Shown one piece after another: positions 1 to 64,000 of a stretch of DNA of 64,000 nt. Made by a program: the position numbers and the translations under genes. Position 1 is the first letter of the stretch. Every line of letters begins with the position of its first letter. The notes beneath the pieces are model-generated. The model had not been told where the DNA came from and did no database searches. It worked only from the letters and a program-made list of their open reading frames with translations. The DNA is from Acidobacteriota bacterium (GTDB lineage: Bacteria > Acidobacteriota > UBA6911 > RPQK01 > JAJDTT01): assembly GCA_965263035.1 (NCBI GenBank), contig OZ253580.1:3840001-3904000 (forward strand). The letters run 5' to 3'.

Positions 1-156
1 GTTCAAGAGCTGGCGGGCCGCCTGGGCTCCGCTGAGGCCCCGCATGGACAGGACCTTGGAGTATTTGTTGAAAGCCGATTTGGTCTTGAAACTGGCCCAC
101 AGGGATAGACCCAGGGCCGGCAGAACCATCATCAGATAAAGCGGATCGAAAAACAT
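1..156 (-). CDS. Zinc metallopeptidase, YugP/Zn_peptidase_2-like, 5' part (runs off the left edge)
   Basis: Manual translation MFFDPLYLMMVLPALGLSLWASFKTKSAFNKYSKVLSMRGLSGAQAARQLLN; GGAGGTGA RBS upstream; typical N-terminus of this family. Confidence 0.75.
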   Translation of the reverse strand, partial: MFFDPLYLMMVLPALGLSLWASFKTKSAFNKYSKVLSMRGLSGAQAARQLLN

Positions 157-325
157 GGACTCACCTCCATCGGGATGGATTACCGGCCCCGCCGGCATCC
201 GCTCTCGATACTATCCCGTATTTCCTGCACCCAGTCCACCCGGAACGCGCCGAGTCGAAATCCCTCCCGTGAACCTCCCTCGGTTGCATTGAGCCGTTCC
301 GGCATTAGCAATCCCGTCGGTACGA

Positions 326-1588
326 TATTATAAGAGATTATAGACAGAACTAGACGGCAAGATCCCTTCAGAGTGCTGCGCTATATTTGTTTCTGTGAGA
401 ACTCATGCAGCTTTCCAATGCCGGGCGAAGCTCTCCAGACCGGGATTGCACCGATTGGATTGGATCAGGGGCGTCCTGAATCGGATCTACAACTCCGCAC
501 TACAGGAACGCAAGAACGGTTGGGAAGATGACAAGCGTGGCATCAGCATGTACGAGCAGATGAAGCGTCTGACGCAAGCGCGGAAATCGGACCCGGATGG
601 GTTCGGGTCCATCTCCGTGGCTGCGGAACGCGGGATGCTGCGGCGTCTGGAAGGAGCATTCCAAGCCTTCTTCCGGCGGTGCAAGGCGGGAGAGAATCCA
701 GGATATCCCCGGTTCCGTCCTCTGGCCCGGATGGAGACCATCGACATCGTTGATCCGCGGACGACCATGGTCAAGGAGCGGGCCCGTGGGTACGTGATCA
801 AGCTCAAAGGGTTCCCGACGATCCGCTTCTTTCCGTCCCGTCCCCTGCCGCCCGGCTGCCCGTTGAAGGCCCTGCGGATCGTCCGCAAGCCCAACCGGGT
901 CTACGTGGATCTGGTCTACGAGGTCGAGAAGGAGCCTTTGCCCCGTTGTGACTCTGCGGTGGGGATCGACCTTGGAGTCCGCAAGCGGGCCGTCTTGTCC
1001 ACCGGGGAACGGATCGAACGGAACCGCCGCGACTGGCCGGAGATCAAGCGTCAGCAGAGACGGGTAGCCTGTTGCAAGCGGGGATCGAACCGCCGAAGGA
1101 AGCGAGTCCGGCAACTGGCACGGTTCCGCTACCGCGAGAGGGTCAGGAACCGGAATGGGTGCCACCGGGCCACGACTCGGATCGTCCGTTCTCACGGACT
1201 CATCGCCGTCGAGAAACTGAACGTCAAGAGGATGACCACGAAGGGCCTCAAGAAGAAGGGCCTGAATCGGGAGATCCTCACGCAATCTTGGGGGCTTCTA
1301 CGCAATCAACTCCAGTACAAGGCAGAGTGGGCCGAGCGGGAGTTCGTAGAAGTGGACCCGAAATACACGTCGCAGGACTGCCACCGGTGTGGTGCCAGGA
1401 ACCGGCCCGGGCGAAGCAAACGGTACGCTTGCGCAGCCTGCGGACTCAGGATGGACAGGGACGAGAACGCCGCCCTGAACATTCTCAGGGCAGGGGTTCT
1501 AGCCCTGGGTGCCGAAACGTGGGGCGTCAGCCCGTGCGTGGCACCGGAACGGTAGGCGTCAAGTAATGCCTATAAGCCCCGTATTATA
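326..1588 (+). mobile_element. Non-autonomous tnpB-only element (no tnpA); boundaries tentative
   Basis: tnpB flanked by AT-rich ends; TATTATA at 326-332 and 1582-1588; hairpin TAGGC-n10-GCCTA at the stop codon. Confidence 0.5.
395..1555 (+). CDS. tnpB: RNA-guided endonuclease TnpB (IS200/IS605/IS607 superfamily)
   Basis: N-terminal HTH (IYNSALQER), GYPRFR, RuvC motifs GIDLG, AVEKL, DRDENAALNI, zinc finger CHRC..CAAC. Confidence 0.95.
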   Translation: MRTHAAFQCRAKLSRPGLHRLDWIRGVLNRIYNSALQERKNGWEDDKRGISMYEQMKRLTQARKSDPDGFGSISVAAERGMLRRLEGAFQAFFRRCKAGENPGYPRFRPLARMETIDIVDPRTTMVKERARGYVIKLKGFPTIRFFPSRPLPPGCPLKALRIVRKPNRVYVDLVYEVEKEPLPRCDSAVGIDLGVRKRAVLSTGERIERNRRDWPEIKRQQRRVACCKRGSNRRRKRVRQLARFRYRERVRNRNGCHRATTRIVRSHGLIAVEKLNVKRMTTKGLKKKGLNREILTQSWGLLRNQLQYKAEWAEREFVEVDPKYTSQDCHRCGARNRPGRSKRYACAACGLRMDRDENAALNILRAGVLALGAETWGVSPCVAPER

Positions 1589-1610
1589 CGTAAGGGGTTA
1601 AGAAACGGTT
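1490..1610 (+). ncRNA. Putative omegaRNA (reRNA) scaffold plus guide, overlapping the tnpB 3' end
   Basis: Established position of the TnpB guide RNA; stem-loops taggc/gccta and aagcccc/ggggtt visible; exact limits unknown. Confidence 0.5.
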
Positions 1611-1625
1611 TCGTCAGAGGAGCTT

Positions 1626-4055
1626 ATGGACGATCAACCCGAGTCCGAGATCAAGGCGGAACAATTCCGGCGGTCACCCTCGGAGGGGGCCGGCCCGAAG
1701 ACCGGAGACGGCGAGGGACTGGTCCTGGTCTCGGAGCTCCTGCCCGAGGAGATTCCCATATTTCCGTTGGCGGTTCGTCCGTTCTTTCCCGGTCTTCCGG
1801 TCCCCATGGAATTGAGCGGCGACCAGTTGCGGCTCGTGGAGCACGCCGTCGAATCCTCGAACAAAACCATGGGGCTGGTCCTGGTCCGCAATCCGGAAGC
1901 CGGTAGCTCTCCCGAGAATCTCCACCGCATGGGGGTAGCGGGGAAGATTATCCAGGCGAGTCAGGCCGAGGACCACAACGCGGCCCATCTGGTGATGAAC
2001 TGCATCGAGCGGTTCGAAATCCGGGAAGTCCGTTCGATTCCAGCCGGGATGGTGGCCCGGGTGGAGTATCATCCGGCGCCGGAGCTGTCGGTCAACCCGG
2101 AACTCAAGGCCTACTCCATGGCCATCGTCGCCACGCTCAAGGAACTGATCAAGCTGAATCCTCTCCAGTCGGAAGCGATCCGCATGTTCCTGAGCCGCTC
2201 CACTCTGGACGACCCGGGCCGGCTGGCCGACTTCTCCGCCAGTCTGACCACGGCCAGCGGCCAGGAACTGCAGCGGATCCTGGAGACCCTGGATGTCCGC
2301 CGGCGCATCGACCGGACCCTGGTCCTGCTGCGCAAGGAATTGGACCTGACCCGCCTCCAGAACAAGATCACCAAGCAGATCGAGAAGAAAATCTCCAGTC
2401 AGCAGAGGGAGTTCTTCCTGCGGGAGGAATTGAAGGCCATCAAGAAGGAACTGGGACTGGAGAAGGAAGGGAAGGTCACGGAGATCGAGAAGTTCCAGCG
2501 CCGGTTGCGCCGGCTCCGGCTGAACGAGGAGGCGGAGAAGGCCATCGAGGATGAGATCCAGAAGCTGCAGTTGCTGGAGGCCACTTCTCCCGAGTACGCG
2601 TTGACCCGCAATTATCTGGACTGGCTCACCATCCTCCCCTGGGGCCGGTTCAGCAAGGACTCGTACAACCTGAAGCGGGCCAGGCGGATCCTCAACCGCG
2701 ACCACTACGGCTTGGAGGACGTCAAGGAGCGAATCCTGGAGTTCGTGGCCGTGGGCCGGATGAAGGGGGACATCACCGGCTCCATCATCTGCCTGGTGGG
2801 TCCGCCCGGGGTGGGGAAGACCTCCATCGGAAGGAGCATCGCCGCGGCGCTGAACCGGAAATTCTTCCGCTTCCCCCTGGGCGGGATGAGGGACGAGGCG
2901 GAGATCAAGGGGCACCGCCGGACCTACATCGGAGCCCTTCCCGGAAAGTTCATCCAGGCCATGAAGACCGCGGGCACCTCCAATCCGGTCATCATGCTCG
3001 ACGAGATCGACAAGGTGGGGGTTTCCTTCCACGGCGACCCGGCGTCGGCATTGCTGGAGGTTCTGGACCCGGAGCAGAACGAGTCTTTCCGGGACCACTA
3101 CCTGGACGTGCCCTTCGATCTCTCCCATGTCCTGTTCGTGACCACCGCCAACCAGATCGACACCATTCCCGGTCCTCTCCTGGATCGAATGGAAGTGATC
3201 CGCCTCTCGGGGTACATCCTGGAGGAGAAGTTGGAGATCGCGCGCCGTTTCCTGATTCCCAAGAATCTGGAGCATCACGGCCTCAAGAAGGGGCAGCTCA
3301 GGATCCACAAGCTGGCCCTGGCACGAATCATCGACCACTATGCCCGGGAAGCCGGAGTGCGCAGCTTGGAGAACCAGCTCAAGAAGATCATGCGCCGGGC
3401 GGCGGTGACCCTCTCCGAGAATGGCGACGGCCCCATCGTGGTTCTGAAAAAGGACGTGGAAGCATACCTGGGGCATCCCGTCTACGAGGGGGACGAGATC
3501 TTCGACGCGGCGCCAGGCGTCGTGACGGGACTGGCGTGGACGAACCGGGGCGGGGCGACGCTACAGGTGGAGGCCAGCGCCGTCGCCGCCAAGTCCAAGG
3601 GGTTCAAGCAGACGGGTCAGCTGGGCGACGTGATGGTGGAGAGCTCGGAGCTGGCCTACTCCTACGTGAGGGCCCACCTGGCGCCGTTCGGGGGCGAGAC
3701 CGGGTACTTCGACCGGCACTTCATCCATCTCCACGTCCCCGCGGGCGCCACTCCCAAGGACGGTCCCTCGGCCGGAATCACCATGGCCACGGCGCTGATC
3801 TCCGTGGCTACGGGCCGGACGGTCCTCAAGGGTCTGGCCATGACGGGCGAGTTGACCCTGACGGGCCGCGTGCTGCCCATCGGCGGAGTCAAGGAAAAGG
3901 TCATCGGCGCGCGCCGGGCCGGGTGCACGACCCTCATCTTTCCCGAGGAGAACGAGAAAGGCTTCCGGGACCTTCCCGACTACCTGAAGGAGGGTCTGGA
4001 AGTGCACTTCGCCCGGGAATACGAAGACGTGTTCCGGATCGCGTTTCAGAACTGA
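1626..4055 (+). CDS. lon: ATP-dependent Lon protease (endopeptidase La)
   Basis: LON N-domain, Walker A GPPGVGKT, RTYIGALPG, Walker B MLDEIDK, catalytic PKDGPSAG and PIGGVKEK. Confidence 0.98.
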   Translation: MDDQPESEIKAEQFRRSPSEGAGPKTGDGEGLVLVSELLPEEIPIFPLAVRPFFPGLPVPMELSGDQLRLVEHAVESSNKTMGLVLVRNPEAGSSPENLHRMGVAGKIIQASQAEDHNAAHLVMNCIERFEIREVRSIPAGMVARVEYHPAPELSVNPELKAYSMAIVATLKELIKLNPLQSEAIRMFLSRSTLDDPGRLADFSASLTTASGQELQRILETLDVRRRIDRTLVLLRKELDLTRLQNKITKQIEKKISSQQREFFLREELKAIKKELGLEKEGKVTEIEKFQRRLRRLRLNEEAEKAIEDEIQKLQLLEATSPEYALTRNYLDWLTILPWGRFSKDSYNLKRARRILNRDHYGLEDVKERILEFVAVGRMKGDITGSIICLVGPPGVGKTSIGRSIAAALNRKFFRFPLGGMRDEAEIKGHRRTYIGALPGKFIQAMKTAGTSNPVIMLDEIDKVGVSFHGDPASALLEVLDPEQNESFRDHYLDVPFDLSHVLFVTTANQIDTIPGPLLDRMEVIRLSGYILEEKLEIARRFLIPKNLEHHGLKKGQLRIHKLALARIIDHYAREAGVRSLENQLKKIMRRAAVTLSENGDGPIVVLKKDVEAYLGHPVYEGDEIFDAAPGVVTGLAWTNRGGATLQVEASAVAAKSKGFKQTGQLGDVMVESSELAYSYVRAHLAPFGGETGYFDRHFIHLHVPAGATPKDGPSAGITMATALISVATGRTVLKGLAMTGELTLTGRVLPIGGVKEKVIGARRAGCTTLIFPEENEKGFRDLPDYLKEGLEVHFAREYEDVFRIAFQN

Positions 4056-4074
4056 CCCGGTCGAGGAATTCGCG

Positions 4075-4192
4075 CTAGGAGGCTGTCCGAGAATGCGATT
4101 TTCGTCCAAAATCTACAGATATAAGTTATTGATTTATAAGAAGATAGGTTTTTCGGGATCGTGAATTTTCGAGTTCTCGGACAGCCTCCTAG
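4075..4192. mobile_element. MITE family A (~110 bp, AT-rich core) between convergent genes
   Basis: Perfect inverted ends CTAG-GAGGCTGTCCGAGAA / TTCTCGGACAGCCTC-CTAG; no ORF. Confidence 0.85.
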
Positions 4193-5640
4193 CGGAACCG
4201 GATCGAGTAAAGATCCGCGTCCTTCATCACGAACCGCAGTCTGACGGGCTTTCCGGCGATCCGTCTCAGGGGCTTGTCGGAAGTGGCGGCGGTCAGGTCC
4301 CGTTCCCAGCGGACGACGTGCTCGATCTCATCCCCCCAGATCAGGGGAGACTCCTCCAGGCCGAAGCCGGGAAGGACCTGCCCCTTGGCGTCCTGGATCT
4401 CCACGTGAATGCTCCCGGCCGCCGAGGTGGCGAAGTTCAGCACCAGATTGGAGCCTTCGAAGACCAATGGCCTGGTCACGAACTCACCGCCCCCATAGCC
4501 GGTGTGCAGGGAGACGAAGCCGTCGGTCCGCAGCACCATCCGCTCCAGATAGAGGCTGGGGAACTTGTAGTTGCGGACCATGTAGAGGGAGAGTTCGTCG
4601 GGAGCCGTGGCCACCGTCCCCGCAGCCAGGAGATTGTTCCGGTTGAGCCAGTTCCTGGGGTCCCGGCCGGGACGGACGAACGCTTCCAGATACCGGTGCC
4701 AGTGGTAGCCGTCGCGGCTGGACATGAGCACCGTTTCCGAAATCCCGGGGCGGGGTGCATCGGGGAACTTGTTGCGCCAGGGATGAAAACGCTTGGGAAA
4801 ACCCAGGAAAATGTGCGGAGCTCGGATATACGGGGCCGTTCCGTTGGTGTAGAGATGCTCCAGCGGAGCGTCCCCAAAGTCGCCCCACTCTCCTGGGGTC
4901 CAGTTGAGGAAGTCGGTGGACTCGGCGATCTTGATGGTGCGGACGCCTTCGGTGAAGTCCCGGTAGATGGCCAGGTAACGGCCCCGCGCCTGATCCCAGA
5001 CCGGAATGTTCAGGGAGTCGAAGGCTCCGTCGCTGATCACCGGCTCCTCTTGCATCTTCTCCCAGCGGAATCCATCCGCGGACTTGAGAGCAAACAGGGG
5101 GCCCCCGGCCAGGGCCTTGTAGCGTTCCGATTCCGGGACTCCCGGTTTGGGGTCGAGCATGGGGGCCAGGTTGTGACTGCCCTTGCCGGTCCAGACGATG
5201 TTGTTGTCCCGGGAGCCGTTGAACTCGATGATGCCCACCGAGGGGCGTTCCCAGTGAATCCCGTCGGAACTCTCCAGGACGCATGCAAACTCCGGATGTT
5301 TAGGGATCACCGTTTCACCCGCTTCGATCACAGAGGGGGGCGTCGCGGTGGGATCGCTGCTTCCCCGGTAGTACATGCGATAGCGGTCGCCGTCCCGCAG
5401 CACGGTGGTGTAAAAGCAGGTGTTCCCCTCCCAGGGCCGGTTGAGCTCCAGGATCTTTCCCGCTGAAACCGGAGTATGAAGGCGTTTCGTCACCCCCTCC
5501 GTCCGTTCGATCAAGAAGTCGTCGACGAACAGTTCCAGCCGGGTCCCCAACTGCAACGGTTCGTGGCCTTTCGCCTCCGGCGCCGTCGACGCGGCACCGA
5601 TCAGGATCCACAGGGACAAGAGACTGAATACTCGCACCAC
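4189..5640 (-). CDS. Exported glycoside-hydrolase-like beta-propeller protein
   Basis: GTG start after GGAGG RBS, signal peptide, ELFVDD, repeated SxDGxxW boxes, C-terminal LRTDGFVS and DADLYS; the longer ORF-track extension overlaps the next gene. Confidence 0.75.
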   Translation of the reverse strand: MVRVFSLLSLWILIGAASTAPEAKGHEPLQLGTRLELFVDDFLIERTEGVTKRLHTPVSAGKILELNRPWEGNTCFYTTVLRDGDRYRMYYRGSSDPTATPPSVIEAGETVIPKHPEFACVLESSDGIHWERPSVGIIEFNGSRDNNIVWTGKGSHNLAPMLDPKPGVPESERYKALAGGPLFALKSADGFRWEKMQEEPVISDGAFDSLNIPVWDQARGRYLAIYRDFTEGVRTIKIAESTDFLNWTPGEWGDFGDAPLEHLYTNGTAPYIRAPHIFLGFPKRFHPWRNKFPDAPRPGISETVLMSSRDGYHWHRYLEAFVRPGRDPRNWLNRNNLLAAGTVATAPDELSLYMVRNYKFPSLYLERMVLRTDGFVSLHTGYGGGEFVTRPLVFEGSNLVLNFATSAAGSIHVEIQDAKGQVLPGFGLEESPLIWGDEIEHVVRWERDLTAATSDKPLRRIAGKPVRLRFVMKDADLYSIRFR

Positions 5641-5720
5641 AAGGCACCTCCTTCGATCTGCCGGAGCATAGCAAAGGGCCCGGTTCCGGTAAATCAGGAT
5701 TCCGATCACCGGAAAACCAT

Positions 5721-6548
5721 TTAACTCCGGTTGGGAGAGTGCTGGTCCCGGCGCGTGGGAATCGGATTGGACTTCAGTTCCAGGGTCAGATCGACCAGGC
5801 CCTGCACGGCGGCCTCCAGGAACTTCTCTCCCTTTTCCCGGGTGGCCAGCGTGGCGTCGCCCATGACGCCGCTGGCCGTGAGGGCGCTCCAATAGGGCAT
5901 CAGATTGGCCGAGGCGCTTCCGGCGATGCCGCCCGACAGCAGGTCGAACCGGAAGCTGGACGACATCGGTGAGCGCTCGTCGACGGCCTTTTCCATCTCC
6001 ACCAGCTCGGGCTTGAGAGCCAGATAGAGGGAGGTCTCGAACTCGCAGGCGTGGGAGGTTCCGCCGAAGTCGGACTCTCGTATTTCCCGGCCCACTTCCT
6101 TGACCTTGCCCAGGCCCCAGTGATTCACCGACGCACAGAGAATGCGTCCTTCGTACTCCAGGATGGTGAGCCGGGCCGCCAGGTCCAGGGGCGAGGTATT
6201 GGAGCCGTGCCCGTTGACGATGAGGATCCGCCGGAATCCGTGGTGGGCCAGACTGCAGCAGACGTTCTTCACGTAGCGGATGAAGACGTCCCAATCGATG
6301 GTCAGGGTCCCGTGAAAGTCCATGTGGTGGGGGCTGTAGCCGTGGGTGACGGCGGGCGCCAGGACCGCGTCCTCGGGGATTCTGGCGACGGCCCGCTCGC
6401 AGATCTCGGTGCAGAGCCGGACGTCCACGTCCACCGGGAGGTGGGGACCGTGGTCCTCGTAGGTCGCCACCGGAAGGACGGCCACCCGGTCGCGGCGGGC
6501 CGCCTCCTTGATCTCATGCCAGATCATTTCGGCAAACCGGTACTTCAT
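5721..6548 (-). CDS. Creatininase / creatinine amidohydrolase family protein
   Basis: EDHGPHLPVDVD, NGHGSN, HACEFETS motifs; AAGGAGG RBS before MKYRF. Confidence 0.9.
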   Translation of the reverse strand: MKYRFAEMIWHEIKEAARRDRVAVLPVATYEDHGPHLPVDVDVRLCTEICERAVARIPEDAVLAPAVTHGYSPHHMDFHGTLTIDWDVFIRYVKNVCCSLAHHGFRRILIVNGHGSNTSPLDLAARLTILEYEGRILCASVNHWGLGKVKEVGREIRESDFGGTSHACEFETSLYLALKPELVEMEKAVDERSPMSSSFRFDLLSGGIAGSASANLMPYWSALTASGVMGDATLATREKGEKFLEAAVQGLVDLTLELKSNPIPTRRDQHSPNRS

Positions 6549-6673
6549 CTGTTCCTCCTTGTTTCGCTTCAACTATCCACTGCCGGATTCCTACATCGGT
6601 CCGGACTCGGGATCAAGGGCCGAATCATCCGGGTCGTAGTAGACTGGGCCCACCAGAATAGAGGAGGACCCAG

Positions 6674-7723
6674 ATGACACTGTCAAGCACTCGGCTTTCG
6701 TTTTTCTCCCTGTTTCCGCTGGCCATGTTCGGATGCAGCTCCCAGGAGACGGCTCCCCGTTCCGAGCCCGGTGTCGTCGAGGCCAGTGCTCCCGCACCCG
6801 GTCCGGCCGCCGATGTCCGGCCCCTCCCCAACAAGTCCCGCACCGGACCCGTCGTCTACACCAAGATCGGCATCGTCACCATGGACGCCAAGCCCTGGGC
6901 CCTGGAGGAGAACTACCGGCGCTTGGAGTCCTACGTCCGGGAGGCCGCCCGCAGGGGAGCGGAAGTGGTGGTGGCGCCCGAGGCCGTTCTGGACGGCTAC
7001 GTCTGCTACGCCGCGCCCGGCGTCACGCGGGAGCGGATGATGGAGGTGGCCCAGAGCCTGCCGGACGGGCCCTACATCGTTCGGGCCCGGCGGCTGTCCC
7101 GGGAGCTGGGTATCTACCTGGTCTTCGGGTTCCTGGAGCGGTCGGGGCAGGAGATGTTCAACAGCCTTGCCATGACCGATCCCCAAGGAGAGATCCTGGC
7201 CAAATACAGCAAGGTCCATGTGGGGGGCGAGTCCTACATCACGCCGGGCCGCGAGCTGAAACCGTTCGATACGCCTCTGGGACGGATCGGTTTCCTTATC
7301 TGCATGGACCGGACCGTTCCCGAGAACATACGGACCTTGGGCGTGCAGGGGGTCGAAACGGTCTTCCTGCCCATGGACGGAGGGGGCGGACCCGAAAATA
7401 CCAAGAAGATGGCTCGATACGCTGCCGAGAACGGCTGCTGGATCATCATCGCCAACACTTGGAGCGCAGCCATCATCAGTCCGTGCGGAGACGTGCGCCT
7501 GGAGAAGTACGAAAACGAAACGGTGAGCATCGGCCGGGTGACCCAGTGGGAGGTCCCCCGGGGGCTGGACCGAGGGTCCATGACCAAACGCCGGCCCGAT
7601 CTTTACGGCCCCCTCCTGAAATCCTACGAACCCGTACGCTGGTACGACGACGAGGGCTACCCCACCGCCTGGGCCGAGGCCCAGAGAGCCAAGCACCGCA
7701 AGGACATCAGCACCTCCAGGTGA
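6674..7723 (+). CDS. Carbon-nitrogen hydrolase (nitrilase superfamily), predicted lipoprotein
   Basis: E-K-C triad (APEA, YSKVH, LICMD); lipobox-like MFGC after a hydrophobic stretch. Confidence 0.88.
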   Translation: MTLSSTRLSFFSLFPLAMFGCSSQETAPRSEPGVVEASAPAPGPAADVRPLPNKSRTGPVVYTKIGIVTMDAKPWALEENYRRLESYVREAARRGAEVVVAPEAVLDGYVCYAAPGVTRERMMEVAQSLPDGPYIVRARRLSRELGIYLVFGFLERSGQEMFNSLAMTDPQGEILAKYSKVHVGGESYITPGRELKPFDTPLGRIGFLICMDRTVPENIRTLGVQGVETVFLPMDGGGGPENTKKMARYAAENGCWIIIANTWSAAIISPCGDVRLEKYENETVSIGRVTQWEVPRGLDRGSMTKRRPDLYGPLLKSYEPVRWYDDEGYPTAWAEAQRAKHRKDISTSR

Positions 7724-7727
7724 AACG

Positions 7728-9137
7728 GTGCCAACCGAGTCCTCGCGAAATCAGGGGGGTTCCGGGCCGGGCCTGCGGCGGGCCCTGGGACCGGGCGTTG
7801 CTCTGGCCATCGTGGTGGGAAACGTCATCGGTTCCGGGATCTTCCTCAAGCCTGGGAGCATCGCCGCCGAAGCCGGAGACTTCCGCACGGTCTTGACGGC
7901 TTGGCTGCTGGGCGGCGCCGTCTGTGTCTTGGGCACCCTCTGCTTCGCCGAGCTGGCCGCCATGCTGCCCCGGGCTGGGGGCATCTACGTGTTTCTCAAG
8001 GAGGCCTACGGAAAACCGGCCGCCTTCCTCTTCAGCTGGAACGAGTTTCTCTTCAACCGCCCCGCCAGCATCGGAGCCCTGTCGGTGGCCTTCGCGGGCG
8101 CTCTCGGCCTCTCTCTGGGCCGGACGCTGAGTCAACCGGAGACCGTATTCCTGGCCCTCGGTCTCATACTTCTCCTGACCTGGGTCAACATCCGGGGAGT
8201 CCTCTGGGGAGGATGGGTGCAGGGAGCCACGACCCTGGTCAAGGCCTCGTTCCTGGGGCTGCTGGCGCTTCTGCCGTTTCTCATGACCCCCTTTTCCGAG
8301 ACCGGAATCGACTGGGCCAACTACAGCTCCCGAGTGGAGCCGACAGGAGACCTGGCGTCCGGGACCCGGTTCGGCCTGGTGCTGCTCTCGGTCATGTGGG
8401 CCTACAACGGCTGGCACGGGATCACGCCGGTGGCCGAGGAGGTCCGGGATCCGGAACGCAACATTCCCAGAGCGCTCTTCGGTGGTGTGGCCCTGCTGAC
8501 CGTGCTCTACGTTTCGGCCAATCTCGCCTACCATGGAGTCCTCTCTCTGGAAGAGATGGCATCGGCGGGACCCCACGCCGCCGAGACCATGGTGGCGGCC
8601 CTGCTGGGGCCTGCAGGCGCCAAGGTCATGGGGGCGGTCATCATGTGCAGCACCTTCGGCGCCATCAACAGCAATCTGCTGCTGGCCACCCGGATCCCCT
8701 TCGCCCTGGGCCGGGACCGCCTGCTGTCGGCCCGGTTGGGAAAGGTTCACGCCGTCTACCGCACTCCTTTCGTCTCCATCATGGTTCAGGCTCTGATGGC
8801 GGCCCTCCTGGTGATCGTCTCCGGCCTGCTCATCGAGTTTCTGGGCTGGTCGGAAGAGAAGACCATCTTTCAGATCCTCACCGACTTCATCATCTTCGGC
8901 AACAGCATCTTCTACGTCCTGGCCGCGGCCGCGCTCTTCATCCTGCGCCGGAAGCGGCCGGACTGGAAGCGGCCCTACCGAACCTGGGGATACCCCGTAG
9001 TTCCGTTGCTCTATCTCGGCTTCTACTTCTGGTTCCTGACGCAGGTGTATCTGGGAAAGCCCTTCGAGGCCAGTGCCGGTGTGGTCCTCATCGGCACCGG
9101 AATTCCGGTCTACTGGATCTTGCGCCGGCGGCGTTGA
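7728..9137 (+). CDS. APC-family amino acid permease
   Basis: NVIGSGIF, AELAAMLPRAGG, AYNGW, RPYRTWGYP; about 12 hydrophobic segments. Confidence 0.93.
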   Translation: MPTESSRNQGGSGPGLRRALGPGVALAIVVGNVIGSGIFLKPGSIAAEAGDFRTVLTAWLLGGAVCVLGTLCFAELAAMLPRAGGIYVFLKEAYGKPAAFLFSWNEFLFNRPASIGALSVAFAGALGLSLGRTLSQPETVFLALGLILLLTWVNIRGVLWGGWVQGATTLVKASFLGLLALLPFLMTPFSETGIDWANYSSRVEPTGDLASGTRFGLVLLSVMWAYNGWHGITPVAEEVRDPERNIPRALFGGVALLTVLYVSANLAYHGVLSLEEMASAGPHAAETMVAALLGPAGAKVMGAVIMCSTFGAINSNLLLATRIPFALGRDRLLSARLGKVHAVYRTPFVSIMVQALMAALLVIVSGLLIEFLGWSEEKTIFQILTDFIIFGNSIFYVLAAAALFILRRKRPDWKRPYRTWGYPVVPLLYLGFYFWFLTQVYLGKPFEASAGVVLIGTGIPVYWILRRRR

Positions 9138-9171
9138 CTTGATTACCACTGAAGCCAAGGAGAAGGCAGCC

Positions 9172-9465
9172 ATGCCAATGAAGATTCCACCCCATCCAGG
9201 CCGCATTGTCCGGCAGGATTGTATCGATGCCCTGGAACTGACCGTGACCCGGGCAGCCGAACTTCTCCGTGTGACCCGTCAGACCCTGAGCAATCTGGTC
9301 AACGAAAGGGCGGGCATTTCTGCCGAAATGGCCATCCGCCTGGAAAAGCTCGGATGGTCCACGGCCGACAACTGGATGAGGTTGCAGGCCGCCTACGATC
9401 TCGCCCAAGCACGCCGTACCCAGGACCAAATCAAGGTTGAGCGCTACGAGTCTCATCATGACTGA
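9172..9465 (+). CDS. higA: HigA-family antitoxin (Xre HTH), orphan
   Basis: MPMKIPPHPG, ISAEMAIRL, WMRLQAAYDL signature; no intact toxin gene adjacent. Confidence 0.9.
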   Translation: MPMKIPPHPGRIVRQDCIDALELTVTRAAELLRVTRQTLSNLVNERAGISAEMAIRLEKLGWSTADNWMRLQAAYDLAQARRTQDQIKVERYESHHD

Positions 9466-9711
9466 GATCGCTATCGCTCCGATGATTATGAGGATCTTGA
9501 GCAATAAACGTCTTCATCAGACGTTCGAAGAGCCGTCCTCGGTGAGCTTTGCAACCAGCGATGGACCGGAGATGGTCCACGGTTTTCTGGATGCTGCCGA
9601 TCGTCCCTTGATCTTCCTAGAATTGGATGCCATGGGAGTAGCACCCAATTCCTGAATCAAATTCTTGCGTTTCCAAGATCGCTGAGGTCAGAATTTAGGT
9701 GATCAGCGAGT

Positions 9712-10306
9712 TCAAGTCGCGTCAGCGTGATCACCCCAATCCCGGTGTTCAATTGCCCGAAAAAGATGGTCGTCAGCCCCCGGATGCCGGACGGAAGCGT
9801 CCTTCTCAATCGTGAAAAATCTGAACAACCAGCCCCTCTTTTCATTATCATTCCTTTCCCACACAGCCAGCAGCCAAGCATCCTCGTCACATGAAACCTT
9901 GTATTTTCCGACTTTTTCGGCCAGCCAAGCGGCCCTCTTCTCGGAACCACACTTGTCCTTGCCATTGAAGATCATCAAACGGACACTCGCGCGCGCTAGG
10001 AGGAAGCTTCTGGAAGTCATCGTAGATGTGATCGCAATCACCCCATTCACACTCCGCCGCCAAGTGCGCGCCGATCAATGTGTTGTCACAGTCATCCTCG
10101 TATTCGAGCCAAGTGACGTCGTAGAGCCATTCTCCATAGTCGGCGTTCTTCACACTTTTCGCACAGACTCTACAGCCGAATTTGACTCGACCGATCTCAC
10201 ACAGCTTGGTCTTGACGACCGGCTCTGTAACCTGCCAAGGTTTTTCGACCTTGATGCAATTGAGACCCGCCGCGACCGCACGCATAATTTTGCATTTCTC
10301 GGGCAT
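9712..10306 (-). pseudogene. Frameshifted hypothetical protein with a PD-(D/E)xK-like motif pattern
   Basis: ORF 9887-10306 (EWLYDVTW..AAECEWG..DDFQKL) continues in the frame of ORF 9712-10050 (LLARASVRLMIF) after one extra C near 10003; lower GC than flanks. Confidence 0.6.
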
Positions 10307-10355
10307 CTGATAACTCCCTCCATTATCTCCAGCGAAAAGTGGCGGGTTTTTGGGG

Positions 10356-11171
10356 TCACGATTCGACCCAGTGGCGAAAGAGCGGCTTCACGTTTTCCGG
10401 CAGGCCGTCGTAGACTTGCCGGGGCACGGGAACGACGACGTTGTCCGTGATCCCGGTCTCGTCCACCATCCGCGTCCGCTCCACTGAGCCTGGCATCAGG
10501 ATGTCCAGGTTCAACCACCAGGGCGCGTAACGCACAGCCATTCCGACGCGGGCCCGATCGCTCACGTTGGGTGAGATGGCGTGCCAGAGCCGGCTGTCGA
10601 AAAGAAGGACGCTGCCCGCATCTCCGGTGGCCCGGATCTCGCTCGGGAAAGCCGCCATGGTTTCCACGCCGATGTCGCCGGTTGGGTTGTTCGGATAGCG
10701 GTGACTTCCGGGCACGATGATGGTGGCCCCCGTCTCCTCGGTAAAGGGAGAGAGCATCCAGAGCGTGGTCAGGTGCTGGACCGCGTCGGGGTAGGGGGCG
10801 GGGATGTGTCCGGCGTTGTGCTGATTGAAGGGCCAGTCGGCATGCAGCTTGCCGCGCTGGTTCCCCGGATAGCTGATGTGGGCCGTGGTGAATGAGATCC
10901 GGTAATGGGAACCGAAAAGGTCCTCGGCCACCCCGAGGATGCGCGGGTCCGCCAGGTAGGGCGCGAACGACTGATCGAAGGCCAGGAGTCCCTTGCGGCT
11001 ACCCAGCCCCTGGATGTTCTCCCCGGTCCCATGGCGGGACACCGTCTCCTCAACGTGTTGGCAGATCTCGCCGACCCGGTCCGCGGGAATGACGTCCTCC
11101 AACACGTACCAACCTTGCAGGTCCAAGTGCATGAGCGCCTGCCGGACGATGTTTTCCGTGTCTTGTTTCAT
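10356..11171 (-). CDS. Phytanoyl-CoA dioxygenase (PhyH) family Fe(II)/2-oxoglutarate oxygenase
   Basis: HxD (LHADW), GATIIVPGSH, GSVLLFDSRLWH. Confidence 0.9.
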   Translation of the reverse strand: MKQDTENIVRQALMHLDLQGWYVLEDVIPADRVGEICQHVEETVSRHGTGENIQGLGSRKGLLAFDQSFAPYLADPRILGVAEDLFGSHYRISFTTAHISYPGNQRGKLHADWPFNQHNAGHIPAPYPDAVQHLTTLWMLSPFTEETGATIIVPGSHRYPNNPTGDIGVETMAAFPSEIRATGDAGSVLLFDSRLWHAISPNVSDRARVGMAVRYAPWWLNLDILMPGSVERTRMVDETGITDNVVVPVPRQVYDGLPENVKPLFRHWVES

Positions 11172-12232
11172 GGCGATTCGTCCTCATTGTTTTCCAGGTC
11201 AAGACCCAGACCATCGGCCACTGCCAATACCTCGCGCCATGTAAGCTCGGGAAGGCAGATGCCTTCCCGGCCTCGCTTGCGCCGCTCCCGGGCCTCGCGC
11301 TCGCCCGGAATCAGGATCTCGTCGAATCCGGGTGCCCTGGGGGACGCCTTGATCCGGTCCAGGAAACCCTGAATTTGGGCGTGAAATTTCTCCGGGTGGG
11401 CGAAGCTGGCCACGTTGATGACGTTGAGAAAAACCGCGTTTCCTCCCCGGATCCGGTCCCAGTCGGTGCAGCCGGCGCCGCTCAGGGCCCCGGCCAAAGC
11501 CTCCACGGCGAGCCCGAGCCCGAATCCCTTGTAGCCGGCCCGCCCTCCCAGGGGAAGCAGGGAACCGGGAGGGTCTTCCAGAATCACCCCCGGATCGTTG
11601 GTGGGGCGCCCGCGGCTGTCGATCAACCACCCGTCGGGAACCGGCTCCCCCAGGTTATGCGCCAGAGTCACCTTTCCGCCGGCGGCAACGGTGGTGGTCA
11701 TGTCCAGGATCAGCGGAGTCCCGCCCGTAGGTACACCGACCCCCATGGGATTGGTGGAGAGGCGGGGATCGATCCCGCCGTAGGGAGCCGCCAGCCCGCG
11801 CTGACCGTGGGCGTTGGCCATCATGATGGCCGCCATGCCCTCGGCGGTGACCATCCGCAGGTAGTCACTGAGGCGTCCCAGATGGTTCGCATGGCGCACA
11901 CTGACCACGCAGGTCCCGGCTTTCCGTGCCTTTCGGATGCCCCGGAGCGTCGCCTCCCGGACCACTACGTGTCCGAAGCCCCAGTTTCCGTCCAGGACCA
12001 GTGTTGAGTCGTTCTCCCGAATTACCTCCACCTTCGCCCCGGGGACGATTTCGCCGGTGGAGATCTTGTTCACGTAGCCCAAAAGTGAAAGAGTGCCGTG
12101 AGAATCGTGGCCCGAAAGATGGGCGTCGATCCCCAGCGACGCGACGGTCGAGGCCTCCGATGGCGTCGCGCCCGCAACCACCAGGATGCGTTGCAGGATG
12201 TGACTCAGAGCTTCAGGTCGAAATCTAGGCAT
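11168..12232 (-). CDS. Ldh_2 family (malate / L-lactate / sulfolactate) dehydrogenase
   Basis: GHDSHG, DGNWGFG, NHLGRL, STNP, GYKGFGL, IPGE motifs; start MPRFRPE. Confidence 0.92.
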   Translation of the reverse strand: MPRFRPEALSHILQRILVVAGATPSEASTVASLGIDAHLSGHDSHGTLSLLGYVNKISTGEIVPGAKVEVIRENDSTLVLDGNWGFGHVVVREATLRGIRKARKAGTCVVSVRHANHLGRLSDYLRMVTAEGMAAIMMANAHGQRGLAAPYGGIDPRLSTNPMGVGVPTGGTPLILDMTTTVAAGGKVTLAHNLGEPVPDGWLIDSRGRPTNDPGVILEDPPGSLLPLGGRAGYKGFGLGLAVEALAGALSGAGCTDWDRIRGGNAVFLNVINVASFAHPEKFHAQIQGFLDRIKASPRAPGFDEILIPGEREARERRKRGREGICLPELTWREVLAVADGLGLDLENNEDESP

Positions 12233-12451
12233 CGGTTGTCCTCTGGAACATCCGGCAGAGTCCGCACGATGGTTTGATCCCTGACCCGGCACAACCGGAA
12301 CAATAATTTCGCCGCTCGAGCGGTGACTTTCCAGACGCCGACTTTCCAATTGGTCGCGTGTCGCTTCGGTTTGGACCGAAGAGGGCACCCACAAGGGGTG
12401 CCCCTACAATTGATTCTTCGCCCATTTGCACAAGATCTTGGGTATGAGGAA

Positions 12452-13528
12452 CTATCCCGGAACCGAGTAGCGGGCCAGAGCATCCCGGTCCAGTTCCAGA
12501 CCGTGGCCCGGCCGATCGGGCGCGATGGCGTAGCCGTCTTCGAAGCGGATCGGTTCCTGGGCCAGAATGTTCCACATCAGATCGGAGAACTCCATGTAGA
12601 GGCATTCGGGGAAGCTCACCGCCGCGTGGACTCCGGTCTCCAGAGGTGTGTTACCCAGCGAGACGGGAATCCCGTAGTCGCCCGCCAGCCGGGCCGCCAT
12701 GCGCGATTCAGAGATGGAGGTATGCACGTTCAGGACGTCCACGGCGGCCGCTTCCAACAGGCGCCGCTTCCCGGAGAATCCCAGGTATTCGCCGGTGTTG
12801 ATGCGGGTGAAGGGAATCTCGGCGCAGAGCATGCGGTAGCCGTCCAGATCGTTTCGGTCGATGGGGTCCTCCATCCAGTAGATTTCGAATCCCTCATCGC
12901 GGTAGCGGTGAAGCCGCAATAGAGCCTCCTTGGGAGACCAGGCCTCGTTGGCGTCGATCATGAGGTCCGGTTCAAGCCCCATCTCCTGGCGGGCGATGGT
13001 CATCCGGGCCAGGTCCCACTCCACGTCGGGGTGGCCCACCTTGATCTTCATGGCCTTGAATCCCTGCTCCCGAAACCGGATCAGCTTGGCCCGGAACTCA
13101 TCGTCCGTTAGATGAAAGTCGAGGGTGCTCCCGTAAGCCCGAACCCGGGACCGGGTCCCGCCCAGAAGCCGGTAGAGGGGGAGATCCAGATGCTTCGCCA
13201 TCAGGTCCCAGAGCGCCGTCTCCACAACGAGACCGAAGGGAGAGGCGCCGACGTTTCCTCCCCGGGGCCGCTCGATGCGGTTGGCCACGCTGAACGGGTT
13301 CGATCCCAGCAGGGCGGGCCAGGTCTGGAATTCGAATTGTTCCTTCAATTCCTTCAGAGCTGCCGGAGGCACCCCCTGTTGGACCTGGAACCCGACCCCC
13401 CTCACGCCGGTGTCGGTCTCCAACTCCAGAATCGTGCCCCAGTGATCCACGAAGCAGACCTGCGAGTCACCTATGGGATGGGGTAGACGGAGATGGGCTC
13501 GGTGAATTTCGCAATGTTTCAGCTTCAT
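12452..13528 (-). CDS. Mandelate racemase / muconate lactonizing enzyme family (enolase superfamily)
   Basis: ALWDL, KIKVG, MIDAN, WMEDP, TGE, PDRPGHGLE. Confidence 0.92.
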   Translation of the reverse strand: MKLKHCEIHRAHLRLPHPIGDSQVCFVDHWGTILELETDTGVRGVGFQVQQGVPPAALKELKEQFEFQTWPALLGSNPFSVANRIERPRGGNVGASPFGLVVETALWDLMAKHLDLPLYRLLGGTRSRVRAYGSTLDFHLTDDEFRAKLIRFREQGFKAMKIKVGHPDVEWDLARMTIARQEMGLEPDLMIDANEAWSPKEALLRLHRYRDEGFEIYWMEDPIDRNDLDGYRMLCAEIPFTRINTGEYLGFSGKRRLLEAAAVDVLNVHTSISESRMAARLAGDYGIPVSLGNTPLETGVHAAVSFPECLYMEFSDLMWNILAQEPIRFEDGYAIAPDRPGHGLELDRDALARYSVPG

Positions 13529-15010
13529 TCAACTTCCTTGAAAGTAAGAGACGATCACGCGAACTCCCAGCCCGAACATGACGGTGCCGGCAACGGCTGT
13601 GGCCAATCGCAGTTTCCAACTCATGCGTAGCGGGGGCGGCAGCCGGTAGCGATCGGCCCAGATCATGGCAAAGCACCAGAGTCCGCAGGCGGCGATTCCG
13701 CCGCTCACCACTCCGGTGAAGGTGATGCGGCCGAGCACGTCGCCGGCGATCTCCTTGGGGAGCCAGACCAGCAGCAATCCGCCCAGAAAGCAGTAGAAAA
13801 TGGTCACCGTTCGAAGGGACTTGAAAAAGGGGCGGGCCACGAAACGGGGAAAGAGGCTGCGCACCCCCTCCGAGATGACCCGGTAGTAGACTTCGAAAGC
13901 CCCGTAGAGGGTCCCGATGAAGGCCAGGAAAACGCCCACCCGGTAGAGCCACTTGAGCTGGGGGTGCAGGGTAGTCAGGAAGGACTCCTGGACGGTCAGG
14001 AACTCGCTGCCGTCGGGAATCGCCCGGTTGGGGTTCAACACCATGGATCCCAGGACGGCGAACATGAGGGTCACCAGGATGACGAAGGTGAAGGAAAGGG
14101 TGGTGTCCAGCAGAGGCGCCCGGGTCCAGACGCGGGCCCGTTCGACCACCTCCGAGGCGGAGTTCCGCGCCGCCTGGGCCAGTTCCCGGTTACTGGCGAC
14201 CTGAGTTCCGGCCAAGCCCCAATTCTTCTCCCTCAGAAGCCCGATGTACCCCACGTAATCTTGGGTTCCGCCTCCCACAGCTCCCAGGTAGAGCAAGATC
14301 TCCAGCCAGGGGCTGCGGCCGGAGAAGGTCTCGGAGTAACGCTCCAGGACCCAGGGCTCGTAGTCGCCGACCCGGGGCAGGAAAAGCCCCTGGAGCAGGC
14401 CAGGGATGTCGGGTCCCAGGACGACTACGGCCGATGCGATGCACAGCACCATGATCCCCAGAATCACGGTGGAGATGCGTTCCAAGATGTCGTAGGTGGA
14501 GATCAGGGCCAGGACCAGGCAGGCGGTCAGCACCACCGTCGCCCAGACGTTGAGCCAGTACTCCAGATGATTCCAGGGGCCGACGTCGGCTCCCTCCACG
14601 GCCCCTCCCAGGAGCTGGTGAATGAAGGTCGCCAGGATCTCGGGGAGGGCCGAGAACGCCACCAGCATGAGCATGAGGGCCGGCACGACGATGAGCAGAG
14701 GAAACGCCATGCCCACGACCGGCATGGAGCACCAGGTCGTCATGGGATGCTCGCCGGTCAGGACGAAGTGCCGGGACGCCGTGTAGACCTGGATCCCCTT
14801 GAAGATGCCGGCGTAGAGAAAACACCAGAGCATTCCGTACCCGAAGATGGCGCCGCTCCGGGAGGCGAAGACCAGCTCGCCGCTGGCGATGGTCACCGAG
14901 GCGACGATGACGCCGGGGCCCAAGTAGACCCAGAGCGAGGAGAGGGTGAGACGCTGCAGCAGCGGCGGCGGCGATGGATAGACGTGCGGGTCCGACTCGG
15001 GACGATTCAC
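13529..15010 (-). CDS. Nramp-like (LeuT fold) membrane transporter
   Basis: LGPGVIVASVTIASGEL, GAIFGYGMLW, many transmembrane segments. Confidence 0.8.
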   Translation of the reverse strand: MNRPESDPHVYPSPPPLLQRLTLSSLWVYLGPGVIVASVTIASGELVFASRSGAIFGYGMLWCFLYAGIFKGIQVYTASRHFVLTGEHPMTTWCSMPVVGMAFPLLIVVPALMLMLVAFSALPEILATFIHQLLGGAVEGADVGPWNHLEYWLNVWATVVLTACLVLALISTYDILERISTVILGIMVLCIASAVVVLGPDIPGLLQGLFLPRVGDYEPWVLERYSETFSGRSPWLEILLYLGAVGGGTQDYVGYIGLLREKNWGLAGTQVASNRELAQAARNSASEVVERARVWTRAPLLDTTLSFTFVILVTLMFAVLGSMVLNPNRAIPDGSEFLTVQESFLTTLHPQLKWLYRVGVFLAFIGTLYGAFEVYYRVISEGVRSLFPRFVARPFFKSLRTVTIFYCFLGGLLLVWLPKEIAGDVLGRITFTGVVSGGIAACGLWCFAMIWADRYRLPPPLRMSWKLRLATAVAGTVMFGLGVRVIVSYFQGS

Positions 15011-15011
15011 G

Positions 15012-16250
15012 TCAGCGCCGCTTCCTCAGGTCGAGACAGGCGATGTGGTGATGGTCGCGGGCGTAGATCCGTCCTCCCGCCAGCGCCGGCGGACTCCAGG
15101 CCCGGTGCTGGAGGATCTTCTTCACTCCCGTCTGCCGGTATCCCTCCGGGGTGGCCTGCACCATGGCGATGTGCCCCTGTTCTCCCAGGACGATGAGGTG
15201 ACCCTGAGCCGCGATCAGGGAACCCTTGCCCACGCTCCGATGGGCCCAGAGGACCTCGCCGTCCACCAGCCGCATGCACTTGAGGACCGAGTTGTCGAAC
15301 CCGTAGAGGTATTCTCCCACCAGCACGCACCCGTTGTAGTGGTTCTGCATGGTCTCCGTGGTCCAGACGAACTTGGACTGGACGCCGTCTCTCTTGCGGG
15401 ACAGACGCAGAAGGCCGCTTCCGGTTCCCCGTCCGGACGAGATGAACAGGTAGGGACTGGCGAAAATCGGTGTGGCGATGTTCATGTCGGAAGTGGTGCG
15501 CCATACGTGGCTCCAATGGAGCTTCCCGTCACGCGGCGAGAGTCCCATGATGGCGCGTCCTCCGAAGAAGACGACCTCGCGGACCCCGTCCACCGTGATG
15601 GCAATGGGGGAAGAGTAGCCGGCTACCTCGTCCAGCGTCTTCCAGATCACCCGGCCCGTCTCCTTGTCGAAGGCCACCACGGAAGCTCCCGGGGCCCCCA
15701 CGTTCACCAGGAGCATGTTCTCTTCCACCAGGGGAGAGGTGGAAACGCCCCAGGTCAGGTTCTCCGCACCCATCTCGTCCAGGACCCGGCGTTTCCAGAT
15801 CTCCCTTCCCGAGCGCTTGTCCAGACAGAGCAACGTTCCCGTCGCCCCCAGGGCATAGACTCGCGGGCCGTCGATGGTGGGCGTCGACCGGGCGCCGTTG
15901 CCCCCTTGATATTCCTTGTACGAATCCGCCGACAGCACCTTCCAGAGTTCCAGTCCGGTGCCCGTGTCCAGGCACACGACCCACTCCTGATCGTTCCGGT
16001 CGACCATGGTGTAGAGGCGTCCCTGGGAGACGGAGATGGAAGAAAAACCCTCGCCTCCTTCCACCTTCCAGACCAGGGGAGGCCCTGGCTGGGACCAGGC
16101 GGTGATGATCCCCTCCTCCCTGGAGATCCCGTCGCGGTCCGGGCCGCGCCATTGGGGCCAGTCGGCGGCGGAGAGTTCCGCCACCAAAAGGGAGAGTGCC
16201 AACGGCGCGCAGAACATCAGGGCAAGCACGATTCGACTCCTGGTCTTCAT
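15012..16250 (-). CDS. Exported PQQ-binding-like beta-propeller protein
   Basis: Signal peptide then ADWPQWRGPDRDG; repeated TG..W and SSP blade motifs. Confidence 0.9.
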   Translation of the reverse strand: MKTRSRIVLALMFCAPLALSLLVAELSAADWPQWRGPDRDGISREEGIITAWSQPGPPLVWKVEGGEGFSSISVSQGRLYTMVDRNDQEWVVCLDTGTGLELWKVLSADSYKEYQGGNGARSTPTIDGPRVYALGATGTLLCLDKRSGREIWKRRVLDEMGAENLTWGVSTSPLVEENMLLVNVGAPGASVVAFDKETGRVIWKTLDEVAGYSSPIAITVDGVREVVFFGGRAIMGLSPRDGKLHWSHVWRTTSDMNIATPIFASPYLFISSGRGTGSGLLRLSRKRDGVQSKFVWTTETMQNHYNGCVLVGEYLYGFDNSVLKCMRLVDGEVLWAHRSVGKGSLIAAQGHLIVLGEQGHIAMVQATPEGYRQTGVKKILQHRAWSPPALAGGRIYARDHHHIACLDLRKRR

Positions 16251-16291
16251 CAGGTTCCTCCGATCGGTTTCTCCCGCCCGCGGTCCGATCC

Positions 16292-16714
16292 TCAAACCGT
16301 GCCGCCCGGAGTCGGGTGTTGGACACTGGACCGGCCCCGGTGGACTTCCGGCGGCTCGCCCTCCAGGTAGGTGGTTCCCTGGAAGGGGTCCTTGACGGGA
16401 AAGAAGGCGATGATCCGGGCCACGCCGGGACCGACGTTGGTGAACCCGTGGGGTGTGCGGGCGGGCACGACGACGGTGTGATCGGGACCGACCCGATGGG
16501 TCTCGGAGCCCAGGCGAAACTCCAAGGTCCCCTCCTGGACCACGATGAACTCCTCGGCCTCGTGAAAGTGGAGCGGCGCCCCCGACCCCGTCCCTACCAG
16601 GGCCCAGGAAACGCTGCTGGTGGTGGTTCCGTCTCCGTCGCGAGTGATGTCGAAACTTCGGTAGTTGGGTCTCCAAGGCTTCTCGGGCAGGCTGGCGTGC
16701 TCTACTATGGGCAT
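16292..16714 (-). CDS. Cupin domain protein
   Basis: PLHFHEAEE and VPARTPHGFTN cupin motifs. Confidence 0.85.
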   Translation of the reverse strand: MPIVEHASLPEKPWRPNYRSFDITRDGDGTTTSSVSWALVGTGSGAPLHFHEAEEFIVVQEGTLEFRLGSETHRVGPDHTVVVPARTPHGFTNVGPGVARIIAFFPVKDPFQGTTYLEGEPPEVHRGRSSVQHPTPGGTV

Positions 16715-16779
16715 GGGGCTTGGCTCCCTTTCGAATTCTGGGATTGTAGCCGACCCGCCGCTGGAAAAGAATCCACCGC

Positions 16780-18369
16780 ATGTTTCCAACTGCCGCCGGT
16801 AACTTGGTCGACTGCCTGTTGGACCACCGGGTGCGCCATCTGTTCACCCTGTCGGGAAACCAGATCCTCTCCCTCTACGACGCCACCATCGGCCGGGACT
16901 TGGAACTGATCCACACCCGCCACGAGGCGGCCGCGGTGCACATGGCTGATGCTTGGGGCCGGTTGCAGGAAACTCCAGGGGTCGCCGTAGTGACGGCGGG
17001 ACCGGGGCACTGCAACGCCATCGGTGCTCTCTACGTGGCGCGCCAGGCCGAGTCGCCTCTGGTCCTCATCAGCGGACACTCGCCCTTGAGTCAGTCAGGG
17101 AAGGGCGCCTTCCAGGAGATGGACCAGGTGGCCATCGCCGCTCCCGTGACCAAGGCATCCTGGCGGGTCGACGCTCCCGAGCGGGCGGGGGCCATCCTGG
17201 ATCAGGCTCTGAAACTGGCCGGATCGGGGAGGCCGGGGCCGGTTCATATCAGCGTCCCCAGCGACGTTCTGGCTGCGGAAGTAGAATCCCAGGTGAACGT
17301 CAGCCCGCAGCCGGACCCGGCTGAATTCCTCAGGGAGGAAGAGGCGGGGCAGGTCCTGCGGCTTCTGGCCGGAGCCCGGCGTCCTCTCATCCTGGCCGGT
17401 GCTGCCATGTCGCGGCCGCTTCGGTGGCGGTCGATCATGGAACTCGCCAGCGCCTGCGGTGCGCCGCCTCTCAAGATGGAGAGTCCCCGGGGAGTCAACG
17501 ACCCTCGACTCTACGGGGCGTCTCGACTGTTGGGCCGTGCCGACTTGGTGCTGCTGCTGGGGAAGGAACTGGACTTCGCCCTCCGGTTCGGGGGTCCCCC
17601 CTTCGCAGCCGATAGCAGATTCGTCAGCATCGACTCGCATGAGAGCCGAGCGCCGGCCCATCCCAGGATGGTGCTGAGTCTGCGGGCTGACCCTGCCGCG
17701 GCAGCCTCGGAACTGGCCCGCCGTTCGCAAACAGATGGCGCTTCTTTCGATTCCTGGCGCCGCGCCGTCGAGTCGGCCCGTTCCGAAACGCCCGCTGAGT
17801 GGGAACATTGGCGGCGGGCCATGCGGAGTCCCATCCATCCTCTCCGGGTCTGCGAAGGCCTCCGGCCTTTCTTGGCGGACGGTGCCGTGGTGGTGAGCGA
17901 CGGAGGCGAGTTCGGCCAATGGGCACAGGCCGGGCTGGACTCCCGGGTGAACCTGATCAACGGCCCTTCGGGCGCCATAGGAAGCGCCATCCCCATGGCC
18001 CTGGCCTGCAAGCTGGCCCGTCCCGGACAGCCGGTCTTCGCGCTGCTGGGAGACGGAACCTTCGGATACCACGCCCTGGAATTCGATACGGCCCTTCGTT
18101 ACCGGCTACCGATCGTCGCCGTCGTGGGCAACGACGCCCGCTGGAATGCCGAATACCAGCTCCAATTGGACCACTACGGACCAGAGCGAACCGTGGGCTG
18201 CGAGCTTCTCCCCACCCGTTATGACCAAGTGGTCGAGGCTCTGGGCGGCCACGGAGAGTGGGTTTCGGAGCCGTCGCAACTTGAGCCGGCGCTGGAAAGG
18301 GCCCTCGATTCAGGCCTTCCCGCCTGCGTGAACGTCGCCGTCGAGGGCGTGAAAGCTCCCACGTTCTGA
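16780..18369 (+). CDS. Thiamine-diphosphate-binding enzyme (acetolactate synthase / acyl-CoA lyase-like)
   Basis: RHEAAAVHMADAW, TAGPG, GRPGPV, GDGTFG..VVGND. Confidence 0.93.
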   Translation: MFPTAAGNLVDCLLDHRVRHLFTLSGNQILSLYDATIGRDLELIHTRHEAAAVHMADAWGRLQETPGVAVVTAGPGHCNAIGALYVARQAESPLVLISGHSPLSQSGKGAFQEMDQVAIAAPVTKASWRVDAPERAGAILDQALKLAGSGRPGPVHISVPSDVLAAEVESQVNVSPQPDPAEFLREEEAGQVLRLLAGARRPLILAGAAMSRPLRWRSIMELASACGAPPLKMESPRGVNDPRLYGASRLLGRADLVLLLGKELDFALRFGGPPFAADSRFVSIDSHESRAPAHPRMVLSLRADPAAAASELARRSQTDGASFDSWRRAVESARSETPAEWEHWRRAMRSPIHPLRVCEGLRPFLADGAVVVSDGGEFGQWAQAGLDSRVNLINGPSGAIGSAIPMALACKLARPGQPVFALLGDGTFGYHALEFDTALRYRLPIVAVVGNDARWNAEYQLQLDHYGPERTVGCELLPTRYDQVVEALGGHGEWVSEPSQLEPALERALDSGLPACVNVAVEGVKAPTF

Positions 18370-18434
18370 GTCGTATTTCGAGCTTGGCCCGCTTTCTTGA
18401 CCCCCTCTTCGGGGCCGGGATAGACTGCGCCGTC

Positions 18435-19532
18435 ATGAGTTCCGAATCCCTGCAGGATCAGGTCCGGTCCCGGCAGCGAGAATTGGACGCGCACGTCCGT
18501 GCCATGGTCCAGTGGCATTTCGATCCCGAGACCGGATGCCCCTTCTGGCTCGACTGGGCCAGGAAGGCGAGTTGGGACCCGCGAGAAGAGGTCCGGGGCT
18601 TGGACGATCTTTCCCGCTTCGGCCTGTTCGACGACGACTGGCTCCGGGGCGGACCGGTTCGGCGCTGGGTCCCCCGGGCGTACGCAGGGGATCCCATCTT
18701 CGTCTTCGAGACCGGAGGGACCACCGGCACCCCCAAGAGCCGGGTCAACGTGCGGGATTTCCGGGTGGATTACGAACTTTTCTCCGAGACCCTGCCCCCG
18801 GAACGTTTCCCCTTGAATTCCAACTGGCTGATGTTGGGTCCGTCGGGTCCGCGCCGCCTGCGCTTGGCCGTGGAACATCTGGCCCATCATCGGGGCGGAA
18901 TCTGCTTCTGCGTGGACCTGGACCCTCGCTGGGTCATCAAGCTCATCAAGAAGGGATGGACGGACCACCTGAAGGCCTACCAGGACCATGTGATCGATCA
19001 GGCCATGACCCTCCTTTCCGCCGGCCACGAGATCCGCTGCCTGTTCACCACGCCCAAGCTGCTGGAGGCGCTGTGCGACAGGCTGGAAGACCAGGGAAGC
19101 AGCCTGCGCGAAGCGGGCATCACGGGGATCTTCTCCGGCGGGACCGAGTTTACGCCCCAGTGGTACCGATTCGCCGTCGAGGAGCTCCTGGACGGCGTCT
19201 ACATGACGCCGACGTACGGCAACTCCCTCATGGGATTGGCCGGCTCCAAGGCCTTCGATCCGGCCGAGAACTACAAGATCACCTACTACGCGCCGCAGCC
19301 CAGGGCGGTCTTGCGAGTCGTGGATTTCGACGCCCCGGAGAAAGTGGTTGAATACGGTGAGACGGGCCGGGTCCTGTTGACGACCCTGACTCCCGAGCTG
19401 TTCATCCCGCGGTTCCTGGAGCGAGACGAAGGAGAGCGGGAGCGTCCCTGTGCGCAATACCCCTGGGACGGCGCGAGCGGCGTTCGGCCGTTCCACCGTT
19501 TTGCAGCCACCACGACGGTGGGTGTCTACTGA
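18435..19532 (+). CDS. EhpF/GriC-like adenylating enzyme (LuxE/PaaK-like)
   Basis: WHFDPETGCPFW, P-loop ETGGTTGTPK, VDLDPRWV, TTPKLL, PTYGN, ERDE. Confidence 0.75.
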   Translation: MSSESLQDQVRSRQRELDAHVRAMVQWHFDPETGCPFWLDWARKASWDPREEVRGLDDLSRFGLFDDDWLRGGPVRRWVPRAYAGDPIFVFETGGTTGTPKSRVNVRDFRVDYELFSETLPPERFPLNSNWLMLGPSGPRRLRLAVEHLAHHRGGICFCVDLDPRWVIKLIKKGWTDHLKAYQDHVIDQAMTLLSAGHEIRCLFTTPKLLEALCDRLEDQGSSLREAGITGIFSGGTEFTPQWYRFAVEELLDGVYMTPTYGNSLMGLAGSKAFDPAENYKITYYAPQPRAVLRVVDFDAPEKVVEYGETGRVLLTTLTPELFIPRFLERDEGERERPCAQYPWDGASGVRPFHRFAATTTVGVY

Positions 19533-19611
19533 GATATTGGACTCTGGATCTCCAGCGCCAATTCACGGCGGTCCGTAGTAGACTGACAAGTCACAACCCG
19601 GGAGAAGTTCG

Positions 19612-21036
19612 TTGATTCATTTTCCCATCCTGCGCTGGGGCAAGCCCTACAAGAGCCTGGAGGTGGACCAGGTGGTCCACTTCATCACCGGGGAGCCGCT
19701 GGCGGAAGTCAGCCAGTCCATCGGCGGGATGATCGCCCGGGACATGCGAAAAGCACACCGGGCCCGGGACGTGCTTCGGGAGATCCCGATCCAGGAACTG
19801 ATCGGCAGGGCCTCTCAGGCAGCCGATCTGTTCATGTCGGCCGAGCTCCCGGCCGGTGATGGAAGCCAGACGCCCGACGATTTCGTGCGGTACCAGTCGG
19901 CGACCACCGGCTTGCCCGAGCACATGTGCCGGCAGAACATGGAGAAGCTTCACCATGTCCTGACCTCGATGGAGCAGATCCTGGACGCTCTGACGCGGGG
20001 ACTCGATCTCTCCATATTGACTGCGGGTTATGGAGAGGAAAATGGTGTCGTCCGGAGCTTTCAGGCCACGACCCCGGTGCTGGGCATGGTGCTCCCTTCT
20101 AACTCGCCCGGAGTTCACGGCCTTTGGCTCCCAGTCATCCCCCTCCAGATCGGTTTGGTTCTCAAGCCGGGGCCCCAGGAGCCGTGGACCCCATACCGGA
20201 TGAGCGAGGCCTTCTTCCAGGCGGGCATCCCCCGAAACGCCATCTCCCTCTATCCGGGATTGGGGGACGTGGGTGCGGCCGTCCTCCAGCACTGTTCGCG
20301 GAACCTCATCTTCGGGGGTACACCGACCATCGAGCAGTACGGAAACAACCCAAGGGTCCAGGTGCACGGACCCGGCTTCAGCAAGGTCCTGCTGGGAGAC
20401 GACCAGGTCGACGATTGGGAGACCCATCTCGATCTCATGGTGGACAGCGTCCTGACCAACAGCGGGCGCAGCTGCATCAGCTGTTCCGGCATCTGGGTCT
20501 CGCGCCACGGGCGGGAGATCGCCGACGCTCTGGCCCGGCGTCTGGGACCCATTGCTCCCAAGGATCCCGAGGATCCGGAGGCCCAGTTGGCCGCCTTTAC
20601 GGTTCAAGGCCAGGGAGACGCCATCGAAGCGGGTATCGAGCAGGGGCTTGGCGAGCCCGGGGTCGAGGACGTCACGGCCCGCTACCGCGACGGGCAGCGC
20701 CTGATTTCCCGCGAGCGCTGCTCCTACCTGCGGCCCACGGTGATCTATTCCCGGTCTCCGGAGGCCACCCTGGCCAATACCGAGTACATGTTCCCCTTCG
20801 CCAGTGTGGTGGAATGCCCGCAGGCGGAGATGCTGGACCGCATCGGCGACAGCCTGGTGGTGACGGGCATCACGGAAGATTCCGCATTCCGGCAGAAGCT
20901 CATGGACTGTCCCCACATCGACCGCCTGAACCTGGGCCCCATCCCTACCATCCGCCTCAACTGGCTCCAACCCCATGAGGGAAATCTGGTGGACTTCCTC
21001 TACCGGGCCCGAGCTTTCCAGACCACGGTCGGGTGA
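19612..21036 (+). CDS. Aldehyde-dehydrogenase-fold protein, EhpG/GriD/LuxC-like reductase
   Basis: LPSNSPGVH, KPG, catalytic Cys in NSGRSCISCS; HGPG replaces ELGG; EYMFP. Confidence 0.8.
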   Translation: MIHFPILRWGKPYKSLEVDQVVHFITGEPLAEVSQSIGGMIARDMRKAHRARDVLREIPIQELIGRASQAADLFMSAELPAGDGSQTPDDFVRYQSATTGLPEHMCRQNMEKLHHVLTSMEQILDALTRGLDLSILTAGYGEENGVVRSFQATTPVLGMVLPSNSPGVHGLWLPVIPLQIGLVLKPGPQEPWTPYRMSEAFFQAGIPRNAISLYPGLGDVGAAVLQHCSRNLIFGGTPTIEQYGNNPRVQVHGPGFSKVLLGDDQVDDWETHLDLMVDSVLTNSGRSCISCSGIWVSRHGREIADALARRLGPIAPKDPEDPEAQLAAFTVQGQGDAIEAGIEQGLGEPGVEDVTARYRDGQRLISRERCSYLRPTVIYSRSPEATLANTEYMFPFASVVECPQAEMLDRIGDSLVVTGITEDSAFRQKLMDCPHIDRLNLGPIPTIRLNWLQPHEGNLVDFLYRARAFQTTVG

Positions 21037-21076
21037 CGGGCGGTCGCACGTTTGGCCGGTAAGCCTGCCTGGACGC

Positions 21077-21826
21077 CTACGACTCAGCCTGGGATTCTCG
21101 CGCCGATCCGGCAGCCGATCCTCTTGAAGTCCACCAATTGGTCACCAGGAAAGGAGAGAAGACGACGAAGAACATGGCTAGCGCCACCAGGCCGATGATA
21201 GGGATGTACCAGGGCCATCCGGCGAAGAAGAAGGGCGATTCGGTACCGGCAGGTGGCCGGCAGAGATACATGTAGTTGGACCCCAACAGGGAGTTGAGGA
21301 CGCCGAGCATCAGGGCGAGGAGGTTGAGGCAGGCGAACGCTCGGAAGAGCCCCGCCAAAGTCGGCCGCATCTTCAAGCCCAGGGTGGCGTACAGGACTCC
21401 CGCCACGATGCCGGAATGGGCGATAAAGTACTGAAAAAAGCGGTAGTCGGGGAATCCCGCTTCCAAGTCTCCGGGAGTGATAATGGCGTTAGTGGAACCC
21501 ACCAGTCCCCAGAAATAGACGATCTCGTAAATCCTCCGGCGGCGGAAGATCAGGGCTGCGGCCGTCAACAGGATCGTGATTCCGCAGACGTGAAAGGGCA
21601 GATGGTCCTGCACGAAGCGGCTCCAGCCGACGGCGTTGAGCCGGTAGCCCCAGTGGATCGATTCGTTGACCAGCAGGGCGCCGGCCAGAAGATAGGCGCC
21701 GGCGTCGGCCACCGTCTTCGAGGCCGTCATCCGTGCCGCCGCCGCCAGGAGTAACGGGACGGCCAGAGTCAGCGCCATCACGACGAGGTGATACGACCCA
21801 AAGATCTGGAATTCGGGTGGTGGCAT
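21077..21826 (-). CDS. YwaF / TIGR02206 family membrane protein
   Basis: LPFHVC, YFIAH, NYMYL, WPWY motifs; polytopic. Confidence 0.85.
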   Translation of the reverse strand: MPPPEFQIFGSYHLVVMALTLAVPLLLAAAARMTASKTVADAGAYLLAGALLVNESIHWGYRLNAVGWSRFVQDHLPFHVCGITILLTAAALIFRRRRIYEIVYFWGLVGSTNAIITPGDLEAGFPDYRFFQYFIAHSGIVAGVLYATLGLKMRPTLAGLFRAFACLNLLALMLGVLNSLLGSNYMYLCRPPAGTESPFFFAGWPWYIPIIGLVALAMFFVVFSPFLVTNWWTSRGSAAGSARESQAES

Positions 21827-21862
21827 TTGCTCCCAGTATCGGCTCCGCGGGCCGCGCCGGGA

Positions 21863-22969
21863 TCAGGGCCGTGGACGCCCGCAGACCTGCGGCGCCACGT
21901 AATTCAGGCCCAACAGCCGAAAGTAGTTCTGACCCAGGGCAATGTTCCGAAAGGCGTCGTCGTTCAGGTAACGGTTGATCCGGCTGGTGATCTGCAACTC
22001 CGTCCGATACACGTCGAAGTCCTTTTCCGCCGAAGCCAGAAAGTCGGTTCCGGGGAGCACCCGCTCCGAATTCCGGTTCAAGAAGGAAACATAGGCCGCC
22101 CGCTTCTCGGGTTTGGAGAAGTAGTGGTCGTCGGCCACGCGCCAGGAGATGTCCACCATCAAGTCGGGGTAGCGGTCCAACAGCGTCTCCATGATCCGGA
22201 TGTGCTGTCCGGTGTCCATGTTCGCCAGTTCCTTGGACAACCCCATGTGCAACCAGACGATCTTGTTGTCGGGATAGAGGCGCAGCACTTCCTCGATCAG
22301 TGGCAGGTATCGAGTAGGTTCCCGGTCGTTGCCCAGGTCCGCATGGATCGCCAGCGGGATGTTTCGTTCCCGCAGCACCGTCATGAAGGCGGCCCACTCC
22401 GGGATCTTGGCCGGCGGAACCGGTTGATGATCGTTATTGAACAGCGCCTGTTTTACCAGATTGACTTCGCCCATCCAGGTGAAAGTACCGGGATACTCCT
22501 TCTCCAGGAACTGCATACCGGGAAGGATCGATTCGGGCCGGGAAAGGTCTGGAAAGGTCATGGAGAGCGTCATGTGTACGCTGTCCGGCGCCTGCTTGAC
22601 GTAGTCGGCGGCATTGGCAAAGTCGTTCGTCAACGTGGGGCGGACCGGCGTACCCGGACAATCCAGGTAATAGGTGCATGAAGAACCCACTGGAACCCTC
22701 TGGCCGATGCCGGAGACGTTGACGAAGAGGACTCCCGTCCGTTCAAGGTAGGAGACCACGTCGCGGAACGGGATCGCCGGGCCACCAAAGGGACGGAAAT
22801 GCAGGTGGGAATCCACGACCGACGTCTGGGATTGCAGCGTGCGGTCGTAGCACGGAGTGCCGCCGGTCCGAAACATCCCCAACGTCGGCCTGGGAGCCTC
22901 ACCGGCGATTCCCGAGGCACCCGACAAGAGAACCAGGGCAAGGCATGTCCTCCGAGCTATGTCTTTCAT
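21863..22969 (-). CDS. Exported amidohydrolase-family (TIM barrel) protein
   Basis: Signal peptide; VDSHLH, IHAD, WLHMG, DISW, PGTDF metal-ligand motifs. Confidence 0.85.
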   Translation of the reverse strand: MKDIARRTCLALVLLSGASGIAGEAPRPTLGMFRTGGTPCYDRTLQSQTSVVDSHLHFRPFGGPAIPFRDVVSYLERTGVLFVNVSGIGQRVPVGSSCTYYLDCPGTPVRPTLTNDFANAADYVKQAPDSVHMTLSMTFPDLSRPESILPGMQFLEKEYPGTFTWMGEVNLVKQALFNNDHQPVPPAKIPEWAAFMTVLRERNIPLAIHADLGNDREPTRYLPLIEEVLRLYPDNKIVWLHMGLSKELANMDTGQHIRIMETLLDRYPDLMVDISWRVADDHYFSKPEKRAAYVSFLNRNSERVLPGTDFLASAEKDFDVYRTELQITSRINRYLNDDAFRNIALGQNYFRLLGLNYVAPQVCGRPRP

Positions 22970-23195
22970 GTAGAGGTCTCGGGCGGCTGATTTCGGCGCC
23001 GATTCCAGCAGGATCAACCAGGTTTGGGAACCCTTGGATCCGCTGTCGGCCAAGGCCGGTCGGCCAAAGCGCAGATGAGATATTTAGAGGGAACAAAATG
23101 AAAGTTCTAGTTTCAATTTGTCCACATTTCGAACCGGTTGGACGCCTTGATCCAGCGCGTCCCGGCACTCCCACGAAGTGTGTCCAGGAGTCACG

Positions 23196-23567
23196 TCATG
23201 CCATCTTTAGGCCGGAATTCTCAAACCGGCAGAAGTCCGACGTGTTCGTGGTCGCGATGGGGGCACCGTCGGTGAGCGCCACGGCCGCGATCATGCAGTC
23301 GATCAATGACCCACGACGCCTTCCCGAATCGTTGAATATCTGGGCGGCGACCGCAGCATGGTCCGATGTGAAGTCACGGCGTGGTTCTATGATCGCGTCA
23401 GCCAATTCGACCTCGCGTCGGGAGAGTGGACCGCACAGGAACTCTCCCCAGGCGACTGTGCTCATCGTCAGTGATTCGCCCTTCCCAATCCAGTCCCGCA
23501 ACTTACGGTCTTCGGGAGTCCCCACCTTCAGTGCTCGAATCAGAAAGCTGGTGTCCAAATGGATCAT
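23196..23567 (-). CDS. vapC: VapC-type PIN domain toxin
   Basis: IHLDTSFLI, E in WGEF, DCMIAA, TTNTSDF; start overlaps the antitoxin stop (TGATG). Confidence 0.9.
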   Translation of the reverse strand: MIHLDTSFLIRALKVGTPEDRKLRDWIGKGESLTMSTVAWGEFLCGPLSRREVELADAIIEPRRDFTSDHAAVAAQIFNDSGRRRGSLIDCMIAAVALTDGAPIATTNTSDFCRFENSGLKMA

Positions 23568-23848
23568 CAGAGCCTCGAAGAGAGCCGTCGAGCAGCCGCG
23601 CGCCGCTCGGCCTTCAGGTCCCGCTCCCACCGACCGACATCGACCTTGCGCTCGTGCACGGAGACCTGCAATCGGTCGAGAGCGCCGAGGGCCGCATCGT
23701 TTACCGATTTTCCTTCCGTTGCCGCAATCCGAATGGCGCGCCGCAACACTTCAGTCTTCGATACTCTCCAGCGTTTCGCCAGTGTCTCCAGCATGCGCAC
23801 GGATTCGACGTCCAGCGAGTACGTCGATTTGATGAGTGGTATGGCCAT
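23567..23848 (-). CDS. vapB: Ribbon-helix-helix (CopG-like) antitoxin
   Basis: STYSLD..LETLAKRWRVSKTEVLRRAI; translationally coupled to the PIN gene. Confidence 0.85.
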   Translation of the reverse strand: MAIPLIKSTYSLDVESVRMLETLAKRWRVSKTEVLRRAIRIAATEGKSVNDAALGALDRLQVSVHERKVDVGRWERDLKAERRAAARRLSSRL

Positions 23849-23883
23849 ATCATTATAGTATGGCCATACTAAAGCCGAGTCAA
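23839..23883 (-). promoter_or_regulatory. vapBC promoter with two palindromic operators; probably leaderless
   Basis: Minus strand TTGACT-17 nt-TACTAT, ATG 6 nt later; TATGGCCATA palindromes at 23840-23849 and within the perfect 16-bp TAGTATGGCCATACTA at 23856-23871. Confidence 0.75.
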
Positions 23884-24066
23884 TCTCTCGACGGGTAGGT
23901 GGGTCTGAGCTTTGGGGCAAAGCGGGCGAAGCTCTTCGGATTTGACCCCGCATAGAAGTGATCAGGGGACGAGAATACTTGTCTCTTGTGAGATTCGCTT
24001 GCAACGTTGTTCCGCCCTGATCATCCCTCGCCGTCACTCACGCCGCTTGGCGGGATGAGAGGGCCG

Positions 24067-25203
24067 CTACAGCTTCTCGACGAGACGAGCCAGCAAGGCC
24101 GCGCGGACGGGCAGGGCCTCCAGCTCGATGTGCTCGTGCAGGGCGTGGGCCCCGTCTCCGTCCACCCCCAGACCGTCCAGGGTGGGGAGCCCCAGGGCGG
24201 CGCTGTAGCTGCCGTCGCTGCCCCCGCCGGTCTCCCCCTCTTCCAGGTCGAGACCCAAATCGGCGCCGATCTGGCGCGCCCGGTCGAAGAGCCGCTGTCC
24301 GCCGTCCCCCTTGATCATGGGAGGCCGGTTGATCCCTCCCGTGACCTCCAGCCGGATCTCCGGGTGCCTCGGCTCCAGGGCGTGCAGCGCATCCTCGACC
24401 CGGTGACCCTCCTCCACGGTCCGGAACCGAAAATCGATGGTGGCTTTGGCGAACTCGGGAATCACGTTGTCCCGGGTGCCGCCCTCCGCCATGGTCACAT
24501 GGACCGAGGTCTCCAGACGGCCGGAGGCGAGTCCGTGAATCGCCTCGATCTGGTGACCCAACTCCCGGACGGCGTTCACTCCCTTCTCCGGCTCCACTCC
24601 GGCGTGGGCGGAGCGGCCATGGATCCTCAAAGCCGCCATCCCGGCCCCCTTTCGAAACGTCTTCAGAACGCCTCCGGGCAGGGGAGGCTCGGTCACCAGC
24701 ACCAGGTCGCTCTCGCGGCTGAATTCCTCGATCAGCTCCCGGCTGGCGTCGCTGCCCGTCTCTTCGTCGGTGGTGTAGAGGAACCGCACCTTCCGGCGGG
24801 GCCGGATCCATCCTCTTGCAATGAATTCCTGGATCTTCAGGGTGACCGCCACTCCGGCCTTCATGTCGAAGATCCCCGGTCCATGAATCCTCCCCTCCTG
24901 GATCCGGAAGGGCATTCGCTCCAGGCTCCCCTGAGGCCAGACCGTGTCCAGATGGCAGAGCACCAGGATCCGGCCTCCACCGCCCTCTTCCCACTCGCTC
25001 CAGACGATGTCGCCCACGTTCTCCCGGGGAACGATCCGCGGCGCCAGGCCGCAGCTCCCTACAGTGTCGGCCAGAAAGGATCCCAGCTCGTCCACCATCT
25101 CCTTGTCGGTGGAGGGGCTCTCCAGCTCCACCAGCTTCCGGAGCAGCTCCACCGTGGAGTCCCGCTCCTCTTCGAAGGCTCTCAGCAGTTCATTCCCCGT
25201 CAT
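24067..25203 (-). CDS. M20 family metallopeptidase (glutamate carboxypeptidase-like)
   Basis: HLDTVW, GPGIFDMKAG, DEE, HAG, GGSDG, GAHA. Confidence 0.92.
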   Translation of the reverse strand: MTGNELLRAFEEERDSTVELLRKLVELESPSTDKEMVDELGSFLADTVGSCGLAPRIVPRENVGDIVWSEWEEGGGGRILVLCHLDTVWPQGSLERMPFRIQEGRIHGPGIFDMKAGVAVTLKIQEFIARGWIRPRRKVRFLYTTDEETGSDASRELIEEFSRESDLVLVTEPPLPGGVLKTFRKGAGMAALRIHGRSAHAGVEPEKGVNAVRELGHQIEAIHGLASGRLETSVHVTMAEGGTRDNVIPEFAKATIDFRFRTVEEGHRVEDALHALEPRHPEIRLEVTGGINRPPMIKGDGGQRLFDRARQIGADLGLDLEEGETGGGSDGSYSAALGLPTLDGLGVDGDGAHALHEHIELEALPVRAALLARLVEKL

Positions 25204-26050
25204 GTTCCCTCCAGTGGTAGCGGATGTCTCCGACGAATTCGACCCGTCCCGTCAAACGAACTTCGCCTCCCGGTTGCCACTCCACCTCCTGCTCTCCGGT
25301 TGTGGTTACGACCCGGGCCGGAGATCCGACCCTTCCGGTGTGGATGGCGGCCACCGCGGCTCCGCTGCAACCCGTTCCGGAGGAATGGGTCGGTCCGACG
25401 CCCCTCTCCCAGATCCGCACCTGGAGGCGCCGGCCACCCGTGACCTGGACGAAGCTCACGTTGGTCCGCTCGGGAAAGGCGGGATGCACCTCGAGAGCCG
25501 ACCCCAGGCGCCGGAATTCGGCGTCCCGCGGCAGTGAGGAGACGAACACGACGCACTGCGGATTGCCCACCGAAAGGGCGGAAATGGCCACTTGGCGGGG
25601 TCCCACCTGCAGCGGGTAGTCCACGACCTGGGCCAACCCCTTGTCCTGTCGAATCGGAATCTCCTCCGGAATGAAAGAAGGCCGTCCCAGCGAGGACCGG
25701 TAGCGCCAGGAAGATTCGTCGCTGTCCAGGAGGTCATGGATCTTGACCCCGGACAGAGTCTCAAGAGTCAGATTCGGGTTCAGGGTCCAGCCCTGGTGAT
25801 GGACGAAGGCGCCGGCGCACCGGCATCCGTTTCCCGACATGGCGGCCTCGCTGCCGTCGGGATTGAAGATCCGGATTCGGAAGCGGTTCTTCCCTCCCGG
25901 TTCGACGAAGACGCACCCGTCACCCCCGATCCCGAAGTGACGCCGGCAAATGGCCCGAGTCAGCGCGGCCGCGCTCCGGCGGGTCAGATCGCTTTCCCGG
26001 ATCACCAGGTAGTCGTTGCCGTAGGAATGGTACTTGGAGGCCGCGATCAT
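25190..26050 (-). CDS. dapF: Diaminopimelate epimerase
   Basis: KYHSYGNDY, GIGGDG, NPDGSEAAMSGNG, VGNPQ, FPERTNV, WERGVG; both catalytic Cys positions read Ser. Confidence 0.88.
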   Translation of the reverse strand: MIAASKYHSYGNDYLVIRESDLTRRSAAALTRAICRRHFGIGGDGCVFVEPGGKNRFRIRIFNPDGSEAAMSGNGCRCAGAFVHHQGWTLNPNLTLETLSGVKIHDLLDSDESSWRYRSSLGRPSFIPEEIPIRQDKGLAQVVDYPLQVGPRQVAISALSVGNPQCVVFVSSLPRDAEFRRLGSALEVHPAFPERTNVSFVQVTGGRRLQVRIWERGVGPTHSSGTGCSGAAVAAIHTGRVGSPARVVTTTGEQEVEWQPGGEVRLTGRVEFVGDIRYHWREHDGE

Positions 26051-26066
26051 GGAGGCGCTCGACGCC

Positions 26067-27431
26067 TCAGCTCGCGTGGATCCCACTGCTGAGTTCCTCC
26101 AACTTTCCCTGGACCAGATTCTGGATCTCCTCCAGCCTTTCGGACGAGTCCGCCTCGAAACGGAACACCAGAACGGGCTGGGTATTGGACGCCCGCACCA
26201 GTCCCCAGCCATCCGGAAAGACGATTCGCACGCCGTCCACATCCACCGTCTCGTAGTTTCGGGAAAAGTAGGACTGAGCCAGGCCGACGATTCGGAACTT
26301 GAGGTTCTCGGGGCAGTCCATGCGGATCTCGGGCGTGCTGAAAGTCGGAGGGACGTCTTCCAGCAGTTGCGAAAGCCGGCGCCCGCTGGTGGCGAGGATC
26401 TCCAAGAGCCGGGCTCCCGCGTAGATGGCGTCGTCGTAGCCGAAGTAGCGGTCGGCGAAGAACATGTGTCCGCTCATCTCTCCGCCCAGAACGGCCCCTT
26501 CCTCCTTCATCTTGGCCTTGATGAGGGAATGGCCGGCCTTCCACATGACGGCCCGTCCGCCGCGAGCTTCGATGTCCTGGTACAGGCTCTTGGAGCACTT
26601 CACCTCGGCCACGAACGTGGTGCCGGGCCGCCGCTCCAGGATCTCCCGGGCGTAGATCATCATCAGCTGATCTCCCCAGAGGATCCCTCCCTCGTCATCC
26701 ACGACTCCGATCCGGTCCGTGTCGCCGTCGAAGGCGATCCCCAGATCGGCCTCACCCGAGTGGACGGCCCGCATCAGGTCGTGGAGGTTCTCCACAACGG
26801 TGGGGTCGGGATGGTGGTTGGGGAATCGGCCGTCCGGTTCCGAATAGAGTTCCCGGACCTCGCAACCCAGATCGGAATAGATGGTGGGCGCAACGAGACC
26901 GGCGGTCCCGTTGCCCGAGTCTACGACGACCTTCAATCTTTTCCCCAAACGTGGAATCCGCTCCTGGATGTGCCGGCGGTAATCCTCCATCAGGGACGCC
27001 GATTCCAGATTGCCTTCGCCGCGAGTGAAGTCGGCCGCTTCGACGATCTTCCGGACCTTCTGGATCTCGGCGCCGTAGATGGTGCCGGTCCCCAAGGCGA
27101 CCTTGAAGCCGTTGTACTCGGGCGGGTTGTGGCTCCCAGTGATCATCACTCCCGCCCCCGGCGTCAGACGGTGCAGGGAGTAGTAGAGCAGGGGCGTGGG
27201 ACAGACTCCGATGTCGATGACGGTCAGGCCGGTTCGCGTCAAACCCCGGGCCAGGGCGTTCCGGAGCCGGCTGGAGCTCAGCCGGACGTCTCGTCCCAGC
27301 GTGACCCGAGTGACGCCGTGCCGGACGAAGTAGGTGCCCAGGCCGCGGCCCAGCGTTTCCACCGAATCGTCCGCCAAATCGGTATCCGCGATTCCCCGAA
27401 TGTCGTATTCTCGAAATAGCTCTGGGTTCAT
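26067..27431 (-). CDS. Phosphomannomutase / phosphoglucomutase
   Basis: FREYDIRG, TGSHNP phosphoserine loop, FDGDTDR, GEMSGH, RASNTQP. Confidence 0.96.
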   Translation of the reverse strand: MNPELFREYDIRGIADTDLADDSVETLGRGLGTYFVRHGVTRVTLGRDVRLSSSRLRNALARGLTRTGLTVIDIGVCPTPLLYYSLHRLTPGAGVMITGSHNPPEYNGFKVALGTGTIYGAEIQKVRKIVEAADFTRGEGNLESASLMEDYRRHIQERIPRLGKRLKVVVDSGNGTAGLVAPTIYSDLGCEVRELYSEPDGRFPNHHPDPTVVENLHDLMRAVHSGEADLGIAFDGDTDRIGVVDDEGGILWGDQLMMIYAREILERRPGTTFVAEVKCSKSLYQDIEARGGRAVMWKAGHSLIKAKMKEEGAVLGGEMSGHMFFADRYFGYDDAIYAGARLLEILATSGRRLSQLLEDVPPTFSTPEIRMDCPENLKFRIVGLAQSYFSRNYETVDVDGVRIVFPDGWGLVRASNTQPVLVFRFEADSSERLEEIQNLVQGKLEELSSGIHAS

Positions 27432-27448
27432 CAAGTCTCCAGTACCTG

Positions 27449-27615
27449 CTAGGAGCCTGCGCCGCAGAAATTGATCTACTGCGAAAGCGGTAGAATCGGT
27501 CCATATTTCCTCGATTTCTCGGCGAATAGAACAACTATGCACCTCAAAATCGAGAAAACCTGGCCTCGATTCCCCACTTTCTCGCTACGATCATTTCTAC
27601 AGCGCAGACTCCTAA
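27449..27615. mobile_element. MITE family B, copy 1
   Basis: Imperfect TIRs GAGCCTGCGCCGCAGAAAT / ATTTCTACAGCGCAGACTC flanked by CTAG and CTAA; near-identical copy at 61464-61630. Confidence 0.88.
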
Positions 27616-28691
27616 CCGGTTTCCGGGGTTCCCGACAGTTCGGCCTTGAGCTCGTCGATGGCTGCCACCGGGCTGGGGTCCTCACCGTTGAGAAGTCCCA
27701 GGTACACGCTGGCGTAGTCGCCCAACAGAATCAGCATCAACAATCGGTCCAGCCAACTGTCTCCTTCGGCCCAATACTCCAGGGTGGTCCCGGACCGCCG
27801 GGAGAGGAACCTCCGGGTCCAATCCAATCGGAGCCGGATCCTGGGATGGTCCTCCGAGTCCCGCAGGAAAACCGGAAGTATACGGTCCAACAGATCGGCG
27901 GGATGTTTCCATCCCACAACCTCATTGTGATTCATTTCGGGGAGGGCCCTCCAGCAGGAGAGCTGCTTACCATTTTCCGCGAACTGACCGCACCAGCGGC
28001 GGGCCGCGAGTTCCAACCGGTCCTGGCTCCCGTAGACGAAGGGGATTCGACCGTGAAGAACTTGAGCCGCCTGCTTGGCCGGGTTGGTGGAGGTCGCCTG
28101 ATCGGGGCCGTAGGCCCGGATCCTGTCCCGGACCCAATCCAGACATTGCGCAAGTTCCCGGTCGCGACTTGGAATCAGAGACAGGCGGCTCAGGATCGCC
28201 AGACAGGGAAACGAAAGAAAGCCCAGGGCCGATCGGGGAGGCTGGCCGCCGGGAATCCGGGCCCACGTGTGTCCATGCTCCCGGGCCAGGCGAGCCAGGG
28301 CGCCGCCCGAGGAGATACAGACGATGAGGGCTCCCGCGGCATGAGCGGCCTGGAAGGCCGACACCGTCTCCTCCGTATTTCCCGAGTAGCTGCACAGCAG
28401 CGACAGCGTCCCGGGACCCACGAACCCCGGCGCGCCGTAGTTGCGGTTCACCCACAGCGGAACCTTCAGCTCCCGGCCCAGATACATCTGCAGGAAGTCG
28501 CCGGAGGCCGCCGAACCTCCCATACCGCTGACCGTCACCGATCGGACACCGGCGGGAAGGGCGGGCAGATCGATCTGGTTCCCGATCTTCAGAGCCTGCT
28601 CCAGCTGGCGGTCGAACCGGCCCAGATAGCCGAGCATGTCCTGGGAGTCGCGGCGCCGGATCTCGCGCGGGTCGTCTAGGATCTGGTTCAT
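27612..28691 (-). CDS. Bifunctional phosphoglucose / phosphomannose isomerase (double SIS)
   Basis: GMGGS, SYSGNTEET, PRSA, ENGK, PEMNHNE, P..AIDELK. Confidence 0.92.
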   Translation of the reverse strand: MNQILDDPREIRRRDSQDMLGYLGRFDRQLEQALKIGNQIDLPALPAGVRSVTVSGMGGSAASGDFLQMYLGRELKVPLWVNRNYGAPGFVGPGTLSLLCSYSGNTEETVSAFQAAHAAGALIVCISSGGALARLAREHGHTWARIPGGQPPRSALGFLSFPCLAILSRLSLIPSRDRELAQCLDWVRDRIRAYGPDQATSTNPAKQAAQVLHGRIPFVYGSQDRLELAARRWCGQFAENGKQLSCWRALPEMNHNEVVGWKHPADLLDRILPVFLRDSEDHPRIRLRLDWTRRFLSRRSGTTLEYWAEGDSWLDRLLMLILLGDYASVYLGLLNGEDPSPVAAIDELKAELSGTPETG

Positions 28692-28730
28692 TCCGGCCGG
28701 TCTCCCTGCGTAAGAGGCACCCGGTCTCTA

Positions 28731-28888
28731 CAGTCCGTGGTGAAAGTCCCGTGAGCACCGAGACCGGTCCTGCGCCCGCCGGACCAGGCGCGATGAGGGT
28801 GCATACCGGGAGTATGTGACCGGGTCGCAACGCAGTCCGCCGGGATGCAGGGACGGTCGAATGCCGCGAGGACTTTTACCACGGGCTG
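28731..28888. mobile_element. MITE family C, copy 1
   Basis: TIRs CAGTCCGTGGTGAAAGTC / GACTTTTACCACGGGCTG; internal hairpin CATAC-CGGGA-GTATG; second copy at 48152-48308. Confidence 0.88.
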
Positions 28889-31588
28889 TCAACTGCCCCC
28901 CTGATCCGTTCCGGGAAAGTACCGGTTGGCAAAGGATCGGATGTGACTGGGTGTGACGTTCCGGATGACCGAAACGTACTCCCGCGGCAACCGGGAGTCG
29001 GTGCTGGAAAAGGCTTTCAAGGCCAGTTGAAGGAGCAGGTTCTGCCGATCCTGGCGGAGAGCGTGATGGTGAGTGATGGCGCCCACGATGGCGCTCAGGA
29101 CGTCGTTCCTGGAGAACTGGACCTTGGGGAGGCTGGAGAGCAACGCCAACAACTCGCGGCGAGCCTCCTTCTCCCGCCCTTCGATGGACGACACCGAGGC
29201 GAACAGGGCGCCCCGGCTCAGTGTCGACTGAAAGTGGAGATCCGGGTCGGACAGCGCCGGGCTTCCCGCGGGCACCAGATCCCGGATCTGGGGGCTCAGG
29301 AGAAGGTGTTTCCACACGTCGGCGACGTAGGAGTCGCGGGTCCCATAGGAGGGTCCGGGCAGTCCCACCATCACCACGCCCTCTCGCTCCACGATGGCCG
29401 GTTCGGGATCGGACTGACTTGGCTCCTCCTCGATCTCCTCTTCCTCATCCTTGCGAACCGCCCAGCGGCGCTGATAGCGGCTGTTGGCCAGTTGGGAGAT
29501 GAAGTCATCCAGGAAGGAGGTCCCCTCGATATCTCCCAGGATGAAAATCCAGGGATGGACGCCCTGCATCCGAATCCGGAGCCATTCGTCGACGTTCTGC
29601 AGCTCCAGCCGTGAGACCGATTCCCACGTCCCGAGCCGGTCCAGTCCATACGGATGAGAGCCGTAAAGAAGTGAGCGGGTCCTGCGTAGGGGGCGGGAAC
29701 GGTCGTCATCCTGCCAGCTCCGGATCTCGGCAAGCAGTTGTTGCCGTTCCAGGTGCAGGGACTGCTTGTCCAGCGTCGACTCTCGGTACCAATTGATCAG
29801 GAATTCCAGAATCTGGGGAAGATGGCGGGAAAGTGCAGTGCAGCGGAGGCCGAAGAAGTCCAGTTCGTTGACCACTTGGATGTCGGTGCCCATGAGCTCC
29901 AGGTCGTACCAGCGGAGTTCCCCCTTTTCTTCCACGGCTTGGCGGAGTGTGCTGCGGACCATGAGCTCCGTGATCCCGGCGTTTCCAGCCGACTCCTGGA
30001 TCCGGCCACCCGGAAAGAACACGCCCAGGTGAACCAGAGGCGCAGTATGCTCTTCCTGGAAGTAGACCGAAGGTCCTCTCAGGATCGACGTGGATTTGAA
30101 CTCGGGCCGCGAGAACCGGGGCTGGAACCGAACCGGCGCGAAGTCATCGCCCCGCGCCGACTTCAGGGGAGAATCCTGCTGCCGGAGGGTTGCCGGCGGC
30201 ACCAGCAGGTCCAACATCTCCTGGAAGGATGACGCCGAGAAGGTTCGTTTCTCCGCGGTCGCCGGGTAGTATTCCAAGACCGACAACCGGTCGAGCTTCA
30301 GGTACTTGGAAGCGGCTTCCCGCACCCGGGCCGGGGTCATGGACTGGATCCGGCCGACGGCTTCCGGTCCCTGCCAGAAGCGGCCGGCCGCCTCCATCCT
30401 GGCCTGACGGACTGCCCGCCGCGGAAGACTGTTCTGGTCCCGGTAGAAGTCCTTCACCAAGAGAGCCTTGGCCCGGTTCAGCAGACCCGGGGTGATCCCC
30501 TGCTGTTTGATGTCCTCCACGACGGCCAGAGTTTCGACTTCCACTCGATCGATAGCGCCGGGGGAAGCCGCCAGGGAGACCCAGAAGAGTCCCGTCCCGG
30601 AATCGGCCTCGACCCGGGACTGCGACCAAACGGCCGTTCCTGGTTGGACCAGCCTCTGGTGGAGCAAGGAGCTCTTCCCTTGACCGAGAAGGTATGCCAG
30701 GAGCAGCAGGGCCTCGTGATCCGGGTGAGCGAGACCCGGAATACTGTAGCCCAGCAGCACGTGAGCCTGCTGCAGCTTGCCCGTCATGTGGTGGTAGGTC
30801 AGACGCGTCACGGAGGGACGCCAGGACTTGCTTTCGGGCTTTTTCGACCGCCGCCGGACTCGCTCCGTCCCCGCCGGCCGGCTGCCATAGATGCGGGCCA
30901 CGTGTTCCAGCACCTGGTTCCGCAGCACGGCGCCGGAGACGGACAGAATCAACCGGGACGGGTGATAGCGCTCCCGGTGCAGCCGGACCAATGCCGGGTG
31001 GAGATCCTCCGCGCGGGTCGCTGGCCCCACCCCGGGCAGAAGTCCCTCCAACAATCTGGCCCGGGACAACTCCCGCGGAGAGTGCTGGAGCATGCGGTCC
31101 TGCTCCTGCACCGCCGCCACGGCCCGTTCCAACTCCTGAGCCGTTGGAGCCGGTGGGTCCAGCAGGTGGGCATGAGCCTTCAGCGCGCCTTCCAGATGGG
31201 CGGCGGGAGCCGTAGAGACAAAAGACGGTCCCGTGAGTCCCGCTTCAGGTCTCAGCTTCAAGGCCGCCTCGAAACTGAGGGTCTTGAGCTTTTCGTTGTT
31301 CAAGAGAAGCTCGGACAGCAACGTCTCCCGGCGCCGGTCGTCCGGAGCCCCGGTGGCCCCGCGCAGATGCGTGACCACGGACGCCAGGGGAGCTGCGGGA
31401 TGTTCTTCGATCAGGAGAGTCAGGCCGTTCCTGAAGACGGCCCGAATCAGGTTCTGCCGGTCCTCCCGGTGAGTCAAGCTCCGCTCATACTCGGGCCGGG
31501 GGAGGTCCCGGCGTCCGGCCTGGCCTCTGGCCCCGGAAGCGTGCAGGCTCAGGACCAGAAACGAGAGTCCGAAAACCACCGTTCTCAT
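28889..31588 (-). CDS. Exported M16 (insulinase/pitrilysin) family protein, probably non-catalytic
   Basis: Signal peptide, NGLTLLIEEH, YHPSRLILSVSG, YGSHPYG, two-half M16 architecture; no HxxEH motif. Confidence 0.8.
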   Translation of the reverse strand: MRTVVFGLSFLVLSLHASGARGQAGRRDLPRPEYERSLTHREDRQNLIRAVFRNGLTLLIEEHPAAPLASVVTHLRGATGAPDDRRRETLLSELLLNNEKLKTLSFEAALKLRPEAGLTGPSFVSTAPAAHLEGALKAHAHLLDPPAPTAQELERAVAAVQEQDRMLQHSPRELSRARLLEGLLPGVGPATRAEDLHPALVRLHRERYHPSRLILSVSGAVLRNQVLEHVARIYGSRPAGTERVRRRSKKPESKSWRPSVTRLTYHHMTGKLQQAHVLLGYSIPGLAHPDHEALLLLAYLLGQGKSSLLHQRLVQPGTAVWSQSRVEADSGTGLFWVSLAASPGAIDRVEVETLAVVEDIKQQGITPGLLNRAKALLVKDFYRDQNSLPRRAVRQARMEAAGRFWQGPEAVGRIQSMTPARVREAASKYLKLDRLSVLEYYPATAEKRTFSASSFQEMLDLLVPPATLRQQDSPLKSARGDDFAPVRFQPRFSRPEFKSTSILRGPSVYFQEEHTAPLVHLGVFFPGGRIQESAGNAGITELMVRSTLRQAVEEKGELRWYDLELMGTDIQVVNELDFFGLRCTALSRHLPQILEFLINWYRESTLDKQSLHLERQQLLAEIRSWQDDDRSRPLRRTRSLLYGSHPYGLDRLGTWESVSRLELQNVDEWLRIRMQGVHPWIFILGDIEGTSFLDDFISQLANSRYQRRWAVRKDEEEEIEEEPSQSDPEPAIVEREGVVMVGLPGPSYGTRDSYVADVWKHLLLSPQIRDLVPAGSPALSDPDLHFQSTLSRGALFASVSSIEGREKEARRELLALLSSLPKVQFSRNDVLSAIVGAITHHHALRQDRQNLLLQLALKAFSSTDSRLPREYVSVIRNVTPSHIRSFANRYFPGTDQGGS

Positions 31589-31663
31589 GTTCAAATCGTA
31601 GCAATCGGGGGTTCCGAACTCAATTTGGATTTGGACCTGGGACTCGGGTATCGTAGAGTTGTG

Positions 31664-32260
31664 ATGAAGGCGAAAACACTGGACCAAGGGGACCTGATAG
31701 AGGGTCTCAAGAGCCTGGACACCAAGGTCATCGACTCCTTCGTGGATCAATTTTCCCGCCGCCTCTTCGGGGTCATTCTCAACTACACCAAGAACCCGTC
31801 CGACGCCGAAGAGATCCTCCAGGACACGCTGCTCAGGGTTATCCGCAAGATTGACACCTTCCGGCAGCAGAGCGATATCTGGCCCTGGATAAAGAGAATC
31901 GCCGTGAACAACAGCATCATGTGGCTCCGCAAGCACAAGCGACAGCGGGAGATCCAACTGGACGACTGGATGCCCCGTTTCCGGGAGGACGGCGAGCTGA
32001 CATACCCGATCTTCGGCTGGACCGGGGATCCGGAAGAGATTTTCCTGAATCGGGAGCTGTCGGCGCAACTCTACGAGGCCATACAGTCCCTGCCTTTCGC
32101 ATATCGGGCGCCGGTCGTGCTCCGGGATATCGACGGATATCCGATTCGGCAGATCGCTTCCCTGTTGGGCCTGAAGGAGGCCACCACCAAGACCAGGATT
32201 CATCGAGCTCGCCTCTTCTTGCGGGAGAAGCTGGCTCGCTACCATGACGGGAGGACATGA
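31664..32260 (+). CDS. ECF RNA polymerase sigma factor
   Basis: DAEEILQD, WIKRIAVN, LP..YR, IASLLG..TTKTRIHRAR. Confidence 0.93.
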   Translation: MKAKTLDQGDLIEGLKSLDTKVIDSFVDQFSRRLFGVILNYTKNPSDAEEILQDTLLRVIRKIDTFRQQSDIWPWIKRIAVNNSIMWLRKHKRQREIQLDDWMPRFREDGELTYPIFGWTGDPEEIFLNRELSAQLYEAIQSLPFAYRAPVVLRDIDGYPIRQIASLLGLKEATTKTRIHRARLFLREKLARYHDGRT

Positions 32261-32571
32261 AATTCAGAAATCGGCGCTCTGAACTGCTCACGTGCAAGGA
32301 GTGCATCCACCTGCTTCTGGACTACGCCGACGGCTCCATGGTCCCCGAGGTCCGGCTTAAACTGGACGAACACCTGTCTGCCTGCCCCCCCTGTCAGCAC
32401 TATCTCCGCAGTTACACTTCCTGTACGGAAATGGTCCAACAGCTACGAGACCAAGAGGCGCAAGTTCCCGCGGAACTCCAGGATCGACTCAAGTCGTTTC
32501 TGAGGGAACAGGTGAACCTGCCGTGGCCGCAGCCACGCCGCCGCCGGGCAAAGTGGTCCAAGAGAATCTGA
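32257..32571 (+). CDS. Zinc-finger (zf-HC2/ZAS) anti-sigma factor
   Basis: C..LLDYADG, HLSACPPC; ATGA overlap with the sigma gene. Confidence 0.9.
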   Translation: MKFRNRRSELLTCKECIHLLLDYADGSMVPEVRLKLDEHLSACPPCQHYLRSYTSCTEMVQQLRDQEAQVPAELQDRLKSFLREQVNLPWPQPRRRRAKWSKRI

Positions 32572-32588
32572 TCTAAGAGGCGGCGAGT

Positions 32589-33608
32589 TCAGAAGGAGAG
32601 GCTCTCCACCTCGCGGGCCAGCTTCGAGTCGACGTTGGCTCCGCTGGCAATGAGGCAGACGCTGTCCCAGGACCAGGGTTCGCCGGCTTTCGACTGCCGC
32701 CGGAGCTTCAGGGCCGCGGCGAGGGCGGCGGCGCCGGCGCCCTCGGGCAAGGTCCCCGTGACCTCATGGAAGAGGCGCATGGATCGTTTCAGCTCGGTTT
32801 CGGAGACCAGGACCATCCGGTCCACCACCTCCAGCATCAGTTCCACGGCTTCGGGGATGGCGACTCGGACCGCCATGCCGCCGGCGAAGGTTTCGGCTGT
32901 GGCGGTGTCCGTCGGCCTGCCGTTGGCGAAGGACAAGGCCATGCAGGGTGCCTCTGCCGACTGGACCCCAATGATCTGAACCGCCGGGTTCGCCGCCTTC
33001 AGACTGCTGGCGAGCCCTCCGATCAGAGCGCCGTTTCCGACCGGTACGAAAACCGCCTCCAAGTCGGGCTGTTGGGTGGCCAGCTCCAGCCCTATCGTCG
33101 AAGTTCCCTCGACGATTCGGGCCGACTTCCCATCCTCGATGAAACGATGACCCGGTTCGAAATCTCGTGCCAGCAACAGCTCCTTGCCTTCGTCCAGGTC
33201 ACCTCCCAGCAGTTCCAGATCGGCTCCGAACTCCCGGATCAGCGCCAACTTGCTCTCATCCGCCCCTACGGGGGCCACCACGGTCAGCGCCATCCCGTAC
33301 TGCCGGCAGGCATAGGCCATGGCCGCGCCGTGGTTCCCGGTCGAAACCGTGAACAGTCTGGATATTCCAGGATCGGAAACCAGATCGGCCACCAGGTTCA
33401 GGGCCCCACGGATCTTGAAGGATCGGACCGGACTCTCGTACTCATGCTTGACGTAGACTTTGGTCCCCAGGAGCCGGGACAGGTCATCCTCCAGGGTCAA
33501 ACGAGTCGGCGGCACCCACCGGCGGACCTCTTCCAATGCGGCCAGCGATCGCTCCGGCGACGGTCTCAGCCCGGCCACTTCAGCACCACCTCCGCGTTGA
33601 GTGTTCAC
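32589..33608 (-). CDS. PLP-dependent threonine/serine dehydratase family protein
   Basis: SFKIRGA, STGNHG, PVGNGALI, SGAN. Confidence 0.9.
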   Translation of the reverse strand: MNTQRGGGAEVAGLRPSPERSLAALEEVRRWVPPTRLTLEDDLSRLLGTKVYVKHEYESPVRSFKIRGALNLVADLVSDPGISRLFTVSTGNHGAAMAYACRQYGMALTVVAPVGADESKLALIREFGADLELLGGDLDEGKELLLARDFEPGHRFIEDGKSARIVEGTSTIGLELATQQPDLEAVFVPVGNGALIGGLASSLKAANPAVQIIGVQSAEAPCMALSFANGRPTDTATAETFAGGMAVRVAIPEAVELMLEVVDRMVLVSETELKRSMRLFHEVTGTLPEGAGAAALAAALKLRRQSKAGEPWSWDSVCLIASGANVDSKLAREVESLSF

Positions 33609-33858
33609 GTTGGTCTCGGCCGCGGTTCGCGGATCTGGCCAAATCGGTCAACGCCATCGAAACGAGGAAAAAATTCCGGTTCCAATCCATAGTCCCCTCC
33701 AGTTGCGAAGAGATCGAAGTCATCACGATGCGCCACCATGAAGAAAACCACATGTTTCATCCTCGTTCCAGGGCGTGGCATTGGACAACCTTCGAAGCCG
33801 ATAGTCAAAATGGTAGGGAGTAGTCACCAAAATGTTCCTGAAAGTGAGGAGGTGGGCG

Positions 33859-34512
33859 ATGAGACATCTTATCGGGATCGGCTTGACCGGGATTTTTCTT
33901 TCGGCGCTCCTGTTCGGTCCTGGCGCCTGGGCACAGTTGGCGAGCGACGACTCGGCCACGGGAGGCGTGGACTCGGCCACGGCGACGCTGGCTGGCGGAT
34001 GTTTCTGGTGCGTCGAGGCGGACCTGGAAAAGGTAGACGGCGTCAAGGAGGTGATCTCCGGCTACGCCGGCGGGGCTGAGGTGAATCCGACCTACAAGCA
34101 GGTCTCCGCCGGCAGGACCGGCCACGTCGAGGCGGTGCAGGCCATCTACGATCCCGCGCGCGTGACGTTCAGCCGGTTGCTGGAGGTGTTCTGGAAACAT
34201 GTCGATCCCACCGACGCCGGCGGCCAGTTCGTGGACCGGGGACCCCACTACCGGACGGTCATCTTCTACCAGGACCAGTTGCAACGGAAGCTGGCCGAGG
34301 AATCGAAGAAGCGACTGGAGGAATCCGGCGTGTTCGACGGGCCCATCGTGACCGAGATCCGGGAACTCAATCGATTCTACCGGGCCGAGGAGTATCATCA
34401 GGACTACTACAAGAAGAACTCCTTTCGTTACCGCTACTATCGTTGGAACTCGGGGCGGGATCAGTTCCTGGAACGGGTCTGGAAGGGACACCAGGCAAAA
34501 CTGTCCGAGTAG
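33859..34512 (+). CDS. msrA: Peptide-methionine (S)-S-oxide reductase, exported
   Basis: GGCFWC, SGYAGG, GHVEAV, AEEYHQDYY; signal peptide; GGAGG RBS. Confidence 0.95.
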   Translation: MRHLIGIGLTGIFLSALLFGPGAWAQLASDDSATGGVDSATATLAGGCFWCVEADLEKVDGVKEVISGYAGGAEVNPTYKQVSAGRTGHVEAVQAIYDPARVTFSRLLEVFWKHVDPTDAGGQFVDRGPHYRTVIFYQDQLQRKLAEESKKRLEESGVFDGPIVTEIRELNRFYRAEEYHQDYYKKNSFRYRYYRWNSGRDQFLERVWKGHQAKLSE

Positions 34513-34538
34513 GCGGATCGCCATTCTCCTTCCCTGAG

Positions 34539-35720
34539 ATGCGGTTCATCGACGGCATTCCGGTGTGGGGCGATCCCCAGGAGAACGCCGTTCTTCAGAT
34601 GAAGAATTGCGCCGGGGAGGCGGAGAGTTGCGCCCTGATGGCGGACCACCATCTGGGTTATGCCGTTCCCATCGGCGGAGTCGTCGCTTACCAGGGCCGC
34701 GTCAGCCCTTCGGGCGTCGGGTTCGACATCGCCTGCGGCAACAAGGCGGTCCGTCTCGACTGCGATCACGGGGACATCCGGAAGAACATCCCATCCATCA
34801 TGGATGAGATCTGGAAGTCCCTCTCCTTCGGTGTGGGCCGGGTCAACCGGAAGCCCGTCGACCACGACCTCTTCTACGACGATCCGGCCTGGAAGATTCC
34901 GGTGGCGGAGCGCCTGAAACCGGTCGCCAGAAAACAACTGGGCACCATCGGCAGCGGCAACCACTATGTCGACCTCTTCTCGGACGAGCAGGAGCGGATC
35001 TGGGCCGGAGTGCACTTCGGGTCCCGCGGTTTGGGCCACAAGCTGGCCACTTACTTCATCAAGGCCGGGGGCGGCAGGAACGGGATGCACGTGGACCCGG
35101 TGCTGCTGGACGTGGAGACCGAACTGGGGGCCGAATACGTGGCGTGCATGAAGCTGGCGGGCCGCTATGCCTACGCGGGACGGGATTGGGTCTGCGAAAC
35201 GGTCGCTGCCATTCTGGGAGCGGAGGTCCTGGAAGAAGTCCACAATCACCACAATTTCGCCTGGGAAGAAGAGCATGACGGCCGCCGGTTGTGGGTGGTG
35301 CGAAAGGGCGCCACGCCCGCCTTTCCCGGACAGAAAGGGTTCGTCGGGGGTTCCATGGGCGACCGCTCCGTGATCCTGGAAGGAGTCGACTCGAAAGAGA
35401 GCAAGAAAGCCCTCTATTCCACCGTCCACGGCGCCGGCCGGGTCATGTCCCGGACCCGTGCCGCCGGCAAGACCCGATTCAGGAAGGGGAAGCGGGTCCG
35501 CATCTCGGCGGGCGAAATCAGCCGGGACATGATGTTGGCTTGGATCCGCGGCATGGGAGTGGAGCTCCGCGGGGCCGGCCCCGACGAATCTCCCCACTGT
35601 TACAAACGGCTGCCCAATGTCCTGGAAGCGCACCGGGGCACCATCAGGATCCTGCACACGCTCGACCCCATCGGCGTGGCCATGGCCGCCGCGGGCGAGT
35701 TCGACCCCTACCGGGATTGA
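34539..35720 (+). CDS. rtcB: RtcB family RNA ligase
   Basis: ADHHLGY, VGFDIACG, LGTIGSGNHY, HFGSRG, NHHN, RKGAT, HGAGR, DESP..YK. Confidence 0.95.
   Translation: MRFIDGIPVWGDPQENAVLQMKNCAGEAESCALMADHHLGYAVPIGGVVAYQGRVSPSGVGFDIACGNKAVRLDCDHGDIRKNIPSIMDEIWKSLSFGVGRVNRKPVDHDLFYDDPAWKIPVAERLKPVARKQLGTIGSGNHYVDLFSDEQERIWAGVHFGSRGLGHKLATYFIKAGGGRNGMHVDPVLLDVETELGAEYVACMKLAGRYAYAGRDWVCETVAAILGAEVLEEVHNHHNFAWEEEHDGRRLWVVRKGATPAFPGQKGFVGGSMGDRSVILEGVDSKESKKALYSTVHGAGRVMSRTRAAGKTRFRKGKRVRISAGEISRDMMLAWIRGMGVELRGAGPDESPHCYKRLPNVLEAHRGTIRILHTLDPIGVAMAAAGEFDPYRD
35562..35720 (+). repeat. Left direct repeat (attL-like): last 159 bp of rtcB
   Basis: Matches 47945-48103 with 11 mismatches by manual alignment. 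Confidence 0.93.
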
Positions 35721-35869
35721 ATCGGCGGCTTCATCCGGGACGCCGTCTGCCGGACGTTCCGGTGGAACTCTCCCACCTTGTATTCTTCAGGCCGGGCCGC
35801 CATCGCCTACGCCCCATCCTGATCCGACGAGTTTCGAGACCGGCGTCGGACGACGTGTTACATTTGGGC

Positions 35870-36340
35870 ATGAAACACAGCGAGTTCATGAGCGTCATGT
35901 GGCGGGTGGCGGATCTGGTGCGGGACACCTTCAAGCGCGGTAATTACCTGAACGTCATCCTGGAGCTCACGGTTGTACTCCGTCGGCTCGAATGCGTGCT
36001 GGCTCGCACCAAGCCGAAGGTGTTGGCCGTCCACGCCAAGTACCGGGGCAGGATTGAGAACCTCCGGAGGCAGCTTCGGCGGGACTTGGTGTTCGGGTTC
36101 TACATCACGTCGCGCTACAACTTCGCGAAGCTCCTCGCCGACGCCCCCGAGATCGCTCAGAACCTGCGCCACTACATCGTCGGGTTCGGCGTTAACATGC
36201 GGGAGATGCCGGAGGAGTTCGACTTCGACGACACGGTCTTGAAGTTCGACGAGGCGGGTCTTCCGTTCCAAGTGGTGGAGTGGTTCGGCATTTCGAAGGT
36301 CTTGCCCCCTCCACTCCCGATCTCCAAGCCCACTTACTGA
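35870..36340 (+). pseudogene. hsdM: Degenerate N-terminal fragment of a second type I HsdM
   Basis: WRVADLVRDTFKRG.Y..VILELTVVLRRLECVLARTK resembles HsdM_N; ends before any methyltransferase motif. Confidence 0.75.
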
Positions 36341-36347
36341 TCCAGCC

Positions 36348-36728
36348 ATGCCCCTCCGAAAATCCCACCTCTACTCCTCGCTCTGGCAGAGTTGCGACCA
36401 ACTGCGCGGCGGCATGGACGCGTCCCAGTACAAGGACTACGTCCTCACGCTGCTGTTCATGAAGTACGTCTCGGACAAGTACGCGGGGAAAGACGATCCC
36501 TATGCCGACATCAACGTGCCGCCCGGGGGAAGCTTCGCCGACATGGTGGCGCTGAAGGGAACCAAGGATATCGGCGATGGGATCAACGTAGCCATCCGCA
36601 AACTCGCTGACGCCAACGGCTATCTGCTTAAGGGCGTGATCGATCAGACCGACTTCCTCGACGAGAGCAAGCTCGGCAAGGGCAAGGAGATGCAGGAGCG
36701 CCTATCGAAGCTCGTGGGGATCTTCTAG
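36348..36728 (+). pseudogene. hsdM: Type I RM HsdM, 5' part (interrupted by IS)
   Basis: LWQSCDQLRGGMDASQYKDYVL..LFMKYVSD; stops at the CTAG insertion site. Confidence 0.92.
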
Positions 36729-38799
36729 CCCGAGTTTACCGTATTGGAGATCAGGATAAAGATAAGTTGTTTTTTTGCAAAGAGATAGGGCAGGTGTCCC
36801 GTATGACCTACGGAGCCGCATCAAGGGGTCGGATGGCGTGTTTTTCGAGTCCCAGGACTTCGTACATCGTGCGCTGTTCGTCCGTCATCTGCGAGAGCGT
36901 CGTCCGGAGTTCGGGCTCGCCGCCCTCCTCCCGCGCTGGATACAGCACGTCGACTTCGCGGATCCCGCTGAGCGCGTCCAGCAGCGCGGGGATCGAATCC
37001 TGCACGCCGTGGCGGCTCAGTTCCCGCTGCAGCAGGCCGCACAGCAGCAGCGCCAGCACGCAGCAGAACACATGCACCGCGATCTTCTGGTCCGTCCAGT
37101 GGTATTGTGGCCGGATGGCGATGCAGTTGCTGTCCTTGAGCTGCCGGAAGGCGCTCTCGACATGATGTTGCGCGCGGTAGCCGCGCACCAGCTCGGCGTC
37201 GCTCCAGCCCGCCTGGTCGGTGAACAGCAGGGTCTTGCCCAGTAACGTGCGCTGAAGCTGCTCCCAGGCGCGCCGCTGGAAGCGATAATTCACCTTCGGC
37301 AAGCCGTCCACCTCACGCACCTGAACGGCGAACAGGTCCCGCATGTGCCGGGCCCGCAGCCAGCCGTCGACCTTCTTGCGCGTGCCGGCCAGGCTCGGCT
37401 TGCGTCCCCCCCGGATCTTGCCCTCGCGCCAGCGCCGCAACTGCCACTGCAGGGCGCGCAGGTGCTGGCGCCGCTTAGCGATCTCGCGCAGCAGCGTCCG
37501 ACATTGGGCGTCGAACAGCGCTTGGTTCCAAGTCACCAGCACCGTGCGCTGGACGCCGAACACTTTGGACTCGGTGCGGTAGGAGCGCACGCCGGCCAGC
37601 CCGTCGGCCTCCAGCGAGCGCATCTGGTCCGCAGGCACGGCCAGCAGGTGCGGATGCTGGGTGGGGACCAGCGAGCCGATGAAGTGGAACGGGCTGCGCT
37701 CGACCCAGTCCAAGTTCGGGCGCGAGTTGTTGCCCTTGTCGAAGACCAGGGTGACCGTCTCGGTCCCGGCGGCGATCTCCCGGTAGCGCCGGGCCAAGTC
37801 GGCGGCGAGGCTTTGGAACGTTGGCGCGTCGGGGCGGTTGCCGGGATAGGTGCGATGCAGCAGGGGCAGGCGGAAGTCGGCCGTGACCAGCAGGGCCACG
37901 CCGATGATGCGCAACGACCTGCGGCCCTCCTTGCTGTGACCGCGCTGAGCCAGTTGGGAGCGCTGGTTGAAGGAATTGATGTAGGTAAAGAAGTGGGTGG
38001 CGTCAAACAGCACTTGGCCCAGGTCGAGGCGGAACTCGCGGGTCATGGCGGCAACGATGTCGCGTTCAATGGCGGGTAGGGCGGGGACGGGGACGCGGTG
38101 CATATGGTCCCAGAAGCGCTGGCTGGTGAGCTGGTTGGAGCGCAGGGGGAGCAGGCGGCGCAGGGCGGTGGAGTCGAACCAACGGGCGAGGCTGGCCTTG
38201 GAGCCGGGGGCGAGGCAGCGGTTGAGGACGGCGGCGAGCAAGTAGGTGCCGACGGAGGGACCGGAGCCGCGCTTCGGGAGATGGCGGTCGATGTGCTCGA
38301 CCAACTGCAAGCGGCGGGCGAGGGTAAGCAGGGCGGCCGAGGCCCCGAATTCGCGCACGACCGCCTCGAGCGGCTGGGCGGGGGCGGGGGCGGCGCGGAG
38401 CTTCTCGATGATCTTGTCGGCGCGACCGAGATAGGTCTGGGAGACGATCTTGGGTTTGCCGTCGACGCGCTTGCAGACGCGGGCGTAGTAGTAGGGGCGG
38501 CCCCGGATGATCTTCTTGACGAGGCTGGCCATATATTTAGGTCATACAATAGCGTATGGATCCGACCGATGTCAAGCGAGTTATCCGTAAAAACTTCATT
38601 TATAGATGGAATAATAGTTCTGGAGAAGACCTGACAAATCCCACCATATATTAGGCCATACAAAAATCAATGGGACGAGAGCAAGGGCCTCGGCCGGGCT
38701 GGGTGATAAACCCTTCCTTATCAATAACTTGAATCTGAATCGTCGGTCTGCCCACGCGCTAGGGCAATGCTATGCTGGTGCGAACACGGTAAAGTCGAG
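36729..38799 (-). mobile_element. IS1634-family insertion sequence
   Basis: Imperfect TIRs CCCGAGTTTACCGT / ACGGTAAAGTCGAG; CTAG duplicated at 36725-36728 and 38800-38803. Confidence 0.9.
36808..38532 (-). CDS. IS1634-family DDE transposase
   Basis: RPYYYA..RVDGKPKIVSQTYLG, FDAT, FDKG, Y..QHHVESAFRQLK, RPQYHW. Confidence 0.92.
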   Translation of the reverse strand: MASLVKKIIRGRPYYYARVCKRVDGKPKIVSQTYLGRADKIIEKLRAAPAPAQPLEAVVREFGASAALLTLARRLQLVEHIDRHLPKRGSGPSVGTYLLAAVLNRCLAPGSKASLARWFDSTALRRLLPLRSNQLTSQRFWDHMHRVPVPALPAIERDIVAAMTREFRLDLGQVLFDATHFFTYINSFNQRSQLAQRGHSKEGRRSLRIIGVALLVTADFRLPLLHRTYPGNRPDAPTFQSLAADLARRYREIAAGTETVTLVFDKGNNSRPNLDWVERSPFHFIGSLVPTQHPHLLAVPADQMRSLEADGLAGVRSYRTESKVFGVQRTVLVTWNQALFDAQCRTLLREIAKRRQHLRALQWQLRRWREGKIRGGRKPSLAGTRKKVDGWLRARHMRDLFAVQVREVDGLPKVNYRFQRRAWEQLQRTLLGKTLLFTDQAGWSDAELVRGYRAQHHVESAFRQLKDSNCIAIRPQYHWTDQKIAVHVFCCVLALLLCGLLQRELSRHGVQDSIPALLDALSGIREVDVLYPAREEGGEPELRTTLSQMTDEQRTMYEVLGLEKHAIRPLDAAP

Positions 38800-38803
38800 C
38801 TAG

Positions 38804-40843
38804 GGGCTCGATTTTCGCGCCAACCGTGCCCACGGCGACGACCTCCTTGGCGACGCGTATGAGTATCTCATGCGGCACTTCGCGACCCAGTCGGGCAAGA
38901 GCAAGGGACAGTTCTACACCCCGGCTGAAGTCTCCCGCATCATGGCCCAGGTGATCGGGATCGGCCCGGACACCAAGCGGCGCCACACCGTGTACGATCC
39001 GACCTGCGGCTCCGGGTCGCTCCTCATCAAGGCGGCCGACGAGGCGTCGAACGGGCTGACCATCTACGGGCAGGAGATGGACGTCGCGACGTGGATGATG
39101 GCGCGCATTAACATGATCCTTCACGGACGCGTGGCCGCCGAGATCAAACGCGACAACACCCTCGCGGCCCCCCAATTTACGGACGGCCCGGAACGGCTCA
39201 CGCGGTTCGACTTCGCCGTCGCCAATCCCCCGTTCTCAATGAAGGCCTGGTCGAACGGCCTCGATCCGGCCCATGACGAATTCCGCCGCTTCGAGTACGG
39301 CGTCCCTCCGGCCAAGAACGGAGACTATGCCTTCCTGCTGCACCTCATCGCGTCGCTCAACAGCACCGGCAAGGGTGCAATCATCATGCCGCACGGGATC
39401 CTCTTCCGGGGCAACCGCGAGGCCGGCATCCGCCGCAATCTCGTCCAGCGCGGCCTGATCAAGGGAATCATCGGGCTGCCCGCCAACCTCTTCTACGGTA
39501 CCGGAATCCCGGCGTGCATCGTGGTGATCGACAAGGAGAGTGCGGTGGGGCGCCGCGGCATCTTCATGATCGACGCCAGCAAGGCCTTCCGGAAGGACGG
39601 AGCCAGGAACCGGCTTCGGGAACGCGACATTCACCGGATCGTGGATGTCTTCAACGGACAGAAGGAGACACTCGGATACGCGCGTATGGTGCCGCTGGCC
39701 GAGATCGCCAGCGAAGTCAACGACTACAACCTCAACATCCCCCGCTACATCGACTCCAGCGAACCCGAGGAGCTGCACGACCTGAGCGCGCACCTGCACG
39801 GTGGGATCCCGAACCGGGATATCTACGCCCTTGGCGCCTACTGGAAGGTGTTCCCGGCGTTGCGGCATCGGCTCTTCTCGCCGAACGGCCGGGAGGGGTA
39901 CAGCGACGCGCAGGTTCAAGCGGACGAGGTGAGATCAGTCGTCCTCGAACACGAGGAGTTCAAGGTATATGGGGACCGGGTGAGCCGGGTGTTTGATGGC
40001 TGGAGGCAGGAGCATGCGCCGCGCCTTCGGGCGCTTGCGGAAGGCGATTCCCCCAAGGCGCTGATCCGCGACCTATCGGAGGACCTGCTGAGCCGCTTCG
40101 CCGGTCTCCCGCTTCTCGACCGCTACGATGTCTACCAGTGCCTGATGGACTACTGGGACGAGGTCATACAGGACGACGTGTACTTGGTGGTGACGGGGGA
40201 GTGGGCGGACGCCGCGCGGCCTCGTGTGCTGGTGCCGGTTCGGGGCAAGGGTGCCGCGGTGCCGCCCGACCTGAAGGTGAACCGCAAGAAGTACAGGATG
40301 GATCTAGTCCCTCCAGGGCTGGTCGTCGCCCGGCACTTTGCAACGGAGCAGGCCGTCGCCCGGGAGCTGGAGGAGTTTATCGAAGAACATGGCAGTGAAG
40401 ACGGGCTGCTGGACGGCGCGACGACCGATGCTGGGAAGGTGACGCAAGCCGCGGTGAAGAAGCGGCTGAAGGAGGTGGTCGACGATCCTGAAGATCACGA
40501 GGAGCGTGACGCGTTGGAAGTGTGTCTTGAGTTGATCAAGGCGCACGGCGCCTCAAAGAAGGCCGTGAAGGCGGCGCAGACGAATCTGGATGAGAAGGTG
40601 CTCACGCGCTACACGACGCTGACCGCGGTGGAGATCGCCGAGCTCGTGGTTGACGACAAGTGGATAGCGAGCGTCGAGGGCGCGATCGGACGGGAGGTGG
40701 AACGCCTGACGGGTGGGCTGGTGGATCGGGTCAGGGTGCTGGAAAGGCGGTACGCGAAGCCGCTGCCTGAGCTTGCGCGTCAAGTTGGGGAGTTCGGTGC
40801 GAAGGTCGAGGGCCACCTGGAGCGGATGGGATTGTCGGTATGA
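38804..40843 (+). pseudogene. hsdM: Type I RM HsdM, 3' part
   Basis: Resumes GLDFRANRAHGDDLLGDAYEYL; GQFYTP, YDPTCGSG, NPPF (N6-adenine methyltransferase), YNLNIPRY. Confidence 0.93.
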
Positions 40844-41154
40844 GCCGGCTATTCGATTTTGAGCGGCTGGTGGAGCTGTGTCATGAGCGCCTCCTCTCCA
40901 AAGTCTCAGTACGGACGATTTCCGCAAATCTGTTGCGGATTTCCAGCAACCGGTCGATTCCGCAGACGGTGTCTGCGGAATCCCGTGAGGCGTCAGAGAT
41001 TCGACAGACGATGCCCGTCGAAACTCTTTCGCCAAGCCCGATGAGTGAGGCACCCAGTCTACTGAAGTTGAGCGAGCAGTTTCTCAAGGAAGGAACGTGT
41101 TCAAACCGCGAGGGTCCGCCAGGAGATCGGAAGAGGCGAGAGGGACACCCATGA
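40840..41154 (+). pseudogene. Probable remnant of a YhcG/DUF1016-like gene
   Basis: MSRLFDFERLVELC and QTVSAES..IRQT..LSEQF resemble the DUF1016 N-terminus and linker; coupled to the hsdM stop and hsdS start. Confidence 0.45.
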
Positions 41155-42431
41155 ATGTGGGGCAGGCGGTCAGAGATGCCCATGCACCGGAGGGTGCAGG
41201 CAACCCGCCGGATGTCCCGGCGGGGTACAAGCACACTGATGTGGGGGTGATTCCAGAGGATTGGGAGGTGGACAGAATCGATCAACATACGTTCATCAAG
41301 ACTGGCTCAAGGAATACGCAAGACAAGCGAGAGGGTGGAGAGTATCCGTTCTTTGTGCGATCTCAGGAAGTCGAGCGCATCGGCACCTATTCGTACGATG
41401 GCGAAGCCGTGCTGACGGCGGGTGATGGAGTCGGAACCGGAAAGGTGTTCCACTACGTCCGTGGCCGGTTTGACGTCTATCAACGGGTCTATCGGATTTC
41501 CGATTTTTCGGATTGGCTCGATGGGCTCTACTTCTTTTTCCAGTTCAGTGAGAGGTTTTACCGCCGCATCATGTCCATGACAGCGAAGTCTTCCGTCGAT
41601 TCCGTTCGGATGGAGATGATCGCGGGTATGAGGATTCCACTGCCGCCACCCTCCGAACAGCGCGCCATCGCCGCCGTCCTATCCGATGTTGACGAGCTGA
41701 TCGGATCGTTGGAAGCGCTGATCGCCAAGAAGCGGGCCACCAAGAAGGCCGCGATGCAGCAACTTCTGACGGGCAGGACGCGACTCCCGGGATTCAGCGG
41801 GAAATATGAGGCGCGACGGATCAACGAACTCGCTGACGTGGATCCCGAGAATCTACCCAGCGATACAGACCCAGGTTTCTTCTTCAACTACATTTCGCTG
41901 GATCACGTCGATGGTGGTCGACTAATTGGCTATTCAAGGGAGTCATTCGCGACCGCCCCGTCGCGCGCACGACGGGTACTGCGGGCCAGTGATGTACTTA
42001 TGTCAACAGTCCGGCCAGGTTTGCAGGGACACCTGATATTTGTCGACCAAGTGCCCAACGCCGTTTGCTCGACTGGGTTTGCAGTCCTTCGTTCAAAGCG
42101 AGACCGATGCGACCCTCGGTTCTTGTTTGCCCATTTGTTTGGCGATGTAGTGAGCGCTCAAGTGCAGAAGCTCCTTGCTGGCTCGAACTACCCCGCGGTC
42201 AACAGCGGTGATGTTGGCAGGCTTAGGGTCCCCTGTCCTCCTACTCTCCCCGAACAACGAGCCATCGCCACCGTCCTCTTCGACATGGACGCCGAGATCG
42301 TCGCGCTGGAGCGCCGACTCGACAAGACCCGCGCGATCAAGCAGGGGATGATGCAGCAGTTACTCACCGGTTCCATGAGGCTGCCCATCCCCGACGCCAA
42401 TACGGAAGACGACGACGCCCATGACGCCTGA
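41151..42431 (+). CDS. hsdS: Type I RM specificity subunit
   Basis: GVIPEDW, two target recognition domains each followed by EQRAIA..MQQLLTG conserved regions; lower GC. Confidence 0.95.
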   Translation: MNVGQAVRDAHAPEGAGNPPDVPAGYKHTDVGVIPEDWEVDRIDQHTFIKTGSRNTQDKREGGEYPFFVRSQEVERIGTYSYDGEAVLTAGDGVGTGKVFHYVRGRFDVYQRVYRISDFSDWLDGLYFFFQFSERFYRRIMSMTAKSSVDSVRMEMIAGMRIPLPPPSEQRAIAAVLSDVDELIGSLEALIAKKRATKKAAMQQLLTGRTRLPGFSGKYEARRINELADVDPENLPSDTDPGFFFNYISLDHVDGGRLIGYSRESFATAPSRARRVLRASDVLMSTVRPGLQGHLIFVDQVPNAVCSTGFAVLRSKRDRCDPRFLFAHLFGDVVSAQVQKLLAGSNYPAVNSGDVGRLRVPCPPTLPEQRAIATVLFDMDAEIVALERRLDKTRAIKQGMMQQLLTGSMRLPIPDANTEDDDAHDA

Positions 42432-43956
42432 GTCCCAGAACGTCGAGTGGAAGTCGTCCTGGCGGGACGAGTACCTGAAGTGGATCTGCGGTTTCGCCAA
42501 CGCCCAGGGCGGCGTCCTCGAGATCGGCCGGAACGACTGCGGCGAGGTCGTTGGGATCAGCGACGTTCTGCGCCTGCTCGAGGAGATTCCCAACAAGGCG
42601 CAGTCTCTCCTCGGCATCGTTGTCGATGTCGACCTGAAATCGGAGCACGGACGCGAGTACCTGCAGATCGCCGTCAAGCCCCATCCCAACCCGATCAGCT
42701 ATCGGGGCAAGTTCCACTATCGGTCCGGGAGTACAAGCCAGGTTCTTCGGGGCGCCTCGCTCACGCGCTTCCTGCTGGAACGGCAAGGGCGGACATGGGA
42801 CGACGGGGCGATGCCGGGGGTCCGCATGCGCGACTTGGACGGACACACGCTGGATGACTTCCGGGAACGCGCTTCCGTCAGCGGCCGCCTGAACCAGAAC
42901 ATTCTCCGCGCATCGGACTCCGAGGTCATCGAGAAGTTGCGCCTTCGCGAGGGCCGGCACCTGAAGCGCGCTGCCGTCCTGCTCTTCCACCCGGAGCCGG
43001 GCACCTTCTTTCGGGAAGCCTATCTCAAGATCGGGTACTTTCGCGGCGCCGACATCATCTACCAGGATGCGGTCGAAGGCGACCTCTTCTCCCAGGTCGA
43101 GCGTGCCATGGACCTGCTCTACTCCAAGTACTCGCGCGCTCTGATTTCGTACGATGGCGTTTACCGGGTCGAGACTCACCCCGTGCCCTACGAGGCCATG
43201 CGCGAAGCGGTCACAAACGCGGTCATCCATCGCGACTACGCAGTCCCCGTACCCATTCAGATCCGTGTCTATGACGACCGTGTGGCCATCTGGAATGCGG
43301 GGCGGCTCCCGAGGGGGTGGTCGCTGGAGAACCTGACCGGGGAGCACGCGTCACGGCCGTACAACCCGGCGATCGCGGACGCTTTCTTTCGCGCAGGCCT
43401 GATCGAAGCCTGGGGTCGCGGGATCCACCGGATCAGGCAGGCCTGTGAGGAAGCGGGTAACCCGGTGCCCCGTTGGCGGATCGAGCCCGGCGACGGTCTG
43501 TGGGTCGAATTCCCGTTTTCTGCCGCGTACCTGGCCGCAGACGCCCGGTTGCGCCGAGCGGAGGAACAGCCAGAAAACCGCCAGAAAACCACCAGAAAAG
43601 ACGGTCAACCGCCAGAAAAAGGCCAGAAAACCGCCGGAGAAGACCGGGAAGAGGCGTCCAGGGAGCCTGAAGACCACCAGAAACGAGCAGGATCAGCCAG
43701 AAAACCGCCAGAAAACCAGTCCCTCTACGACCGTATCCTCGCGCTTCTCCGTCGGCAGCCATCCGTCAGCCGCCGCGAAATGGCCGCCACGCTCGGCACC
43801 ACCACGTCCACCGTCCGGTACCGGCTGGACAAGTTGCGAGCGGCCGGGAAGATAGAGCGGGTCGGCCCCGACAAGGGCGGGTACTGGAAGGTGCTGGGCG
43901 GGTCCGGCACCGATCGCGATCCTTCTCCCGAACCCGGCTCCGGGAGCGCCCGATGA
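42421..43956 (+). CDS. Schlafen/AlbA_2 domain + RecG-C-like (HATPase_c_4) + C-terminal HTH protein
   Basis: ESQNVEWK, GFANAQGG..IG..D; REAVTNAVIHRDY, NP.IA..F, IEAWGRG; HTH ending R.GPDKGGYW. Confidence 0.9.
   Translation: MTPESQNVEWKSSWRDEYLKWICGFANAQGGVLEIGRNDCGEVVGISDVLRLLEEIPNKAQSLLGIVVDVDLKSEHGREYLQIAVKPHPNPISYRGKFHYRSGSTSQVLRGASLTRFLLERQGRTWDDGAMPGVRMRDLDGHTLDDFRERASVSGRLNQNILRASDSEVIEKLRLREGRHLKRAAVLLFHPEPGTFFREAYLKIGYFRGADIIYQDAVEGDLFSQVERAMDLLYSKYSRALISYDGVYRVETHPVPYEAMREAVTNAVIHRDYAVPVPIQIRVYDDRVAIWNAGRLPRGWSLENLTGEHASRPYNPAIADAFFRAGLIEAWGRGIHRIRQACEEAGNPVPRWRIEPGDGLWVEFPFSAAYLAADARLRRAEEQPENRQKTTRKDGQPPEKGQKTAGEDREEASREPEDHQKRAGSARKPPENQSLYDRILALLRRQPSVSRREMAATLGTTTSTVRYRLDKLRAAGKIERVGPDKGGYWKVLGGSGTDRDPSPEPGSGSAR
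43570..43717 (+). repeat. 11-bp tandem repeats (GCCAGAAAACC consensus) in the AlbA_2 gene linker
   Basis: Units at 43570, 43581, 43592, 43611, 43622, 43696 and 43707. Confidence 0.8.
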
Positions 43957-46900
43957 CTCCCGTCGGCGAGATCGAGGCTCGTACTCAACGCCGGGTCATT
44001 GACCACTTCCAGAACCACCTCGGCTACAAGTACCTGGGCAACTGGCACGACCGCCAGAATCGGAACATCGAAGCCGACTATCTCAGGAGATTTCTCGCGG
44101 ACCAGGGTCACGACCCCGCCATCATTTCCAAAGCGCTGGACAAACTGGACAAGGCCGCCGCTCTCGGCGGGGGCCGAACGCTCTACGGCGCCAACCGCGA
44201 CGTCTACGGTCTGCTCCGCTATGGTGCGAGAGTCCGTCCCGGACTCGGCGAACAGACGGTCACCGTCAACCTGATCGACTGGAAGGACCCGGCCGCCAAT
44301 GACTTCGCCATCGCCGAAGAAGTCACGGTGGAGGGCAACAACACCAAGCGGCCCGACATCGTGGTCTACGTCAACGGGATCGCTGTCGGGATGCTCGAAC
44401 TCAAGCGCTCGACCGTCTCGGTGGCGGAGGGGATCCGCCAGAATCTGGTCAACCAGAAGAGGGAATTCATCCGGCCGTTCTTCACCACCGTACAGCTCGT
44501 CATGGCGGGTAACGACACCGAAGGACTGCGCTACGGCGTGATCGGGACACCGGAGAAGCACTGGCTCCAGTGGAAGGAAGCCGGTACTGCTGCCCCCGAC
44601 ACCCCCACCTCCGCCCTCCTTCGCGAACTCGGCCACCTCTGCGTCCCCAATCGTCTGCTCGAACTCATCCACGATTTCGTGGTCTTCGACGCGGGCGTCA
44701 AGAAGATCTGCCGTCACAATCAGTACTTCGGCGTGAAGGCGGCCCGGGAGTACGTCCGCCGCCGCGAAGGCGGGATCATTTGGCACACTCAGGGCAGCGG
44801 GAAGAGCCTCACGATGGTGTGGCTGGCGAAGTGGATCCGTGAGCTCAAGGGAATTGATGGCCGCGTGCTCATCGTCACCGACCGCACCGAGCTCGACGAG
44901 CAGATCGAGATGGTGTTCAAGGGTGTGGACGAGGACATCTATCGCACGAGCAGCGGGGCCGATCTGGCCCAGGTCCTGCAGGGCGCCGACAAATCGCTGA
45001 TCTGTTCGCTCGTCCACAAGTTCGGCAGCTCCAAGGACGGAAACGTCGACCGCTACGTGGACGACCTCCGGGCCCACATGTCACGCGGTTTCCGGGCCGG
45101 GGGCGAGATCTTCGTCTTCGTGGACGAGTGTCACCGCACCCAGTCCGGCAAGCTGCACAAGGCCATGAAGGCGATCCTCCCCGGCGCCACGCTGATCGGC
45201 TTCACTGGAACGCCGCTCCTGAAGTCCGACAAGCAGCGTAGCATCGAGACTTTCGGCCCATACATCCACACCTACAAGTACGACGAGGCGGTAGGTGACA
45301 AGGTGGTTCTGGACCTGCGCTACGAGGCGCGCGACATCGACCAGAACATCACCTCGGAGGCGAAGATCGACCAGTGGTTCGACATCAAGACGAAGGGGCT
45401 CAGCGACCTGGCCCGCGCGCAGCTAAGGCAGAAGTGGGGCACCATGCGCAAGGTCACGAGCTCGCTCGACCGCATCCGAAAGATCGTGGACGACATCCTG
45501 ATCGACATGGAGACCCGGGACCGCCTGCAGAGCGGCCGAGGAAACGCCATGCTCGTATCCGACAGTGTCTACGCAGCCTGCCGCTTCTTCGAGGCGTTCA
45601 ATGGGACCGGGCTGAAGGGCAAGTGCGCCATCGTCACCTCCTACAGCCCGACGACACGGGACATCACGGGAGAGGAGACGGGCGAGGGCCTCACCGAGCG
45701 GTTGCTCAAGTACGATGTCTATCGAAATATGCTCGCGGACTATTTCGGCGAGCCCGCAGACAAGGCGATGCACAAGGCCGAGCAGTTCGAGCAGGAGGTC
45801 AAGAGGCGCTTCGTGAACGAGCCGGGGCAGATGAAGCTCCTGATCGTCGTGGACAAGCTGCTGACCGGCTTCGATGCGCCTCCGGCGACCTATCTCTACA
45901 TCGACAAGAAGATGCAGGATCACGGTCTCTTCCAGGCGATCTGCCGCGTCAACCGCCTGGACAGCGAGGACAAGGAGTACGGCTACATCATCGACTACAA
46001 GGACCTCTTCCGCTCGCTGGAGGGCGCGATCCAGGACTACACCGGCGAAGCGTTCGAGGGTTATGACCGGGAGGACGTGGAAGGCTTGTTGAAGGACCGC
46101 CTTGAACGGGGACGGGAGCGGTTGGAGGAAACCCGCGAGGCGGTGAAGGCGCTGTGCGAACCGGTCGAGCCGTCTCGCGACACGGAAGCGTACCTGCGCT
46201 ACTTCTGTCACGGCGGAACGGGTGACACGGCCCGGCAGCTTGCCGCCAACGAACGGAAGCGCCTCATGCTGTACAGGATGGTGGCGGCTTTCCTGCGCGC
46301 CTACGCCAACTTGGCCAACGAGATGATCGAGGCGGGTTACACGGAGGCCGAGCGACTCGAAATCAGGCACGAGGTGAGCCACTACGAAAAGGTTCGCCAG
46401 GAGGTCAAACTGGCCAGCGGCGACTACGTCGATCTCAAGATGTTCGAGCCCGCCATGCGGCACCTCCTCGACAACTACATCCGGGCCGACGACAGCAAGG
46501 TTCTTTCCGCGTTCAACGATTTGACGCTCGTAGACCTGCTCATCAAGGACGGGGAGAGCGCCGTCGATTCGCTTCCCGAAGGGATCCGGCGCAGCCACCG
46601 CGCCGTTGCCGAGACGATCGAGAACAACGTCCGCCGCCTGATCGTCGACGAGATGGCCGTGAATCCCAAGTATTACGAAAAGATGTCGGCGGTGCTCGAT
46701 GCGCTGATCAAACAGCGCAGGGAGGAAGCGATCGAGTACGAGGCGTACCTCAAGAAGGTCATCGAGCTCGCCGAAAAGGTGAGGGGCGGCGAAGCCGGTG
46801 GTTCACATCCGGCGAGCATCAACAACGGGGGACTGCGCGCAATTTACGACAATCTACCGGCCGAATTGCCGGCAGATCGCGTGGCCGAGCCGGGCGCGAG

Positions 46901-47105
46901 GTGGGAGCCGGATACCGGGACCGATCCCCGCGAAGTCGCGGCGCTGGCTGTCGATCGCGCAATCCAACAGGCCCGGATGGCCGATTGGCGTGGCCACCCC
47001 ATCAAGGAGAAGCGGATCGGCAGGGCGATCCGTGACGCACTCGGGCCCTTCAAGGCTTACACGAACACGATCTGCGGAATTGTGAAGGCCCGCAGTGAGT
47101 ACTGA
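43953..47105 (+). CDS. hsdR: Type I RM restriction subunit
   Basis: RPD..ELK nuclease motif, WHTQGSGKS, DECHR, FTGTP, LTGFD, QAICRVNR. Confidence 0.97.
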   Translation: MTPVGEIEARTQRRVIDHFQNHLGYKYLGNWHDRQNRNIEADYLRRFLADQGHDPAIISKALDKLDKAAALGGGRTLYGANRDVYGLLRYGARVRPGLGEQTVTVNLIDWKDPAANDFAIAEEVTVEGNNTKRPDIVVYVNGIAVGMLELKRSTVSVAEGIRQNLVNQKREFIRPFFTTVQLVMAGNDTEGLRYGVIGTPEKHWLQWKEAGTAAPDTPTSALLRELGHLCVPNRLLELIHDFVVFDAGVKKICRHNQYFGVKAAREYVRRREGGIIWHTQGSGKSLTMVWLAKWIRELKGIDGRVLIVTDRTELDEQIEMVFKGVDEDIYRTSSGADLAQVLQGADKSLICSLVHKFGSSKDGNVDRYVDDLRAHMSRGFRAGGEIFVFVDECHRTQSGKLHKAMKAILPGATLIGFTGTPLLKSDKQRSIETFGPYIHTYKYDEAVGDKVVLDLRYEARDIDQNITSEAKIDQWFDIKTKGLSDLARAQLRQKWGTMRKVTSSLDRIRKIVDDILIDMETRDRLQSGRGNAMLVSDSVYAACRFFEAFNGTGLKGKCAIVTSYSPTTRDITGEETGEGLTERLLKYDVYRNMLADYFGEPADKAMHKAEQFEQEVKRRFVNEPGQMKLLIVVDKLLTGFDAPPATYLYIDKKMQDHGLFQAICRVNRLDSEDKEYGYIIDYKDLFRSLEGAIQDYTGEAFEGYDREDVEGLLKDRLERGRERLEETREAVKALCEPVEPSRDTEAYLRYFCHGGTGDTARQLAANERKRLMLYRMVAAFLRAYANLANEMIEAGYTEAERLEIRHEVSHYEKVRQEVKLASGDYVDLKMFEPAMRHLLDNYIRADDSKVLSAFNDLTLVDLLIKDGESAVDSLPEGIRRSHRAVAETIENNVRRLIVDEMAVNPKYYEKMSAVLDALIKQRREEAIEYEAYLKKVIELAEKVRGGEAGGSHPASINNGGLRAIYDNLPAELPADRVAEPGARWEPDTGTDPREVAALAVDRAIQQARMADWRGHPIKEKRIGRAIRDALGPFKAYTNTICGIVKARSEY

Positions 47106-47838
47106 CAGGTACCACATGGATGTCAGCGGCATTCCCGTGGCAGTCATCCGCAAGGACATCAAGAACCTCCACCTGAGCGTCTATCCCCCCGAGGGCGAAG
47201 TACGCGTCTCGGCTCCGCTGCGCCTCGACGACGAAGCGATACGGCTGGCGGTGGTTTCGCGCCTGGGATGGATTCGGCGCAAACGTGCCGAGTTCGAGCA
47301 GCAAGACCGCCAATCCCGGCGCGACTTCGTGTCCGGTGAGAGTCACTACTTCGAGGGACGACGCTATCGTCTGGATGTGGTTGAATCGAGAGGCCCGGTC
47401 GGTATTCGCCTGCGCAACAATGCCTGGATGGAGATGCGCGTGCGCCCCGCCACCGGCCGCGACGCCCGCGAGGCCCTGCTCTACCGATGGTACCGGGCTC
47501 AGCTACGACAGCGCATCCCCGAGATGGTCGCCAAGTGGGAATCCCGGATCGGCGTGGATGTGGCCGACTGGCGCATCCGCCGCATGAAGACACGCTGGGG
47601 AAGCTGCAATGCCGGGGCTTGCCGCATCTGGCTCAACTCCGAGCTGGCCAAGAAGCCCCTGCCCTGCCTCGAATACGTCGTCGTCCACGAGATGGCCCAC
47701 CTCGCCGAACCGAGCCACAACGAGCGTTTCCGGGAGATCCTGGACCGCGTAATGCCGAGTTGGCGCCTGCGCGCCGAAGAGTTGAATCGCACTCATCTTG
47801 CCGACGAAGTCTGGGGGGAATTGCTGCCTGTCAGGTAA
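47095..47838 (+). CDS. YgjP/DUF45 (SprT-like) metallopeptidase associated with type I RM
   Basis: MKTRWGSC, YVVVHEMAHL, H..RF. Confidence 0.92.
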   Translation: MSTDRYHMDVSGIPVAVIRKDIKNLHLSVYPPEGEVRVSAPLRLDDEAIRLAVVSRLGWIRRKRAEFEQQDRQSRRDFVSGESHYFEGRRYRLDVVESRGPVGIRLRNNAWMEMRVRPATGRDAREALLYRWYRAQLRQRIPEMVAKWESRIGVDVADWRIRRMKTRWGSCNAGACRIWLNSELAKKPLPCLEYVVVHEMAHLAEPSHNERFREILDRVMPSWRLRAEELNRTHLADEVWGELLPVR

Positions 47839-47944
47839 CTCCGGGGCGAGCTGGATTCATCGTTCGGGGACAATAGGGGGAAAGGGATAACTCGCGACGG
47901 TTTGGAAAACTCCTCCCTCTAAGCGGGTACTCCGGGAGCACGTC

Positions 47945-48103
47945 GAGCTCCGCGGGGCCGGAACCGACGAATCTCCCCACTGTTACAAACGGCTGCCTGA
48001 AGTTCTGGAAGCGCATCGGGGCACCATCAGGATCCTGCACACGCTCGACCCCATCGGCGTGGCCATGGCCGGCGCGGACGAGTTCGATCCCTTCCGGGAT
48101 TGA
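47945..48103 (+). repeat. Right direct repeat (attR-like): displaced rtcB 3' end
   Basis: Encodes ELRGAGTDESPHCYKRLPEVLEAHRGTIRILHTLDPIGVAMAGADEFDPFRD-stop, with no start codon. Confidence 0.93.
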
Positions 48104-48151
48104 AGCGCCGGCGCCGATCGAGACGCCGCTTGCCGGGTCGTTAGTGTGTAA

Positions 48152-48308
48152 CAGTCCGTGGTGAAAGTCTCGCGAGCACCGAGACCGTTCCTGCGCCCGC
48201 CGGACAAGGCGCGATTCGGGAGCATACCGGGAGTATGTGAGAGATTACAACGCAGTCCGCCGGGATGCAGGGACGGTCGAATGCCGCGACGACTTTTGCC
48301 ACGGGCTG
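48152..48308. mobile_element. MITE family C, copy 2
   Basis: Same TIRs and internal hairpin as 28731-28888. Confidence 0.88.
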
Positions 48309-48381
48309 GTAACTCTCTCCCTTGTATTCTTGCAGCCGGGGCGGTAGTAAACTGGGCGGAGACCCGGGAAGGGGGTGTGCG

Positions 48382-49584
48382 ATGAGACGACTGCTGCTAT
48401 GGGTTGTGAGTGTGGCATGGTTGCTGGAACCGATCCACGCGGCCGGCTGGGAGCGTGTCCAGGTCAAGATCGGCGAGACGGTCAATATCGTTCCCCAAGG
48501 CACGCGGCTGGCCCGGGGCATGCTGGGAATCATACGACATCCCGACGGGTCCATCTTCGTGAACACCCAGACCGGGGGTCTGGCCCGAAGCCGGGACCAA
48601 GGGAAGACCTGGAGCCTGATCCCAGCAGAGAAGGCCTTTGCCCTGGGTGTCAGCCGCGACGGACGGCTCTGGTTGGCGGACGGCGTCAAGGACGCCTCCC
48701 AGTTGGAGGTGCGCCACTCCTCCGACTCGGGCGAGACTTGGACCACGACGGCGCTCGACGTCTCCGATCTCTCCCCGGAATCGAGCCGGCGGCCTTACAA
48801 CTGGACCGGCGACGACTACAACACATTCATCGAGCGGCCCGACGGGACCCTCATGTTCTCGGCCGGTCTGCGGCGACTCCCCTGGTTTTACGAGGATCCG
48901 TCCCTGATGGAGGATGGACTGGTCTCGCCCGACGCCGACGTGGGCGGCCTCTTCCTGTTCCGGAGCCGCGATGGCGGCAAGAGTTGGGGCGAACCGAGCC
49001 TGGTGCATGAGTTTGCCTCCGAGGTGGGCTATGCCGTCGATCCCGCAGACTCGGACCGCATCCTGGCCATGACCCGGATCCAGAGGCCTCTACTGGCGGG
49101 CGAGGATAGGTCGGAGACGCTGAAGAAGACGGGCGCCCCGGCCAGCACCGAGTCCAACATGCCCTCCATCTACAAGAACGGCCTGCTATTGGAATCGCGC
49201 GACGGCGGCCGCACCTTCGCCGAGGTTCCGGGAGGGCTCACCGGATTCTACGAGATTCGCGGGACCATCCTCTGGACGGCGGACAACCGGGTGGTGGTGA
49301 CCCATCAGGGGGCCCACCCGGGTGGAGGCCCGGACGGAACCCTGCTGGCCAGAATCAGTCTCGACGGCGGCCGGCGCTGGCTCGACGGCACGGCAACCGG
49401 GACAACGGCTATGAGCCAATCCCGAAAATTCGTGCTGGTCCCCAGGCCCCCCGGACATTCCTTCACGGCACCCAGCGTGCAGATCTCCGAAAATCGCTTT
49501 CTGAGCGTCTATTTTCACGGAAACCTGAGCCGGAACATCGCCATGGTCAGTGGTGTTTTCTGGCGTTTGGAGCACCTTCCGTGA
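48382..49584 (+). CDS. Exported sialidase-like BNR/Asp-box protein
   Basis: Signal peptide; SRDQGKTW, SSDSGETW, SRDGGKSW, SRDGGRTF, SLDGGRRW. Confidence 0.88.
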   Translation: MRRLLLWVVSVAWLLEPIHAAGWERVQVKIGETVNIVPQGTRLARGMLGIIRHPDGSIFVNTQTGGLARSRDQGKTWSLIPAEKAFALGVSRDGRLWLADGVKDASQLEVRHSSDSGETWTTTALDVSDLSPESSRRPYNWTGDDYNTFIERPDGTLMFSAGLRRLPWFYEDPSLMEDGLVSPDADVGGLFLFRSRDGGKSWGEPSLVHEFASEVGYAVDPADSDRILAMTRIQRPLLAGEDRSETLKKTGAPASTESNMPSIYKNGLLLESRDGGRTFAEVPGGLTGFYEIRGTILWTADNRVVVTHQGAHPGGGPDGTLLARISLDGGRRWLDGTATGTTAMSQSRKFVLVPRPPGHSFTAPSVQISENRFLSVYFHGNLSRNIAMVSGVFWRLEHLP

Positions 49585-49623
49585 AAAAGCTCGGAGACGC
49601 GGCTCGGGCGACATAGGGGAGGC

Positions 49624-51510
49624 ATGGAGCGAGTCGCCATTGCGATTGTGGGCTGCGGGAACTTCGGCTCCAGCATGGCCCGCCTGATCCAGGAGTTGGA
49701 GCCCTTCCGGATCACCGGCTGCTACGATTCCGACCGGGCCGGCGTCGACGCCTTGGCTGCCGGCCTGGAGACTTCCGCCTACGATTCATTCTCCGACTGT
49801 CTCGGCGACCCCAAGGTTGACGCGGTCTTCCTGGCGACGCCCAACCACCTGCACTGCCCCCAGGCGTTGGAGGCGGCCCGGGCGGGCAAGCACATCTTCT
49901 GCGAGAAACCCATGGCGCTCGACGTCCAGGAGTGCCACCGGATGATGGAAGCGGCGACGGCGGACGGCGTGAAGCTCATGGTCGGCCACAAGCGGCGGCT
50001 GCGTCCCCAATACGCCAAGATGGCCCAAGTGGTTCGGAACGGCCGGCTCGGGCGCGTGATGGCGGTCAACATCAATGGTTTCTACCACCGGGATTGGTGG
50101 AGCTGGTGGCTGCGGCGAGAACTGGGCGGAGGGCTGCTTCACGCCTCCGGCGTCCACGACGTCGATTTTCTGCGGCATATCTGTGGCGAAGCAGGAAACG
50201 TGTTCGCCAGGAGTCCCGTGAAGACGGATCACCGCAGTGACTTCGAAGACGAGATCTCGGTGTTGATCCACTTCGAATCGGGCGCGGTGGCCACGCTTCA
50301 GGTCAGCCCCTTTTCCCCGATTCGGACCTTTCGCCAAGCCTTCGGCGTGCATATCGTGCTGGAGCAGGGCGGGATCCTCTACGACCCCAACGATTGCAGT
50401 GTGTCGATCCGGAGCCGGGACGGCTGGGAGGAACGGCATCGGTTCGACAACGAGGCCGGCTTCCGAAGCGCCTACGTCGAAGAGTTGACCAGCTTTGCCG
50501 ACTGGATACTCAGAGACCGGGAGCCGGTGCTCACCGGTTGGGACGGCCTGCGCTGCGTGGAGATCATGGAGGCCGGCTATCTCTCGGCTCGGACCGGACG
50601 GCAGGTCGAGCTGCCGCTGCCGCGGCGGAACGCTCCCGCCGTCATCCGGGGCCCCCTCTCCCGGAGGCGTAACCTGGAGGAGCCGACCCTTTTTGCCCGG
50701 GGTCTCTCCATGCCCGAGGGACCGGCCTTCGACGCCGGCGGAAACCTCTTCGTGGCCAACTGCCGCGCCGACCACGTGTCCAGGATCTCCCCGGCCGGCC
50801 GGGTATCCCGCTTCCTGGCCACGGGCGGAAAGCCCCAGGGCGTGGTGGTGAATCCGGACGGGAGCCTCCTCATATCGGACCACAAGTTGCGCAAGATTCT
50901 GCGGGCCGAACCCGATGGATCGCTGGAAGATTTCTGCACCCACTACATCGATGGGCGCCGGCTTCGGGGACCCAACGAAATCCTTCTCGGTCCCGGCGGG
51001 CAGGTCTACTTCACCGATCCGGGAACGGCGTGGCGTGGCCGTCGTACCGGAGCCGTCTCACGGGTCACGGAGCAGGGTTTCGCGGAAATTCTTGCGGACG
51101 GTCTGGAGTTTACCAACGGTTTGGATTTCCATCCCTGCGGCAAGGCGATCTACGTCGTGGAGACCACGAGCGGTAAGATCCTGCGCGCGCCGCTGGATGA
51201 GTCGGGGGCCTTGGCCGGACCTCTCGAGGAGTTCGTTCGTTTCCCGGGCCGGGTCGGTCCCGACGGGATCCGATTCGCCGCCGATGGCGACCTCTACGTC
51301 ACTCTCTTCGGCCGGGGCCAGATCGCCGTGGTATCCCCCGGCGCCGAGGTGATCGATCGAATCCGGCTTCCCGGTCTGTATCCCACCAACGCGGTCTTCC
51401 GGGACGGTAATCTATTGGTGTGCGAAGGGGCCACGGGCGCCATCTGGAGTCTGGCTCTGGGTGTTGAGGGGCTTCCGAGCTACTCGGAGAGGATTTGGAA
51501 CGGAGTGTGA
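49624..51510 (+). CDS. Fusion of Gfo/Idh/MocA oxidoreductase and SMP-30/gluconolactonase
   Basis: N-half GCGNFG, HIFCEKP, GGGLL..HDVD; C-half PEGP, GPNE, FTNG, GPDG. Confidence 0.9.
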   Translation: MERVAIAIVGCGNFGSSMARLIQELEPFRITGCYDSDRAGVDALAAGLETSAYDSFSDCLGDPKVDAVFLATPNHLHCPQALEAARAGKHIFCEKPMALDVQECHRMMEAATADGVKLMVGHKRRLRPQYAKMAQVVRNGRLGRVMAVNINGFYHRDWWSWWLRRELGGGLLHASGVHDVDFLRHICGEAGNVFARSPVKTDHRSDFEDEISVLIHFESGAVATLQVSPFSPIRTFRQAFGVHIVLEQGGILYDPNDCSVSIRSRDGWEERHRFDNEAGFRSAYVEELTSFADWILRDREPVLTGWDGLRCVEIMEAGYLSARTGRQVELPLPRRNAPAVIRGPLSRRRNLEEPTLFARGLSMPEGPAFDAGGNLFVANCRADHVSRISPAGRVSRFLATGGKPQGVVVNPDGSLLISDHKLRKILRAEPDGSLEDFCTHYIDGRRLRGPNEILLGPGGQVYFTDPGTAWRGRRTGAVSRVTEQGFAEILADGLEFTNGLDFHPCGKAIYVVETTSGKILRAPLDESGALAGPLEEFVRFPGRVGPDGIRFAADGDLYVTLFGRGQIAVVSPGAEVIDRIRLPGLYPTNAVFRDGNLLVCEGATGAIWSLALGVEGLPSYSERIWNGV

Positions 51511-51537
51511 CGGACCACTATCAGGAGGAGAGAAACC

Positions 51538-52554
51538 ATGCCGAAACATCGTCTCGTCTGGCTGACCATCGTCGACCAGGACCCGTCCCCCTTGGAAGCT
51601 CAACTCTCGGGCCTGGACTATGAATTGGAAGTCGTTCGCTCGCCGGACCCGGAACAAACGGTTCAGGCGGTTTGCGGCGGCGACGTGGTTGTCACGGTCG
51701 GCGTGCCGCTTCGGACGGAGGTGCTGGATCAGGCCAAGAGGCTTCAGGCGATTCTCAGCCAGGGACACGGCTTCGATCACATCGACATCGACGACGCCAC
51801 CCGGCAGGGAATCATGGTGGTCAACACGCCCGGCTTCTGCACCGAAGAGGTCTCCAATCATGCCCTGGCCCTGCTGTTGGCCTGCACGCGCCAGATCGTC
51901 AGTCTGGACCGCCGGGTGAGGAACGGAGAGTGGACGCCGAATCTCTGGGGCAGAATAGACCCCATTCCTCCCCTCGTCGGACAGGTTCTGGGTCTGGTGA
52001 GTTTCGGCGGCATCGCCCGGCTCTTTGCCCACAAGGCCCAGGCTCTGGGTCTGAAGGTCATCGCCTACGACCCGTACATTCCCCCCTGGATCGCGCAGGA
52101 GTACCGGATCGAGCTGGTCCCGGACCTGAACGAATTGGCACGCCGCTCCGACTTCGTATCCACTCACGTGCCCAGCGACGCCAGCACCCGGGGCATGCTC
52201 GGCGAAGCCTTCTTCCGGGCCATGAAGCCAAGTGCGTTTTTCGTCAACACGGGCCGGGGGCGGACCGTCGACGAGTCGGCCCTGATTTCGGCGCTCCGGG
52301 AAGGACAGATCGCCGGCGCGGGTCTGGACGTTTTCGAGGTGGAACCGCTCTCCTCGGAGAGCCCGCTTATGGAGATGGAGAACGTAGTCCTGACCCCTCA
52401 CTCGGCCGGGCTTTCCGAAGCGATTTGGAATCGAGGGGCCACGATCATGGGGCAGGAAGCGGCCCGCATCTTCAGGGGGGAGTGGCCCATGTCCCTGGTC
52501 AATCCCAAGGTGCGGGATCGGTTGGCTCCCCGCCGGCCGGCCACCAACAGTTGA
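51538..52554 (+). CDS. D-2-hydroxyacid dehydrogenase family (CtBP-like)
   Basis: GFDHID, NTGRG, GAGLDVFEVEP, TPHSAG. Confidence 0.92.
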   Translation: MPKHRLVWLTIVDQDPSPLEAQLSGLDYELEVVRSPDPEQTVQAVCGGDVVVTVGVPLRTEVLDQAKRLQAILSQGHGFDHIDIDDATRQGIMVVNTPGFCTEEVSNHALALLLACTRQIVSLDRRVRNGEWTPNLWGRIDPIPPLVGQVLGLVSFGGIARLFAHKAQALGLKVIAYDPYIPPWIAQEYRIELVPDLNELARRSDFVSTHVPSDASTRGMLGEAFFRAMKPSAFFVNTGRGRTVDESALISALREGQIAGAGLDVFEVEPLSSESPLMEMENVVLTPHSAGLSEAIWNRGATIMGQEAARIFRGEWPMSLVNPKVRDRLAPRRPATNS

Positions 52555-52575
52555 TTTGAAGGGACCGGACCCCCG

Positions 52576-53346
52576 TCAGCGCCGGCGCGGGGCCAGCACG
52601 AATTCGTCCAGGTCGATCTTGCCTTGGGGCGGGTCGTTGGGGTCGATTCCGCAGAGGAGCATTCCCCAGTCCACGTGAGTCCCGGCCAGGATCGGATCCA
52701 GCGTGCCCTTGCCGGAAGCCATGCTCTGGGAGACGCGGATCCGGCGGGCCAGTCCGCCGTTGGTGTGGCCCATGAAGCTCCATCGGCTTTCGTCGTTGGG
52801 CGGCTTGAAACGGACCTCCTGCCACCCGCCATCCAGCAGAATCCGGTCCCAGGGGAGGGAAGTCAGGGCCCAGTTCCGGTTGGAATCGCCCTCGTGGCCG
52901 GGTCCCTGAATCCAGAAAAAGAGACGCGAGCCCTTGAGATCCAGATCGCGCCCCCGGAGGTAGAAGGACACCTCGGCGTCTCGCAGGTCGGCTCCCGCGA
53001 GCCCGGCGTCGTTGGAATAGGCCACGAAGATCAGGTAAAGCCAGTAGAACTCCCCATGGTTGTCGTCGAAGTACCAGGGAGGTTCCGTATAGGCGAACCC
53101 TCCCGAATGTCCGCCTTTGGCGCTCCACTTCAGAGGGACTCCTTCTCCCCAGAATCCCAGGATGTTCCGGTGCCATCCGGGAGGGTCGGTCCGGTTCTTT
53201 CCGGTGAGCCACTTTCCCGGGCCCGAGTCGAAGCTCTCCCGGTAGACGGTCTGAGCTTCCAGACAGGGGATCGACAGCAGAATTCCGGCAAGGACGAAGA
53301 GTCGTCCCACGGGACCGGCGAGTCTCGGTTCAGTTCCTTTCCACAT
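52576..53346 (-). CDS. Exported hypothetical protein (start uncertain: 53346 or 53310)
   Basis: Signal-like segment then Trp-rich beta-type sequence ending IDLDEF; lies in line with the ferredoxin gene. Confidence 0.6.
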   Translation of the reverse strand: MWKGTEPRLAGPVGRLFVLAGILLSIPCLEAQTVYRESFDSGPGKWLTGKNRTDPPGWHRNILGFWGEGVPLKWSAKGGHSGGFAYTEPPWYFDDNHGEFYWLYLIFVAYSNDAGLAGADLRDAEVSFYLRGRDLDLKGSRLFFWIQGPGHEGDSNRNWALTSLPWDRILLDGGWQEVRFKPPNDESRWSFMGHTNGGLARRIRVSQSMASGKGTLDPILAGTHVDWGMLLCGIDPNDPPQGKIDLDEFVLAPRRR

Positions 53347-53692
53347 ACTCCACCGGCTGGGGATGGATCTCGTCGGCCGGCCTGCGACCTGCGTCGCGCC
53401 GTCCGCTTCCTTCCAGCCGACTGATGATCCGCACCGACATCCCGTGGTCACAACGGATCTGGCAGCTCAATCGGACCCCGGTCGCTCGGCGCCGTTCCAG
53501 GACCTCCTTCTCCGCGGCCGTCATTTGCTCGGGTTCGCCCTCGACGAACTCCACCCGGCAGGTGGTGCAGCGGGCGTTCCCGCCGCAGGCGTGCAGCTGA
53601 TCGATGCCGGCCTCGTCGGTGAGAGCCAGAACCAGCCGCTTGCCGGTATCCACGTCGAAATCTCCTACACCCTCCACAGTCAGCTTGGGCAT
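53330..53692 (-). CDS. 2Fe-2S ferredoxin
   Basis: CGGNARCTTC and RLSCQ. Confidence 0.93.
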   Translation of the reverse strand: MPKLTVEGVGDFDVDTGKRLVLALTDEAGIDQLHACGGNARCTTCRVEFVEGEPEQMTAAEKEVLERRRATGVRLSCQIRCDHGMSVRIISRLEGSGRRDAGRRPADEIHPQPVEYVERN

Positions 53693-53694
53693 GC

Positions 53695-54486
53695 CTACTC
53701 CTCTTTTCTCGTTTCCGGCCGTCGATCGAAGTCTTGCCGGTATTGCAGGTCGTCTCCGAGCGGAACCGCCCGGAACTCGTGTTGGATGGTCCGGTCCAGC
53801 ACCGGGTCGTTGAGGCCCACCAGGAAGCTGTCGCCGACGCCCAGAGCCGTTTCCGGGGGAAGGTCAAGCCGTTTGACCGTCTCATCCACCGAATCCAGGA
53901 AGGAACCGCAACCGCAGTACAGGACCATGGGATCGGCCAGCGATCGAACCTGGTTCAGGTTCAGCAGGTACTCCAGGTCCACCAGCTCGGAGATCTTGCT
54001 GTCCTGCAATGGCACCGTATGCTCTCCCACCACCACGTGGCTGAAGATGCGCAGTTCATCCCAATGGGGCCGGACCTCCTCGTAAGGCCAAGCGGCTCGC
54101 GCCAACGGGTGAGGACACATCTGTTTGGGTTTGTCCGGAAAGAGGGGATCCAATTCCCGATCACACTGGTCGCTGCCGACGGATATGAGGATCTCCCGGC
54201 CGTCTCGGATGGCCACGACCTCGGCCTCTCCACCCGTCATGGAGCCCTGGGCCTCGAAGTCGGGGCTCTGGGTCAGCAGATAGCGTCCCAGGTGGAAGAC
54301 GGAGGGATTCGTGAGCGTCGCCATGGTGAATCGTCCGTCGCGCTCGAGTTGCTCGTCCATCTGCTTCCGCGTCTCCTCCACGTCCCGGGAGCAGAAGCGG
54401 GCGCCGGAAACCGACCCCACCGGGAGGGAGCGCTGCTCGATACCGGACCGCCCCTGCACCGTCATCTCAATGTAGGTGATCTGCAT
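53695..54486 (-). CDS. DUF2848-like (fumarylacetoacetate-hydrolase fold) protein
   Basis: TGGEAE, VGSDQCDRELD, KQMCPHP, HWDEL. Confidence 0.7.
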   Translation of the reverse strand: MQITYIEMTVQGRSGIEQRSLPVGSVSGARFCSRDVEETRKQMDEQLERDGRFTMATLTNPSVFHLGRYLLTQSPDFEAQGSMTGGEAEVVAIRDGREILISVGSDQCDRELDPLFPDKPKQMCPHPLARAAWPYEEVRPHWDELRIFSHVVVGEHTVPLQDSKISELVDLEYLLNLNQVRSLADPMVLYCGCGSFLDSVDETVKRLDLPPETALGVGDSFLVGLNDPVLDRTIQHEFRAVPLGDDLQYRQDFDRRPETRKEE

Positions 54487-54837
54487 CCGCGTAGGATACT
54501 CGGATTTTCCCATCCTTGCGATAGTGTCGAGCCGGTCGAAACAGGACCTGCCCCTGCCTCTTGACGTGCTTCGGATCCGACAGAAAATGGTGAGCTATCG
54601 GGCTGCAATACGCTGGACGCATCCAATTTATCGTGCTATTCCTGGAAAAATGTATGGTGGCGAATTGGACTTGAATCCTCGGGTGGCCGATCGTGGTCAC
54701 TTGGTGCTGCGAACGTCCTACGAAAGATCGCGTCGTGTGTCCGACTCTTATCCAAGCGCTTATTTCCCCAATTACCTATGGACCATGAATTACCGCTTGG
54801 CCGTCCCCAGGCGCGGCGGGGCCGGAGGACCGTCACC

Positions 54838-55815
54838 ATGGCAAGGCATCAACTGTCTTATCTGTTGATCATTCCGATCCTGGTAGTCGCCGGACAGGGT
54901 TTCGCTCCGGCTCAGACCTCGGCTTGCGCCGATCACTCGATTTCCGCCGGAGCCGTGCGGACACCGGAGGAGGTGGAGGCGTTCGTCAAGTGCGCCTACG
55001 AGTTTGTCCAGGAAGTGGGCTTCGAAGAGGCTCGAAGGGCCTTTCACGAAGACGAGCGGTGGAGAAAGGGCGCCTCCTATATTTTCGTCTCGGAAGATAC
55101 GCCGGTGAGTGAAGAGACTCGCAGCTTCGTCTTCCCGCCTGACCCCTCAAGGGAAGGACAGGCGTTCGCAAGACTGCTGAACGATGCCTTCGGCAACAAC
55201 TACTACCAGGAACGAAATCGTATCCTGAGCCTTGTCGATGAGGGCTGGATCTACTATGCATTCACGAACCCGTCGACCGGCGTGGAAGAGCCCAAGGCCT
55301 CCTACGTCAAGAGCATCGACTGGGACGGGATCCCGGCCGCCATCGGCTCCGGAATCTACCGCCGGGACCTCCCGGGGACATGCCGCCGGGAAGAGGTCAA
55401 CGCCACGGTGCTCGGCATGGATCCGTCCAACCAGAGGCTGCAGGAATTCGTCCGCTGCGCCGCCATGGAGCTGGAGTCGATGGGGTACTTCGCCTCCATC
55501 GGCCTGTCCTCGGATCCTCGTTGGAGACAGGACTCGGTCTCCGTGTTCGGCGTGGACGGGAACGGCAACACGCTGTTCAGCGGGGACCCGTACCGCTGGG
55601 GTGGCTGGACCTTGGGCGGGCAGGATACCGAGTTGACCTCCCTGGCCGACCGGGACGACCTGAGCGTGGCCCAGGCCTTCGGTGAAACCTTCCTCTACTA
55701 CATGGCCCGGAATCCCGCCACCGGGATGCAGCAGCGGAAGGTCGTCTTCGTCAAGCGGGTGGTCACCTACGGCCTGCCGATCCTCATCGGCTCCGGCTAC
55801 TATCTGGACGAGTAA
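54838..55815 (+). CDS. Exported double single-Cache domain protein, paralog 1
   Basis: Signal peptide; two repeats of YxF..D.FG..G..YY..NP.TG..K..IGxG.Y; four Cys; GGAGG RBS. Confidence 0.8.
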   Translation: MARHQLSYLLIIPILVVAGQGFAPAQTSACADHSISAGAVRTPEEVEAFVKCAYEFVQEVGFEEARRAFHEDERWRKGASYIFVSEDTPVSEETRSFVFPPDPSREGQAFARLLNDAFGNNYYQERNRILSLVDEGWIYYAFTNPSTGVEEPKASYVKSIDWDGIPAAIGSGIYRRDLPGTCRREEVNATVLGMDPSNQRLQEFVRCAAMELESMGYFASIGLSSDPRWRQDSVSVFGVDGNGNTLFSGDPYRWGGWTLGGQDTELTSLADRDDLSVAQAFGETFLYYMARNPATGMQQRKVVFVKRVVTYGLPILIGSGYYLDE

Positions 55816-55856
55816 GAGAGACTCTCAAGGGCCGATTTCGGATCTGGAGGAACGTC

Positions 55857-56837
55857 ATGACTATGAATCGCAGACTGTCCGGTTGCCTGTTTCCCCTGAC
55901 CCTGATGCTCGCTGCACCTCAGGTTTTCGCCACCGATCCCGCTGCGTCGTGCGCGGAGAAATCCGTCGTCGCCAGCGCCGTGCGCACACGCGACGACGTT
56001 CGCGCCTTCGTTCAATGCGCCTACGAATACGCCATTGAGATGGGGTTGGAAGAAGCTCGCAGGGCGTTCAACGAAGATGAACGTTGGAAGAGCGGTCCCC
56101 TCTACGTCTTCATTTCCGAATCGACGCCGGAGAGCGATCAAGCCCACCACTTCGTTTTTCCGCCCGAGCCCGAGCGGGAGGGTACCTCACGCGGCCTCCT
56201 GATCGACGTCTTCGGCAACGACTACTACAAGGAGCAGCACCGCATCACGAGCGGCTTCGGGGAAGGTTGGCTCTACTATTCGTTCACGAATCCGGCGACC
56301 GGCAGGGACGAGCCGAAGGCGACCTACATCAAGAGCATCGACTGGAACGGGACCCCGGCCGGAATCGGCGCGGGGATCTACCAGCGGGACATCCCCGGCT
56401 CCTGCAACCGCGAAGAGGTCAACGCCGCGGAACTCTCTGCGGATCCTTCCAAGCGGAAGTTGCAGGAATTCGTCCGCTGTGCCGCCATGGAGCTGGAGTC
56501 GATGGGATATTTCGCCTCCATCAGCTTGTCGTCGGACCTGCGGTGGAGAAACGACTCGGTCTACGTGTTCGGCGTGGACGGACACGGCAACACGCTCTTC
56601 AGCGGGGATCCCTACCGCTGGGGCGGCTGGACGTTGGGCGGAGCCGATTCCGAGCTGACGTCGCTCAGCGACCGCGATGACCTCAGCGTGGCCGACGCCT
56701 TCGGTGAAACCTTTCTCTACTACATGTCGCGAAACCCTGCCACGGGGATGCAGCAGAGAAAGGTGGTTTTCGTCAAGCGGGTGGTCACTTACGGGCTGCC
56801 GATCCTGATCGGCTCCGGTTACTACCTGGACGAATGA
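55857..56837 (+). CDS. Exported double single-Cache domain protein, paralog 2
   Basis: Same architecture as paralog 1. Confidence 0.8.
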   Translation: MTMNRRLSGCLFPLTLMLAAPQVFATDPAASCAEKSVVASAVRTRDDVRAFVQCAYEYAIEMGLEEARRAFNEDERWKSGPLYVFISESTPESDQAHHFVFPPEPEREGTSRGLLIDVFGNDYYKEQHRITSGFGEGWLYYSFTNPATGRDEPKATYIKSIDWNGTPAGIGAGIYQRDIPGSCNREEVNAAELSADPSKRKLQEFVRCAAMELESMGYFASISLSSDLRWRNDSVYVFGVDGHGNTLFSGDPYRWGGWTLGGADSELTSLSDRDDLSVADAFGETFLYYMSRNPATGMQQRKVVFVKRVVTYGLPILIGSGYYLDE

Positions 56838-56882
56838 CAGGGCAGCGTTAGTTCCGTTGCAGGTCGGGAAGACCTCAGTGTG

Positions 56883-57704
56883 ATGCGGCGTTCATTGGTT
56901 TGTCTTCTGATCCCCTTGGGCCTCGTGGCCGTGGTGCCGCACGCATTCGCCACCGCTGATGATCTCTCGTGCGCGGACAAGTCCGTCGCCGTCGGGACGC
57001 CCGGAAACGAGCGACTGGCCGTCTTCCCACCAGCCCCCGTAAGGGAAGAACTTCAATTGGGACCGCTGGTCGACGCCTTCGGCAACGAATTCTTCCGTGA
57101 GGGAGCGCGCATCGTCGGCGGTTTCGGGGAGGGATGGCTCTACTACTCTTTCCCCAATCCGGTGACGGGACGGGATGAGCCGAAGGCGTCCTACATCAAG
57201 TCGATCGACTGGGATGGAACGGCCGCGGCCATCGGCGCGGGAGTCTACCTGAGCGACATTCCCGGAACCTGCGTGAGGGACGAGGTCAACGCAATGAGCC
57301 TGGCTGCCGAGCCCTCCGATGAGAGGTTGCAGGCATTCGTCCGATGCGCCGCCATGGAACTGGAAACGATGGGGTATTTCGGCTCCGTCGGGCTGACCTC
57401 GGACCCCCGCTGGAGACAGGACTCGATCTACCTGTTCGGCGTGGATGCCAACGGCAACACCTTGTTCAGCGGCGATCCGTACCGCAGGGGAGGTTGGGCT
57501 TCGAGGGGAGCCGATTCCGAGTTGACGTCGCTCAGCGATCGGGACGATTTGAGCGTTGCCGTAGCCTTCGGCGAAACTTTCCTCTACTACCGGACGCGAA
57601 ATCCCGCCACCGGAATGGAGCAGCGGAAGGTGGTCTTCGTCAAGCGGGTGGTGGTCTACGGGCTGCCGATTCTGATCGGCTCCGGCTATTTTCTGGAGGA
57701 GTGA
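56883..57704 (+). CDS. Exported double Cache protein, paralog 3 (in-frame deletion of about 50 aa)
   Basis: CADKSVAV is joined directly to GTPGNERLAVFPP, skipping the AFVQCA..W..YVF block. Confidence 0.75.
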   Translation: MRRSLVCLLIPLGLVAVVPHAFATADDLSCADKSVAVGTPGNERLAVFPPAPVREELQLGPLVDAFGNEFFREGARIVGGFGEGWLYYSFPNPVTGRDEPKASYIKSIDWDGTAAAIGAGVYLSDIPGTCVRDEVNAMSLAAEPSDERLQAFVRCAAMELETMGYFGSVGLTSDPRWRQDSIYLFGVDANGNTLFSGDPYRRGGWASRGADSELTSLSDRDDLSVAVAFGETFLYYRTRNPATGMEQRKVVFVKRVVVYGLPILIGSGYFLEE

Positions 57705-58065
57705 GACGACTTCCAGCTCCCGTCTGTCACCGCGTCACTGAGAACATGACGTTATCCTGCAGTGATTATCCGGCTTCACTGCCATGTCTGCCGGTGAGCG
57801 GACTTCCCGGGCGAGCACTCCCGTGTGACCTGTGCGTGATCGCCAGGGTGCTGGAATTCACAAAATAATCATGCTATTGCTTGAACTAAGCGGATGCCCG
57901 TACTCATGTCCAAGTGGCCGTCCATTGTTCCCCGATAACTGACGAGGCAGGCTTCATGCGTGCTCATGGAGCGCATTTCGTGTCCGATTCTCACCCTTCG
58001 CTGGTCCCGTGTTCCAACTGCCACCGCGCGAGTCGACTCTGCGGTGAGTCCAGAGGATTGTCGCG

Positions 58066-59046
58066 ATGAAAAGACATGGACTTTCGGGTTTCCTGATTCT
58101 CTCAACCCTAATTGTTGCCGTTCACAGTGTCAGCTTCGCTCAGACACGGACTTGCGACGAGAACTCCGTCGTCGCCGGCGCCATACGGACCCGCGCGGAC
58201 ATCCAGGCGTTCGTTCAATGCGCCTATGAGTATGTCCAGGAAATGGGCATCGAGGCGGCCCGAGCGGCCTTCCATGAGGAAGGGCGGTGGAGAAGTGGTG
58301 CGTACTACGTCTTCGTCGACGAAGTGACACCGGTACGGGACGCCGCTAAGGCGTTGGTCTATCCGCCCGACCTTTCGCGGGAAGGGACGCCTTGGGGGCT
58401 GTTCATCGACGCCTACGGCAACGACTACTTTCAGGAACTCCATCGGATCATGGGCATCGTCGACGAGGGATGGCTCTATTATTCCATCACCAACCCGGCG
58501 ACCGGCAACGACGATCCCAAGGCCTCCTACGTCAAGGCCATCGACTGGGACGGGACGCCGGCTGCCATCGGGGCCGGAATCTACCTCCGCGACCTTCCGG
58601 GCAGCTGCCAGCGGGACGAGGTGAATGCCATGGGGCTGGCCGCCGACCCCTCCAACCCGAGACTGCAGGAATTCGTCCGCTGCGCCGCCATGGAGTTGGA
58701 AGCGATGGGGTACTTCGCCTCCGTCAGCCTGTCGGCGGACCCGCGCTGGAGACGCGATTCGATCTATGTGTTCGGCGTGGACGGGAACGGCAACACGCTG
58801 TTCAGCGGGGACCCCTACCGCTGGGGCGGCTGGACGTTGGGCGGGGCCGATTCCGAGCTGATCTCGCTGAGCGATCGGGACGACTTGAGCGTCGCCCACG
58901 CCTTCGGTGAAACCTTTCTCTACTACATGTCGCGAAACCCCTCCACTGGAATGCAGCAGCGGAAGGTGGTTTTCGTCAAGAGGGTGGTCACCTATGGCCT
59001 GCCGATCCTGATCGGCTCCGGCTACTATCTCGATGACGAGGAATAG
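58066..59046 (+). CDS. Exported double single-Cache domain protein, paralog 4
   Basis: Same architecture as paralog 1. Confidence 0.8.
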   Translation: MKRHGLSGFLILSTLIVAVHSVSFAQTRTCDENSVVAGAIRTRADIQAFVQCAYEYVQEMGIEAARAAFHEEGRWRSGAYYVFVDEVTPVRDAAKALVYPPDLSREGTPWGLFIDAYGNDYFQELHRIMGIVDEGWLYYSITNPATGNDDPKASYVKAIDWDGTPAAIGAGIYLRDLPGSCQRDEVNAMGLAADPSNPRLQEFVRCAAMELEAMGYFASVSLSADPRWRRDSIYVFGVDGNGNTLFSGDPYRWGGWTLGGADSELISLSDRDDLSVAHAFGETFLYYMSRNPSTGMQQRKVVFVKRVVTYGLPILIGSGYYLDDEE

Positions 59047-59212
59047 TCTGCATCGCCATTGAGGCAAGGCTGGCTGCGGTTCCGTTCTGGAGCGGTTCCC
59101 GCTCCGTCTTGGACGTTTGGGCTACAACGGGCCGTTCCTGGTGAGCGGCATGCTTTCGTCTGACCAGCCGCCGGACGGTTCAACGTTTCGGCGAATATGG
59201 AGGATTGTCCAG

Positions 59213-60193
59213 ATGCGGAAACTTCGGCTCCCTTGTCTCCTGATTCTCTCGACCTCGATGGTCGTCGTCCATGGTTTCGGCGCCGGCGACGTCCGGACCT
59301 GCGCCGAGAACTCCGTCGTCGCCAGCGCCATTCGCACGCCGGAGGACGTTCAAGCTTTTGTCCAGTGTGCCTACGAGTTGGTCCAGGAAGTGGGAATCGA
59401 CGCGGCCCGGCGGGCCTTCCACGAAGAGGAGCGTTGGCAGAGCGGCCCCTACTACATCTTCGTCGACGAAATGACGCCGATCTCTGAAGAGAGTCGAGCA
59501 CTCGTCTTTCCTCCCGACTCTTCGAGGGAGGGGCAGCCATGGGGCCTGTTGATCGACTCATTCGGCAACGACCTCATTCGGGAGTTCCATCGTCTTGCGA
59601 CCACCTTCGGCGGGGGCTGGACCTACTATTCCTTCAGAAACCCGGCGACTGGATACGATGAGCCCAAGGCTTCCTATTTCAAGAGCATCGACTGGGACGG
59701 GATTCCCGCCGCGATCGGCGCCGGGATCTATCGCCGGGACAATCCCGGCACCTGCAGGAGAGAAGAGGTCAACGCCATGGGGTTGACCTCCGAACCGTCC
59801 ATCCAGAAGTTGACGGAATTCGTCCGCTGTGCCGCCATGGAACTGGAGTCGATGGGGTACTTCGCCTCCGTCAGCCTCTCGTCGGACCCGCGATGGCGAA
59901 GGGACTCGGTCTACGTCTTCGGCGTGGACGGGAACGGCAACACGCTGTTCAGCGGGGACCCGTACCGCTGGGGCGGCTGGACCTTGGGGGGAGCCGATTC
60001 CGAGTTGACCTCGCTGAGCGAACGGGACGACTTGAGTGTGGCCCACGCCTTCGGTGAAACCTTCCTCTACTACATGTCGCGAAACCCCTCCACCGGAATG
60101 CAGCAGCGGAAGGTGGTCTTCGTCAAGAGGGTGGTCACCTACGGCCTGCCGATCCTCATCGGCTCCGGGTACTACCTTGAGGATGAGGAGTAG
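59213..60193 (+). CDS. Exported double single-Cache domain protein, paralog 5
   Basis: Same architecture; GGAGG RBS before MRKLR. Confidence 0.8.
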   Translation: MRKLRLPCLLILSTSMVVVHGFGAGDVRTCAENSVVASAIRTPEDVQAFVQCAYELVQEVGIDAARRAFHEEERWQSGPYYIFVDEMTPISEESRALVFPPDSSREGQPWGLLIDSFGNDLIREFHRLATTFGGGWTYYSFRNPATGYDEPKASYFKSIDWDGIPAAIGAGIYRRDNPGTCRREEVNAMGLTSEPSIQKLTEFVRCAAMELESMGYFASVSLSSDPRWRRDSVYVFGVDGNGNTLFSGDPYRWGGWTLGGADSELTSLSERDDLSVAHAFGETFLYYMSRNPSTGMQQRKVVFVKRVVTYGLPILIGSGYYLEDEE

Positions 60194-60245
60194 GGCGCTT
60201 CCTTATTGAGCCGGGACGGCGCTCCGATCCGGGGTTCCCCAACTA

Positions 60246-61464
60246 GTACCCAATAACATGTAATTGTTCGTATACTATGGTGGGAGGCTGGAGGACTCGG
60301 AAGGAGGAGTTCTCATGGCACCACGCTATCGTGTCACGCTCACTGTGGAAGAGCGCTCAGAATTGAAGGCCTTGACCCGGGCCGCGACCAAGACCACCGG
60401 CAAGCGGTTCCTGTACGCGCGGGCTCTGTTGTTGTGCGACCGCGGGCCGGAAGGGCCGGGATGGACCGTGGCCCGGGTGGCCGAGGCGCTGGGCGTCTCG
60501 GCCCGCACGATCGAGCACTTGAAACGGCGGTTTGTGGAGCAGGGTTTGGAGTTCGCCTTGGAGCGCAAGCGGCGGGTGCGGCCGCCGCGGAAAGTGATCT
60601 TCGACGGCGCGTTCGAGGCTCGCCTGGTCGCCTTGGCCTGCTCCCCGGCCCCGCCAGGACGGAAGCGCTGGACCCTGCGCCTGCTGGCGGAGAAAGTAGT
60701 GGAACTGGGCTGGGTCGAGCGGGTGTCGGTGATGACGGTGCAGCGGACGCTAAAAAAAACCAACTGCAGCCTCATCGGAAGAAGTATTGGCGGATCCCGC
60801 CCCGGGGCAGCGCCGCATTCGTAGCCTGCATGGAGGACGTTTTAGAAGTCTATGCCCGTCCGTACGACCCCCGTCGTCCGGTGGTCTGCATGGACGAGAC
60901 CAACAAGCAGTTGATCGGAGAAGTGCGGGAGCCTTTGCCGGTCGCGCCCGGCCAGCCGGAGCGAGTCGAGCATGAGTATGTGCGCAACGGGGTCGCGCAG
61001 ATCTTCCTGGAGGTGGAGCCACTGACCGGCCGCTGCCATGTGGAGGCGGGCGAGCGGCGCACGCGACAGGATTGGGCCCGGTGGATCGAGGGCATGTTGG
61101 AGAGGCGATACCCGGAGGCCGAGCGGGTGGTCCTGGTCTTGGACAACCTGAACCCGCACGGAATCGAATCGCTGTACGCGACCTACGAGCCTCGACACGC
61201 TCGCCAACTGGCACAACGACTGGAAATCCACTACACGCCTAAGCACGGCAGTTGGCTCAACATTGCAGAAATCGAATTGAGCGCGCTGTGCGGACAATGC
61301 CTGGACCGCCGGATTCCAAGCCTGGCCGGGATGCAACGTGAGATCGGGGCTTGGGTTGCGGATCGGAACCAACGGCAAACCGAGATCGACTGGCAGTTCA
61401 AGACGGAGGATGCACGGATCAAGCTGAAGAGCCTGTATCCACAACTTTAAGTGTTACGGGGTAC
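60246..61464 (+). mobile_element. IS630-family insertion sequence
   Basis: TIRs GTACCCAATAACATGTAA / TTAAGTGTTACGGGGTAC; TA duplicated at 60244-60245 and 61465-61466. Confidence 0.93.
60315..61450 (+). CDS. IS630 transposase, split over two ORFs by a -1 frameshift
   Basis: HTH ORF (RWTLRLLA) then DDE ORF (CMDE, LDNL, PKHGSWLNIAEIE); A8 run at 60752-60759 at the junction. Confidence 0.92.
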
Positions 61465-61630
61465 TAGGAGCCTGCGCCGCAGAAATTGATCTACTGCGAA
61501 AGCGGTAGAATCGGTCCAGATTTCCTCGATTTCTCGGCGAATAGAACAACTATGCACCTCAAAATCGAGAAAATCTGGCCTCGATTCCCCACTTTCTCGC
61601 TACGATCATTTCTACCGCGCAGACTCCTGG
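61464..61630. mobile_element. MITE family B, copy 2
   Basis: Near-identical to 27449-27615; abuts the IS630 right end. Confidence 0.88.
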
Positions 61631-61654
61631 TTGCCGCTGACTTCCGGCCCGGAG

Positions 61655-63163
61655 TCAGGCCATGGCGCCTTTGGCCGTCTCCAACAGCTCAACCGCCTTG
61701 ATCGCGATGGCGTCTCCCGCGGGGTGGGCGAACGGCGGTCGACGGGTGTAGCGGTAGACGGCCGACATGTACTCCCCGTCCCCCACGTCCCGGCTGGTGC
61801 CGATGTAGCTGAGATAACCGTTGCTGTAGGCGGCGGGTATGGTCATGGCGAAGGGACTCTGCTTCCGGATCTGATTCCCGATGCCGGAAAACGCCTCGCA
61901 CGGAATGGCCACCACTGCCACGTCGCCCAGCGCGATGACTTGCAAGGGGACGGGCAAGGAATCGGGCAGCACGGTCCCTTTCTCCTGAACCTCCAGCGCC
62001 CAATCGGTCCATCTCAGCAGGGGCCGGGCCAGATTCCTCCGGTATTTCATCTTCATGGTCGAGGAGAAGTTGTAGCCCAGGACCCGGAGCGTGTCGGGAT
62101 CGCCTTCCTTGGTTCTTCTCTGGAAGTCCAATAGTTCCCGGCGCTGCCGGAGGAGTTCCTCGGGCGGAGGGAGCGGAGCATAGGGGACTTGGGCCGTCCC
62201 CCAGGCCAGGGCCAGTGCGGACTCGGAATTGGCCCGGGTTCCGGAGGAGGCTCGAATGAAAGTGTCTCCCAATCGTCGTCCAGCGGCCCGGGCCCTTTCG
62301 GGACCGTCGAACATTCCCTTGACGTTGATGTCTCCCGCACAACCCTGGAGGAAGAACCCCACGGGCCGCCGGGGGTGAAACGATTCCACCAGGTCCAGAA
62401 TGGACCAACCTGAAAAATCGGGGTTGATCACCGGTTCTTCCAGGTTGTAGGCCGCCACCGGGTGGCCCGTGAAATGTCCCATCAGGGCCAGCGGCGTGCC
62501 GTCGGGGCGATCGAAGCGAAGCAGCGAGGCCAGGGGATCGTTGGCGCCCTCGAAGTCGCCCAGCAGGATCCGGTCCTCTTCCCGCATGAAATAGGTGGAC
62601 CCGTCGGGACGGACCCCTTTGCGGTTGTAGGTGATGGACGGCTCCTCGGCGGTCGCCCAGGAGAGTTTGGCTGGCTCGAAGCCCGCCTCCAGGGAGCGGG
62701 CGGCCTCCCGGAGATTTCTGAAGAACCGCTTGCCGAAGCCCCGGACGTTTCTCCTCAGTCCGCCGAGGGTGACGATGGAGTGATTGTGGGTCGCGGAGGC
62801 GATGGTCTGCTCCTGGGGAATGCCCAGACCCTGGGCCAGAAAACGCCTCCCCTCGTGCCAGATGTTGTAATCGCTGTTGACCCAGCCCAGAGTCAGCTTC
62901 CCCTGCCGGAGGGCCAGGAGACGGGTCTCCATGGGACCCTCGATCTTGCGAACCACCGGATTGGCGCCCAGGGTCGGGGACGGGACACCTACAGGCGGGG
63001 TGCAGTCGAAGCGTAGCGCGGAGATCTCCAGCTCCCCACGGCCCACGACCACCTGATCGGCCGCCGGTTTCCCCCACGCACGCCGCGGGAAAGGCAGCAG
63101 GGAAGCTCCCAGACCCACCAGAAAGTGACGCCGGTTGGCGCCTCTTCTTATGACTCTTCTCAT
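61655..63163 (-). CDS. Tat-exported neutral/alkaline-ceramidase-like hydrolase
   Basis: NRRHFL twin-arginine signal; SATHNHS, FTGHP, FLQGCAGD, PCEAF, YSNGYLSYI. Confidence 0.75.
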   Translation of the reverse strand: MRRVIRRGANRRHFLVGLGASLLPFPRRAWGKPAADQVVVGRGELEISALRFDCTPPVGVPSPTLGANPVVRKIEGPMETRLLALRQGKLTLGWVNSDYNIWHEGRRFLAQGLGIPQEQTIASATHNHSIVTLGGLRRNVRGFGKRFFRNLREAARSLEAGFEPAKLSWATAEEPSITYNRKGVRPDGSTYFMREEDRILLGDFEGANDPLASLLRFDRPDGTPLALMGHFTGHPVAAYNLEEPVINPDFSGWSILDLVESFHPRRPVGFFLQGCAGDINVKGMFDGPERARAAGRRLGDTFIRASSGTRANSESALALAWGTAQVPYAPLPPPEELLRQRRELLDFQRRTKEGDPDTLRVLGYNFSSTMKMKYRRNLARPLLRWTDWALEVQEKGTVLPDSLPVPLQVIALGDVAVVAIPCEAFSGIGNQIRKQSPFAMTIPAAYSNGYLSYIGTSRDVGDGEYMSAVYRYTRRPPFAHPAGDAIAIKAVELLETAKGAMA

Positions 63164-63221
63164 AGCCGGGTTATTCCGCTTCGGCACGGGATAACGGGAT
63201 CCTCGGCGGGAGCAGTCGCGC

Positions 63222-64000
63222 CTACCAAAGGGTGTAGCCTCCATCGATGACGATGCTGGCGCCCGTCACGTAGCGGGAAGCGTCGCAGGCCAGATAGACG
63301 GCCAAGGGGCCCAGATCCTCGGGTTGCCCGAAGCCGCCCATGGGAATGTGGGCCATGAAGGTCTTGATCACCTGGGGGTGTTCCTTGGACCAGCGGATGT
63401 TGGGCTCGGTCATGAAGCCCCCGGGACAGATGGCATTGACCGTGATGCCGTGGGGCGCCCAGTCGGCGGCTACGGCTCGAGTGAAGTGGATGACGGCCGC
63501 CTTGGACGTCTCGTAGTGGCGGCCGCCGATGTCGCGAGCCACGATCAGCCCGTTGATGGAGGCGTTGTTGATGATGCGTCCCCCCTGGCCGCGGCGCACC
63601 ATGGCCCCGCCGATGATCTTGGTGCACAGGAAGGTGCTGGTCAGATTCAGATCGATGAGGCGTCGCCATTGCTCCAGGGTCATCTCCGTGGTGGGGATGT
63701 TCTCGCGGCGTCCTCCCACGTTGTTGATGAGGATGTCGATGGGGCCGTGATCCCTGAGAGCCGTCTCGCAGGCCCGTTCGCAATCCTCCATGTCGCCGAT
63801 GTCGGCCTGGATCGGGAACGCCTCCCGTCCCAGGTTCCTCAGATCTCCTGCCGTCCGCTCCAGGGATGCGGCATCCCGCCCCACCAGAATCACGTCGGCG
63901 CCGGCCTCGGCGATGGCCAGGGCCATTTCGCGCCCCAACCCCCGGCTGCCGCCGGTGATGAACATCCTCTTTCCCGTCAGTCGAAACCGGTCAAATACGC
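63222..64000 (-). CDS. Short-chain dehydrogenase/reductase (start lies just beyond the window)
   Basis: TGGSRGLG, NNVG, YETSK, VNAICPG, IDGG; frame stays open to the edge (VFDRFRLTGKR). Confidence 0.93.
   Translation of the reverse strand, partial: VFDRFRLTGKRMFITGGSRGLGREMALAIAEAGADVILVGRDAASLERTAGDLRNLGREAFPIQADIGDMEDCERACETALRDHGPIDILINNVGGRRENIPTTEMTLEQWRRLIDLNLTSTFLCTKIIGGAMVRRGQGGRIINNASINGLIVARDIGGRHYETSKAAVIHFTRAVAADWAPHGITVNAICPGGFMTEPNIRWSKEHPQVIKTFMAHIPMGGFGQPEDLGPLAVYLACDASRYVTGASIVIDGGYTLW

Follow-up and report, generated by a model that had tools for sequence, protein, structure and literature searches.

Restriction–modification (R-M) gene complexes inserted with a long duplication of their target were reportedly described by Nobusato et al. 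in 2000, and the element e14 in icd is said to have been described by Hill et al. in 1989. Insertions of the former kind, according to the available part of the survey by Furuta, Abe and Kobayashi (2010), carry R and M genes without a recombinase, are bounded by long direct repeats and correspond to a single repeat copy where the insert is absent (PMC2853133). Among the entries in the accessible section of their list are type I systems, and the repeats there measure 46 to ~420 bp, some reaching a few bases into the 3′ end of a gene (PMC2853133). In Escherichia coli K-12, e14 occupies the 3′ end of a protein gene, leaving icd whole and placing a C-terminal fragment, the icdC pseudogene, at the far end of the insert; as far as the available text of that source goes, the element encodes an integrase and is excised when the SOS response is induced (PMC13626634). 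Islands in tRNA genes, which carry P4-type integrases, are likewise bounded by direct repeats derived from the end of their target.

The locus at the RNA ligase gene rtcB illustrates a known R-M entry route well and does not constitute a new kind of element. It resembles the Furuta insertions in its R and M genes, its long direct repeats and its single-copy counterpart where the insert is absent. As those insertions are presented in the available part of the survey, it differs from them in that the duplication includes 159 bp of the coding sequence of a conserved gene, and in that the event is old, being shared by at least six species, with copies that have diverged to 67-93% identity, so that the origin of both from the target is beyond proof. 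Like e14, as partly described, it lies in the 3′ end of a protein gene that remains complete and has a C-terminal piece of that gene on its other side; unlike e14, it has no recombinase, and the expressed rtcB ends in the tail usual for the lineage and not in a foreign one. In contrast to the tRNA-gene islands, the gene is protein-coding, the repeat measures 241 bp and there is no integrase, although the same operon family adjoins a P4-type integrase in one HsdR-related locus (L065). The locus is a well-documented natural example of an R-M operon entering the coding end of a conserved gene and leaving that gene unharmed. Together, nine related genomes provide a rare time series, with an island-free site, a full form and forms in which the right repeat is lost, the operon eroded or the system inactivated by an insertion sequence (IS). 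Such a series is raw material for the mechanism of long target duplication and could help to gauge how often long repeats later remove an insert.

Coordinates throughout are positions in the window, the whole 64-kb stretch of DNA that was analysed; G000 denotes the present genome and G001-G008 eight further genomes of the same genus. The locus comprises the following features.

34539..35720, + strand: rtcB, 393 aa, intact, its last 159 bp forming part of the left repeat (Pfam PF01139, E 8.5e-64)
35559..35799, + strand: left copy of the putative duplicated target, the rtcB tail plus a spacer of ~82 bp (homology to G001 and G004)
35761..35777, + strand: terminator-like hairpin, GGTGG..CCACC, followed by a T-rich tail
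35897..36220, + strand: remnant of the 5′ end of an older hsdM, HsdM_N-like, with no intact gene (PF12161, E 2.7e-11, residues 203-310 of the ORF 35291-36340)
36348..36728, + strand: first 126 codons of hsdM, truncated by the IS (PF12161, E 2.3e-17; PADLOC MTase_I positions 1-122 of 810)
36729..38801, − strand: IS1634-family insertion sequence, 2,073 bp, with its transposase at 36808-38532
38802..40843, + strand: remainder of hsdM with the N6_Mtase domain, ORF from 38870 (PF02384, E 2.6e-90; PADLOC MTase_I positions 146-809 of 810)
40840..41154, + strand: 104-aa ORF with no family match
41097..42431, + strand: hsdS (PF01420; PADLOC Specificity_I, E 1.2e-74)
42421..43956, + strand: AlbA_2 (Schlafen-like) / HATPase_c_4 / winged-HTH protein (Pfam)
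43953..47105, + strand: hsdR (PF18766, PF22679, PF04313; PADLOC REase_I, 1420 bits)
47095..47838, + strand: ygjP-like metallopeptidase gene, the final gene of the operon (PF01863, E 3.3e-60)
47842..47941, + strand: 100-bp cargo end, common only to G000 and G002
47942..48152, + strand: first part of the right copy, comprising a silent rtcB tail (47945-48103) and spacer
48153..48308, no strand assigned: MITE of 156 bp within the right repeat, with GTAAC flanks
48309..48345, + strand: last part of the right copy, continuing into the upstream region of the BNR gene
48322..49584, + strand: BNR-repeat gene, the native neighbour downstream of rtcB, lying directly 3′ of rtcB in G001 and G004

GC content gives no clear foreign signal, at 0.55-0.70 in the island and 0.63-0.66 in the flanks.

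A first-pass annotation had noted a second copy of the final 159 bp of rtcB 12.4 kb downstream, differing at 11 nucleotides and 5 amino acids, and our recount agrees. A repeat search returned one two-copy direct repeat (35559-35753 and 47942-48136; 195 nt, 89% identity, spacing 12,383 bp), within which the coding parts (35562-35720 and 47945-48103) show 11 mismatches over 159 bases and the translated tails differ, left to right, as P/T, N/E, A/G, G/D and Y/F. The DESPxxYK motif that had been pointed out in the RtcB tail is present as DESPHCYK in both the left and the right tails. The duplicated segment occurs in two copies only in the whole 6.2-Mb genome and is therefore not a dispersed repeat. 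Its true length is ~241 bp (35559-35799), embracing the rtcB tail, the stop codon and 82 bp of spacer, and so exceeds the 159 bp first described: homology of the left side to the island-free G001 and G004 extends to 35799, and that of the right side covers 47941-48152 and resumes at 48309, past the 156-bp MITE. Between left and right copies, identity is 93% over coding sequence and 67% over spacer for G000, with corresponding values of 84% and 67% for G002, a divergence consistent with an old duplication. A 30-nt inverted repeat (42231/47857, 80%) was set aside as background, since the 18-kb region holds seven pairs of like quality.

The gene itself is undamaged. RtcB gives a full-length match to its family, with an intact C terminus, and is collinear and 92-94% identical in amino acid sequence across residues 1-393 in seven same-genus genomes. 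It had been supposed that the expressed protein would carry an island-derived tail, an idea that the comparison with relatives does not support: the left tail ends AMAAAGEFDPYRD, exactly as in G001, G004 and G008, none of which has a detectable island. The silent right copies end AMAGADEFDPFRD, in which the G is found in five of five outgroup genera and the D in three of five, while P and N are private to the left copy of G000. The expressed tail is thus the genus-typical one, and it is the silent right copy that holds residues typical of other genera. Alignment further shows that the stem of the hairpin is kept in all five left copies and that the right copies, G001 and G004 lack it; two terminator-like hairpins were found in the region against 0.4 expected.

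An empty site, with rtcB followed directly by the BNR gene, had been predicted for relatives and was found in two of the eight same-genus genomes (G001 and G004). Besides G000, the right copy is retained in only one of the eight (G002). Relatives that carry the R-M locus without the duplication, which the first-pass annotation had named as evidence against an integration here, do exist (G003, G005, G006 and G007, four of the eight), but the right copy seems to have been deleted from them secondarily. Three of these (G003, G006 and G007) have a common deletion junction between two GTAACTC microhomologies and have lost the 100-bp cargo end (47842-47941) along with the right repeat. In G008, a 90%-complete assembly that yielded neither operon nor BNR gene, the rtcB contig stops 19 bases past a left-type hairpin. 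The operon is present at the rtcB site in G000, G002, G003, G005, G006 and G007, and island bearers span both sides of the genus root in rpoB and gyrB trees. However, G005 is placed with the island-free group by rpoB and gyrB and with the other clade by secA, and in view of this conflict the island-free state may be ancestral in the genus. The spacer of G001 resembles the right copy (94%) more than the left (65%), whereas that of G004 is closer to the left copy (85%) than to the right (72%) and forms a mosaic at diagnostic sites with no clean single switch. Such differing spacer types are the pattern expected from loss through left–right recombination at different points, and recombination between the repeats may have removed the operon from G001 and G004.

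The absence of an integrase from the island, noted at the outset, holds also for the relatives' copies of the locus that were examined. Searched in six frames, the 64-kb window gave no match to integrase (PF00589) or resolvase (PF00239), the nearest integrase lying ~157 kb off, and a Pfam search detected none of either among 38 ORFs in the islands of G002, G003, G005 and G007. The sole transposase in the insert belongs to the IS that is absent from relatives. Nor is rtcB a general insertion hotspot, or a new attachment site in general use, as its earlier description as an attachment site might suggest. Tail-only second matches occur in two of 76 genomes of the order, both from this genus (G000 and G002); a search for other rtcB 3′ duplications gave none in the 74 further genomes of the order and none at 51 metagenome rtcB loci with at least 1 kb downstream. 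The metagenome RtcB relatives are at best 74% identical and so add no members of the genus. Exact searches with a 32-nt cargo end returned no match in metagenome contigs and none in viral contigs, and no literature description of rtcB as an attachment site was found, judged by titles (McrBC systems, actinobacteriophages).

With moderate confidence, we consider insertion of an R-M operon with long target duplication to be the best account of the locus, bearing in mind that this is a descriptive class without a proven mechanism. The working criteria, as set out in the available part of the study by Furuta, Abe and Kobayashi, concern the R and M content of the insert, its size (<20 kb), a repeat of >30 bp that aligns to a single copy where the insert is lacking, the absence of any other mobility gene that would explain the insertion, and the origin of both repeat copies from the target (PMC2853133). 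Here the insert holds both R and M homologues (hsdM, hsdS and hsdR, by Pfam and PADLOC); it spans 35800-47941, or 12,142 bp including 2,073 bp of later IS; the ~241-bp repeat is single in G001 and G004; and the only mobility gene is that of the IS1634-family element, confined to G000. The origin of the two copies is less clear-cut, with spacers 67% identical, outgroup-like residues in the right copy and a genus root that depends on the gene.

We infer that a type I R-M operon of ~10 kb would have entered the chromosome of the genus ancestor 159 bp ahead of the rtcB stop codon, with no recombinase belonging to the inserted unit, and that its entry would have been coupled to a target duplication of ~241 bp that extended from the rtcB tail across the stop codon and 82 bp into the spacer. 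The left copy would leave rtcB whole and provide the terminator-like hairpin, and the right copy would retain the upstream region of the BNR gene, its rtcB portion being a silent relic. What followed has been only decay and reshuffling: loss of the right copy in four species, erosion of the operon in two and, in G000, splitting of hsdM by the IS and entry of the MITE into the right repeat. A possible parallel is found in a Ca. Palauibacter MAG, where the same operon family (HsdR 83% identical) has on both sides a 354-bp direct repeat that extends over two tRNA genes and into the 5′ part of another. No integrase was seen among the ORFs scanned in that island. It does hold an rve-family (IS3-like) transposase, and inserts with a transposase inside are of a kind that the Furuta screen excluded, according to the available part of the report (PMC2853133). 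Several observations sit less easily with a target duplication, among them the mosaic spacer of G004 and the unstable position of the genus root, which leaves room for an ancestral island-free state. Identical starting copies would be expected, yet the spacers have the low identity given above and the right copies carry the outgroup-like G and D, so that either the left copy has since diverged or one of the two was brought in from elsewhere. Moreover, the operon family travels with integrases elsewhere: among the best 80 of 581 HsdR-related loci, two of the 13 closest have one, L065 with a full P4-type integrase 2.5 kb from ygjP and L064 with an integrase fragment.

These integrases, together with imperfect repeats over the 3′ end of a protein gene that recall icd and icdC around e14, as partly described (PMC13626634), invite comparison with an integrase-bearing element that brought its own rtcB tail, integrated site-specifically and later lost its integrase by deletion. 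An imported copy would account for the 33% difference between spacer types, and the unexplained 100 bp of cargo end (47842-47941) could be the remnant of a lost module. We nevertheless regard such an origin as unlikely. No integrase domain is found in four island-bearing relatives by Pfam or in six frames of the G000 window; an element-derived left tail predicts right-type tails in island-free genomes, and none of the three has one; and the far-end fragment should be the native tail, but right copies end AMAGADEFDPFRD and island-free genomes AMAAAGEFDPYRD. The homology also reaches 82 bp into non-coding spacer that matches the genus's own rtcB–BNR spacer, so that the donor would have to be a close relative, and no further rtcB-tail duplication was seen in the 74 additional genomes of the order or the 51 metagenome loci.

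Import from a related species by recombination, in which circular or tandem DNA carrying the operon and its own rtcB tail enters through a single homologous (Campbell-type) crossover in the 241-bp homology, and can leave and re-enter likewise, would explain a repeat that is long and homologous across coding and non-coding parts alike. Locus indels conflict with the species trees: the deletion of the right copy is common to G003 and G006/G007 and not to the nearest kin, G002 and G000, although the GTAACTC microhomologies that bound it mean that it may be recurrent. The 272-bp segment 36022-36293 is retained only in G000, being missing from G002, G003, G005 and G007. Three right-copy bases mostly missing from other left copies occur in the left copy of G000, a hint of gene conversion, but they do not form one tract. 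From hsdM start to ygjP end, the operon has 80-88% DNA identity to operons of Gemmatimonadota MAGs, which suggests that the operon itself has been exchanged. Since this scheme leaves the origin of the first flanked copy unexplained and its circle is hypothetical, we hold it to be quite improbable. Equally doubtful in our estimation is the more far-reaching idea of a recombinase-free, reversible cassette, which would exit via the 241-bp repeats (G001 and G004 representing two exits with different crossovers) and, once circularised, return to related genomes through one crossover in the rtcB tail; in that case the end of rtcB would serve as a homology-based attachment site for R-M exchange among sponge-associated Acidobacteriota, the operon also being common to Gemmatimonadota. 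A mis-join creating the second rtcB tail is negligibly probable, given that the genome is a single 6.2-Mb contig, that the copies differ at 11 of 159 bases and that G002, another species with an independent assembly, matches both the right junction and the 100-bp cargo end.

Whatever its route of entry, the inserted DNA is not wholly the defence cargo that had been envisaged: it consists of one type I R-M operon, in the order hsdM, hsdS, AlbA_2/HATPase_c_4 gene, hsdR and ygjP-like gene, an older hsdM remnant and the IS that splits hsdM. The AlbA_2/HATPase_c_4 gene has an equivalent position in related operons and is a usual passenger, and a DUF1016/YhcG nuclease gene is found in relatives where G000 has the 104-aa ORF. 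In G007 and G003, hsdM is a single 816-aa gene; in G000 the 2,073-bp IS follows codon 126, hsdS and hsdR remain open, and the type I system is very probably inactive because hsdM is split. The IS1634-family element, whose transposase has homologues in PF01609, one of them named an IS1634 family transposase, has six genomic copies, three at ≥99.7% identity and every one with CTAG flanks. It is missing from hsdM of the relatives and is a late arrival. The MITE in the right repeat is not at this site in G002, G001 or G004, and BLAST finds it 188 times in the genome, with 161 of these matches reaching 140 nt or more.

The rtcB island, a type I restriction–modification (R-M) operon inserted in the 3' end of rtcB, lies between two copies of a direct repeat found by repeat search (195 nt, 89% identity). 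The window is G000:C1:3840001-3904000, and its source genome (G000) is a single contig of 6.2 Mb. The features are as follows.

34539-35720, rtcB
35559-35753, left copy of the direct repeat
35897-36220, HsdM_N-like remnant of an older hsdM
36348-36728 and 38802-40843, hsdM in two pieces (Pfam, PADLOC)
36729-38801, IS1634-family element of 2,073 bp that splits hsdM, with its 574-aa ORF on the minus strand
3' of hsdM, ending at 47838: in order, a 104-aa ORF with no match, hsdS, an AlbA_2/HATPase_c_4/wHTH gene, hsdR and a ygjP-like gene
after the ygjP-like gene: 100 bp of cargo end, followed by the right repeat and the BNR gene
47942-48136, right copy of the direct repeat
48153-48308, 156-bp MITE flanked by GTAAC, which interrupts the right repeat

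Pairwise alignment of the copies places a sharp left edge at GAGCTCCGCGG, with 11 mismatches across the 159 coding bases of the rtcB tail and residue differences (left/right) of P/T, N/E, A/G, G/D and Y/F on translation; all the numbers that the first-pass annotation gave for this repeat proved correct. The repeated segment occurs only twice genome-wide. Against two same-genus genomes that lack the island, G001 and G004, left homology ends at 35799 and right homology begins at 47941, so that about 241 bp of island-free sequence are present twice in the window. The first-pass observation holds, and the locus gives a clean picture of an old event.

When 41 genomes were searched at the DNA level, rtcB was recovered at 90-94% identity from seven of the eight other same-genus genomes (G001-G008), with a second, tail-only match in G002. 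When 20 kb around six rtcB loci were compared with the window, and G006 and G008 searched with the locus sequence, the predicted empty site was seen in the alignments of G001 and G004, where the BNR gene directly follows rtcB. In G002 both copies of the repeat survive, and the operon between them is badly eroded. The operon is present and the right copy absent in G003, G006 and G007, which have in common a junction of 47841 to 48308 uniting two GTAACTC microhomologies; in G005 the operon is eroded and the right-hand deletion is a different one. The G008 contig stops just after rtcB, and neither operon nor BNR gene was found in that assembly. Relatives with the R-M locus here and no duplication, which the first-pass annotation had named as evidence against its reading, thus formally exist, but their junctions show that the right copies were deleted secondarily. 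In G007 (locus L021), jumbled duplicated pieces with several interspersed MITE copies lie 3' of the BNR gene (13197-16571); they include a complete AlbA_2/HATPase_c_4 gene, fragments of hsdR, and parts of GFO and YhcG_C fused to each other.

The excerpted text of Furuta et al. (PMC2853133) describes R-M insertion with long target duplication as an insert of less than 20 kb holding R and M genes, with a repeat of more than 30 bp that aligns with another genome, and with other mobile elements absent; the cases there include type I systems, with repeats between 46 and about 420 bp long. Each of these defining features is found in the rtcB island, which is probably a member of this already known class of insertion. 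The e14/icd-icdC arrangement, as far as it is set out in the excerpt of PMC13626634, is similar in appearance but relies on an integrase and an element-derived expressed tail, and on testing the rtcB island has neither. PF00589 and PF00239 have no match in the whole window, the nearest integrase lies about 157 kb off, and none of 38 ORFs from the islands of four relatives carries a recombinase domain.

The proposal that the island had swapped a foreign C-terminus onto RtcB is not supported. Functional tails across the genus, including those of G001, G004 and G008, end AMAAAGEFDPYRD or in a near variant, and the ending in both right copies is AMAGADEFDPFRD. At the first differing position all five outgroup genera have G; at the second, three have D and two N; at the third, readable in four, three have Y and one F. 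It follows that the silent copy retains older states while the tail that is expressed is the usual one for the genus; P and N are unique to the left copy of G000. A terminator-like hairpin (35761-35777, stem GGTGG/CCACC) closes the left copy; its stem is present in 5/5 left copies and absent from the aligned right-type copies and island-free sequences. Since the right copy carries the upstream region of the BNR gene, both neighbours would keep their own signals despite the insertion. As for rtcB being an attachment site, further 3' duplications were sought, and extra tail-only matches occur in G000 and G002 only, out of 76 genomes from the order, and at none of the 51 metagenome rtcB loci that have 1 kb or more of downstream sequence (80 loci fetched); rtcB is not a hotspot. 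In one metagenome rtcB of 74% identity, about 1.3 kb interrupts the gene at residue 66 (L175:384-578 and 1863-2846).

Trees of rpoB (5,218 columns) and gyrB (2,450 columns), with the sister genus as outgroup, separate (G005,(G001,(G008,G004))) from a clade of G000, G002, G003, G006 and G007, whereas secA (2,017 columns) places G005 with that clade; flank trees are consistent with all three when taken as unrooted. From the placements of the operon bearers, the operon dates back at least to the ancestor that G005 shares with this clade. The trees fit the island-free state as either ancestral or secondary. Three observations favour loss by left-right repeat recombination in G001 and G004: the coding tails of the island-free genomes are left-type, the G001 spacer is right-type (44/47 bases, versus 30/46 to left), and the G004 spacer is mainly left-type (39/46, versus 33/46 to right). 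Ancestral polymorphism could instead lie behind these spacer types, and the G004 spacer, a mosaic across diagnostic sites, leaves room for it. In G002 the left and right copies are 84% identical in the coding part and 67% in the spacer; the figures for G000 are 93% and 67%, and its left copy has three bases in common with the right copies, a weak hint of gene conversion. The remnant of the older hsdM 5' end (35897-36293) sits upstream of the present hsdM. Within it, 272 bp (36022-36293) are retained in G000 only; G002, G003, G005 and G007 lack them and show 7 nt of overlap where the ends join. This distribution conflicts with the species trees.

Among the best 80 of 581 HsdR-related loci, 79 of them from outside the genus, the closest HsdR proteins outside the genus are 79-83% identical and come from MAGs labelled Longimicrobiales, Ca. 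Palauibacter and Bryobacterales (G003 carries the label Acidobacteriota); none of these 79 loci has rtcB nearby. Operon DNA between 36346, where hsdM starts, and 47789, close to the end of ygjP, is 80-88% identical to loci L065, L045, L044, L087 and L099, in which 35800-36345 and 47790-47941 have no counterpart. As same-genus hsdM copies, at 81-86%, are about as near as the Gemmatimonadota/Bryobacterales operons, the operon looks to have been exchanged across phyla. In L099, from a Ca. Palauibacter MAG, it lies between 354-bp direct repeats of 94% identity (2843-3195 and 13901-14254) containing tRNA-Arg(ccg), tRNA-Leu(cag) and the 5' part of tRNA-Leu(gag), with an rve-family (IS3-like) transposase inside the island; in a second Palauibacter MAG it is at the same tRNA cluster with the duplicate absent (L045:13968-14428). 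L099 is a second case of repeat-flanked insertion for this operon family. Of the 13 closest loci, L065 has a full P4-type integrase and L064 an integrase fragment at the contig end; in the others the operon sits among other defence genes. The L065 enzyme (16405-17691; Arm-DNA-bind_3, Phage_int_M, Phage_integrase) is a tyrosine integrase 2.5 kb beyond ygjP, with a second AlbA_2 gene between them and an IS110-family transposase upstream.

Type I enzymes depend on HsdM, and because hsdM is split here, neither methylation nor restriction would be expected; in G007 and G003 the gene is uninterrupted (816 aa). The 574-aa ORF has no Pfam match of its own, although many of its thousands of homologues have PF01609 and one, 90% identical, is named IS1634 family transposase. 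The element has six genomic copies, three at ≥99.7%, every one bordered by CTAG, with inverted ends of about 14 bp; at the hsdM break the window has TAG where G007 and L065 have GAG. In the AlbA_2/HATPase_c_4 gene, a tandem array (43565-43644; 11-nt period, 6.6 copies) encodes part of the charged linker that separates the ATPase-like from the HTH domain. Genome-wide, the 156-bp MITE has 188 BLAST matches; 161 are 140 nt or longer, and 58 of these also have 90% identity or more. It shows no relation to another MITE of this genome, one with CTAG ends; it has a further window site at 28732-28888 and is abundant in G006 and G008 as well.
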